A stretch of DNA of 64,000 bases, from assembly GCA_046563655.1 (NCBI GenBank), contig CM102287.1, positions 10,540,001-10,604,000 on the forward strand. The letters run 5' to 3'. The position numbers and the translations under genes were made by a program. The stretch comes from Yuukianura sp. NJ FZ-2021 (Eukaryota). Below, one piece after another: positions 1-64,000 of this stretch (positions within the stretch are counted from its first letter, which is position 1; each line of letters begins with the position of its first letter). The notes beneath the pieces were generated by a model that was not told the DNA's origin, did not search any database, and was given only the letters and a program-made list of their open reading frames with translations.

Positions 1-944
1 ACCACGGGGATTTGGAGAAGAAGAAAGTGATGGAGACGAAACGGACGTTGACGGGGGAGGGAGAGCAGGGCAGCAATGGGGGCCCTTCGCCTCCACTCAG
101 CCCTTCCTACATGGATGAACTCTCTTCCGTCCCAACTCAACGCTACGTTCCACCACCCGCCCAATCATACCAACAGAGACCTTCCAGTTATGAGACAGGG
201 GTTTCTGGAGACGATCGCATCCAGCAGCAGGCTCCACCGCACTACCATCCCCCTCCTCCCCAACAACCAAACACATACGCTGGACGGGCGGCTCAGAACG
301 TCGTCTATTCGTCAGACATCGGAGGTCGGTCTCTCTTACACTAAGAGTCAAATGAATTTTAGACCATTCCATTACTCATCTCACTTTTAGGGAATTTGAA
401 TGCGAACTCTGGGAGGAAAGTGGGGTCGATTGCTGACTATGACCCAGTGAACAACTACTTTGGATCGCTGGATCAACAAAGGCCTCAACAGGTACAAGTC
501 TCACTTGTTGAAATTGTTTACTAAAGGATTAAACGATTTCCTAACCAATACTTTTTCTACTTTCCTTTATTAATACTTGTACTTTTTCTCAATTCTTGTC
601 TCTTGTTTTGAAAGGGTGTCCGAGGAGTGGGTTCACACGTACAGCCTCCTGCTCAGCACAGTCAGCGTCATCCAGCACAAGGTCTTTTGGATAATGGCTA
701 TGGCGTCTGCTACCGTGCTTTGTATGACTACGAAGCACAGGACAGAGACGAGGTCACACTTCTCACTTGACTTCCACTTCAACTCCTTACTAAATTGTTG
801 GTTTTTGAATATTAGGTGAGCTTCGTGGATGGTGATTTGATCATCAATTGCACTGCAGTGGAGGAGGGATGGATGACAGGAACAATCCAGAGAAGTGGAC
901 GTCGCGGAATGCTTCCAGCAAATTATGTCACTCCAGCCAACTAA
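1..944 (+). CDS. Lasp: LIM and SH3 domain protein Lasp, 3' part (5' end outside window); exons 1-324, 391-491, 615-752, 816-944
   Basis: GT-AG splicing joins in-frame peptides including [10 protein letters not shown] (Lasp linker motif) and a C-terminal nebulin/Lasp-type SH3: [56 protein letters not shown], stop TAA at 942-944. Confidence 0.85.
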
Positions 945-1320
945 AATCCGTCCACTGGCCTTCTAACTCAAGTCTTCCGTCGAGTCTCCGAACTCACCTG
1001 CAGTAACTCTCCAATGCCAAACTCTTTTCTTATAAAATAACAATTTCCAAGCTACTCTGCTCCTTTTTGTCGGCAGACAAGGAACCAATCAACTCCATTC
1101 CGTCGAACCAATCATAATTCCCACTCCTTCCGCTTCGTCAATTACTAATAAATCAACTTCAAAGCAGCTCACTCTCCAACTAAGCTACAATCAACTTACT
1201 CCTTTCTCTTTTGTGGGGAGGAACAAAGACAAACTTTATTTACATGAATTGAAAAATATGAAGGACAATTTTGGTTTTGGAGGAGTTGGAGGAGAGAAAG
1301 CGAAAAGGGGGGCGTTGGGC

Positions 1321-3373
1321 TTAAAAGTTTGAACGATTGGCGGGCGTTGTGGGGGGCCGAGTGAAGTGACCCCCTCTGCCTCGCTGTGTTGGGCGAGAAG
1401 TTGGTTGGAGCGATGGTTTGGGTTTCCTGCCTCTCCGTTCCACACGCTGAAAGTCATCTCCCTCCTCCGCCTGACTCCGGAGGTCACGCTCATCTTCGGG
1501 CTCACTGTTTGTGTCTTTGTGATCAGAGTCTGGGTGCGGAGACTGGGCCTGATCTCGACTCGACTGTCCATCCTCCCCTCCGTCTTCCTCTGGCACTGTC
1601 ACTTCCTCCGCTTCACTCCGAATCTCCTCCCGATCACGACGATCTTTCCAGGCATTCGATGGGGGAGGTTGTGCACTTTCGGATTTGGGCACAGAGTCAC
1701 TGCAACCAAAAACAACTTCAGTCCAGCAAAACAATTGATGGGAATTTGGTCAAAAGTAGAAAAAGTGGAGGAACATCGCTTCTCCATCAAGGTTAAAATG
1801 GTGGAAGGCTCCATCATATTTCACAATTTCAATTTTGATCAAGTTAAAAACAGAAAGTAAAAAAGTGAAACGTTTACTTGGCTCTCCTCTGTTCCTCCTG
1901 TTCTGCCAGTTTCCGTTCGATTTCTCTTTCACGAGCAGCCGTATCGACTGGGCGTGCATCTCCAAAGATGGCTGCATTGGCCACAACAGAGTCAGAAGGA
2001 GACTGTGTGACTGTCCGAGGAGCAATAACGAGTTTCTTCCTTTCCCGCGGCGGTGACGCCTTCCTTCCTTCTGGTTCTTGTCTAGGTGGGGCTGGAGGGC
2101 GTTGAGACCGAACATCGCTGAAATCGGGAGACATCTCTCGACTCCGACTGCCGTATCGCCCATCTCGACTCCCTCCGGCACGATCTCTGCTTCGGAAGGA
2201 ACGATCCTCTTCCGGCTCCACTCTAGCCACTGCAGGTCTCCGCCATGTTGTCGCTTCTTCTTCTTCTGATCCAACACCACTCCCTCCTCCATCCCGCCCA
2301 AATCTAAACGAATGGAAACTTTTAGGCAACTTCTCAATCACATTTACTTGCTCAATCCTAAACTATTTTAGGTTAGAAATGAACATGAAAGTGAGGAAAG
2401 TTACCCTTCTCTGTCTCTGGGGAAGTTCCTTCCACGATCACCGTAGTCCCTTCTGCCACCAAAGTCACCACCACGAGACCCAACATATTCTGCTCCACCT
2501 TCATTGTCATAACGACCACCACCATACGCTCTTCTTCCAAAGTCCCCACCTCGGGATCCAAAGTCTGGTCCGTAGTTGTCCGACCTCCCACCTCGGAATT
2601 CGGGGCGATCATAGTCAGAAGGGCGGGTGGGTCCAGTCAATTGTGTGGGTGGGGCTGAGCGCCAGTCTTCCGGAGTTTGATCTGGCGCATTTCTGCTCCC
2701 TCCACGACGATCCTCTCCTTGAGATTGCCCCAAGTTGATTCTGACTGGCCTTCCGTTGAGCATTTGTTCGTTCATGCCTAGAGCGTCGATCAGATCCGAG
2801 CGCGTCTTGAACTGGACATAGCCGAATCCCCGGAGACGGTTGTTGAGGTCTCTGGGCAAGCGGAGTTCCGTCACTTGCAACTCCTTGAAGAACGCATACA
2901 CGTCACTCTCGTCAATGTCAAAGGAAATGTTGCCCATGTGGGCTGTGAAGGGCGGGTCATGCGGAATGTCCGCCTCATTGAAGTCAGGACCTCTGGACGC
3001 CCTTGGAGCCGAAGGGAGCAGCATCTTCATCTTGTTAGCAATGACCATGTCTGCAACTACACAGTTAGCACACTTTAGTGGACTCAAAGGGACTCGGAGT
3101 ATAAATAGTGCCTTACAGTCATCGTCATCCACTTCGTCAGCCCAGGACTTGGTCGTGGGTTGTTTGGAGGCATAGACCACATTCTGACCTCCAGCCGAGC
3201 CCTTGGCCTCCACAGACGCATTAAACTCCTGCAGAGAAAACGTCTGTCCCTTCGTCTTCTTTTGCTTTTCTGGAAAAGAAGGAAATTGTCTTACTGGACG
3301 AATCCATGGTAGTTGATCAACTCAATTACTTAAGTAGTGTAGTTAGTAGTAAAGAACACTTACTGGAAGCCAT
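1321..3373 (-). CDS. eIF4B: Eukaryotic translation initiation factor 4B; exons 3364-3373, 3117-3269, 2405-3050, 1878-2303, 1321-1699
   Basis: Spliced product MASKKQKKTKGQTFSLQEF...SWADE...LPSAPRA, RRM (PPFTAHMGNISFD...RLRGFGYVQF), D/R/Y/G-rich region and the IFGDARPVDTAAREREIE motif; all introns GT-AG and in phase. Confidence 0.92.
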
Positions 3374-3502
3374 GTTGTCCAATTCCCCAACAAATTGAGC
3401 AGTTACGCACTTGAAATTGAAAAGAGTTGAACCTCTGCCCACTTCCACACTTTTTCAAATCTATTCCACGTCGTGCCTTTTCAAATCCCACACTTCCCGC
3501 TT

Positions 3503-3586
3503 CACTTCACTCAAGGGTATCCACCGTATCTGTGAAATAGTCTCTCCTCCTTTCCCTTCCTATGTTTTCGAGTGAGTGAGTGGAAA
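3503..3586 (+). repeat. ~80-bp dispersed direct repeat, copy 1 (copy 2 at 34333-34410)
   Basis: cacttcactcaagggtatccaccgtatctgtgaaatagtctctc...gagtggaaa aligns with cacttcactcaagtgtatccgccgtatctgccaaatagtctctt...gagtgtggaaa. Confidence 0.75.
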
Positions 3587-3702
3587 CTTATGTGAATTAT
3601 CTGAGGGGAGATCGATTGCCTTTCAACACCATTTGCTACAAGTTTTTTTTGAACAACACAAACAAAAATTCCTTGAAGCAAATCGAGACGTGGAAAATAA
3701 GG

Positions 3703-4030
3703 TTCGTCTAGTTTACGTTCAAACTCTTTTGCAATCGATTTTAAATTCGTGACTATGACGTAACTTCGTTGTCTTACATCACAGATAGCAACATATATAC
3801 ATTATCTGAATCAGGAAGTCAAACCCGTTCCAACGATATGCTATTTGCATGGAGTCGTCATAAGATCACATGGCGACATTTGAACCCCCGTCACACTTTA
3901 CCCTTTGACTTTGGGGGGCTAAAAATTGGTACAAATGATAACAACATCTCCACTGACAACTGCTTTAAATTTATTCACATCGAAACGAGCAGCTTTTTCG
4001 CTTAGTTTTGTCCCAAACAATTTCCGCAAA
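3703..4030 (+). repeat. Satellite-flanking repeat segments homologous to 33473-33653
   Basis: caaactcttttgcaatcgattttaaattcgtgactatgac (3720-3759) recurs at 33601-33640; cccgtcac...ggctaaaa.ttg.tacaaatgat..aacatc (3886-3950) recurs at 33473-33535. Confidence 0.75.
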
Positions 4031-4109
4031 CCCGTCCTTATGGACTTTTCTATACAAAAGTTGCAAAATTCTGGCGTAGCCATGTTTTACGTTACACAGC
4101 AACATTATC

Positions 4110-4800
4110 ACCCACCTTTACTGCGCAAAAGTTAAATGACTACTTTTTCCTCGTGTGTCCTCACCTTTACCGTGAAAAAATTAAATGACAACTTTTTCGT
4201 AGTGTATCAGCACCTTTACTGTGAAAAAATTAAATGATTACTTTTTCCTCGTGTGTCCTCACCAAAGATTTTTAAACAAAACTTTTCCTAACTAATAGAT
4301 GCGAAATGAATACCATTTTAAACAAAATTTTTGAAGCTAACGTTTTCCAGTTTCTCCTGACAACTCACTGAAATTCATAGAACTTAAGGCTGCTTCACAC
4401 ACCATTCTATTCCTTGCAGTCTGATATTTGGTTAAACCGCGAATACCCTTTAACGAACACTACTCCCTTCTGTTGCAGTTGTTGAGTTATTTAAACTAAC
4501 AAAGTGAGAACCGATTTGAAAATTTGATTTATTGTGGATCGCTGCACGACGTTCTTTCGCTGATGTATGCACAGGCCTTAATCCCACAAGTGCAAGCGGA
4601 TTCGTCCACCAGCGTCCGCCAGGAAATTGGTTTCAAACTTTTTCGTTGAAATCACGCAATACTTCCTCTCTAGTTAGAACAAAAACCTACAAAATCACCT
4701 TGACAACTCTCTGGTCCTCACCTTTACTGTGAAATAATTAACTGACAACTTTTCCTCGTGTATCATCGCCTTTACTGTGAGAAAAAACTTTTGCATCGTG
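4110..4800 (+). repeat. Degenerate 50-bp satellite-like monomers interrupted by ~450 bp of unique sequence (4264-4710)
   Basis: cacctttactgtgaaaaaattaaatgacaactttttc.tcgtgtgtc units at 4110-4263 and 4715-4800 resemble monomer A. Confidence 0.75.
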
Positions 4801-7800
4801 TGCCATCACCTTTACTTTGACAAAAATTAAATCCCAAATTTTTCATCGTGTGCCATTAGCTTTACTTTGACACAAATTAAATCCCAACTTTTTCATCCTG
4901 TGCCATCACCTTTAATTTGACAAAAATTAAATCCCAACTTTTTCATCGTGTGCCATCAGCTTTGCTTTGACAAAAATTAAATCCCAACTTTTTCATCGTG
5001 TGCCATCACCTTTAATTTGACAAAAATTAAATCCCAACTTTTTCATCGTGTGCCATCAGCTTTGCTTTGACAAAAATTAAATCCCAACTTTTTCATCGTG
5101 TGCCATCAGCTTTGCTTTGACAAAAATTAAATCCCAACTTTTTCATCGTGTGCCATCACCTTTAATTTGACAAAAATTAAATCCCAACTTTTTCATCGTG
5201 TGCCATCACCTTTACTTTGACAAAAATTAAATCCCAACTTTCTCACCGTGTGCCATCACCTTTAATTTGACAAAAATTAAATCCCAACTTTTTCATCGTG
5301 TGCCATCACCTTTAATTTGACACAAATTAAATCCCAACTTTTTCATCCTGTGCCATCAGCTTTACTTTGACAAAAATTAAATCCCAACTTTTTCATCGTG
5401 TGCCATCAGCTTTGCTTTGACAAAATTTAATCCCAACTTTTTCATCGTGTGCCATCAGCTTTGCTTTGACAAAAATAAAATCCCAACTTTTTCATCCTGT
5501 GCCATCAGCTTTGCTTTGACAAAAATTAAATCCCAACTTTTTCATCGTGTGCCATCACCTTTACTTTGACAAAAATTAAATCCCAACTTTTTCATCGTGT
5601 GCCATCACCTTTACTTTGACAAAAATTAAATCCCAACTTTTTCATCGTGTGGCATCAGCTTTGCTTTGACAAAAATTAAATCCCAACTTTTTCATCGTGT
5701 GCCATCACCTTTACTTTGACAAAAATTAAATCCCAACTTTTTCATCGTGAGCCATCAGCTTTGCTTTGACAAAAATTAAATCCCAACTTTTTCATCGTGT
5801 GCCATCACCTTTACTTTGACAAAAATTAAATCAGAACCTTTTCATCGTGTGGCATCAGCTTTGCTTTGACAAAAATTAAATCCCAACTTTTTCATCGTGT
5901 GCCATCACCTTTAATTTGACAAAAATTAAATCCCAACTTTTTCATCGTGAGCCATCACCTTTACTTTGACAAAAATTAAATCCCAAATTTTTCATCGTGT
6001 GCCATCAGCTTTACTTTGACACAAATTAAATCCCAAATTTTTCATCGTGTGCCATCACCATTAATTTGACACAAATTAAATCCCAACTTTTTCATCGTGT
6101 GCCATCACCTTTACTTTGACAAAAATTAAATCCCAACTTTTTCATCGTGTGCCATCACCTTTACTTTGACAAAAATTAAATCCCAACTTTTTCATCGTGT
6201 GGCATCAGCTTCAGCTTTGCTTTGACAAAAATTAAATCCCAACTTTTTCATCGTTTTTTACTTTTTGCAGAAATGGGAGCATACCTTATTCAAAATTTGG
6301 AAATCTCACTTTTTGTACCAATGGAAACATGCCTTTAGACAAAATTTTGAAAATGTCACTTTTTGTACCAATGGAAACATACCTTTAGACAAAATTTTGA
6401 AAATGTCACTTTTTGTACCAATGGAAACATACCTTTAGACAAAATTTTGAAAATGTCACTTTTTGTACCAATGGCAACATGCCTTTAGACAAAATTTTGA
6501 AAATCTCACTTTTTGTACAAATGGAAACATGCCTTTAGACAAAATTTTGAAAATCTCACTTTTTGTACCAATGGGAACATACCCTTAGAGAAAATTCTGA
6601 AAATTACACTTTTTGTACCAATGGAAACTAAATCCCAACTTTTTCATCGTGCGCCATCAGCTTTACTTTGACACAAATTAAATCCCAACTTTTTCATCGT
6701 GTGCCATCACCTTTAATTTGACAAAAATTAAATCCCAAATTTTTCATCGTGTGCCATCAGCTTTACTTTGACACAAATTAAATCCCAACTTTTTCATCGT
6801 GTGCCATCAGCTTTGCTTTGACAAAAATTAAATCCCAACTTTTTCATCGTGTGCCATCAGCTTTGCTTTGACAAAAATTAAATCCCAACTTTTTCATCGT
6901 GTGCCATCACCTTTAATTTGACAAAAATTAAATCCCAACTTTTTCATCGTGTGCCATCACCTTTAATTTGACAAAAATTAAATCCCAACTTTTTCATCGT
7001 GAGCCATCACCTTTACTTTGACAAAAATTAAATCCCAAATTTTTCATCGTGTGCCATCAGCTTTACTTTGACACAAATTAAATCCCAAATTTTTCATCGT
7101 GTGCCATCACCATTAATTTGACACAAATTAAATCCCAACTTTTTCATCGTGTGCCATCACCTTTACTTTGACAAAAATTAAATCCCAACTTTTTCATCGT
7201 GTGCCATCACCTTTAATTTGACAAAAATTAAATCCCAACTTTTTCATCGTGTGCCATCACCTTTAATTTGACAAAAATTAAATCCCAACTTTTTCATCGT
7301 GAGCCATCAGCTTTGCTTTGACAAAAATTAAATCCCAACTTTTTCATCGTGTGCCATCACCTTTACTTTGACAAAAATTAAATCAGAACCTTTTCATCGT
7401 GTGGCATCAGCTTTGCTTTGACAAAAATTAAATCCCAACTTTTTCATCGTGTGCCATCACCTTTAATTTGACAAAAATTAAATCCCAACTTTTTCATCGT
7501 GAGCCATCACCTTTACTTTGACAAAAATTAAATCCCAAATTTTTCATCGTGTGCCATCAGCTTTACTTTGACACAAATTAAATCCCAACTTTTTCATCGT
7601 GTGCCATCAGCTTTGCTTTGACAAAAATTAAATCCCAACTTTTTCATCGTGTGCCATCAGCTTTGCTTTGACAAAAATTAAATCCCAACTTTTTCATCGT
7701 GTGCCATCACCTTTAATTTGACAAAAATTAAATCCCAACTTTTTCATCGTGTGCCATCACCTTTAATTTGACAAAAATTAAATCCCAACTTTTTCATCGT

Positions 7801-10800
7801 GAGCCATCACCTTTACTTTGACAAAAATTAAATCCCAAATTTTTCATCGTGTGCCATCAGCTTTACTTTGACACAAATTAAATCCCAAATTTTTCATCGT
7901 GTGCCATCACCATTAATTTGACACAAATTAAATCCCAACTTTTTCATCGTGTGCCATCACCTTTACTTTGACAAAAATTAAATCCCAACTTTTTCATCGT
8001 GTGCCATCACCTTTAATTTGACAAAAATTAAATCCCAACTTTTTCATCGTGTGCCATCACCTTTAATTTGACAAAAATTAAATCCCAACTTTTTCATCGT
8101 GAGCCATCAGCTTTGCTTTGACAAAAATTAAATCCCAACTTTTTCATCGTGTGCCATCACCTTTACTTTGACAAAAATTAAATCAGAACCTTTTCATCGT
8201 GTGGCATCAGCTTTGCTTTGACAAAAATTAAATCCCAACTTTTTCATCGTGTGCCATCACCTTTAATTTGACAAAAATTAAATCCCAACTTTTTCATCGT
8301 GAGCCATCACCTTTACTTTGACAAAAATTAAATCCCAAATTTTTCATCGTGTGCCATCAGCTTTACTTTGACACAAATTAAATCCCAAATTTTTCATCGT
8401 GTGCCATCACCATTAATTTGACACAAATTAAATCCCAACTTTTTCATCGTGTGCCATCACCTTTACTTTGACAAAACTTAAATCCCAACTTTTTCATCGT
8501 GTGTCATCACCTTTAATTTGACAAAAATTAAATCCCAACTTTTTCATCGTGTGCCATCACCTTTAATTTGACACAAATTAAATCCCAACTTTTTCATCCT
8601 GTGCCATCAGTTTTGCTTTGACAAAAATTAAATCCCAACTTTTTCATCGTGAGCCATCAGCTTTGCTTTGACAAAAATTAAATCCCAACTTTTTCATCGT
8701 GTGCCATCAGCTTTGCTTTGACAAAAATTAAATCCCAACTTTTTCATCGTGTGCCATCACCTTTACTTTGACAAAAATTAAATCAGAACCTTTTCATCGT
8801 GTGGCATCAGCTTTGCTTTGACAAAAATTAAATCCCAACTTTTTCATCGTGTGCCATCACCTTTAATTTGACAAAAATTAAATCCCAACTTTTTCATCGT
8901 GAGCCATCAGCTTTGCTTTGACAAAAATTAAATCCCAACTTTTTCATCGTGTGCCATCAGCTTTGCTTTGACAAAAATTAAATCCCAACTTTTTCATCGT
9001 TTTTTACTTTTTGCAGAAATGGGAACATACCTTTATACAAAATTTTGAAAATCTCACTTTTTGTACCAATGGAAACATGCCTTTAGACAAAATTTTGAAA
9101 ATCTCACTTTTTGTACAAATGGAAACATGCCTTTAGACAAAATTTTGAAAATCTCACTTTTTGTACCAATGGGAACATACCCTTAGAGAAAATTCTGGAA
9201 ATTACACTTTTTGTACCAATGGAAACTAAATCCCAACTTTTTCATCGTGCGCCATCAGCTTTACTTTGACACAAATTAAATCCCAACTTTTTCATCGTGT
9301 GCCATCACCTTTAATTTGACAAAAATTAAATCCCAAATTTTTCATCGTGTGCCATCAGCATTGCTTTGACAAAAATTAAATCCCAACTTTTTCATCGTGT
9401 GCCATCACCTTTAATTTGACAAAAATTAAATCCCAACTTTTTCATCGTGTGCCATCACCTTTACTTTGACAAAAATTAAATCCCAACTTTTTCATCGTGT
9501 GCCATCACCTTTAATTTGACAAAAATTAAATCCCAACTTTTTCATCGTGTGCCATCACCTTTACTTTGACAAAAATTAAATCCCAACTTTTTCATCGTGA
9601 GCCATCAGCTTTGCTTTGACAAAAATTAAATCCCAACTTTTTCATCGTGTGCCATCACCTTTACTTTGACAAAAATTAAATCAGAACCTTTTCATCGTGT
9701 GGCATCAGCTTTGCTTTGACAAAAATTAAATCCCAACTTTTTCATCGTGTGCCATCACCTTTAATTTGACAAAAATTAAATCCCAACTTTTTCATCGTGT
9801 GCCATCACCTTTACTTTGACAAAAATTAAATCCCAAATTTTTCATCGTGTGCCATCAGCTTTGCTTTGACAAAAATTAAATCCCAACTTTTTCATCGTGT
9901 GCCATCACCATTAATTTGACACAAATTAAATCCCAACTTTTTCATCGTGTGCCATCACCTTTACTTTGACAAAAATTAAATCCCAACTTTTTCATCGTGT
10001 GCCATCACCTTTACTTTGACAAAAATTAAATCCCAACTTTTTCATCGTGTGGCATCAGCTTTGCTTTGACAAAAATTAAATCCCAACTTTTTCATCGTTT
10101 TTTACTTTTTGCAGAAATGGGAGCATACCTTTATACAAAATTTTGAAAATCTCACTTTTTGTACCAATGGAAACATGCCTTCAGACAAAATTTTGAAAAT
10201 CTCACTTTTTGTACCAATGGAAACATGCCTTTAGACAAAATTTGAAAATCTCACTTTTTGTACCAATGGAAACATGCCTTTAGACAAAATTTGAAAATCT
10301 CACTTTTTGTACCAATGGCAACATGCCTTTAGACAAAATTTTGAAAATCTCACTTTTTGTACAAATGGAAACATGCCTTTAGACAAAATTTTGAATATCT
10401 CACTTTTTGTACCAATGGGAACATACCCTTAGAGAAAATTCTGGAAATTACACTTTTTGTACCAATGGAAACTAAATCCCAACTTTTTCATCGTGCGCCA
10501 TCAGCTTTACTTTGACACAAATTAAATCCCAACTTTTTCATCGTGTGCCATCACCTTTAATTTGACAAAAATTAAATCCCAAATTTTTCATCGTGTGCCA
10601 TCAGCTTTACTTTGACACAAATTAAATCCCAACTTTTTCATCGTGTGCCATCAGCTTTGCTTTGACAAAAATTAAATCCCAAACTTTTTCATCGTGTGCC
10701 ATCAGCTTTGCTTTGACAAAAATTAAATCCCAACCTTTTCATCGTGTGGCATCAGCTTTGCTTTGACAAAAATTAAATCCCAACTTTTTCATCGTGTGCC

Positions 10801-13800
10801 ATCACCTTTAATTTGACAAAAATTAAATCCCAACTTTTTCATCGTGAGCCATCACCTTTACTTTGACAAAAATTAAATCCCAAATTTTTCATCGTGTGCC
10901 ATCAGCTTTACTTTGACACAAATTAAATCCCAACTTTTTCATCGTGTGCCATCACCTTTAATTTGACAAAAATTAAATCCCAACTTTTTCATCGTGTGCC
11001 ATCACCTTTAATTTGACACAAATTAAATCCCAACTTTTTCATCCTGTGCCATCAGCTTTGCTTTGACAAAAATTAAATCCCAACTTTTTCATTGTGTGCC
11101 ATCAGCTTTGCTTTGACAAAAATTAAATCCCAACTTTTTCATCGTGAGCCATCAGCTTTGCTTTGACAAAAATTAAATCCCAACTTTTTCATCGTGTGCC
11201 ATCACCTTTACTTTGACCAAAATTAAATCAGAACCTTTTCATCGTGTGGCATCAGCTTTGCTTTGACAAAAATTAAATCCCAACTTTTTCATCGTGTGCC
11301 ATCACCTTTAATTTGACAAAAATTAAATCCCAACTTTTTCATCGTGAGCCATCACCTTTACTTTGACAAAAATTAAATCCCAAATTTTTCATCGTGTGCC
11401 ATCAGCTTTACTTTGACACAAATTAAATCCCAAATTTTTCATCGTGTGCCATCACCATTAATTTGACACAAATTAAATCCCGACTTTTTCATCGTGTGCC
11501 ATCACCTTTACTTTGACAAAAATTAAATCGGAACCTTTTCATCGTGTGGCATCAGCTTTGCTTTGACAAAAATTAAATCCCAACTTTTTCATCGTGTGCC
11601 ATCACCTTTAATTTGACAAAAATTAAATCCCAACTTTTTCATCGTGAGCCATCACCTTTACTTTGACAAAAATTAAATCCCAAAGTTTTCATCGTGTGCC
11701 ATCAGCTTTACTTTGACACAAATTAAATCCCAAATTTTTCATCGTGTGCCATCACCATTAATTTGACACAAATTAAATCCCAACTTTTTCATCGTGTGCC
11801 ATCACCTTTACTTTGACAAAAATTAAATCAGAACCTTTTCATCGTGTGGCATCAGCTTTGCTTTGACAAAAATTAAATCCCAACTTTTTCATCGTGTGCC
11901 ATCACCTTTAATTTGACAAAAATTAAATCCCAACTTTTTCATCGTGAGCCATCACCTTTACTTTGACAAAAATTAAATCCCAAATTTTTCATCGTGTGCC
12001 ATCAGCTTTACTTTGACACAAATTAAATCCCAAATTTTTCATCGTGTGCCATCACCATTAATTTGACACAAATTAAATCCCAACTTTTTCATCGTGTGCC
12101 ATCACCTTTACTTTGACAAAACTTAAATCCCAACTTTTTCATCGTGTGCCATCACCTTTAATTTGACAAAAATTAAATCCCAACTTTTTCATCGTGTGCC
12201 ATCACCTTTAATTTGACAAAAATTAAATCCCAACTTTTTCATCGTGTGCCATCACCTTTAATTTGACAAAAATTAAATCCCAACTTTTTCATCGTGTGCC
12301 ATCACCTTTAATTTGACAAAAATTAAATCCCAACTTTTTCATCGTGAGCCATCACCTTTACTTTGACAAAAATTAAATCCCAAATTTTTCATCGTGTGCC
12401 ATCAGCTTTACTTTGACACAAATTAAATCCCAAATTTTTCATCGTGTGCCATCACCATTAATTTGACACAAATTAAATCCCAACTTTTTCATCGTGTGCC
12501 ATCACCTTTACTTTGACAAAACTTAAATCCCAACTTTTTCATCGTGTGCCATCACCTTTAATTTGACAAAAATTAAATCCCAACTTTTTCATCGTGTGCC
12601 ATCACCTTTACTTTGACAAAAATTAAATCCCAACTTTTTCATCGTGTGCCATCACCTTTAATTTGACAAAAATTAAATCCCAACTTTTTCATCGTGTGCC
12701 ATCACCTTTAATTTGACAAAAATTAAATCCCAACTTTTTCATCGTGTGCCATCACCTTTACTTTGACAAAAATTAAATCCCAACTTTTTCATCGTTTTTT
12801 ACTTTTTGCAGAAATGGGAACATACCTTTATACAAAATTTAGAAAATCTCACTTTTTGTACCAATGGAAACATGCCTTTAGACAAAATTTCGAAAATCTC
12901 ACTTTTTGTACAAATGGAAACATGCCTTTAGACAAAATTTTGAAAATCTCACTTTTTGTACCAATGGGAACATACCCTTAGAGAAAATTCTGGAAATTAC
13001 ACTTTTTGTACCAATGGAAACTAAATCCCAACTTTTTCATCGTGCGCCATCAGCTTTACTTTGACACAAATTAAATCCAACTTTTTCATCGTGTGCCATC
13101 ACCTTTAATTTGACAAAAATTAAATCCCAAATTTTTCATCGTGTGCCATCAGCTTTGCTTTGACAAAAATTAAATCCCAACTTTTTCATCGTGTGCCATC
13201 ACCTTTAATTTGACAAAAATTAAATCCCAACTTTTTCATCGTGTGCCATCACTTTTACTTTGACAAAAATTAAATCCCAACTTTTTCATCGTGTGCCATC
13301 ACCTTTAATTTGACAAAAATTAAATCCCAACTTTTTCATCGTGTGCCATCACCTTTAATTTGACACAAATTAAATCCCAACTTTTTCATCCTGTGCCATC
13401 AGCTTTACTTTGACAAAAATTAAATCCCAACTTTTTCATCGTGTGCCATCAGCTTTGCTTTGACAAAATTTAATCCCAACTTTTTCATCGTGTGCCATCA
13501 GCTTTGCTTTGACAAAAATAAAATCCCAACTTTTTCATCCTGTGCCATCAGCTTTGCTTTGACAAAAATTAAATCCCAACTTTTTCATCGTGTGCCATCA
13601 CCTTTACTTTGACAAAAATTAAATCCCAACTTTTTCATCGTGTGCCATCACCTTTACTTTGACAAAAATTAAATCCCAACTTTTTCATCGTGTGGCATCA
13701 GCTTTGCTTTGACAAAAATTAAATCCCAACTTTTTCATCGTGTGCCATCACCTTTACTTTGACAAAAATTAAATCCCAACTTTTTCATCGTGAGCCATCA

Positions 13801-16800
13801 GCTTTGCTTTGACAAAAATTAAATCCCAACTTTTTCATCGTGTGCCATCACCTTTACTTTGACAAAAATTAAATCAGAACCTTTTCATCGTGTGGCATCA
13901 GCTTTGCTTTGACAAAAATTAAATCCCAACTTTTTCATCGTGTGCCATCACCTTTAATTTGACAAAAATTAAATCCCAACTTTTTCATCGTGAGCCATCA
14001 CCTTTACTTTGACAAAAATTAAATCCCAAATTTTTCATCGTGTGCCATCAGCTTTACTTTGACACAAATTAAATCCCAAATTTTTCATCGTGTGCCATCA
14101 CCATTAATTTGACACAAATTAAATCCCAACTTTTTTATCGTGTGCCATCACCTTTACTTTGACAAAAATTAAATCAGAACCTTTTCATCGTGTGGCATCA
14201 GCTTTGCTTTGACAAAAATTAAATCCCAACTTTTTCATCGTTTTTTAATTTTTGCAGAAATGGGAACATACCTTTATACAAAATTTTGAAAATCTCACTT
14301 TTTGTACCAATGGAAACATGCCTTTAGACAAAATTTTGAAAATCTCACTTTTTGTACCAATGGGAACATACCCTTAGAGAAAATTCTGGAAATTACACTT
14401 TTTGTACCAATGGAAACTAAATCCCAACTTTTTCATCGTGCGCCATCAGCTTTACTTTGACACAAATTAAATCCCAACTTTTTCATCGTGTGCCATCACC
14501 TTTAATTTGACAAAAATTAAATCCCAAATTTTTCATCGTGTGCCATCAGCTTTGCTTTGACAAAAATTAAATCCCAACTTTTTCATCGTGTGCCATCACC
14601 TTTAATTTGACAAAAATTAAATCCCAACTTTTTCATCGTGTGCCATCACCTTTACTTTGACAAAAATTAAATCCCAACTTTTTCATCGTGTGCCATCACC
14701 TTTAATTTGACAAAAATTAAATCCCAACTTTTTCATCGTGTGCCATCACCTTTAATTTGACACAAATTAAATCCCAACTTTTTCATCCTGTGCCATCAGC
14801 TTTACTTTGACAAAAATTAAATCCCAACTTTTTCATCGTGTGCCATCAGCTTTGCTTTGACAAAATTTAATCCCAACTTTTTCATCGTGTGCCATCAGCT
14901 TTGCTTTGACAAAAATAAAATCCCAACTTTTTCATCCTGTGCCATCAGCTTTGCTTTGACAAAAATTAAATCCCAACTTTTTCATCGTGTGCCATCACCT
15001 TTACTTTGACAAAAATTAAATCCCAACTTTTTCATCGTGTGGCATCAGCTTTGCTTTGACAAAAATTAAATCCCAACTTTTTCATCGTGTGCCATCACCT
15101 TTACTTTGACAAAAATTAAATCCCAACTTTTTCATCGTGAGCCATCAGCTTTGCTTTGACAAAAATTAAATCCCAACTTTTTCATCGTGTGCCATCACCT
15201 TTACTTTGACAAAAATTAAATCAGAACCTTTTCATCGTGTGGCATCAGCTTTGCTTTGACAAAAATTAAATCCCAACTTTTTCATCGTGTGCCATCACCT
15301 TTAATTTGACAAAAATTAAATCCCAACTTTTTCATCGTGAGCCATCACCTTTACTTTGACAAAAATTAAATCCCAAATTTTTCATCGTGTGCCATCAGCT
15401 TTACTTTGACACAAATTAAATCCCAAATTTTTCATCGTGTGCCATCACCATTAATTTGACACAAATTAAATCCCAACTTTTTCATCGTGTGCCATCACCT
15501 TTACTTTGACAAAAATTAAATCCCAACTTTTTCATCGTGTGCCATCACCTTTACTTTGACAAAAATTAAATCCCAACTTTTTCATCGTGTGGCATCAGCT
15601 TTGCTTTGACAAAAATTAAATCCCAACTTTTTCATCGTTTTTTACTTTTTGCAGAAATGGGAGCATACCTTTATACAAAATTTTGAAAATCTCACTTTTT
15701 GTACCAATGGAAACATGCCTTCAGACAAAATTTTGAAAATCTCACTTTTTGTACCAATGGAAACATGCCTTTAGACAAAATTTGAAAATCTCACTTTTTG
15801 TACCAATGGAAACATGCCTTTAGACAAAATTTGAAAATCTCACTTTTTGTACCAATGGCAACATGCCTTTAGACAAAATTTTGAAAATCTCACTTTTTGT
15901 ACAAATGGAAACATGCCTTTAGACAAAATTTTGAATATCTCACTTTTTGTACCAATGGGAACATACCCTTAGAGAAAATTCTGGAAATTACACTTTTTGT
16001 ACCAATGGAAACTAAATCCCAACTTTTTCATCGTGCGCCATCAGCTTTACTTTGACACAAATTAAATCCCAACTTTTTCATCGTGTGCCATCACCTTTAA
16101 TTTGACAAAAATTAAATCCCAAATTTTTCATCGTGTGCCATCAGCTTTACTTTGACACAAATTAAATCCCAACTTTTTCATCGTGTGCCATCAGCTTTGC
16201 TTTGACAAAAATTAAATCCCAACTTTTTCATCGTGTGCCATCAGCTTTGCTTTGACAAAAATTAAATCCCAACCTTTTCATCGTGTGGCATCAGCTTTGC
16301 TTTGACAAAAATTAAATCCCAACTTTTTCATCGTGTGCCATCACCTTTACTTTGAGAAAAATTAAATCAGAACCTTTTCATCGTGTGGCATCAGCTTTGC
16401 TTTGACAAAAATTAAATCCCAACTTTTTCATCGTGTGCCATCACCTTTAATTTGACAAAAATTAAATCCCAACTTTTTCATCGTGAGCCATCACCTTTAC
16501 TTTGACAAAAATTAAATCCCAAATTTTTCATCGTGTGCCATCAGCTTTACTTTGACACAAATTAAATCCCAAATTTTTCATCGTGTGCCATCACCATTAA
16601 TTTGACACAAATTAAATCCCAACTTTTTTATCGTGTGCCATCACCTTTACTTTGACAAAAATTAAATCAGAACCTTTTCATCGTGTGGCATCAGCTTTGC
16701 TTTGACAAAAATTAAATCCCAACTTTTTCATCGTGTGCCATCACCTTTAATTTGACAAAAATTAAATCCCAACTTTTTCATCGTGAGCCATCACCTTTAC

Positions 16801-19800
16801 TTTGACAAAAATTAAATCCCAAATTTTTCATCGTGTGCCATCAGCTTTACTTTGACACAAATTAAATCCCAAATTTTTCATCGTGTGCCATCACCATTAA
16901 TTTGACACAAATTAAATCCCAACTTTTTCATCGTGTGCCATCACCTTTACTTTGACAAAACTTAAATCCCAACTTTTTCATCGTGTGCCATCACCTTTAA
17001 TTTGACAAAAATTAAATCCCAACTTTTTCATCGTGTGCCATCACCTTTACTTTGACAAAAATTAAATCCCAACTTTTTCATCGTTTTTTACTTTTTGCAG
17101 AAATGGGAACATACCTTTATACAAAATTTTGAAAATCTCACTTTTTGTACCAATGGAAACATGCCTTTAGACAAAATTTTGAAAATCTCACTTTTTGTAC
17201 AAATGGAAACATGCCTTTAGACAAAATTTTGAAAATCTCACTTTTTGTACCAATGGGAACATACCCTTAGAGAAAATTCTGGAAATTACACTTTTTGTAC
17301 CAATGGAAACTAAATCCCAACTTTTTCATCGTGCGCCATCAGCTTTACTTTGACACAAATTAAATCCCAACTTTTTCATCGTGTGCCATCACCTTTAATT
17401 TGACAAAAATTAAATCCCAAATTTTTCATCGTGTGCCATCAGCTTTGCTTTGACAAAAATTAAATCCCAACTTTTTCATCGTGTGCCATCACCTTTAATT
17501 TGACAAAAATTAAATCCCAACTTTTTCATCGTGTGCCATCACTTTTACTTTGACAAAAATTAAATCCCAACTTTTTCATCGTGTGCCATCACCTTTAATT
17601 TGACAAAAATTAAATCCCAACTTTTTCATCGTGTGCCATCACCTTTAATTTGACACAAATTAAATCCCAACTTTTTCATCCTGTGCCATCAGCTTTACTT
17701 TGACAAAAATTAAATCCCAACTTTTTCATCGTGTGCCATCAGCTTTGCTTTGACAAAAATTAAATCCCAACTTTTTCATCGTGTGCCATCAGCTTTGCTT
17801 TGACAAAAATTAAATCCCAACTTTTTCATCGTGTGCCATCAGCTTTGCTTTGACAAAAATTAAATCCCAACTTTTTCATCGTGTGCCATCACCTTTACTT
17901 TGACAAAAATTAAATCCCAACTTTTTCATCGTGTGCCATCACCTTTACTTTGACAAAAATTAAATCCCAACTTTTTCATCGTGTGGCATCAGCTTTGCTT
18001 TGACAAAAATTAAATCCCAACTTTTTCATCGTGTGCCATCACCTTTACTTTGACAAAAATTAAATCCCAACTTTTTCATCGTGAGCCATCAGCTTTGCTT
18101 TGACAAAAATTAAATCCCAACTTTTTCATCGTGTGCCATCACCTTTACTTTGACAAAAATTAAATCAGAACCTTTTCATCGTGTGGCATCAGCTTTGCTT
18201 TGACAAAAATTAAATCCCAACTTTTTCATCGTGTGCCATCACCTTTAATTTGACAAAAATTAAATCCCAACTTTTTCATCGTGAGCCATCACCTTTACTT
18301 TGACAAAAATTAAATCCCAAATTTTTCATCGTGTGCCATCAGCTTTACTTTGACACAAATTAAATCCCAAATTTTTCATCGTGTGCCATCACCATTAATT
18401 TGACACAAATTAAATCCCAACTTTTTCATCGTGTGCCATCACCTTTACTTTGACAAAAATTAAATCCCAACTTTTTCATCGTGTGCCATCACCTTTACTT
18501 TGACAAAAATTAAATCCCAACTTTTTCATCGTGTGGCATCAGCTTTGCTTTGACAAAAATTAAATCCCAACTTTTTCATCGTTTTTTACTTTTTGCAGAA
18601 ATGGGAGCATACCTTTATACAAAATTTTGAAAATCTCACTTTTTGTACCAATGGAAACATGCCTTTAGACAAAATTTTGAAAATCTCACTTTTTGTACCA
18701 ATGGAAACATGCCTTTAGACAAAATTTGAAAATCTCACTTTTTGTAACAATGGAAACATGCCTTTAGACAAAATTTGAAAATCTCACTTTTTGTACCAAT
18801 GGCAACATGCCTTTAGACAAAATTTTGAAAATCTCACTTTTTGTACAAATGGAAACATGTTTTTAGACAAAATTTTGAAAATCTCACTTTTTGTACCAAT
18901 GGGAACATACCCTTAGAGAAAATTCTGGAAATTACACTTTTTGTACCAATGGAAACTAAATCCCAACTTTTTCATCGTGCGCCATCAGCTTTACTTTGAC
19001 ACAAATTAAATCCCAACTTTTTCATCGTGTGCCATCACCTTTAGTTTGACAAAAATTAAATCGCAAATTTTTCATCGTGTGCCATCAGCTTTACTTTGAC
19101 ACAAATTAAATCCCAACTTTTTCATCGTGTGCCATCAGCTTTGCTTTGACAAAAATTAAATCCCAACTTTTTCATCGTGTGCCATCACCTTTACTTTGAC
19201 CAAAATTAAATCAGAACCTTTTCATCGTGTGGCATCAGCTTTGCTTTGACAAAAATTAAATCCCAACTTTTTCATCGTGTGCCATCACCTTTAATTTGAC
19301 AAAAATTAAATCCCAACTTTTTCATCGTGTGCCATCACTTTTACTTTGACAAAAATTAAATCCCAACTTTTTCATCGTGTGCCATCACCTTTAATTTGAC
19401 AAAAATTAAATCCCAACTTTTTCATCGTGTGCCATCACCTTTAATTTGACACAAATTAAATCCCAACTTTTTCATCCTGTGCCATCAGCTTTACTTTGAC
19501 AAAAATTAAATCCCAACTTTTTCATCGTGTGCCATCAGCTTTGCTTTGACAAAATTTAATCCCAACTTTTTCATCGTGTGCCATCAGCTTTGCTTTGACA
19601 AAAATAAAATCCCAACTTTTTCATCCTGTGCCATCAGCTTTGCTTTGACAAAAATTAAATCCCAACTTTTTCATCGTGTGCCATCACCTTTACTTTGACA
19701 AAAATTAAATCCCAACTTTTTCATCGTGTGCCATCACCTTTACTTTGACAAAAATTAAATCCCAACTTTTTCATCGTGTGGCATCAGCTTTGCTTTGACA

Positions 19801-22800
19801 AAAATTAAATCCCAACTTTTTCATCGTGTGCCATCACCTTTACTTTGACAAAAATTAAATCCCAACTTTTTCATCGTGAGCCATCAGCTTTGCTTTGACA
19901 AAAATTAAATCCCAACTTTTTCATCGTGTGCCATCACCTTTACTTTGACAAAAATTAAATCAGAACCTTTTCATCGTGTGGCATCAGCTTTGCTTTGACA
20001 AAAATTAAATCCCAACTTTTTCATCGTGTGCCATCACCTTTAATTTGACAAAAATTAAATCCCAACTTTTTCATCGTGAGCCATCACCTTTACTTTGACA
20101 AAAATTAAATCCCAAATTTTTCATCGTGTGCCATCAGCTTTACTTTGACACAAATTAAATCCCAAATTTTTCATCGTGTGCCATCACCATTAATTTGACA
20201 CAAATTAAATCCCAACTTTTTCATCGTGTGCCATCACCTTTACTTTGACAAAAATTAAATCCCAACTTTTTCATCGTGTGGCATCAGCTTTGCTTTGACA
20301 AAAATTAAATCCCAACTTTTTCATCGTGTGGCATCAGCTTTACTTTGACAAAAATTAAATCCCAACTTTTTCATCGTGAGCCATCAGCTTTGCTTTGACA
20401 AAAATTAAATCCCAACTTTTTCATCGTGTGCCATCACCTTTACTTTGACAAAAATTAAATCAGAACCTTTTCATCGTGTGGCATCAGCTTTGCTTTGACA
20501 AAAATTAAATCCCAACTTTTTCATCGTGTGCCATCACCTTTAATTTGACAAAAATTAAATCCCAACTTTTTCATCGTGAGCCATCACCTTTACTTTGACA
20601 AAAATTAAATCCCAAATTTTTCATCGTGTGCCATCAGCTTTACTTTGACACAAATTAAATCCCAAATTTTTCATCGTGTGCCATCACCATTAATTTGACA
20701 CAAATTAAATCCCAACTTTTTCATCGTGTGCCATCACCTTTACTTTGACAAAAATTAAATCCCAACTTTTTCATCGTGTGCCATCACCTTTACTTTGACA
20801 AAAATTAAATCCCAACTTTTTCATCGTGTGGCATCAGCTTTGCTTTGACAAAAATTAAATCCCAACTTTTTCATCGTTTTTTACTTTTTGCAGAAATGGG
20901 AGCATACCTTTATACAAAATTTTGAAAATCTCACTTTTTGTACCAATGGAAACATGCCTTTAGACAAAATTTTGAAAATCTCACTTTTTGTACCAATGGA
21001 AACATGCCTTTAGACAAAATTTGAAAATCTCACTTTTTGTAACAATGGAAACATGCCTTTAGACAAAATTTGAAAATCTCACTTTTTGTACCAATGGCAA
21101 CATGCCTTTAGACAAAATTTTGAAAATCTCACTTTTTGTACAAATGGAAACATGTTTTTAGACAAAATTTTGAAAATCTCACTTTTTGTACCAATGGGAA
21201 CATACCCTTAGAGAAAATTCTGGAAATTACACTTTTTGTACCAATGGAAACTAAATCCCAACTTTTTCATCGTGCGCCATCAGCTTTACTTTGACACAAA
21301 TTAAATCCCAACTTTTTCATCGTGTGCCATCACCTTTAATTTGACAAAAATTAAATCGCAAATTTTTCATCGTGTGCCATCAGCTTTACTTTGACACAAA
21401 TTAAATCCCAACTTTTTCATCGTGTGCCATCAGCTTTGCTTTGACAAAAATTAAATCCCAACTTTTTCATCGTGAGCCATCAGCTTTGCTTTGACAAAAA
21501 TTAAATCCCAACTTTTTCATCGTGTGCCATCACCTTTACTTTGACCAAAATTAAATCAGAACCTTTTCATCGTGTGGCATCAGCTTTGCTTTGACAAAAA
21601 TTAAATCCCAACTTTTTCATCGTGTGCCATCACCTTTAATTTGACAAAAATTAAATCCCAACTTTTTCATCGTGTGCCATCACTTTTACTTTGACAAAAA
21701 TTAAATCCCAACTTTTTCATCGTGTGCCATCACCTTTAATTTGACAAAAATTAAATCCCAACTTTTTCATCGTGTGCCATCACCTTTAATTTGACACAAA
21801 TTAAATCCCAACTTTTTCATCCTGTGCCATCAGCTTTACTTTGACAAAAATTAAATCCCAACTTTTTCATCGTGTGCCATCAGCTTTGCTTTGACAAAAT
21901 TTAATCCCAACTTTTTCATCGTGTGCCATCAGCTTTGCTTTGACAAAAATAAAATCCCAACTTTTTCATCCTGTGCCATCAGCTTTGCTTTGACAAAAAT
22001 TAAATCCCAACTTTTTCATCGTGTGCCATCACCTTTACTTTGACAAAAATTAAATCCCAACTTTTTCATCGTGTGCCATCACCTTTACTTTGACAAAAAT
22101 TAAATCCCAACTTTTTCATCGTGTGGCATCAGCTTTGCTTTGACAAAAATTAAATCCCAACTTTTTCATCGTGTGCCATCACCTTTACTTTGACAAAAAT
22201 TAAATCCCAACTTTTTCATCGTGAGCCATCAGCTTTGCTTTGACAAAAATTAAATCCCAACTTTTTCATCGTGTGCCATCACCTTTACTTTGACAAAAAT
22301 TAAATCAGAACCTTTTCATCGTGTGGCATCAGCTTTGCTTTGACAAAAATTAAATCCCAACTTTTTCATCGTGTGCCATCACCTTTAATTTGACAAAAAT
22401 TAAATCCCAACTTTTTCATCGTGAGCCATCACCTTTACTTTGACAAAAATTAAATCCCAAATTTTTCATCGTGTGCCATCAGCTTTACTTTGACACAAAT
22501 TAAATCCCAAATTTTTCATCGTGTGCCATCACCATTAATTTGACACAAATTAAATCCCAACTTTTTCATCGTGTGCCATCACCTTTACTTTGACAAAAAT
22601 TAAATCCCAACTTTTTCATCGTGTGCCATCACCTTTACTTTGACAAAAATTAAATCCCAACTTTTTCATCGTGTGGCATCACCTTTACTTTGACAAAAAT
22701 TAAATCCCAACTTTTTCATCGTGTGGCATCAGCTTTGCTTTGACAAAAATTAAATCCCAACTTTTTCATCGTGTGCCATCACCTTTACTTTGACAAAAAT

Positions 22801-25800
22801 TAAATCCCAACTTTTTCATCGTGAGCCATCAGCTTTGCTTTGACAAAAATTAAATCCCAACTTTTTCATCGTGTGCCATCACCTTTACTTTGACAAAAAT
22901 TAAATCAGAACCTTTTCATCGTGTGCCATCACCTTTACTTTGACAAAAATTAAATCAGAACCTTTTCATCGTGTGGCATCAGCTTTGCTTTGACAAAAAT
23001 TAAATCCCAACTTTTTCATCGTGTGCCATCACCTTTACTTTGACAAAAATTAAATCCCAAATTTTTCATCGTGTGCCATCAGCTTTACTTTGACAAAAAT
23101 TAAATCCCAACTTTTTCATCGTGTGCCATCACCTTTACTTTGACAAAAATTAAATCCCAACTTTTTCATCGTGTGGCATCAGCTTTGCTTTGACAAAAAT
23201 TAAATCCCAACTTTTTCATCGTTTTTTACTTTTTGCAGAAATGGGAGCATACCTTTATACAAAATTTTGAAAATCTCACTTTTTGTACCAATGGAAACAT
23301 GCCTTTAGACAAAATTTTGAAAATCTCACTTTTTGTACCAATGGAAACATGCCTTTAGACAAAATTTGAAAATCTCACTTTTTGTAACAATGGAAACATG
23401 CCTTTAGACAAAATTTGAAAATCTCACTTTTTGTACCAATGGCAACATGCCTTTAGACAAAATTTTGAAAATCTCACTTTTTGTACAAATGGAAACATGT
23501 TTTTAGACAAAATTTTGAAAATCTCACTTTTTGTACCAATGGGAACATACCCTTAGAGAAAATTCTGGAAATTACACTTTTTGTACCAATGGAAACTAAA
23601 TCCCAACTTTTTCATCGTGCGCCATCAGCTTTACTTTGACACAAATTAAATCCCAACTTTTTCATCGTGTGCCATCACCTTTAATTTGACAAAAATTAAA
23701 TCGCAAATTTTTCATCGTGTGCCATCAGCTTTACTTTGACACAAATTAAATCCCAACTTTTTCATCGTGTGCCATCAGCTTTGCTTTGACAAAAATTAAA
23801 TCCCAACTTTTTCATCGTGAGCCATCAGCTTTGCTTTGACAAAAATTAAATCCCAACTTTTTCATCGTGTGCCATCACCTTTACTTTGACCAAAATTAAA
23901 TCAGAACCTTTTCATCGTGTGGCATCAGCTTTGCTTTGACAAAAATTAAATCCCAACTTTTTCATCGTGTGCCATCACCTTTAATTTGACAAAAATTAAA
24001 TCCCAACTTTTTCATCGTGTGCCATCACTTTTACTTTGACAAAAATTAAATCCCAACTTTTTCATCGTGTGCCATCACCTTTAATTTGACAAAAATTAAA
24101 TCCCAACTTTTTCATCGTGTGCCATCACCTTTAATTTGACACAAATTAAATCCCAACTTTTTCATCCTGTGCCATCAGCTTTACTTTGACAAAAATTAAA
24201 TCCCAACTTTTTCATCGTGTGCCATCAGCTTTGCTTTGACAAAATTTAATCCCAACTTTTTCATCGTGTGCCATCAGCTTTGCTTTGACAAAAATAAAAT
24301 CCCAACTTTTTCATCCTGTGCCATCAGCTTTGCTTTGACAAAAATTAAATCCCAACTTTTTCATCGTGTGCCATCACCTTTACTTTGACAAAAATTAAAT
24401 CCCAACTTTTTCATCGTGTGCCATCACCTTTACTTTGACAAAAATTAAATCCCAACTTTTTCATCGTGTGGCATCAGCTTTGCTTTGACAAAAATTAAAT
24501 CCCAACTTTTTCATCGTGTGCCATCACCTTTACTTTGACAAAAATTAAATCCCAACTTTTTCATCGTGAGCCATCAGCTTTGCTTTGACAAAAATTAAAT
24601 CCCAACTTTTTCATCGTGTGCCATCACCTTTACTTTGACAAAAATTAAATCAGAACCTTTTCATCGTGTGGCATCAGCTTTGCTTTGACAAAAATTAAAT
24701 CCCAACTTTTTCATCGTGTGCCATCACCTTTAATTTGACAAAAATTAAATCCCAACTTTTTCATCGTGAGCCATCACCTTTACTTTGACAAAAATTAAAT
24801 CCCAAATTTTTCATCGTGTGCCATCAGCTTTACTTTGACACAAATTAAATCCCAAATTTTTCATCGTGTGCCATCACCATTAATTTGACACAAATTAAAT
24901 CCCAACTTTTTCATCGTGTGCCATCACCTTTACTTTGACAAAAATTAAATCCCAACTTTTTCATCGTGTGCCATCACCTTTACTTTGACAAAAATTAAAT
25001 CCCAACTTTTTCATCGTGTGGCATCAGCTTTGCTTTGACAAAAATTAAATCCCAACTTTTTCATCGTTTTTTACTTTTTGCAGAAATGGGAGCATACCTT
25101 TATACAAAATTTTGAAAATCTCACTTTTTGTACCAATGGAAACATACCTTTAGACAAAATTTTGAAAATTACACTTTTTGTACCAATGGAAACATACCTT
25201 TAGACAAAATTTTGAAAATGTCACTTTTTGTAACAATGGAAACATGCCTTTAGACAAAATTTGAAAATCTCACTTTTTGTACCAATGGCAACATGCCTTT
25301 AGACAAAATTTTGAAAATCTCACTTTTTGTACAAATGGAAACATGTTTTTAGACAAAATTTTGAAAATCTCACTTTTTGTACCAATGGGAACATACCCTT
25401 AGAGAAAATTCTGGAAATTACACTTTTTGTACCAATGGAAACTAAATCCCAACTTTTTCATCGTGCGCCATCAGCTTTACTTTGACACAAATTAAATCCC
25501 AACTTTTTCATCGTGTGCCATCACCTTTAATTTGACAAAAATTAAATCGCAAATTTTTCATCGTGTGCCATCAGCTTTACTTTGACACAAATTAAATCCC
25601 AACTTTTTCATCGTGTGCCATCAGCTTTGCTTTGACAAAAATTAAATCCCAACTTTTTCATCGTGTGCCATCAGCTTTGCTTTGACAAAAATTAAATCCC
25701 AACCTTTTCATCGTGTGGCATCAGCTTTGCTTTGACAAAAATTAAATCCCAACTTTTTCATCGTGTGCCATCACCTTTAATTTGACAAAAATTAAATCCC

Positions 25801-28800
25801 AACTTTTTCATCGTGAGCCATCACCTTTACTTTGACAAAAATTAAATCCCAAATTTTTCATCGTGTGCCATCAGCTTTACTTTGACACAAATTAAATCCC
25901 AAATTTTTCATCGTGTGCCATCACCATTAATTTGACACAAATTAAATCCCAACTTTTTCATCGTGTGGCATCAGCTTTGCTTTGACAAAAATTAAATCCC
26001 AACTTTTTCATCGTGTGCCATCACCTTTACTTTGACAAAAATTAAATCCCAACTTTTTCATCGTGTGCCATCAGCTTTGCTTTGACAAAAATTAAATCAG
26101 AACCTTTTCATCGTGTGGCATCAGCTTTGCTTTGACAAAAATTAAATCCCAACTTTTTCATCGTGTGCCATCACCTTTAATTTGACAAAAATTAAATCCC
26201 AACTTTTTCATCGTGAGCCATCACCTTTACTTTGACAAAAATTAAATCCCAAATTTTTCATCGTGTGCCATCAGCTTTACTTTGACACAAATTAAATCCC
26301 AAATTTTTCATCGTGTGCCATCACCATTAATTTGACACAAATTAAATCCCAACTTTTTCATCGTGTGCCATCACCTTTACTTTGACAAAAATTAAATCCC
26401 AACTTTTTCATCGTGTGCCATCACCTTTACTTTGACAAAAATTAAATCCCAACTTTTTCATCGTGTGGCATCAGCTTTGCTTTGACAAAAATTAAATCCC
26501 AACTTTTTCATCGTTTTTTACTTTTTGCAGAAATGGGAGCATACCTTTATACAAAATTTTGAAAATCTCACTTTTTGTACCAATGGAAACATGCCTTTAG
26601 ACAAAATTTTGAAAATCTCACTTTTTGTACCAATGGAAACATGCCTTTAGACAAAATTTGAAAATCTCACTTTTTGTAACAATGGAAACATGCCTTTAGA
26701 CAAAATTTGAAAATCTCACTTTTTGTACCAATGGCAACATGCCTTTAGACAAAATTTTGAAAATCTCACTTTTTGTACAAATGGAAACATGTTTTTAGAC
26801 AAAATTTTGAAAATCTCACTTTTTGTACCAATGGGAACATACCCTTAGAGAAAATTCTGGAAATTACACTTTTTGTACCAATGGAAACTAAATCCCAACT
26901 TTTTCATCGTGCGCCATCAGCTTTACTTTGACACAAATTAAATCCCAACTTTTTCATCGTGTGCCATCACCTTTAATTTGACAAAAATTAAATCCCAACT
27001 TTTTCATCGTGTGCCATCAGCTTTGCTTTGACAAAAATTAAATCCCAACTTTTTCATCGTGTGCCATCACCTTTACTTTGACAAAAATTAAATCCCAACT
27101 TTTTCATCGTGTGCCATCACCTTTACTTTGACACAAATTAAATCCCAACTTTTTCATCGTGTGCCATCAGCTTTACTTTGACAAAAATTAAATCCCAACT
27201 TTTTCATCGTGTGCCATCAGCTTTGCTTTGACAAAATTTAATCCCAACTTTTTCATCGTGTGCCATCAGCTTTGCTTTGACAAAAATAAAATCCCAACTT
27301 TTTCATCCTGTGCCATCAGCTTTGCTTTGACAAAAATTAAATCCCAACTTTTTCATCGTGTGCCATCACCTTTACTTTGACAAAAATTAAATCCCAACTT
27401 TTTCATCGTGTGCCATCACCTTTACTTTGACAAAAATTAAATCCCAACTTTTTCATCGTGTGGCATCAGCTTTGCTTTGACAAAAATTAAATCCCAACTT
27501 TTTCATCGTGTGCCATCACCTTTGCTTTGACAAAAATTAAATCCCAACTTTTTCATCGTGAGCCATCAGCTTTGCTTTGACAAAAATTAAATCCCAACTT
27601 TTTCATCGTGTGCCATCACCTTTACTTTGACAAAAATTAAATCAGAACCTTTTCATCGTGTGGCATCAGCTTTGCTTTGACAAAAATTAAATCCCAACTT
27701 TTTCATCGTGTGCCATCACCTTTAATTTGACAAAAATTAAATCCCAACTTTTTCATCGTGAGCCATCACCTTTACTTTGACAAAAATTAAATCCCAAATT
27801 TTTCATCGTGTGCCATCAGCTTTACTTTGACACAAATTAAATCCCAAATTTTTCATCGTGTGCCATCACCATTAATTTGACACAAATTAAATCCCAACTT
27901 TTTCATCGTGTGCCATCACCTTTACTTTGACAAAAATTAAATCCCAACTTTTTCATCGTGTGCCATCACCTTTACTTTGACAAAAATTAAATCCCAACTT
28001 TTTCATCGTGTGCCATCAGCTTTGCTTTGACAAAAATTAAATCCCAACTTTTTCATCGTTTTTTACTTTTTGCAGAAATGGGAGCATACCTTTATACAAA
28101 ATTTTGAAAATCTCACTTTTTGTACCAATGGAAACATGCCTTTAGACAAAATTTTGAAAATCTCACTTTTTGTACCAATGGAAACATGCCTTTAGACAAA
28201 ATTTGAAAATCTCACTTTTTGTAACAATGGAAACATGCCTTTAGACAAAATTTGAAAATCTCACTTTTTGTACCAATGGCAACATGCCTTTAGACAAAAT
28301 TTTGAAAATCTCACTTTTTGTACAAATGGAAACATGTTTTTAGACAAAATTTTGAAAATCTCACTTTTTGTACCAATGGGAACATACCCTTAGAGAAAAT
28401 TCTGGAAATTACACTTTTTGTACCAATGGAAACTAAATCCCAACTTTTTCATCGTGCGCCATCAGCTTTACTTTGACACAAATTAAATCCCAACTTTTTC
28501 ATCGTGTGCCATCACCTTTAATTTGACAAAAATTAAATCGCAAATTTTTCATCGTGTGCCATCAGCTTTACTTTGACAAAAATTAAATCCCAACTTTTTC
28601 ATCGTGTGCCATCACCTTTAATTTGACAAAAATTAAATCCCAACTTTTTCATCGTGTGCCATCACCTTTACTTTGACAAAAATTAAATCCCAACCTTTTC
28701 ATCGTGTGGCATCAGCTTTGCTTTGACACAAATTAAATCCCAAATTTTTCATCGTGTGCCATCACCATTAATTTGACACAAATTAAATCCCAACTTTTTC

Positions 28801-31800
28801 ATCGTGTGGCATCAGCTTTGCTTTGACAAAAATTAAATCCCAACTTTTTCATCGTGTGCCATCACCTTTACTTTGACAAAAATTAAATCCCAACTTTTTC
28901 ATCGTGTGCCATCAGCTTTGCTTTGACAAAAATTAAATCAGAACCTTTTCATCGTGTGGCATCAGCTTTGCTTTGACAAAAATTAAATCCCAACTTTTTC
29001 ATCGTGTGCCATCACCTTTAATTTGACAAAAATTAAATCCCAACTTTTTCATCGTGAGCCATCACCTTTACTTTGACAAAAATTAAATCCCAAATTTTTC
29101 ATCGTGTGCCATCAGCTTTACTTTGACACAAATTAAATCCCAAATTTTTCATCGTGTGCCATCACCATTAATTTGACACAAATTAAATCCCAACTTTTTC
29201 ATCGTGTGCCATCACCTTTACTTTGACAAAAATTAAATCCCAACTTTTTCATCGTGTGCCATCACCTTTACTTTGACAAAAATTAAATCCCAACTTTTTC
29301 ATCGTGTGCCATCAGCTTTACTTTGACAAAAATTAAATCCCAACTTTTTCATCGTGTGGCATCAGCTTTGCTTTGACAAAAATTAAATCCCAACTTTTTC
29401 ATCGTGTGCCATCACCTTTAATTTGACAAAAATTAAATCCCAACTTTTTCATCGTGAGCCATCACCTTTACTTTGACAAAAATTAAATCCCAAATTTTTC
29501 ATCGTGTGCCATCAGCTTTACTTTGACACAAATTAAATCCCAACTTTTTCATCGTGTGCCATCACCATTAATTTGACACAAATTGAATCCCAACTTTTTC
29601 ATCGTGTGGCATCAGCTTTGCTTTGACAAAAATTAAATCCCAAATTTTTCATCGTGTGCCATCAGCTTTACTTTGACACAAATTAAATCCCAACTTTTTC
29701 ATCGTGTGCCATCAGCTTTGCTTTGACAAAAATTAAATCAGAACCTTTTCATCGTGTGGCATCAGCTTTGCTTTGACAAAAATTAAATCCCAACTTTTTC
29801 ATCGTGTGCCATCACCTTTAATTTGACAAAAATTAAATCCCAACTTTTTCATCGTGTGCCATCACCTTTACTTTGACAAAAATTAAATCCCAAATTTTTC
29901 ATCGTGTGCCATCAGCTTTACTTTGACACAAATTAAATCCCAAATTTTTCATCGTGTGCCATCACCATTAATTTGACACAAATTAAATCCCAACTTTTTC
30001 ATCGTGTGCCATCACCTTTACTTTGACAAAAATTAAATCCCAACTTTTTCATCGTGTGCCATCACCTTTAATTTGACAAAAATTAAATCCCAACTTTTTC
30101 ATCGTGTGCCATCACCTTTAATTTGACACAAATTAAATCCCAACTTTTTCATCGTTTTTTACTTTTTGCAGAAATGGGAACATACCTTTATACAAAATTT
30201 TGAAAATCTCACTTTTTGTACCAATGGAAACATGCCTTTAGACAAAATTTTGAAAATCTCACTTTTTGTACAAATGGAAACATGCCTTTAGACAAAATTT
30301 TGAAAATCTCACTTTTTGTACCAATGGGAACATACCCTTAGAGAAAATTCTGGAAATTACACTTTTTGTACCAATGGAAACTAAATCCCAACTTTTTCAT
30401 CGTGCGCCATCAGCTTTACTTTGACACAAATTAAATCCCAACTTTTTCATCGTGTGCCATCACCTTTAATTTGACAAAAATTAAATCCCAACTTTTTCAT
30501 CGTAAGCCATCACCTTTACTTTGACAAAAATTAAATCCCAAATTTTTCATCGTGTGCCATCAGCTTTACTTTGACACAAATTAAATCCCAAATTTTTCAT
30601 CGTGTGCCATCACCATTACTTTGACAAAACTTAAATCCCAACTTTTTCATCGTGTGCCATCACCTTTACTTTGACAAAAATTAAATCCCAACTTTTTCAT
30701 CGTGTGCCATCACCTTTAATTTGACAAAAATTAAATCCCAACTTTTTCATCGTGTGCCATCACCTTTAATTTGACAAAAATTAAATCCCAACTTTTTCAT
30801 CGTGTGCCATCACCTTTACTTTGACAAAAATTAAATCCCAACTTTTTCATCGTTTTTTACTTTTTGCAGAAATGGGAACATACCTTTATACAAAATTTTG
30901 AAAATCTCACTTTTTGTACCAATGGAAACATGCCTTTAGACAAAATTTTGAAAATCTCACTTTTTGTACAAATGGAAACATGCCTTTAGACAAAATTTTG
31001 AAAATCTCACTTTTTGTACCAATGGGAACATACCCTTAGAGAAAATTCTGGAAATTACACTTTTTGTACCAATGGAAACTAAATCCCAACTTTTTCATCG
31101 TGCGCCATCAGCTTTACTTTGACAAAAATTAAATCCCAACTTTTTCATCGTGTGCCATCAGCTTTGCTTTGACAAAAATTAAATCAGAACCTTTTCATCG
31201 TGTGCCATCACCTTTACTTTGACAAAAATTAAATCCCAACTTTTTCATCGTGTGCCATCACCTTTACTTTGACAAAAATTAAATCCCAACTTTTTCATCG
31301 TGTGCCATCACCTTTACTTTGACAAAAATTAAATCCCAAATTTTTCATCGTGTGCCATCAGCTTTACTTTGACACAAATTAAATCCCAACTTTTTCATCG
31401 TGTGCCATCACCATTACTTTGACACAAATTAAATCCCAACTTTTTCATCGTGTGCCATCACCTTTACTTTGACAAAAATTAAATCCCAACTTTTTCATCG
31501 TGTGCCATCACCTTTAATTTGACAAAAATTAAATCCCAACTTTTTCATCGTGTGCCATCACCTTTAATTTGACAAAAATTAAGTCCCAACTTTTTCATCG
31601 TTTTTTACTTTTTGCAGAAATGGGAACATACCTTTATACAAAATTTTGAAAATCTCACTTTTTGTACCAATGGAAACATGCCTTTAGACAAAATTTTGAA
31701 AATCTCACTTTTTGTACAAATGGAAACATGCCTTTAGACAAAATTTTGAAAATCTCACTTTTTGTACCAATGGGAACATACCCTTAGAGAAAATTCTGGA

Positions 31801-33470
31801 AATTACACTTTTTGTACCAATGGAAACTAAATCCCAACTTTTTCATCGTGCGCCATCAGCTTTACTTTGACACAAATTAAATCCCAACTTTTTCATCGTG
31901 TGCCATCACCTTTAATTTGACAAAAATTAAATCCCAACTTTTTCATCGTAAGCCATCACCTTTACTTTGACAAAAATTAAATCCCAAATTTTTCATCGTG
32001 TGCCATCAGCTTTACTTTGACACAAATTAAATCCCAAATTTTTCATCGTGTGCCATCACCATTACTTTGACAAAACTTAAATCCCAACTTTTTCATCGTG
32101 TGCCATCACCTTTACTTTGACAAAAATTAAATCCCAACTTTTTCATCGTGTGCCATCAGCTTTGCTTTGACAAAAATTAAATCCCAACCTTTTCATCGTG
32201 TGGCATCAGCTTTGCTTTGACAAAAATTAAATCCCAACTTTTTCATCGTGTGCCATCAGCTTTACTTTGACACAAATTAAATCCCAACTTTTTCATCGTG
32301 TGCCATCAGCTTTGCTTTGACAAAAATTAAATCCCAACTTTTTCATCGTGAGCCATCACCTTTACTTTGACAAAAATTAAATCCCAACTTTTTCATCGTG
32401 TGCCATCACCTTTAATTTGACAAAAATTAAATCCCAACTTTTTCATCGTGTGCCATCACCTTTACTTTGACAAAAATTAAATCCCAACTTTTTCATCGTT
32501 TTTTACTTTTTGCAGAAATGGGAACATACCTTTATACAAAATTTTGAAAATCTCACTTTTTGTACCAATGGAAACATGCCTTTAGACAAAATTTTGAAAA
32601 TCTCACTTTTTGTACAAATGGAAACATGCCTTTAGACAAAATTTTGAAAATCTCACTTTTTGTACCAATGGGAACATACCCTTAGAGAAAATTCTGGAAA
32701 TTACACTTTTTGTACCAATGGAAACTAAATCCCAACTTTTTCATCGTGCGCCATCAGCTTTACTTTGACAAATTAAATCCCAACTTTTTCATCGTGTGCC
32801 ATCACCTTTAATTTGACAAAAATTAAATCCCAAATTTTTCATCGTGTGCCATCAGCTTTACTTTGACACAAATTAAATCCCAACTTTTTCATCGTGTGCC
32901 ATCAGCTTTGCTTTGACAAAAATTAAATCCCAACTTTTTCATCGTGTGCCATCAGCTTTACTTTGACACAAATTAAATCCCAACTTTTTCATCGTGTGCC
33001 ATCAGCTTTGCTTTGACAAAAATTAAATCCCAACTTTTTCATCGTGTGCCATCAGCTTTGCTTTGACAAAAATTAAATCCCAACCTTTTCATCGTGTGGC
33101 ATCAGCTTTGCTTTGACAAAAATTAAATCCCAACTTTTTCATCGTGTGCCATCACCTTTACTTTGACAAAAATTAAATCCCAACTTTTTCATCGTGTGCC
33201 ATCAGCTTTGCTTTGACAAAAATTAAATCCCAACTTTTTCATCGTGTGCCATCAGCTTTGCTTTAACAGAAATTAAATCCCAAATTTTTCATCGTGTGCC
33301 ATCAGCTTTGCTTTGACAGAAATTAAATCCCAACTTTTTCATCGTGTGCCATCACCTTTACTTTGACAAAAATTAAATCCCAACTTTTTCATCGTGTGCC
33401 ATCACCTTTACTTTGACAAAAATTAAATCAAAACTGTTTTATCGTGCGCCAGCAGCTTTGCTTTGACAAA
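4790..33470 (+). repeat. ~28.7-kb satellite: 50-bp monomer A (tttactttgacaaaaattaaatcccaactttttcatcgtgtgccatcacc) punctuated by 17 cassettes of 50-bp monomer B (aaaattttgaaaatctcactttttgtaccaatggaaacatgcctttagac)
   Basis: Directly visible 50-bp period; B cassettes start near 6253, 9000, 10097, 12794, 14240, 15637, 17083, 18581, 20876, 23221, 25066, 26513, 28058, 30154, 30852, 31600, 32498. Confidence 0.98.
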
Positions 33471-33653
33471 TGCCCGTCACGCGTGACCTTTTGGCTTTGG
33501 AAGGCTAAAATTTGATACAAATGATGATAACATCAATCCTACCAACTGGTTAAAATTTTATTCGAATCGCAACTGATAGTGAATTCGTCTAGTTTTCGCT
33601 CAAACTCTTTTGCAATCGATTTTAAATTCGTGACTATGACTATGACGTAACTT

Positions 33654-33665
33654 GGTTAGGTTAGG
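33654..33665 (+). repeat. Short interstitial telomere-like tract GGTTAGGTTAGG
   Basis: Two TTAGG units immediately after the end of homology with 3703-3766. Confidence 0.5.
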
Positions 33666-33702
33666 AGTGAGTGAGCCATGTCTTGTTCACAGTATAGTAA
33701 TA

Positions 33703-33892
33703 CAGGGTAGGCCAAGATTAATAACAGCAAACTCAAGAAACCCATATTTTCAACACAGGAAGAGATTGGGGTTTGCGGAGCTGGCGATAACATGTGAGAG
33801 AATGGGAGAAAAACTCATTTCCTATCTCTCGCAATGTTAAAAACTAGGTTGAGAGCAAAAAATTTAGTTGTTATTAATCTTGGCCTACCCTG
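33703..33892. mobile_element. ~190-bp MITE with 24-bp perfect TIRs, probably Tc1/mariner-derived
   Basis: cagggtaggccaagattaataaca (33703-33726) and its exact reverse complement (33869-33892); TA on the left flank, CA on the right; no coding capacity. Confidence 0.8.
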
Positions 33893-34019
33893 CATACTCG
33901 ACACAATCACTTTTTGAGCTTTTCGGAAATGTTCGAAAGGGGTACCCTTCGTGTGAAAAAACATTTGTCTAATAGAGCGATAATTTTGCCATGTGGAGGA
34001 ATGATTCGTGGTGTAAAAA

Positions 34020-34305
34020 CACGTTAGGAATATTGTATAGTACTTTAGAAAATAGGGGTGAGGATTTTCCACAATAGGAATTGAACTTCAGCATTTTTTG
34101 CATTATAAGTCTGGTCCTGGTGTCACCTTTTTCCACACTAGGAATTTAACATTTCCCATTTTTGCATTAGAAGTTGAACATTAGGATTTTCTGTATTAGA
34201 AATTGAACATTATGATTCTCTTCATTAGGAATTGAACGTCAGGAATTTATGAATTAAGAATAGCCTGTATTTTAGTAAATTCCTAATGCGGAAAAATTCC
34301 TAACA
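34020..34305. repeat. Degenerate ~29-bp tandem repeat (ttaggaattgaac core)
   Basis: Recurrent attag(g/a)aattgaac motifs at 34073-34260, with inverted ttcctaa copies at 34280-34305. Confidence 0.5.
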
Positions 34306-34332
34306 TTAATCAGCAAAACTCCCCGCATAGTA

Positions 34333-34410
34333 CACTTCACTCAAGTGTATCCGCCGTATCTGCCAAATAGTCTCTTCTCTTTTCACTTCAAATGTTTTTG
34401 AGTGTGGAAA
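34333..34410 (+). repeat. ~80-bp dispersed direct repeat, copy 2
   Basis: Homologous to 3503-3586. Confidence 0.75.
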
Positions 34411-34759
34411 TTCTAGGAATTGACCTTTGATTTATTCATAATTTGGATTACGATTATCCATTGATCGTAATTGACTTTACTTAAATGCAGGAGGGTGACC
34501 TGGTCAATTCATAAAGTTAGAAAGGGACCACTTGTTGCTTCAACATTCCTCCAAATTCAGTCATTCAGCGAATCAGCTGACATTGCGCTTCAACGGGAAC
34601 GGACGTCAGACGTCACTGGAAAATAGACAAAGCAGTAAGTCAATTCACGAGTTTACGAATTATGAAAACACCCACTTGACTATTACTCTGTCATTTCTAG
34701 TTAAAACAGTCTATTCTGATCCATGTTTTTTATGAATAGAATCACCAGCTACTCTGAGT

Positions 34760-35953
34760 ATGGTTTTCATAGTGTGGGAACTTGGAACGACACTCTTCAC
34801 TTTGACGCACTTCCTTCTGGAAACTTTGACTGCTGGAACACTGCCTGCTATCACGGGATTCATCTTTGCTGCTATCCTTGCATATGGTGGGTGGAGAAGC
34901 ACAGACACATCAGACGACATTCCAGCTCCACCACAACCACCGTTCCTCATCACCATCAGACCCACAAATTCCCACCAAAACACGATCCACGACATCCGAC
35001 TCTTCTCTCCGCAGCCCTTCCTCTCTCGCCTCATTCACAACATCCACGCAACACAGTCTCCAAGGAACGCACCCAACACTACTCCGCCTCTCCCTTTCAC
35101 TGGCCACACTCTGCTCCTCTCTCTCCGCCATCTCGCCACACGACTCTTACGGTCTCTCCAAGGTTTTCCCACTACATACCTCCATCTTACAACTTTGAGT
35201 CGTCTCTTTCGGCAACAACAGAGGATGATACGAAGTGGGAATACTCACACTTCCTCTCCACAACGAAATGGGGACAGAGAAGGAACTTCGGAACACACAG
35301 ACAGACGGAGTGAAGTGGATTCAACAGAGTTAGGCACTCCCTTAGATCAGAGGAACAGAAATGAAGGAGAGTGTGGTGGGGCTGGAGGCCACCTCATCCG
35401 ATTCACTATCAAGTTTCTCAATGACACACAGCAGGAAGTGGTCGCAAGGGACACGGAAAAGATTGGGCACTTTAAAAGGTATTCCTCTCTCTTCCCTTTT
35501 ACTTTTCAAGTACTCGTTCAAGTGGATTGAATGCTCAAATCCTTTTGTTTCTTTGATAGGCGACACTTCAGCCAAGAGTTAAAGGACCAGAAGACAGTTC
35601 GTCTCATTTTCAATGGAAGAGTGATTGATGAGACTTTGAGGGTGAAGGACGTGGGTATCTTCGAGGATTGTGTCGTTCACTGCCTCACTGTATCTCCCAC
35701 CAGCCCCCCACCACCACCACGAGTGTGGAGTGGGGCAGAAGCGACGAGTGGACACAACGGACGGGGTGCAGAGTCGGGGTTGTGGTTCGTGGGATTCGTG
35801 GGTCTCCTTCTCATCGCTCTCTGGCTAGTCTGCTTCCACTTTGGACAACAACTGTTCGCTCCCAGTGCAGTCGTGTCCCTCTCCGTCCTCACCGGAATCT
35901 TCTTGATTGGTGTCGTCGCATTCTACCTCCCCGTCCATCCAAACAGACCTTGA
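34760..35953 (+). CDS. TMUB: Transmembrane and ubiquitin-like domain-containing protein (TMUB1/2 family); exons 34760-35478 and 35560-35953
   Basis: N-terminal hydrophobic segment ending WRST, ubiquitin-like domain IKFLNDTQQEVVARDTEKIGHFKR|RHFSQELKDQKTVRLIFNGR...CVVHC, two C-terminal TM helices; 81-nt GT-AG intron in phase. Confidence 0.85.
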
Positions 35954-36220
35954 TCCACTCACCAACTCATCAACTTACTTCCCGCAACATCTAACTATCC
36001 TTTCTCTTCTTCCTTGTCGCAAGTCAACTGAATAACGCAGTAGTTTCAACCCCTCTCACCAGTTCCAGTGAGCACCCAATAAATTCGTCAACTCGTTTCT
36101 AAAAACATTTCTCTATCCCCTTACTAAATCCCAGTCACAAATGACAAAAAAAGAGGATTCAGAGTATGGAAATGGCTTCTATACGTTAAAAGAGGAATAC
36201 TGCGGAAACAAAAAAAAATG

Positions 36221-36303
36221 AGGCTGAAGGGAGAGTTGAACACCCAACCTCTCGCTCACTTCCTTTTACTAGGCGAGCGCTCTAACCATTGAGCTATTCA
36301 GCC
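36221..36303 (-). tRNA. tRNA-Thr(AGT) with a 10-nt intron at the canonical 37/38 position
   Basis: Cloverleaf: acceptor GGCTGAA/TTCAGCC, D-arm GCTC/GAGC, anticodon stem CTCGC/GCGAG with loop CT-AGT-A[AAAGGAAGTG]A, T-arm GGGTG-TTCAACT-CTCCC (one T:T mismatch); followed by an oligo-T Pol III terminator. Confidence 0.8.
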
Positions 36304-36548
36304 AAGATGAGGACTCGACTTTCGTTTGCCTCTCATGATCCAATGTCCTGTCAAATAGTTGTGGTGGCTCTTTAGCGGATTAATTAATTTATGGGTGGAC
36401 AAATGGAAGTGGGGAATACGAACTGTGATGGGTTTTAGTAATAAGAATACACAAGTCCACTCCACAAACTCCGCCTAGGCCCTTTCCTTTTATTGATGCA
36501 TGAGTTGGATTGGAGTTGTGGCGGTTTTAAGGTTACGTGAGACTAATG

Positions 36549-38087
36549 TCAATGCTCTTTGTGGTGTTTGAGGGGGGATGAAATGGTGGAGCCCCAAAAG
36601 GGGGTCTCCCTACCTTCTTTGAGTGGACGTTGTGTAAGTTGGGGGGTGGATGACGGTGAGGGGTGAGTGGTTAGGACACTCTTGTGTCCACAACTGCGTC
36701 GATAACTCTGTCGGTAGAAGTTGGAGAAGAGGATGAGAAAGAGGAGACCATGGCAACCGATCCACCATACAAAGGCACGCGGATAGTCGCAGGAAATGAA
36801 GAGGAGCTGGAAGGCATGCGTGGCGATGAGCACAAACTGGACCTAGAGAAGGAGAGCCAGTCAGTTGTTGAATAATATTGAATGAGTGTGGTTGTTACCA
36901 TTTGGATGGAAGTCATGTACTTTTTCCACCAGATGAGTTTGTGCCATTGGGGTCCCATGGCAGAGACCATGTAGTAAAAGTACATGATGATGTGGACAAA
37001 GGTGTTGAGGAGGCCAAAGAAAGTGGAGTGGCCCCCAGGCGTGTACTTGACCCCAAACCAAACACTCATTGGCATCAACCCATGGTGAATGACGTGCAGA
37101 GTCGTGATCTGACTCTTCTTCTTCCGCAGCACAAAGAAAAACTACAAAGGATAGAGGGATTAATTGGGGAATTCCACTTTGGTTCCATTTAGTTTGATTA
37201 CCGTGTCCAAGAACTCCGTGTACTTGCTAAAGTAGTACCACCAACAGGCATGGACCATCTACAAATAGACACTTATTTAGAGACGGGAGTGAGTGCGCCA
37301 TGACAGGAGGAACGAACCCTGATGGCCATGTCGTCGTTGGAGTAGTCCACGGGTTGACATCGAAACGAGTAGCCATGGAACCATCCCCCGCGTCCGTACT
37401 AAAATCAACAAAAGACGGATTAGTGACTCTGTTGGTACATTTGCCTATCCTTTAGTGATTACAAAGGAAGTATTGCAAAAACTCATGCACCCCTTTGTGT
37501 CTCTTGTGACAATTGGGAACCAAGTCAGGGTCACTTATTCAAGTGAGGAGAAATGGCCAAGGTCATCAACACTTTCAATTCCAAGGAAAGGAATTGGTCA
37601 ATCGTTGCAAAATGACAACATCTCGTTGGGCTGAGAAGGACCTCACTAACCTCGATTGAAAATTGGGGGTGGCCTTGGACTTTCACTTTCGGTGGACAGG
37701 ACTAAGGGTTCTTCTATTTTTAGACTAGAGCCCTTGTGCAGGGACTGAAGTGACCTAAATGCCTGTTCCGCTTGTAAAGTTACCTCGTAGAAGAGCCATG
37801 CTGAGAAGATGACCTGGAGAGCGTTGTAGATGACGAGGACTTGTCTGAGGTCATATGGTGGACGATGTCGCATGAACCTTGGTCCGAGATCCTTGACAAT
37901 GAGAATGTAAGTGGAGCAGATGAGAAGTGTGGGGAGAGGGGAAGACATAAAGAGCCACTGGTCCACTCGCACATCTACAAAGAGACAACCAATTACAAGT
38001 TGAGACCAATTTCCAATGAACAACTACTGACTTATTAGTACCTCTGAGGTTGTGGATGTGGGTCAGGAATGCGTCTAGTCCCTCCAT
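36549..38087 (-). CDS. ELOVL: Very-long-chain fatty acid elongase (ELOVL1/7-like), copy 1, 6 exons
   Basis: WLFMSSPLPT, GPRFM..RPPY.L, GYSFRCQPVDYS, CWWYYFSKYTEFLDT, FFVLRKK.SQIT.LHVIHH (HxxHH), NTFVHIIMYFYY, WWKKYMTSIQMVQF, FLILFSNFY; GT-AG introns. Confidence 0.92.
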
Positions 38088-38855
38088 CGGACGCAGATCT
38101 TGTGCCTGTCGCTGTCCAATTCCAACTGATTCCGAGGACCAATGTGTTCACTTCAACGTCCAAAGTGAAAAGATGAGTAAGATGTGACCCTGCAAACCAA
38201 CAAAAGTAAAGTCTCCCTCTTCGTCAACAAAGGGGCAAAGTGGGTTATCCTTAACGTGGACTTTGGACATGAAATTGACCACACGAAACCTGTCCTTTAT
38301 ACACTTGATCACAACTGCTCCTACCACTTCTACTTTGTATCATTCCTCTCGTAAATTGGCCGTGGATTTTGGTTTCACTTCCCTTTTATATGAGAGGGAG
38401 TAGAGTTGGATTTTACCCTTGGAGGAGTTGGATCTTACTCCTCTGCAGTATTTATGTGAATCTCAACCCGGAGTGCGGACCGAGAGAGCGAACAAGCTGC
38501 TTTTGACAACTTCTGTGTTTGTCATTTCGTCTCTAGTCCAATCCAAGTGACCTTGGAGGCAAAAAACTCCTTTGGTTATATTTATAACTTTTCCTTTTCT
38601 GAGTGCGGACCGCGCGTGTAACAAAAATTCCGCCATAAAGTCACTATCGGAGGCTAATACTCGGAAAAGAGTAGAAACTGCAGATAGAGTTATCTGATTC
38701 TTAGACACTCCTATGTTTTGTACTTGACACAAAGTGCGGGAACCTAATTTAAATAGTTTAAGTTGTTAGATTTAACAAATCTACAATTCGATTACAAGAA
38801 AGCAATTACTAAATTAATTAGTAATGAAGAATAATTATCTGTTGCTTTGCTTCAG

Positions 38856-39527
38856 TTTGAATAACAACTTGTGCAACTGTTGTTATTCACTTGATCTGGA
38901 CCTGGAGGATTAGTGGAGGAAGACTCGTCTCCAATCAACTAAACGGTAACAATGTAACTTAAAAGGGAATCAGTTTTTACATGTGTTTTTATATCCTTAG
39001 GTCAGTTGGTTGTTAGCGATTAATGACTCGGACGACACTGACTTGGAGAACTTACAACTGGCCCTCAGCAGTCTCCTCAAGAACAACTTCCCACTTCAGA
39101 CGAGTGAGTGCTGTGAGTGTTTCCCTGTCCACTTAGTACTTTTCAATCATCATAGTGTTTCGTTTGTTTGTATTAGGTCTTTTACCGTTCAACCTCCAAC
39201 CTCATCTCAATTGAACCGGTGGAGAACTCCAAAAGAAGAATGAGGATGATGGACCCACAGTAGAGGAAGATGACAACGGACAGAGTGACGACAGGAGCAG
39301 TGGAAGCGAATATGCGGTTGTCGGTAATTGTCACAACCAATGAAGCTAAAGGAACTGGACGTTGTTATGAATTTGTCGCTGACTGTTGTGTTTTTTTAGA
39401 AGAGGGACTTTCTGTTTCATGTGGTGATGTGGACCAAGTGATTGAGGAAGTTGTTGTGTCGGAGGGTGAGAACATGAACATGACAAGTCCAGAGGAAGAA
39501 GAGGCTGAAGATGCCGCCGTCAGTTAG
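38856..39527 (+). pseudogene. Spliced-looking fragment of an unidentified gene with an acidic C-terminus, probably defective
   Basis: Exon-like blocks bounded by AG/GT (approx. 38856-38945, 39001-39103, 39178-39324, 39400-39527); the first block has stops in all three frames; no start or family motif recognised. Confidence 0.35.
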
Positions 39528-39577
39528 CCATGCTTCTTTCGACGAGATTCACTTAGGAGTGCATTAGGAGTAACCTA

Positions 39578-39984
39578 ATGTCAGACCGAGACGATTTGCT
39601 CAGTCGTCGATTCACGCCACATGACAACACGAGTATCAACATTGACTATTCCATCCAGCATCATAGTTCTCTCCAGGTTAGCTCATAACATCATAAACTA
39701 CAAATCCCGCAATGCCAAATAAAATGTCACTTTACCAGAACGCCCACCGTGGAATCGATGACATGCTGTCGCAGGGATACCAAATACTTGGGAATTTGCG
39801 TGATCAGGAGTGCATCCTGAAGCAAACGAAGACAAGGATTCTAAACTTTACAAACACTCTGGGACTATCTAACACCGTGATGCAGTTCATAGAACGCCGT
39901 GCATACCAAGACAAGTTTGTTCTCTACGGTGAGATGCTTCTCACACTAACCATCATCTTTTTCATTTACATGTACTTTCTCTAG
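39578..39984 (+). pseudogene. GOSR2: Golgi SNARE GOSR2/membrin, C-terminal half only; exons 39578-39676 and 39739-39984
   Basis: RDDLLSRRFT...HSSLQ|NAHRGIDDMLSQG..ILGNLRDQ...NTLGLSNTVM..IERRAYQDK plus a TM tail; the N-terminal ~100 aa are absent; Glu at a normally GG position (YGEM). Confidence 0.8.
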
Positions 39985-40193
39985 ATCTTTCTCCTAACTT
40001 CATCTGTGATTCATGTCCCTAACTTCTAAGCTTATTAAATCACAACATCCGTTTTCCTAAAATACGAGAAGATCTACCGGAGAGAATAAGTGATTGGAAT
40101 TAGTTGGATATTTGGTTTTAATCAAAGATACCTCGCCATGCCATCCACTGGAGTTTTAATGGAAACTAGTGTTTAATTAGTAATTGAAGTACA

Positions 40194-40706
40194 CTATGGT
40201 CCAGCGGGGGCATGAGGGGCAGAGGTTCTTATGATGTCAGAGTCACCAGGATCCGTGATGGAGAGGGTGCAGACTCGGAAGTAGTTTCCACAGGCAGTCC
40301 CTAGCTCAATGTTGTTTCCAGTGTAGTGGTGGACTCCAGTCTTGGCCAACATTGCGTAGTACTCAATCTCTCGCTTTCTAAAGACAGAAGAGAAACACGA
40401 CAGTCAAGTGCTGCGTCCCAAGATCCATCAGCAGCACACCATTTGTAAATTGGGAGAGAGGAGTGACTTACCTGAGTGGCGGAGTGTTGTTGGCGATGAT
40501 GATGAGTTTGACCTTGTCATGTCTCAGTCGCTTGATGGCCTGTTTGTAGCCTAGCACAACTTTTCCTGACTTCATCGCAAGGGCCAGTCGGGAGTTGATG
40601 CTCTCCGCACTCTTTTTCTAAAAAACAATCAAGACATGGTAGATGCACAACTGGAGGGAAGCAGCATGTGACATGGTCTCTTTACCTGTTTTTTTGAAGC
40701 AACCAT
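40194..40706 (-). CDS. RPL30: 60S ribosomal protein L30 (eL30): intact ORF but divergent; exons 40686-40706, 40472-40617, 40194-40377
   Basis: [33 protein letters not shown]...[57 protein letters not shown]. Confidence 0.9.
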
Positions 40707-41025
40707 TTTGAAGTTTCTGGATTTGATGAAAGAAAGGACTTCTTAAGGGACCTGGACAGCAATAGGATACGAATGAAACCATTTGAATGGTTCATGAGTC
40801 GGTAGTTACTCGTAAGAATGAATTAGTGCTTACCTAGTAAATCGTTGACCACGACCAGTAGACCAGTAACACCGAAACACGTTTCTTCCTTGTTACTCGC
40901 AAAGAACGAAATGCACAAATGATGGACAGAGACCGTATCCTCCTCCCCTTGTCCACTTCATCCCCAACTCCTGTTTTCAAATTCACAACTTAATTAACTT
41001 TATCCTACTTACAAATTCCACTCTA

Positions 41026-41877
41026 CTGTCCCTCACAAGCTATAAACGACCCTCTGGAAATGAGGAATTATGGCGGCTTGCCAAAAAATGAGGTACACAA
41101 AAATGAAATTCGCCGTTTTTCAATAAAGCGGATTCCCGCCACAAATTGTTCAAATTTTTTTTCTTTCAAAATTTTGAACTGTATTTTCAAAATTTTGAAC
41201 TTTTTTCAAAATTTTGAACTGTATTTTCAAAATTTTGAACTTTTTTCAAAATTTTGAACTTTTTTCAAAATTTTGAACTTTTTTCAAAATTTTGAACTTT
41301 TTTCAAAATTCTTAACTTTTTTTTAAAATTTTGAACTTTTTTCAAAATTTTGAACTTTTTTCAAAATTTTGAACTATTTTCAAAATTTTGAACTTTTTTC
41401 AAAATTTTGAACTATTTTCAAAATTTTGAACTATTTTCAAAATTTTGAACTTTTCGTCAAAAATTTGAACATTTTCCAAAATTTTGAACATTTCTCTAAA
41501 CTTGCGAACTTCAAAATTTTGAACTTTTTTCAAAACTTTTGGAAACTGTTCGAAATTTTGAAAAAGTTCAAAATTTTGAAAAAAGTTCAAAATTTTGAAA
41601 AAAGTTCAAAATTTTGAAAAAAGTTCACAATTTTGAAAAAAGTTCAAAATTTTGAAAAAAATTCAAAATTTTGAAAATACAGTTCAAAATTTTGAAAATA
41701 CAGTTCAAAATTTTGAAAATACAGTTCAAAATTTTGAAAGAAAAAAAATTTGAACAATTTGTGGCGGGAATCCGCTTTATTGAAAAACGGCGAATTTCAT
41801 TTTTGTGTACCTCATTTTTTGGCAAGCCGCCATAATTCCTCATTTCCAGAGGGTCGTTTATAGCTTGTGAGGGACAG
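41026..41877. mobile_element. Foldback-type non-autonomous DNA element: long TIRs (~140-bp outer domain plus arrays of the 20-bp ttcaaaattttgaacttttt subrepeat), TA at both flanks
   Basis: ctgtccctcacaagctataaacgaccctctggaaatgagg... at 41026 and its exact reverse complement ending at 41877; the 20-bp units switch orientation around 41500-41560. Confidence 0.9.
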
Positions 41878-41908
41878 TAAATCCGAATTTAATTTTGAAT
41901 AAACATAC

Positions 41909-42497
41909 CTGCACCGTAGATGTCCATTGAGGTAGTGAACACGACCAACTCGAACCATTTGGAAACCTACGCAAAGGAAATCATTTGTTATCATGCATGT
42001 TGTCTTTATGCATTAAAACTTACGACATCCAGGAAGTAGTCGACGTGTGGTCGTTTGTGGACAAAAAACCGAACTGGGTGCCGCTCAATCGTTACTTTGA
42101 GTATAAAGTCCGGAGGTGTCCCTGGCTTAACAGTTTGCCTAAACAAAGTAGAGATTGATGGAGATGCTAATTAAAAGTACGAGTTCCAGACAGTACCTTT
42201 GAACTCCATCGTGATGAGAATGGATGAGTGTTTCGTCCAGGTCCAGTACGAGTACTTTCCTCCGAACGACTGACAGCCTATGTTTAGATAAAGGTGACAA
42301 TGGGATCTCCTCATACTTGACTGCTTGATGTTGAATAATCTAAAACAGTGGAAATGGGGCAGTCAATTACACAATGTGCTTGGATTTGGTTGCCTTACCT
42401 TCCTTGCGTTCTTCTTCATGAAATAGGTGAGGCAGTTCCAAATTCTGTTGAGAAAAAGTAGGACATGTCTAATGGCCACTTCCGCATATTTCCACAT
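41909..42497 (-). pseudogene. CTDNEP1: CTD nuclear envelope phosphatase 1 (Dullard), 5' half only; exons 42399-42497, 42197-42339, 42024-42138, 41909-41966
   Basis: [31 protein letters not shown] (DxDxT), [50 protein letters not shown]; the next intron runs into the foldback element and no 3' exons follow. Confidence 0.85.
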
Positions 42498-42852
42498 CGC
42501 AACGTCAATCTCCAGAAGAAACGACGAAACGTGTGGAAGTCCAATCACACGTTGCTCCTCGGATTGTGGATCTGGACTGGAGAAAGAATAGTCCAAAGTA
42601 TGAGAATAATCGATGACCAAATGAGTGGATTCCAGTCAACTACTTTTACTTGACTTTAATTGTGTTGTTCCTTACCTTAACCTTTGAAAAATGCTTGATC
42701 CAGCTTCAGTTTGTAGTTGTGCTGGTTGTAGATAAACTAAAACTCAGTTAATCGGTTTAATTAATTAGTTAATCGTGAACTTTGCACTACTAAAGAAGGA
42801 AGAAATGAACAAAACAACTGAAATCTATAACTTTTAAAAGTAAAATCAGCTG

Positions 42853-42862
42853 GCGCATGCGC
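42853..42862. promoter_or_regulatory. NRF1/Ewg-type palindromic motif GCGCATGCGC upstream of the CTDNEP1 fragment
   Basis: Exact core consensus in otherwise AT-rich DNA ~350 bp upstream of the ATG. Confidence 0.4.
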
Positions 42863-43019
42863 GCACTCGCAATAACAAAATTGAAAATTTTGAGTAGAGG
42901 TCGGCGCCTCGCACTTCACAGCCACAAAAACAGCAAAGCACCATTAATTAAATTAATTACTTGATTACTCTTTAATTAAAGCATATAGAACTACGGGATT
43001 TGTTATCTGACATCAAACA

Positions 43020-45319
43020 TAATGTATTCTTTGTGATATAACGTATTCCGGAGTTTTAACATGCGTAATTAGCCTAATTTCTACTATTGTACCAAAACCA
43101 TGGTCGCAGCTACTTGCGATAACTACGATTGCTGATTACACCTTAAGTAATCGATTTAAAATCCTGAAATGTGTTATGTCAGCTTGTAATCGATTGGTTC
43201 TTTGCCGTATAACGTATTCCAGAGTTTTAAAATGCTTAATTAGCTTTAATTTTCACTTTTGTGCCAAACTCACGATCGCATGTACCTGCGATGTCTGCGA
43301 TTGCAGATTACTCGTAGAGTAATCGATTTAAAATCCTGAAATGTGTTAAATCGACTTGTAATTCATTAGTTCTTTCCCATATAACGTATTCCGGAGTTTT
43401 AAAGTGCTTAATTAGCTTCATTTTTCACTATTGAACCAAAATCTTGATCGCCAGTACTTGCGATTTCTACGATTGCTGATTACGCCTAAAGTAATCGATT
43501 TAAAATCCTGAAATGTGTTATATCAGCTTGTAATCGATTAGTTCTTTGCCAAATGACGTATTCCAGAATTTTAATTTGCATAATTAAGCTAATTAGCGCC
43601 TATTGTCCTCAAATTCAGTTTTTGCTTAATTATTCAGTAACTATGCAAATTAAAATTCTGGAATACGTTATCTCGACTTGTAATTGATTAGTTCTTTGCC
43701 GTATTACGTATTCCAGAATTTTAAGATGACGTTTAGCTCTATTGTCTTAACGCTATTGTGAAAAAAACGCTTTTTTCGTCGGAAAAACGTTTCGGAGATG
43801 GCCGAATTTGGTGTCAAAAGATCGGAAATTTAAAATAGTATCGATTTTGACACCAAAATCTCGCCTATCGGTGGATTTTGCAGTTTTTTTTTGCAAAAAA
43901 CATGATTTTTTTGCGAAAAAACACAACATAAATACAAGTTTTGATTCCTTTGCTTTCAGTGTTGGCATAGTAGCTTACAGGTTTAGAGCGGGCCTGTTTA
44001 GCACTATGGACGGTGGTTCGAGTCCACCCAGCGGTGTGGGTTTTTAGAGACGCCGTAGCTATGCACCAGGCTCTCCTACCCCCCGTGTTGTTTGTTTGGG
44101 GGGTAGGGGGGCCCAGGGAAGGTGGGGGATGGGGGGAAGGAGGCTAAAAAATGGAAAATTAATAATTAAATTAATTTTTTGTTCTAAGTTCAATTGTTTT
44201 CAAAGTACTTTTTCCCACGCTCAGTTTTTTCCCACGGTCATTTTTTCAAAGTTCAATTTTTTTCAAAGTTCATCTTAGTTTCCCACACTTAGTTTTTTTC
44301 CCACACTCGTTTTTTTCCCACAGTCATTTTTGTTAAAGTTCATTCTTTTTCACAGTTTATTCTAGTTTCGCACGCTCAGTTTTTTCCCACCGTCACGTTT
44401 TCTTAAGTTCATTTTTTTTTCAGAGTTCATTTTAGTTTCCCACGCTCAGTATTTTCCCACACTCGTTTTTCTTTCAAAGTTCATTTTGTTTTCCCACATT
44501 CATTTTTTTTCCAAAGTTCATTTTATTTTCACAACTTCATTTTTTTCCCACAGCCATTTTTTTTCGAAGTTCATTTTACTGTCTCATCTTCATTTTCTTC
44601 CGACGTTGATTTTTATTTCAAAGTTCAATTTATTTTCCCACCGTAATTTTCTCCCCACCATCATTTTTTCGAATGGCCATTTTTTTTTCAGAGTCCATTA
44701 TATTTTCCCATATTCATTTTTTTCCACATTCATTTTTTTCCAAAGTTCACTTTATTCTCCCACCTTCATTTTTTTCCGACGTTGATTTTTTTCAAAGTTC
44801 AATATATTTTCTCACCGTCTTCTTTCCCCACCTTCATCTTTTTCCCAGTCATTCTTTTTTCAAAGTTCATTTTATATCCCCACCTTCATCATTTTCACAC
44901 AATCATTTTTTCCCCACCGTCATTTTTTTTTCCAAAGTTCATTTTATTTTCACAACTTCATTTTTTTCCTACAGTCATTTTTTTGAAAGTTCAGTTTATT
45001 CTGACACCTTCATTTTTTTTTCAAAGTTCAATTTATTTTACCATATTAATCTTTTTTCCACAGTCCCTTTTTTTCAAAGTTCAGTTTATTCTCCCACCTT
45101 CGTTATTTTCTCACAGTCATTTTTTTCTCAATCTTCAAAGTACAATTTTTTCACAAGTTCACGTTTTTTTCAGAATGTCGATGCAGTATTATATTTTCAA
45201 GATTCTGCATTAGAAAGGCCATTGCCAGCAGTTTGCTGGTGTTTGACATTTCAGAAAATTTTGCATTACACCTTTCGTTGTGGGGGGTTTGAGATATGTC
45301 CAAAAGCTCTATAAAGGTT
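43020..45319 (+). repeat. Composite subtelomeric module, left copy (inverted homologue at 58845-60825)
   Basis: ~172-bp tandem units (ataacgtattcc at about 43038, 43209, 43381, 43553), internal inverted repeats, tRNA-like head, G-rich tract, T-rich degenerate repeats (44180-45170) and a unique tail ending CTCTATAAAGGTT. Confidence 0.9.
43964..44045 (+). other. tRNA-Ala(AGC)-derived Pol III promoter-like segment (SINE head or pseudo-tRNA)
   Basis: A-box-like TAGCTTACAGG..AGAGC, TTAGCA anticodon-loop remnant, perfect T-arm GGTGG-TTCGAGT-CCACC; no acceptor-stem pairing; TTTTT at 44041-44045. Confidence 0.6.
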
Positions 45320-48070
45320 AGAATTCGCTTTGAACGCTGAGAGGGTCGATATCTTGGTACCGGAAGGTTAGAATTCGCTTTGAACGCTGAGAGGGTCGAT
45401 ATCTTGGTACCGGAAGGTTAGAATTCGCTTTGAACGCTGAGAGGGTCGATATCTTGGTACCGGAAGGTTAGAATTCGCTTTGAACGCTGAGAGGGTCGAT
45501 ATCTTGGTACCGGAAGGTTAGAATTCGCTTTGAACGCTGAGAGGGTCGATATCTTGGTACCGGAAGGTTAGAATTCGCTTTGAACGCTGAGAGGGTCGAT
45601 ATCTTGGTACCGGAAGGTTAGAATTCGCTTTGAACGCTGAGAGGGTCGATATCTTGGTACCGGAAGGTTAGAATTCGCTTTGAACGCTGAGAGGGTCGAT
45701 ATCTTGGTACCGGAAGGTTAGAATTCGCTTTGAACGCTGAGAGGGTCGATATCTTGGTACCGGAAGGTTAGAATTCGCTTTGAACGCTGAGAGGGTCGAT
45801 ATCTTGGTACCGGAAGGTTAGAATTCGCTTTGAACGCTGAGAGGGTCGATATCTTGGTACCGGAAGGTTAGAATTCGCTTTGAACGCTGAGAGGGTCGAT
45901 ATCTTGGTACCGGAAGGTTAGAATTCGCTTTGAACGCTGAGAGGGTCGATATCTTGGTACCGGAAGGTTAGAATTCGCTTTGAACGCTGAGAGGGTCGAT
46001 ATCTTGGTACCGGAAGGTTAGAATTCGCTTTGAACGCTGAGAGGGTCGATATCTTGGTACCGGAAGGTTAGAATTCGCTTTGAACGCTGAGAGGGTCGAT
46101 ATCTTGGTACCGGAAGGTTAGAATTCGCTTTGAACGCTGAGAGGGTCGATATCTTGGTACCGGAAGGTTAGAATTCGCTTTGAACGCTGAGAGGGTCGAT
46201 ATCTTGGTACCGGAAGGTTAGAATTCGCTTTGAACGCTGAGAGGGTCGATATCTTGGTACCGGAAGGTTAGAATTCGCTTTGAACGCTGAGAGGGTCGAT
46301 ATCTTGGTACCGGAAGGTTAGAATTCGCTTTGAACGCTGAGAGGGTCGATATCTTGGTACCGGAAGGTTAGAATTCGCTTTGAACGCTGAGAGGGTCGAT
46401 ATCTTGGTACCGGAAGGTTAGAATTCGCTTTGAACGCTGAGAGGGTCGATATCTTGGTACCGGAAGGTTAGAATTCGCTTTGAACGCTGAGAGGGTCGAT
46501 ATCTTGGTACCGGAAGGTTAGAATTCGCTTTGAACGCTGAGAGGGTCGATATCTTGGTACCGGAAGGTTAGAATTCGCTTTGAACGCTGAGAGGGTCGAT
46601 ATCTTGGTACCGGAAGGTTAGAATTCGCTTTGAACGCTGAGAGGGTCGATATCTTGGTACCGGAAGGTTAGAATTCGCTTTGAACGCTGAGAGGGTCGAT
46701 ATCTTGGTACCGGAAGGTTAGAATTCGCTTTGAACGCTGAGAGGGTCGATATCTTGGTACCGGAAGGTTAGAATTCGCTTTGAACGCTGAGAGGGTCGAT
46801 ATCTTGGTACCGGAAGGTTAGAATTCGCTTTGAACGCTGAGAGGGTCGATATCTTGGTACCGGAAGGTTAGAATTCGCTTTGAACGCTGAGAGGGTCGAT
46901 ATCTTGGTACCGGAAGGTTAGAATTCGCTTTGAACGCTGAGAGGGTCGATATCTTGGTACCGGAAGGTTAGAATTCGCTTTGAACGCTGAGAGGGTCGAT
47001 ATCTTGGTACCGGAAGGTTAGAATTCGCTTTGAACGCTGAGAGGGTCGATATCTTGGTACCGGAAGGTTAGAATTCGCTTTGAACGCTGAGAGGGTCGAT
47101 ATCTTGGTACCGGAAGGTTAGAATTCGCTTTGAACGCTGAGAGGGTCGATATCTTGGTACCGGAAGGTTAGAATTCGCTTTGAACGCTGAGAGGGTCGAT
47201 ATCTTGGTACCGGAAGGTTAGAATTCGCTTTGAACGCTGAGAGGGTCGATATCTTGGTACCGGAAGGTTAGAATTCGCTTTGAACGCTGAGAGGGTCGAT
47301 ATCTTGGTACCGGAAGGTTAGAATTCGCTTTGAACGCTGAGAGGGTCGATATCTTGGTACCGGAAGGTTAGAATTCGCTTTGAACGCTGAGAGGGTCGAT
47401 ATCTTGGTACCGGAAGGTTAGAATTCGCTTTGAACGCTGAGAGGGTCGATATCTTGGTACCGGAAGGTTAGAATTCGCTTTGAACGCTGAGAGGGTCGAT
47501 ATCTTGGTACCGGAAGGTTAGAATTCGCTTTGAACGCTGAGAGGGTCGATATCTTGGTACCGGAAGGTTAGAATTCGCTTTGAACGCTGAGAGGGTCGAT
47601 ATCTTGGTACCGGAAGGTTAGAATTCGCTTTGAACGCTGAGAGGGTCGATATCTTGGTACCGGAAGGTTAGAATTCGCTTTGAACGCTGAGAGGGTCGAT
47701 ATCTTGGTACCGGAAGGTTAGAATTCGCTTTGAACGCTGAGAGGGTCGATATCTTGGTACCGGAAGGTTAGAATTCGCTTTGAACGCTGAGAGGGTCGAT
47801 ATCTTGGTACCGGAAGGTTAGAATTCGCTTTGAACGCTGAGAGGGTCGATATCTTGGTACCGGAAGGTTAGAATTCGCTTTGAACGCTGAGAGGGTCGAT
47901 ATCTTGGTACCGGAAGGTTAGAATTCGCTTTGAACGCTGAGAGGGTCGATATCTTGGTACCGGAAGGTTAGAATTCGCTTTGAACGCTGAGAGGGTCGAT
48001 ATCTTGGTACCGGAAGGTTAGAATTCGCTTTGAACGCTGAGAGGGTCGATATCTTGGTACCGGAAGGTTA
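45314..48070 (+). repeat. Homogeneous 50-bp tandem array (ggttagaattcgctttgaacgctgagagggtcgatatcttggtaccggaa), ~55 copies
   Basis: No variant unit seen; ends in AGGTTAAGGTCAGGTTA just before the gap. Confidence 0.98.
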
Positions 48071-48085
48071 AGGTCAGGTTATTTC

Positions 48086-48185
48086 NNNNNNNNNNNNNNN
48101 NNNNNNNNNNNNNNNNNNNNNNNNNNNNNNNNNNNNNNNNNNNNNNNNNNNNNNNNNNNNNNNNNNNNNNNNNNNNNNNNNNNNN
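48086..48185. other. Assembly gap (100 N)
   Basis: Run of exactly 100 n, a typical scaffolding placeholder. Confidence 0.99.
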
Positions 48186-48250
48186 CACCTAACCTAACCT
48201 AACCTAACCTAACCTAACCTAACCTAACCTAACCTAACCTAACCTAACCT
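48186..48250 (-). repeat. Arthropod telomeric repeat (TTAGG)n, ~13 units, at the contig start
   Basis: (CCTAA)n on the + strand directly after the gap, in the orientation expected for a left chromosome end. Confidence 0.93.
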
Positions 48251-51200
48251 TTCAAATTCAACAAAAACCCTCGAGATCGGCAGGTTAGGCTTCAAATTCA
48301 ACAAAAACCCTCGAGATCGGCAGGTTAGGCTTCAAATTCAACAAAAACCCTCGAGATCGGCAGGTTAGGCTTCAAATTCAACAAAAACCCTCGAGATCGG
48401 CAGGTTAGGCTTCAAATTCAACAAAAACCCTCGAGATCGGCAGGTTAGGCTTCAAATTCAACAAAAACCCTCGAGATCGGCAGGTTAGGCTTCAAATTCA
48501 ACAAAAACCCTCGAGATCGGCAGGTTAGGCTTCAAATTCAACAAAAACCCTCGAGATCGGCAGGTTAGGCTTCAAATTCAACAAAAACCCTCGAGATCGG
48601 CAGGTTAGGCTTCAAATTCAACAAAAACCCTCGAGATCGGCAGGTTAGGCTTCAAATTCAACAAAAACCCTCGAGATCGGCAGGTTAGGCTTCAAATTCA
48701 ACAAAAACCCTCGAGATCGGCAGGTTGGGCTTCAAATTCAACAAAAACCCTCGAGATCGGCAGGTTAGGCTTCAAATTCAACAAAAACCCTCGAGATCGG
48801 CAGGTTAGGCTTCAAATTCAACAAAAACCCTCGAGATCGGCAGGTTAGGCTTCAAATTCAACAAAAACCCTCGAGATCGGCAGGTTAGGCTTCAAATTCA
48901 ACAAAAACCCTCGAGATCGGCAGGTTAGGATTTCAAATTCAACAAAAACCCTCGAGATCGGCAGGTTAGGGCTTCAAATTCAACAAAAACCCTCGAGATC
49001 GGCAGGTTAGGATTCAAATTCAACAAAAACCCTCGAGATCGGCAGGTTGAGGCTTCAAATTCAACAAAAACCCTCGAGATCGGCAGGTTAGGGCTTCAAA
49101 TTCAACAAAAACCCTCGAGATCGGCAGGTTAGGCTTCAAATTCAACAAAAACCCTCGAGATCGGCAGGTTGGGCTTCAAATTCAACAAAAACCCTCGAGA
49201 TCGGCAGGTTGAGCTTCAAATTCAACAAAAACCCTCGAGATCGGCAGGTTAGGCTTCAAATTCAACAAAAACCCTCGAGATCGGCAGGTTGCTTCAAATT
49301 CAACAAAAACCCTCGAGATCGGCAGGTTAGGCTTCAAATTCAACAAAAACCCTCGAGATCGGCAGGTTAGGATTCAAATTCAACAAAAACCCTCGAGATC
49401 GGCAGGTTGAAGGCTTCAAATTCAACAAAAACCCTCGAGATCGGCAGGTTAGGCTTCAAATTCAACAAAAACCCTCGAGATCGGCAGGTTAGGCTTCAAA
49501 TTCAACAAAAACCCTCGAGATCGGCAGGTTAGGCTTCAAATTCAACAAAAACCCTCGAGGCTTCCAAATTCAACAAAAACCTCGAGATCCCGGCGGTTGA
49601 AAACTTCAAATTCAACAAAAACCCTCGAGATCGGCAGGTTAGGCTTCAAATTCCAACAAAGCCACTCGAGATCGGCAGGTTAGGCTTCAAATTCGACAAA
49701 AACCCTCGAGATCGGCAGGTTAGGCTTCAAATTCGACAAAAACCCTCGAGATCGGCAGGTTAGGCTTCCAAATTCAACAAAAACCCTCGAGATCGGCAGG
49801 TTAGGCTTCAAATTTAACAAAAACCCTCGAGATCGGCGAGGTTAAGCTTCAAATTCAACAAAAACCCTCGAGATCGGCAGGTTGGGCTTCAAATTCAACA
49901 AAAACCCTCGAGATCGGCGAGGTTAGGGCTTCAAATTCAACAAAAACCCTCGAGATCGGCAGGTTAGGCTTCAAATTCAACAAAAACCCTCGAGATCGGC
50001 AGGTTAGGCTTCAAATTCAACAAAAACCCTCGAGATCGGCAGGTTAGGCTTCAAATTCAACAAAAACCCTCGAGATCGGCAGGTTAGGCTTCAAATTCAA
50101 CAAAAACCCTCGAGATCGGCAGGTTAGGCTTCAAATTCAACAAAAACCCTCGAGATCGGCAGGTTGAGGCTTCAAATTCAACAAAACCCTCGAGATCGGC
50201 AGGTTAGGCTTCAAATTCAACAAAAACCCTCGAGATCGGCAGGTTGAGGCTTCAAATTCAACAAAAACCCTCGAGATCGGCAGGTTAGGCTTCAAATTCA
50301 ACAAAAACCCTCGAGATCGGCAGGTTGAAGCTTCAAATTCAACAAAAACCCTCGAGATCGGCAGGTTAGGCTTCAAATTCAACAAAAACCCTCGAGATCG
50401 GCAGGTTGAAACTTCAAATTCAACAAAAACCCTCGAGATCGGCGGTTAGGCTTCAAATTCAACAAAAACCCTCGAGATCGGCAGGTTAGGCTTCAAATTC
50501 AACAAAAACCCTCGAGATCGGCAGGTTAGGCTTCAAATTCAACAAAAACCCTCGAGATCGGCAGGTTAGGCTTCAAATTCAACAAAAACCCTCGAGATCG
50601 GCAGGTTAGGCTTCAAATTCAACAAAAACCCTCGAGATCGGCAGGTTAGGCTTCAAATTCAACAAAAACCCTCGAGATCGGCAGGTTAGGCTTCAAATTC
50701 AACAAAAACCCTCGAGATCGGCAGGTTAGGCTTCAAATTCAACAAAAACCCTCGAGATCGGCAGGTTAGGCTTCAAATTCAACAAAAACCCTCGAGATCG
50801 GCAGGTTAGGCTTCAAATTCAACAAAAACCCTCGAGATCGGCAGGTTAGGCTTCAAATTCAACAAAAACCCTCGAGATCGTGGCAGGTTGAAAGGCTTCA
50901 AATTCAACAAAAACCCTCGAGATCGGCAGGTTAGATTCAAATTTAACAAAAACCCTCGAGATCGGCAGGTTAGGCTTCAAATTTAACAAAAACCCTCGAG
51001 ATCGGCAGGTTGAAGGCTTCAAATTCAACAAAAACCCTCGAGATCGGCAGGTTAGGCTTCAAATTCAACAAAAACCCTCGAGATCGGCAGGTTAGGCTTC
51101 AAATTCAACAAAAACCCTCGAGATCGGCAGGTTAGGAAAACTTCAAATTCAACAAAAACCCTCGAGATCGGCAGGTTAGGCTTCAAATTCAACAAAAACC

Positions 51201-54200
51201 CTCGAGATCGGCAGGTTAGGCTTCAAATTCAACAAAAACCCTCGAGATCGGCAGGTTAGGCTTCAAATTCAACAAAAACCCTCGAGATCGGCAGGTTAGG
51301 CTTCAAATTCAACAAAAACCCTCGAGATCGGCAGGTTAGGCTTCAAATTCAACAAAAACCCTCGAGATCGGCAGGTTGGAAGCTTCAAATTCAACAAAAA
51401 CCCTCGAGATCGGCAGGTTAGGCTTCAAATTCAACAAAAACCCTCGAGATCGGCAGGTTAGGCTTCAAATTCAACAAAAACCCTCGAGATCGGCAGGTTA
51501 GGCTTCAAATTCAACAAAAACCCTCGAGATCGGCAGGTTGGGCTTCAAATTCAACAAAAACCCTCGAGATCGGCAGGTTAGGCTTCAAATTCAACAAAAA
51601 CCCTCGAGATCGGCAGGTTAGGCTTCAAATTCAACAAAAACCCTCGAGATCGGCAGGTTAGGCTTCAAATTCAACAAAAACCCTCGAGATCGGCAGGTTA
51701 GGCTTCAAATTCAACAAAAACCCTCGAGATCGGCAGGTTAGGCTTCAAATTCAACAAAAACCCTCGAGATCGGCAGGTTGGGCTTCAAATTCAACAAAAA
51801 CCCTCGAGATCGGCAGGTTAGGCTTCAAATTCAACAAAAACCCTCGAGATCGGCAGGTTAGGCTTCAAATTCAACAAAAACCCTCGAGATCGGCAGGTTA
51901 GGCTTCAAATTCAACAAAAACCCTCGAGATCGGCAGGTTAGGCTTCAAATTCAACAAAAACCCTCGAGATCGGCAGGTTAGGCTTCAAATTCAACAAAAA
52001 CCCTCGAGATCGGCAGGTTAGGCTTCAAATTCAACAAAAACCCTCGAGATCGGCAGGTTAGGCTTCAAATTCAACAAAAACCCTCGAGATCGGCAGGTTA
52101 GGCTTCAAATTCAACAAAAACCCTCGAGATCGGCAGGTTGAGGCTTCAAATTCAACAAAAACCCTCGAGATCGGCAGGTTAGGCTTCAAATTCAACAAAA
52201 ACCCTCGAGATCGGCAGGTTAGGCTTCAAATTCAACAAAAACCCTCGAGATCGGCAGGTTAGGCTTCAAATTCAACAAAAACCCTCGAGATCGGCAGGTT
52301 AGGCTTCAAATTCAACAAAAACCCTCGAGATCGGCAGGTTAGGCTTCAAATTCAACAAAAACCCTCGAGATCGGCAGGTTAGGCTTCAAATTCAACAAAA
52401 ACCCTCGAGATCGGCAGGTTAGGCTTCAAATTCAACAAAAACCCTCGAGATCGGCAGGTTAGAGCTTCAAATTCAACAAAAACCCTCGAGATCGGCAGGT
52501 TAGGCTTCAAATTCAACAAAAACCCTCGAGATCGGCAGGTTAGGCTTCAAATTCAACAAAAACCCTCGAGATCGGCAGGTTAGGCTTCAAATTCAACAAA
52601 AACCCTCGAGATCGGCAGGTTAGGCTTCAAATTCAACAAAAACCCTCGAGATCGGCAGGTTAGGCTTCAAATTCAACAAAAACCCTCGAGATCGGCAGGT
52701 TGAGGCTTCAAATTCAACAAAAACCCTCGAGATCGGCAGGTTGAGGCTTCAAATTCAACAAAAACCCTCGAGATCGGCAGGTTAGGCTTCAAATTCAACA
52801 AAAACCCTCGAGATCGGCAGGTTAGGCTTCAAATTCAACAAAAACCCTCGAGATCGGCAGGTTAGGCTTCAAATTCAACAAAAACCCTCGAGATCGGCAG
52901 GTTAGGCTTCAAATTCAACAAAAACCCTCGAGATCGGCAGGTTAGGCTTCAAATTCAACAAAAACCCTCGAGATCGGCAGGTTAGGCTTCAAATTCAACA
53001 AAAACCCTCGAGATCGGCAGGTTAGGCTTCAAATTCAACAAAAACCCTCGAGATCGGCAGGTTAGGCTTCAAATTCAACAAAAACCCTCGAGATCGGCAG
53101 GTTAGGCTTCAAATTCAACAAAAACCCTCGAGATCGGCAGGTTAGGCTTCAAATTCAACAAAAACCCTCGAGATCGGCAGGTTAGGCTTCAAATTCAACA
53201 AAAACCCTCGAGATCGGCAGGTTAGGCTTCAAATTCAACAAAAACCCTCGAGATCGGCAGGTTAGGCTTCAAATTCAACAAAAACCCTCGAGATCGGCAG
53301 GTTAGGCTTCAAATTCAACAAAAACCCTCGAGATCGGCAGGTTAGGCTTCAAATTCAACAAAAACCCTCGAGATCGGCAGGTTAGGCTTCAAATTCAACA
53401 AAAACCCTCGAGATCGGCAGGTTAGGCTTCAAATTCAACAAAAACCCTCGAGATCGGCAGGTTAGGCTTCAAATTCAACAAAAACCCTCGAGATCGGCAG
53501 GTTAGGCTTCAAATTCAACAAAAACCCTCGAGATCGGCAGGTTAGGCTTCAAATTCAACAAAAACCCTCGAGATCGGCAGGTTAGGCTTCAAATTCAACA
53601 AAAACCCTCGAGATCGGCAGGTTAGGCTTCAAATTCAACAAAAACCCTCGAGATCGGCAGGTTAGGCTTCAAATTCAACAAAAACCCTCGAGATCGGCAG
53701 GTTAGGCTTCAAATTCAACAAAAACCCTCGAGATCGGCAGGTTAGGCTTCAAATTCAACAAAAACCCTCGAGATCGGCAGGTTAGGCTTCAAATTCAACA
53801 AAAACCCTCGAGATCGGCAGGTTAGGCTTCAAATTCAACAAAAACCCTCGAGATCGGCAGGTTAGGCTTCAAATTCAACAAAAACCCTCGAGATCGGCAG
53901 GTTAGGCTTCAAATTCAACAAAAACCCTCGAGATCGGCAGGTTAGGCTTCAAATTCAACAAAAACCCTCGAGATCGGCAGGTTAGGCTTCAAATTCAACA
54001 AAAACCCTCGAGATCGGCAGGTTAGGCTTCAAATTCAACAAAAACCCTCGAGATCGGCAGGTTAGGCTTCAAATTCAACAAAAACCCTCGAGATCGGCAG
54101 GTTAGGCTTCAAATTCAACAAAAACCCTCGAGATCGGCAGGTTAGGCTTCAAATTCAACAAAAACCCTCGAGATCGGCAGGTTAGGCTTCAAATTCAACA

Positions 54201-57200
54201 AAAACCCTCGAGATCGGCAGGTTAGGCTTCAAATTCAACAAAAACCCTCGAGATCGGCAGGTTAGGCTTCAAATTCAACAAAAACCCTCGAGATCGGCAG
54301 GTTAGGCTTCAAATTCAACAAAAACCCTCGAGATCGGCAGGTTAGAGCTTCAAATTCAACAAAAACCCTCGAGATCGGCAGGTTAGGCTTCAAATTCAAC
54401 AAAAACCCTCGAGATCGGCAGGTTAGGCTTCAAATTCAACAAAAACCCTCGAGATCGGCAGGTTAGGCTTCAAATTCAACAAAAACCCTCGAGATCGGCA
54501 GGTTAGGCTTCAAATTCAACAAAAACCCTCGAGATCGGCAGGTTAGGCTTCAAATTCAACAAAAACCCTCGAGATCGGCAGGTTAGGCTTCAAATTCAAC
54601 AAAAACCCTCGAGATCGGCAGGTTAGGCTTCAAATTCAACAAAAACCCTCGAGATCGGCAGGTTAGGCTTCAAATTCAACAAAAACCCTCGAGATCGGCA
54701 GGTTAGGCTTCAAATTCAACAAAAACCCTCGAGATCGGCAGGTTAGGCTTCAAATTCAACAAAAACCCTCGAGATCGGCAGGTTAGGCTTCAAATTCAAC
54801 AAAAACCCTCGAGATCGGCAGGTTAGGCTTCAAATTCAACAAAAACCCTCGAGATCGGCAGGTTAGGCTTCAAATTCAACAAAAACCCTCGAGATCGGCA
54901 GGTTAGGCTTCAAATTCAACAAAAACCCTCGAGATCGGCAGGTTAGGCTTCAAATTCAACAAAAACCCTCGAGATCGGCAGGTTAGGCTTCAAATTCAAC
55001 AAAAACCCTCGAGATCGGCAGGTTAGGCTTCAAATTCAACAAAAACCCTCGAGATCGGCAGGTTAGGCTTCAAATTCAACAAAAACCCTCGAGATCGGCA
55101 GGTTAGGCTTCAAATTCAACAAAAACCCTCGAGATCGGCAGGTTAGGCTTCAAATTCAACAAAAACCCTCGAGATCGGCAGGTTAGGCTTCAAATTCAAC
55201 AAAAACCCTCGAGATCGGCAGGTTAGGCTTCAAATTCAACAAAAACCCTCGAGATCGGCAGGTTAGGCTTCAAATTCAACAAAAACCCTCGAGATCGGCA
55301 GGTTAGGCTTCAAATTCAACAAAAACCCTCGAGATCGGCAGGTTAGGCTTCAAATTCAACAAAAACCCTCGAGATCGGCAGGTTAGGCTTCAAATTCAAC
55401 AAAAACCCTCGAGATCGGCAGGTTAGGCTTCAAATTCAACAAAAACCCTCGAGATCGGCAGGTTAGGCTTCAAATTCAACAAAAACCCTCGAGATCGGCA
55501 GGTTAGGCTTCAAATTCAACAAAAACCCTCGAGATCGGCAGGTTAGGCTTCAAATTCAACAAAAACCCTCGAGATCGGCAGGTTAGGCTTCAAATTCAAC
55601 AAAAACCCTCGAGATCGGCAGGTTAGGCTTCAAATTCAACAAAAACCCTCGAGATCGGCAGGTTAGGCTTCAAATTCAACAAAAACCCTCGAGATCGGCA
55701 GGTTAGGCTTCAAATTCAACAAAAACCCTCGAGATCGGCAGGTTAGGCTTCAAATTCAACAAAAACCCTCGAGATCGGCAGGTTAGGCTTCAAATTCAAC
55801 AAAAACCCTCGAGATCGGCAGGTTAGGCTTCAAATTCAACAAAAACCCTCGAGATCGGCAGGTTAGGCTTCAAATTCAACAAAAACCCTCGAGATCGGCA
55901 GGTTAGGCTTCAAATTCAACAAAAACCCTCGAGATCGGCAGGTTAGGCTTCAAATTCAACAAAAACCCTCGAGATCGGCAGGTTAGGCTTCAAATTCAAC
56001 AAAAACCCTCGAGATCGGCAGGTTAGGCTTCAAATTCAACAAAAACCCTCGAGATCGGCAGGTTAGGCTTCAAATTCAACAAAAACCCTCGAGATCGGCA
56101 GGTTAGGCTTCAAATTTAACAAAAACCCTCGAGATCGGCAGGTTAGGCTTCAAATTTAACAAAAACCCTCGAGATCGGCAGGTTAGGCTTCAAATTCAAC
56201 AAAAACCCTCGAGATCGGCAGGTTAGGCTTCAAATTCAACAAAAACCCTCGAGATCGGCAGGTTAGGCTTCAAATTCAACAAAAACCCTCGAGATCGGCA
56301 GGTTAGGCTTCAAATTCAACAAAAACCCTCGAGATCGGCAGGTTAGGCTTCAAATTCAACAAAAACCCTCGAGATCGGCAGGTTAGGCTTCAAATTCAAC
56401 AAAAACCCTCGAGATCGGCAGGTTAGGCTTCAAATTCAACAAAAACCCTCGAGATCGGCAGGTTAGGCTTCAAATTCAACAAAAACCCTCGAGATCGGCA
56501 GGTTAGGCTTCAAATTCAACAAAAACCCTCGAGATCGGCAGGTTAGGCTTCAAATTCAACAAAAACCCTCGAGATCGGCAGGTTAGGCTTCAAATTCAAC
56601 AAAAACCCTCGAGATCGGCAGGTTAGGCTTCAAATTCAACAAAAACCCTCGAGATCGGCAGGTTAGGCTTCAAATTCAACAAAAACCCTCGAGATCGGCA
56701 GGTTAGGCTTCAAATTCAACAAAAACCCTCGAGATCGGCAGGTTGAGGCTTCAAATTCAACAAAAACCCTCGAGATCGGCAGGTTAGGCTTCAAATTCAA
56801 CAAAAACCCTCGAGATCGGCAGGTTAGGCTTCAAATTCAACAAAAACCCTCGAGATCGGCAGGTTAGGCTTCAAATTCAACAAAAACCCTCGAGATCGGC
56901 AGGTTAGGCTTCAAATTCAACAAAAACCCTCGAGATCGGCAGGTTAGGCTTCAAATTCAACAAAAACCCTCGAGATCGGCAGGTTAGGCTTCAAATTCAA
57001 CAAAAACCCTCGAGATCGGCAGGTTAGGCTTCAAATTCAACAAAAACCCTCGAGATCGGCAGGTTAGGCTTCAAATTCAACAAAAACCCTCGAGATCGGC
57101 AGGTTAGGCTTCAAATTCAACAAAAACCCTCGAGATCGGCAGGTTAGGCTTCAAATTCAACAAAAACCCTCGAGATCGGCAGGTTAGGCTTCAAATTCAA

Positions 57201-58848
57201 CAAAAACCCTCGAGATCGGCAGGTTAGGCTTCAAATTCAACAAAAACCCTCGAGATCGGCAGGTTAGGCTTCAAATTCAACAAAAACCCTCGAGATCGGC
57301 AGGTTAGGCTTCAAATTCAACAAAAACCCTCGAGATCGGCAGGTTGGGCTTCAAATTCAACAAAAACCCTCGAGATCGGCAGGTTAGGCTTCAAATTCAA
57401 CAAAAACCCTCGAGATCGGCAGGTTGACTTCAAATTCAACAAAAACCCTCGAGATCGGCAGGTTAGGCTTCAAATTCAACAAAAACCCTCGAGATCGGCA
57501 GGTTAGGCTTCAAATTCAACAAAAACCCTCGAGATCGGCAGGTTAGGCTTCAAATTCAACAAAAACCCTCGAGATCGGCAGGTTAGGCTTCAAATTCAAC
57601 AAAAACCCTCGAGATCGGCAGGTTAGGCTTCAAATTCAACAAAAACCCTCGAGATCGGCAGGTTAGGCTTCAAATTCAACAAAAACCCTCGAGATCGGCA
57701 GGTTAGGCTTCAAATTCAACAAAAACCCTCGAGATCGGCAGGTTAGGCTTCAAATTCAACAAAAACCCTCGAGATCGGCAGGTTAGGCTTCAAATTCAAC
57801 AAAAACCCTCGAGATCGGCAGGTTAGGCTTCAAATTCAACAAAAACCCTCGAGATCGGCAGGTTAGGCTTCAAATTCAACAAAAACCCTCGAGATCGGCA
57901 GGTTAGGCTTCAAATTCAACAAAAACCCTCGAGATCGGCAGGTTAGGCTTCAAATTCAACAAAAACCCTCGAGATCGGCAGGTTAGGCTTCAAATTCAAC
58001 AAAACCCTCGAGATCGGCAGGTTAGGCTTCAAATTCAACAAAAACCCTCGAGATCGGCAGGTTAGGCTTCAAATTCAACAAAAACCCTCGAGATCGGCAG
58101 GTTAGGCTTCAAATTCAACAAAAACCCTCGAGATCGGCAGGTTAGGCTTCAAATTCAACAAAAACCCTCGAGATCGGCAGGTTAGGCTTCAAATTCAACA
58201 AAAACCCTCGAGATCGGCAGGTTAGGCTTCAAATTCAACAAAAACCCTCGAGATCGGCAGGTTAGGCTTCAAATTCAACAAAAACCCTCGAGATCGGCAG
58301 GTTAGGCTTCAAATTCAACAAAAACCCTCGAGATCGGCAGGTTAGGCTTCAAATTCAACAAAAACCCTCGAGATCGGCAGGTTAGGCTTCAAATTCAACA
58401 AAAACCCTCGAGATCGGCAGGTTAGGCTTCAAATTCAACAAAAACCCTCGAGATCGGCAGGTTGAGGCTTCAAATTCAACAAAAACCCTCGAGATCGGCA
58501 GGTTAGGCTTCAAATTCAACAAAAACCCTCGAGATCGGCAGGTTGAGGCTTCAAATTCAACAAAAACCCTCGAGATCGGCAGGTTAGGCTTCAAATTCAA
58601 CAAAAACCCTCGAGATCGGCAGGTTAGGCTTCAAATTCAACAAAAACCCTCGAGATCGGCAGGTTAGGCTTCAAATTCAACAAAAACCCTCGAGATCGGC
58701 AGGTTAGGCTTCAAATTCAACAAAAACCCTCGAGATCGGCAGGTTAGGCTTCAAATTCAACAAAAACCCTCGAGATCGGCAGGTTAGGCTTCAAATTCAA
58801 CAAAAACCCTCGAGATCGGCAGGTTAGGCTTCAAATTCAACAAAAACC
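48251..58848 (+). repeat. 40-bp tandem array (ttcaaattcaacaaaaaccctcgagatcggcaggttaggc), ~265 copies
   Basis: Directly visible; near-identical units, with scattered indels concentrated at 48900-51400. Confidence 0.98.
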
Positions 58849-60825
58849 TTTATAGAGCTTTTGGACATATCTCAAACCCCTGGCAACGAAATTTGTAATG
58901 CAAAATTTTCTGAAATGTCAAACACCAGCAAACTGCTGGCAATGGCCTTTCTAATGCAGAATCTTGAAAACATAATACTGCATCGACATTCTGAAAAAAA
59001 CGTGAACTTGTGAAAAAATTGTACTTTGAAGATTGAGAAAAAAATTACTGTGAGAAAAGAACGAAGGTGGGAGAATAAACTGAACTTTGAAAAAAAGGGA
59101 CTGTGGAAAAAAGATTAATATGGTAAAATATATTGAACTTTGAAAAAAAAAATGAAGGTGTCAGAATAAACTGAACTTTCAAAAAAATGACTGTAGGAAA
59201 AAAATGAAGTTGTGAAAATAAAATGAACTTTGGAAAAAAAATGACGGTGGGGAAAAAATGATTGTGTGAAAATGATGAAGGTGGGGATATCAAATGAACT
59301 TTGAAAAAAAAATGACTGTGGGAAAAAAATGAAGGTGGTGAAAAAATGACGGTGGGAAAATAAATTGAATTTTGAAATAAAAATCAACGTCGGAAGAAAA
59401 TGAAGGTGGGAGAATAAAGTGCAATTTGAAAAAAAATGACTGTGGAAAAAAAAATGAATATGGGAAAATATAATGAACTTTGAAAAAAAAATGACCATTC
59501 GAAAAAATGATGGTGGGGAGAAAATTACGGTGGGAAAATAAATTGAACTTTGAAATAAAAATCAACGTCGGAAGAAAATGAACTATGGAAAAAAAATGAA
59601 TGTGGGAAAACAAAATGAACTTTGAAAGAAAAACGAGTGTGGGAAAATACTGAGCGTGGGAAACTAAAATGAACTCTGAAAAAAAATGAACTTTTAAAAA
59701 CATGACCGTGGGAAAAAGTACTTTGAAAACAATTGAACTTAGAACAAAAAATTAATTTAATTATTAATTTTCTATTTTTTAGCCTCCTTCCCCCCATGCC
59801 CCACCTTCCCCGGGCCCCCCTACCCCCCAAACAAACAACACGGGGGGTAGGAGAGCCCGGAGCATAGCTTTGGCGTCTACAAATACCCACACCGCTGGGT
59901 GGACTCGAACCACCCTCCTGCATAATGCTAAACAGGCGCTCTATACCTGTAAGCTACTATGCCAACACTGAGAGAATAGGAATCAAAACTTGTATTTATG
60001 TTGTGTTTTTTTGCCAAGAAATCATGTTTTTTGCAAAAAAAACTCCAAAATCCACCGATAGGCGAGATTTTGGTGTCAAAATCGATACTATTTTAAATTT
60101 CCGATCTTTTGACACCAAATTCGGCCATCTCCGAAACGTTTTTCCGACGAAAAAAGCGTTTTCTTCACAATAGCGTTAAGACAATAGAGCTAAACGTCAC
60201 CTTAAAATTCTGGAATACGTTATACGGCACAGAACTAATCAATTGCAACTCGAGATAACGTATTCCAGAATTTTAATTTGCATAATTACTGACTAATTAA
60301 GCAAAAACTGAATTTGAGGACAATAGGCGCTAATTAGCTTAATTATGCAAATTAAAATTCTGGAATACGTTATGTGGCAAAGAACTAATCGATTACAAGC
60401 TGTGATAACACAATTCAGGATTTTAAATCGATTACTTTAGCTGTAATCTGCAATCGCAGACATCGCAAGTACTTGCGATTTTGAGTTTGGCACAAAAGTA
60501 AAAATTAAAGCTAATTAAGCACTTTAAAACTCCGGAATACGTTATATGGCAAAGAACTAATCGATTACAAGCTGACATAACACATTTCAGGATTTTAAAT
60601 CGATTACTTAAGGTGAAATCAGCAATCGTAGTTATCGCAAGTAGCTGCGACCATGGTTTTGGTACAATAGTAGAAATTAGGCTAATTACGCACTTTAAAA
60701 CTCCGGAATACGTTATATGGCAAAGAACTAATCGATTACAAGCTGATATAACACAATTCAGGATTTTAAATCGATTACTTTAGGCGTAATCAGCAATCGT
60801 AGATATCGCAAGTACTCGCGATGTC
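58845..60825 (-). repeat. Composite subtelomeric module, right (inverted) copy
   Basis: Reverse complement of 43020-45319 with substitutions, a shorter T-rich repeat block and rearranged 172-bp units. Confidence 0.9.
59886..59963 (-). other. tRNA-Ala(AGC)-derived segment, copy 2
   Basis: GGCATAGTAGCTTACAGGTATAGAGCGCCTGTTTAGCATTATGCAGGAGGGTGGTTCGAGTCCACC on the minus strand; CCTG/CAGG anticodon stem retained around TTAGCAT. Confidence 0.6.
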
Positions 60826-61293
60826 TATTATGACACATTTCAGAGGATTAGCCCTCCACATTCACAAAAAAAGAAGTTGTGGAGGAAGTTTTGTCCACTC
60901 GTCGGTCCGCACCAGGAATTGAGATTCACGTAAATACTGCAGAGGAGTAAGATCCAACTCCTCCAAGGGTAAAATCCAACTCTACTCCCTCTCATATAAA
61001 AGGGAAGTGAAACCAAAATCCACAGCCAATTTACGAGAGGAATAATACAAAGTATAAGTGGTGGGAGCAGTGATCAAGTGGATAAAGGACAGGTTTCGTG
61101 TGGTCAATTTCATGTCCAAAGTCCACGTTAAGGGTAACCCACATTGCTCCTTTGTTGATGAAGAGGGGGACTTTACTTTTGTTGGTTGCAGGGTCACATC
61201 TTACTCATCTTTTCACTTTGGACGTTGAAGTGAACACATTGGTCCTCGGAATCAGTTGGAATTGGACAGCGACAGGCACAAGATCTGCGTCCG

Positions 61294-62829
61294 ATGGAGG
61301 GACTCGACGCATTCCTGACCCACATCCACAACCTCAGAGGTACTAATAAGTCAGTAGTTGTTCATTGGAAGTTGGTCTCAACTTGTAATTGTGTCTTTGT
61401 AGATGTGCGAGTGGACCAGTGGCTCTTCATGTCTTCCCCTCTCCCCACACTTCTCATCTGCTCCACTTACATTCTCATTGTCAAGGATCTCGGACCAAGG
61501 TTCATGCGACATCGTCCACCATATGACCTCAGACAAGTCCTCGTCATCTACAACGCTCTCCAGGTCATCTTCTCAGCATGGCTCTTCTACGAGGTAACTT
61601 TACAAGCGGAACAGGCATTTAGGTCACTTCAGTCCCTGCACAAGGGCTCTAGTCTAAAAATAGAAGAACCCTTAGTCCTGTCCACCGAAAGTGAAAGTCC
61701 AAGGCCACCCCCAATTTTCAATTGAGGTTAGTGAGGTCCTTCTCAACCCAACGAGATGTAGTCATTTTGCAACGATTGACCAATTCCTTCCCTTGGAATT
61801 GAAAGTGTTGATGACCTTGGCCATTTCTCCTCACTTGAATAAGTGACCCTGACTTGGTTCCCAATTGTTACAAGAGACAAAAAGGGGTGCATGATTTTTT
61901 GCAATACTTCCTTTGTAATCACTAAAGGATGGGCAAATGTACCAACGGAATCACTAATCCGTCTTTTGTTGATTTTAGTACGGACGCGGGGGATGGTTCC
62001 ATGGCTACTCGTTTCGATGTCAACCCGTGGACTACTCCAACGACGACATGGCCATCAGGGTTCGTTCCTCCTTTCATGACGCACTCACTCTCGTCTCTAA
62101 ATAAGTGTCTATTTGTAGATGGTCCATGCCTGTTGGTGGTACTACTTTAGCAAGTACACGGAGTTCTTGGACACGGTAATCAAACTAAAATGGAACCAAA
62201 GTGGAATTCCCCAATTAATCCCTCCATTCTTTATAGTTTTTCTTTGTGCTGCGGAAGAAGAAGAGTCAGATCACGACTCTGCACGTCATTCACCATGGGT
62301 TGATGCCAATGAGTGTTTGGTTTGGGGTCAAGTACACGCCTGGGGGCCACTCCACTTTCTTCGGCCTCCTCAACACCTTTGTCCACATCATCATGTACTT
62401 TTACTACATGGTCTCTGCCATGGGACCCCAGTGGCACAAACTCATCTGGTGGAAAAAGTACATGACGTCCATCCAAATGGTAACAACCGCACTCATTCAA
62501 CATTATTCAACAACTGACTGGCTCTCCTTCTCTAGGTCCAGTTTGTGCTCATCGCCACGCATGCCTTCCAGCTCCTCTTCATTTCCTGCGACTATCCGCG
62601 TGCCTTTGTATGGTGGATCGGTTGCCATGGTCTCCTCTTTCTCATCCTCTTCTCCAACTTCTACCGACAGAGTTATCGACGCAGTTGTGGACACAAGAGT
62701 GTCCTAACCACTCACCCCTCACCGTCATCCACCCCCCAACTTACACAACGTCCACTCAAAGAAGGTAGGGAGACCCCCTTCTGGGGATCCACCATTTCAT
62801 CCCCCCTCAAACACCACAAAGAGCATTGA
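61294..62829 (+). CDS. ELOVL: Very-long-chain fatty acid elongase (ELOVL1/7-like), copy 2
   Basis: Same exon structure and peptides as 36549-38087; the differences seen are mostly synonymous or intronic. Confidence 0.92.
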
Positions 62830-63067
62830 CATTAGTCTCACGTAACCTTAAAACCGCCACAACTCCAATCCAACTCATGCATCAATAAAAGGAAAGGGCC
62901 TAGGCGGATTTTGTGGAGTGGACTTGCGTATTCTTATTACTAAAAACGACCACAGTTCGTGGTTCCCACTTCCATTTGTCCCACCCATTAATCCGCTAAA
63001 GAGCCACCAGAAGTATTTGACAGGATATTGGATCATGAGAGGCAAACGAAAGTCAAGTCCTCATCTT

Positions 63068-63150
63068 GGCTGAATAGCTCAATGGTTAGAGCGCTCGCCT
63101 AGTAAAAGGAAGTGAGCGAGAGGTTGGGTGTTCAACTCTCCCTTCAGCCT
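63068..63150 (+). tRNA. tRNA-Thr(AGT) with a 10-nt intron (63105-63114), copy 2
   Basis: Identical to 36221-36303; anticodon AGT at 63101-63103; T-run at 63153-63161. Confidence 0.8.
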
Positions 63151-63416
63151 CATTTTTTTTTGTTTCCGCAATATTCCTCTCTTAACGTATAGAAGCCATT
63201 TCCATACTCTGAATCCTCTCTTTTTTGTCATTTGCGACTGGGATTTAGTAAGGGTATAGAGAAATGTTTTGAGAAACAAGTTGACGAATTTATTGGGTGC
63301 TCACTGGAACTGGTGAGAGGGGTTTAAACTACTGCGTTATTTAGTTGACTCGCGACAAGGAAGAAGAGAAAGGATAGTTGGATGTTGCGGGAAGTAAGGT
63401 AGAGTTGGTGAGTGGA

Positions 63417-64000
63417 TCAAGGTCTGTTTGGTGTAGGATGGACGGGGAGGTAGAATGCGACGACACCAATCAAGAAGATTCCGGTGAGGACGGAGAGGGA
63501 TACGACTGCACTGGGAGCGAAGAGTTGTTGTCCAAAGTGGAAGCAGACTAGCCAGAGAGCGAGGAGAAGGAGGCCCACGAACCCCACGAACCACAACCCC
63601 GACTCTGAACCCCGTCCGTTGTGTCCACTCGTCGCTTCTGCCCCACTCCACACTCGTGGTGGTGCTGGGGGGCTGGTGGGAGATACAGTGAGGCAGTGAA
63701 CGACACAATCCTCGAAGATACCCACGTCCTTCAGCCTCAAAGTCTCATCAATCACTCGTCCATTGAAAATGAGACGAACTGTCTTCTGGTCCTTTAACTC
63801 TTGGCTGAAGTGTCGCCTATCAAACAAACAAAAGGATTTGAGCATTCAATCCACTTGAACGAGTACTTGAAAAGTAAAGGGGAAGAGAGAGGAATACCTT
63901 TTAAAGTGCCCAATCTTTTCCGTGTCCCTTGCGACCACTTCCTGCTGCGTGTCATTGAGAAACTTGATAGTGAATCGGATGAGGTGGCCTCCAGCCCCAC
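63417..64000 (-). CDS. TMUB: TMUB family protein, copy 2, 3' part (5' end outside window)
   Basis: Inverted homologue of 35379-35953 with a few amino-acid changes and a 2-aa C-terminal insertion (PVHPTPNRP vs PVHPNRP). Confidence 0.85.

Follow-up and report, generated by a model that had tools for sequence, protein, structure and literature searches.

Homologous flanks in a Yuukianura assembly pass at the same GGTT into two unrelated tandem arrays

In a 64,000-nucleotide stretch of contig CM102287.1 of Yuukianura sp. NJ FZ-2021 (assembly GCA_046563655.1, positions 10,540,001 to 10,604,000 of the forward strand; hereafter the window), a gene-bearing block occurs twice in opposite orientations, at 35376-45319 and 58845-64000; its two copies terminate at the same base, in ...CTATAAAGGTT, and continue into tandem arrays of unrelated units. 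The most plausible reading of the common stop at GGTT is that it was once a joint between flank and telomere, which agrees with the proposal of an earlier note on this DNA that the seed marks where a telomere began. There is about an even chance that GGTT is the old block-telomere joint and that units bearing a telomere motif were installed there by microhomology-primed copying, through break-induced replication (BIR) or a rolling circle, after which they became homogenised and telomerase re-capped the ends.

Two block copies end at the same base

The left block copy (35376-45319, forward strand) and the right copy (58845-64000, reverse strand), which reaches the end of the window, were delimited using inverted-repeat pairs, a BLAST map, Pfam and Rfam, together with TRF on the left. 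Inverted-repeat pairs and the BLAST map place homology between 64000-60898 and 35376-38486 (96.7% identity) and between 60821-58845 and 43104-45319 (85-92%); the 4.5 kb at 38487-43026 are present in the left copy and absent from the right. Read directly, the left flank terminates in ...CCAAAAGCTCTATAAAGGTT, with GGTT at 45316-45319, and the right flank, once inverted, has the identical final 20 bases, with AACC at 58845-58848. On alignment the flanks are about 97% alike over the final 420 nt up to GGTT and divergent beyond, which confirms the same-base stop described earlier. Their last 190 nt, with two occurrences in the window, are 96.8% identical and their final 36 nt are identical.

The left copy carries a piece of a ubiquitin-like/TM gene (35531-35953; Pfam), a tRNA (36221-36303, reverse strand; Rfam), exons of an ELO-family elongase (36671-38023, reverse strand; Pfam), a V-SNARE exon within the left-only 4.5-kb segment (38487-43026; Pfam), and 172-bp repeats with a T-rich low-complexity minisatellite (44209-45127; TRF). 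The right carries ELO exons (61234-62707, forward strand; Pfam), a tRNA (63068-63150, forward strand; Rfam) and the ubiquitin-like/TM piece (63417-63845, reverse strand; Pfam). In protein searches the ELO exons matched mainly insects at 61-85% identity, and a near-identical record was absent; together with a protein-atlas search, this suggests that the encoded proteins are arthropod-like.

Between the arrays lies a scaffold gap of 100 N (48086-48185, no strand) that joins two telomere-ended contigs head to head. Because the two ends are separate contigs across this gap, the block copies may be either two chromosome ends or both haplotypes of one end, set head to head by the scaffolder.

Both arrays have sharp edges and telomere-like cores

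The left array (45316-48065, forward strand) consists of 55 copies of a 50-mer, every one of them exact with 0 mismatches; TRF starts it at 45314 and counts 55.1 copies with 100% matches. The seed AAGGTT (45314-45319, forward strand), whose last four letters are the GGTT of the flank, holds both the final base common to the two flanks and the opening bases of the 50-mer periodicity. A telomere-like 7-mer, AGGTTAG, spans the joint between units in G-strand-like orientation towards the end; such a core was seen in 3.1% of 20,000 shuffles. After 55.0 units the array passes, exactly at its GGTTA core and in phase, into 20 nt of degenerate telomere-like sequence at the end of the left contig (48066-48085, forward strand; GGTTA-A-GGTcA-GGTTA-TTTC), followed by the 100 N.

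The right array (48251-58848, reverse strand) consists of about 264 copies of a 40-mer (264.5 copies with 98% matches by TRF). The consensus accounts for 217 of the 263 pieces into which it was split, including all flank-side units. The absence of degenerate edge monomers noted earlier holds for both arrays. Each 40-mer contains a telomere-like core, CCTAACC, whose orientation is opposite to that of the terminal TTAGG tract; read as GGTTAGG plus one base it makes an 8-mer, which was seen in 0.6% of shuffles. Given this inversion, the core in its present orientation is unable to prime telomerase. The final 40-mer is truncated after unit position 19 and is joined there to a terminal tract of 12.8 perfect TTAGG units (48187-48250, reverse strand, TAACC on the forward strand; TRF). 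The statement in the earlier note that both arrays end in telomeric sequence or something like it is accurate for canonical repeats on the right; on the left it covers only 20 degenerate telomere-like bases.

Differences among the 40-mers are concentrated within the unit, where positions 20-23.5 account for 55 of the 74 events, and a distal part of the array is rich in variants (48749-51642, reverse strand; about units 180-251 from the flank). Identical variants recur, CCTCAACC 8 times and CCCAACC 6 times, and the hot spot at positions 20-23.5 may be a consensus error. Repeated variant patterns marking internal segmental copying were not seen in the 40-mer array.

One of the mechanisms proposed earlier was iterative reverse transcription of long templates, in which telomerase or another reverse transcriptase would copy alternative RNA templates of 40-50 nt to give end-specific units. 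The clustering of 40-mer differences at one site resembles a template boundary, and the TTAGG tract is joined at that same site. The hot spot nevertheless lies 20 nt off the flank joint, so that the unit boundary is not the seed; the 40-mer core has the wrong orientation for the strand to be synthesised; and on this strand the variant inserts are rich in C and T and not TTAGG-like. A telomerase with a long template should give one unit type at all ends, G-strand-like towards the 3' end; the two units here are unrelated and one core is inverted. Nor did the window yield the expected components: Rfam found two tRNAs, both in the flanks, and no other RNA family; either unit folded no better than its shuffles (z -0.04 to 1.44); and no reverse-transcriptase-like frame was present among 63 open reading frames of at least 90 aa, 9 of which were scanned against Pfam. 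Inside the arrays, these frames are read-throughs of the repeats, about 92-102 aa long. Dedicated synthesis of this kind fits poorly and we regard it as highly improbable.

Contigs from sequencing runs contain flank and array sequence

Words from the flank and the 50-mer are present in contigs from four sequencing runs, one of which is labelled another organism and belongs to another study (bins 45350-45449), implying that the 50-mer unit is older than this individual. The left-junction bin (45300-45349) and the 50-mer bins had contig cover in 4 of 4 runs, a support that consists of short Logan contigs rather than raw reads, none of them shown to bridge flank into array. The ratio of 50-mer to flank bin depth was roughly 16-90 in run X2 and about 1 in X1 and X3; depths differ wildly between runs of one sample and are a single figure per contig, and copy numbers were therefore not drawn from them. 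In run X4 the final 300 nt of the flank are covered by a single contig, which has the variants of the right copy and ends 7 letters beyond GGTT; that no contig of the left flank type covers those 300 nt in X4 is no evidence of absence.

These data bear on whether the flank-array joints, or the length and perfection of the arrays, were made by an assembler or polisher, with the head-to-head layout added by a scaffolder. Several features would suit such an origin. The contigs are joined telomere to telomere by 100 N, the left contig ends in noisy sequence, the 36 identical terminal nucleotides of the flanks invite mis-threading, and both the perfection of all 55 left units and the recurrence of identical 40-mer variants are possible outcomes of repeat consensus polishing. 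Against it stand the cover of the left-junction and 50-mer bins in all four runs, the clean and correctly oriented TTAGG tract that ends the right contig, and the occurrence of a sharp switch in both of two separately assembled contigs. We consider an artefact unlikely.

The arrays are unrelated and are entered through microhomology

The 50-mer and 40-mer gave an in-register global alignment score of 0.0 (shuffle mean -0.8, sd 2.7), and their best local score was matched in 5.4% of 500 shuffles, so that their similarity is not significant. Common descent of the two units was rejected at this sensitivity, with the score inside the shuffle range, bearing out the earlier description of the units as unrelated. 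The sole piece common to them is a 10/11 match at the telomere-like core, in opposite orientation. Read 5' to 3' towards the end, both units have more G than C and more T than A, as TTAGG does. Entry through microhomology, also described earlier, is seen at both junctions, as AAGGTT at the left junction and GGTT at the right junction, and because of it the breakpoint can be placed only to a window of 4-6 nt. Neither joint has an A/T tail.

The arrays are 98-100% homogeneous and the flanks 85-97% alike. This means that at least one array was either installed or fully homogenised after the flanks diverged; the recent deposition claimed earlier stands to that extent.

A search of the rest of the window revealed no unit-like sequence (best matches 9-10 nt, E at least 3.4), and hence neither further copies of either unit nor a donor resembling the nematode template discussed below. 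Exact-match searches gave no hits for the flank end or the 40-mer in metagenome contigs or for the 50-mer in prokaryote genomes, and four pieces of unit sequence had no match in a full-text literature search.

The lack of a donor within the window speaks for local birth of the arrays, in which replication slippage between flanking telomere-like bases duplicated a short foreign insert lodged in the earliest telomeric repeats, which was then expanded in place by unequal sister-chromatid exchange, with no copying from another locus. The left array has the form expected from amplifying a core plus a 44-nt insert in the start of a telomere: exactly 55.0 units, the same GGTTA(G) phase at start and end, and edges formed by flank and by telomere-like sequence, respectively. 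Local birth explains this in-phase array equally well. It requires, however, two independent births in the same 4-6 nt window, and the 40-mer suits it poorly, having an inverted core and an array that is out of phase distally (264.5 units, cut after position 19). The presence of 50-mer words in the run labelled another organism also counts against it, as the unit then predates this individual. We judge local birth possible but rather unlikely.

The arrays could also be ordinary subtelomeric or interstitial satellites unlinked to telomere repair, with the boundary inherited from an ancestral flank-satellite joint and one array later replaced by turnover. End-specific subtelomeric satellites are common, and a third satellite, 28.7 kb long and with an unrelated 50-bp unit, lies in the window. 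Unequal exchange, however, does not yield replacement of a whole array to its first base without a degenerate edge; telomere-like cores occur in both units and in none of the older 28.7-kb satellite; and at the contig ends each array borders on sequence that is telomeric or resembles it. An origin as ordinary satellites therefore seems quite improbable to us.

A proposed repair account and its precedents

We favor an account based on telomere repair, in which the block end ...CTATAAAGGTT would be the old joint of unique DNA and a TTAGG telomere. Loss of the telomere back to this joint, at one or both ends, would have exposed a 3' end (...AAGGTT) able to anneal by a 4-6 nt microhomology to a tandem array of units with telomere-like cores, located at another chromosome end or on an excised circle. 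The end would then have been lengthened by break-induced or rolling-circle replication, with unequal exchange maintaining homogeneity within each array, and telomerase would have added new caps, starting from the GGTTA core of a 50-mer at the left end and from a break within a 40-mer at the right. From the anatomy we infer that telomeres were lost, that sequence was copied in from elsewhere, and in what order this happened. Several points count for this repair account: the stop of both flanks at GGTT, with microhomology at each junction; the sharp edges of both arrays, with exact 50-mers from the seed onwards and consensus 40-mers next to the flank; the indication from identity levels that the arrays are younger than the flanks or were homogenised faster; the telomere-like cores and the strand bias of the units; the passage of each array into telomeric or telomere-like sequence; the presence of flank and 50-mer words in four runs, one of them labelled another organism; and precedents in nematodes. 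Against it count the 20 degenerate bases that form the left cap, the inverted core of the 40-mer and its hot spot, the absence of unit-like sequence elsewhere in the window, the in-phase left array that slippage explains equally well, and the fact that two ends are visible, which may be alleles.

The closest of these precedents are in panagrolaimid nematodes, where clusters of tandem units, each 14 bp to about 2 kb long and containing the telomere motif, are attached directly to telomeres and, with homology blocks common to subtelomeres, are ascribed to repair by ALT, BIR or MMBIR followed by telomerase capping (PMC10760449). Such clusters are defined there by at least 6 tandem copies at 85% identity or more, a motif in each unit, attachment to the telomere and absence outside subtelomeres. 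The arrays described here have 55.1 copies at 100% and 264.5 copies at 98%, and each unit has a motif, AGGTTAG (7 nt) in one and CCTAACC plus one base (8 nt) in the other, the inversion of the latter being a departure. The right array abuts 12.8 perfect TTAGG units, and the left is followed by 20 degenerate bases before the N gap. As in the nematodes, motif-bearing tandem units (40 and 50 bp here) lie between subtelomere and telomerase-made tract, subtelomeres share homology blocks, and short interstitial telomere tracts occur nearby (PMC10760449). The differences are the phylum, the telomere motif (TTAGG rather than TTAGGC/TTAGAC), and the short core of just 7-8 nt that is inverted in one array (PMC10760449). 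The passages of that report drawn on here do not describe two unrelated units following the same base of homologous flanks (PMC10760449).

TALT (template for ALT) of C. elegans likewise forms tandem arrays at chromosome ends, and its templates differ between genetic backgrounds (PMC4595603; PMC6581047). At the VR end of strain CB4856, five TALT copies in tandem lie between a short telomere remnant and a telomerase cap (PMC6581047). Both cases comprise non-telomeric blocks edged by telomere-like sequence and tandemly amplified at ends, for TALT including a telomerase-bearing wild strain (PMC4595603; PMC6581047). Unlike here, 780-1182 nt of telomeric repeats lie between TALT copies, and a donor copy is known from an internal site (PMC4595603; PMC6581047); the Yuukianura units, at 40-50 bp, are contiguous, with the 7-8 nt core as their sole telomere-like part and a joint remnant no longer than GGTT(AG). 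Since the arrays are the same kind of structure as panagrolaimid clusters and TALT, they do not make a new system or category, and surveys of insect subtelomeres may already list such arrays.

Other terminal systems are more distant. Diptera without telomerase have long complex terminal repeats in Chironomus and Anopheles and short M-22, M-16 and T-14 repeats in Rhynchosciara (PMC7694509), and Meloidogyne has composite terminal repeats (PMC10844300). Like the present arrays, these are non-canonical tandem repeats at ends, in families that vary by end or species and are thought to be maintained by recombination; unlike here, they are described without short telomerase-type repeats (PMC7694509; PMC10844300). 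In Chironomus and Anopheles the long repeats form the terminus, whereas (TTAGG)12.8 lies distal to the 40-mers, which makes the arrays subtelomeric and not the terminus itself. In insects, TTAGG telomeres are interrupted by TRAS/SART retrotransposons (PMC12036569). These are also non-TTAGG DNA inserted at a fixed point within the TTAGG motif of arthropods that have telomerase, but are kilobase elements with RT/endonuclease ORFs and A/T tails (PMC12036569), in contrast to 40-50 bp units with read-through frames and no A/T tail.

If the junctions are real, they offer a clean natural comparison, in which one flank broken at one base carries two unrelated arrays. They would also narrow down to a few bases where telomere-adjacent arrays are seeded, and show that the joint uses only 4-6 nt of homology. 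The repair account, if true, would extend "ALT scars in wild genomes with telomerase", so far found mainly in nematodes, to an arthropod with TTAGG telomeres. The units supply specific probes for movement of arrays between ends, haplotypes or individuals; and if the copies are alleles, turnover would be recent enough for study within populations.

The earlier note went further and proposed an exchangeable extension system. In the most far-reaching form of this idea, chromosome ends of a telomerase-positive arthropod, or both alleles of one end, would routinely exchange kilobase end-specific arrays of 40-50-bp units seeded at a fixed GGTT, as a natural recombination or rolling-circle maintenance beside TTAGG capping, with the arrays as a second protective layer and the cores as landing or priming sites. 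The two visible ends, which may be alleles, do not bear this out, and we hold it to be quite doubtful.

Other features of the units and the window

The 50-mer contains three 6-bp palindromes, GAATTC, GATATC and GGTACC, a mildly unusual number (P = 0.03 by shuffles). The idea that the 50-mer is a synthetic sequence was dropped, the palindromes being no more unusual than that. Three 50-mers compared with plasmids by blastn had no match, so nothing points to a vector or a contaminant as their source.

The third satellite (4786-33470; TRF) has a 50-bp unit, spans 28.7 kb and is unrelated to both arrays. Indels shift its register, and lag identity is thus uninformative on higher-order periodicity. 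About 185 nt past this satellite, and 1.7 kb ahead of the part of the block common to both copies, lies an interstitial GGTTAGGTTAGG (33654-33665, forward strand), in the orientation that the putative former telomere of the left end would have had.

Results

Direct reading of positions 44,800-59,400 confirmed, base for base, the anatomy that an earlier note had described for two chromosome ends. On the plus strand, the left flank ends in ...CCAAAAGCTCTATAAAGGTT, with its last GGTT at 45316-45319, and a 50-bp tandem array follows (TRF: 55.1 copies, 100% matches, 0 indels). Pattern search of the whole window found 55 of 55 copies of this 50-mer with 0 mismatches at 45316-48065 and none outside that interval. 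Downstream of the 55th copy lie the 20 bases GGTTA-A-GGTcA-GGTTA-TTTC, followed by exactly 100 N (48086-48185). Past this gap, the right contig starts with CACC and 12.8 perfect TAACC units (48187-48250; TRF), continues as an array of 264.5 copies of a 40-bp unit with 98% matches (48251-58848; TRF) and, at the flank-side AACC (58845-58848), passes into the reverse complement of the left-flank sequence. TTAGG is the motif of insects and arthropods, according to passages in a review (PMC9498494). The claim that both arrays end in telomeric sequence holds for the right array with its perfect units and only in part for the left, where 20 telomere-like bases are present.

The (TAACC)n that opens the right contig has the orientation expected for the left end of a chromosome. 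Because the termini are telomeric on the right and telomere-like on the left and the gap between them is of fixed size, we take the record to be two telomere-ended contigs set head to head by the scaffolder, not one molecule. These could be different chromosome ends or two haplotypes of one end; the 3% divergence of their unique parts would fit either.

One block, present in two inverted copies, makes up both flanks, and the homology between the copies reaches the window edge. Identity is 96.7% between 64000-60898 and 35376-38486 and 85-92% between 60821-58845 and 43104-45319; the terminal 420 nt align at ~97% up to GGTT and no further. The terminal 190 nt (96.8% identical) occur twice in the window, both times at these ends. 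Exons encoding a fatty-acid elongase of the ELO family (PF01151; E 5e-29 and 1e-28) are present in both copies, at 36671-38023 (-) on the left and 61234-62707 (+) on the right, as is a piece of a ubiquitin-like/transmembrane gene at 35531-35953 (+) and 63417-63845 (-). Both are open in both copies, so the genes of this duplicated or allelic block look intact, and they lie within 8-10 kb of the arrays. There is also one tRNA gene per copy, at 36221-36303 (-) and 63068-63150 (+) (Rfam RF00005, 55.4 bits each), which probably contains an intron given its length of 83 nt. A 172-bp tandem repeat of ~3 copies (82-87% matches) lies at 43027-43586 and 60332-60815, and a 4.5-kb segment of the left copy (38487-43026) is missing from the right. 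Within this left-only segment are a V-SNARE C-terminal exon (PF12352; 39697-39984) and a palindromic 19-bp tandem repeat (41164-41739) with inverted arms at 41013-41890.

Searches with the ELO exon indicate an arthropod: listed proteins, mostly from insects, are 61-85% identical, and protein-atlas and protein searches returned no near-identical record. An RRM-containing ORF at 2401-3321 (-) resembles translation initiation factor 4B/4H; its best named relative, from a mite, is 35% identical and unnamed metagenome and Logan proteins are 50-60% identical, in keeping with sparse representation of the source organism's relatives in the protein collection.

At the joints, flank and periodic sequence have AAGGTT in common on the left and GGTT on the right, so the breakpoints can be placed only within a 4-6 nt window, and the two windows overlap each other. 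Next to the flank, both arrays open with consensus units, in agreement with the earlier claim that there are no degenerate edge monomers. Distally, the left array stops after exactly 55.0 units and the telomere-like sequence that follows keeps the phase of the array's GGTTA core, and on the right a unit is cut after position 19 and TTAGG repeats are joined there without visible homology. Both ends, the left primed on the core and the right as a healed break, would fit telomerase capping. The in-phase left array is also a good fit to local birth of the arrays through slippage and unequal exchange, an origin that we consider unlikely overall.

We found no significant likeness between the two units, which the earlier note had called unrelated. 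Aligned in register from the GGTT seed at which both flank copies stop, they gave a global score of 0.0 against -0.8 (sd 2.7) for shuffles, and 5.4% of 500 shuffles equalled the best local alignment between them in any rotation and on either strand. This alignment is an 11-mer (10/11 identical) around a telomere-like core, and one array has it inverted relative to the other. In the 50-mer the core is AGGTTAG, which spans the unit joint and runs in the G-strand-like direction toward the end; in the 40-mer it is CCTAACC plus one more base, in the opposite direction. Among 20,000 unit shuffles, cores of such length arose in 3.1% (7-mer) and 0.6% (8-mer). Both units have more G than C and more T than A on the strand that reads 5' to 3' toward the end. 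Neither folded better than shuffles, Rfam found no RNA families on the arrays and no unit-like sequence occurs elsewhere in the window.

Variants make up 47 of 264 40-mers, 14 among the proximal 180 units and 33 among the distal 84, with a variant-rich part at 48749-51642; the last 11 complete units at the distal end return to the consensus. Identical variants reappear at scattered places in the array (8 times for one form, 6 for another), and we saw no repeated order of variants. Unit positions 20-23.5 account for 55 of the 74 difference events in the 44 variants whose length is normal; these positions lie within the inverted telomere-like core and coincide with the attachment site of the terminal tract. 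This hot spot may reflect genuine instability of the site or a consensus error that long-read assembly makes systematically.

We regard an assembly artefact as quite improbable. A search returned five sequencing runs: four share one sample, and the fifth comes from a different study and bears the label of another organism; the comparison covers short Logan contigs, whose depth is one figure per contig and inconsistent among runs of one sample. Contigs of 4 of 4 runs covered words from the flank, the junction bin (45300-45349) and the 50-mer bins, so flank and 50-mer are not private to this assembly; none of these short contigs was shown to bridge flank and array. Exact scans of metagenome contigs and prokaryote genomes gave no match, blastn gave no plasmid match and full-text search gave no paper mentioning pieces of the units.

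Discussion

Two multi-kilobase flank copies switch at the same few bases, which calls for a common cause. AGGTT is a permutation of one TTAGG unit, and the simplest reading is therefore that unique DNA once met the telomere at the switch point. Within each array the units are 98-100% alike, against a 3-15% difference between the flanks, so at least one of the arrays must have been put in place, or completely homogenised, later than the split between the flank copies. In the account to which we give roughly an even chance, the telomere would have been lost back to the joint, the 3' end would have paired through microhomology with an array of core-bearing units and been extended by break-induced or rolling-circle copying, and the new array would have been homogenised by unequal exchange and capped by telomerase. 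The anatomy is what we observe, and from it we infer these events. Ordinary satellite turnover as the source of the arrays has little probability.

The earlier note also entertained iterative reverse transcription of long templates. A dedicated system of this kind is very hard to credit: the core of the 40-mer is inverted, the hot spot is offset by 20 nt from the seed, and searches of the window returned no reverse transcriptase and no RNA family other than tRNA. The broader proposal of an exchangeable telomere extension system goes beyond what the two assembled contigs show; the boldest reading, that end-specific arrays are routinely exchanged alongside active telomerase, seems to us improbable.

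As assembled, on two contigs, the observation is real and of a known kind, that of repair scars or telomere-adjacent unit clusters. The closest described are the telomere-attached clusters of telomeric-motif-containing units in panagrolaimid nematodes. Passages in PMC10760449 describe units of 14 bp to about 2 kb with an average copy number of 19 or more, confined to subtelomeres and often adjoining the telomere, with homology blocks and ITSs common to several ends, and interpret them as ALT/BIR/MMBIR repair followed by telomerase capping. The TALT arrays of C. elegans work similarly but differ from the arrays here: their units and telomeric spacers are long, and an internal donor is known (parts of PMC4595603 and PMC6581047). 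The long terminal repeats of Chironomus, Anopheles, Rhynchosciara and Meloidogyne belong, in sections of PMC7694509 and PMC10844300, to hosts without telomerase-type repeats, which is not the situation here. Nor are the arrays TRAS/SART elements, which interrupt insect TTAGG telomeres (excerpts of PMC12036569). Literature searches, covering part of the work on insect subtelomeres, returned no arthropod report of such unit clusters.

An older event may have left a scar upstream of the shared block. The interstitial 12-nt GGTTAGGTTAGG (2.4 telomere units) at 33654-33665 has the orientation of a former telomere of this end and, by our own rough estimate, would be expected by chance ~0.03 times over the roughly 50 kb that the arrays do not occupy. 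Telomere-like 8-mers occupy 8 positions outside both arrays against 7.7 expected, and 5 of the 8 belong to this 12-mer. If the scar is real, the whole block would be a 'new subtelomere' added onto an older end, in parallel with that described for chromosome VR of C. elegans CB4856 (passages in PMC6581047). In the right copy, the corresponding stretch falls beyond the window. The 12-mer lies ~185 nt past an older, unrelated 50-bp satellite (4786-33470; 28.7 kb, 574.8 copies, 85% matches) in which we found no telomere-like core. Sub-motif TRF rows of this satellite at 19665, 22010 and 24355, spaced by 2,345 bp, hint at higher-order units.
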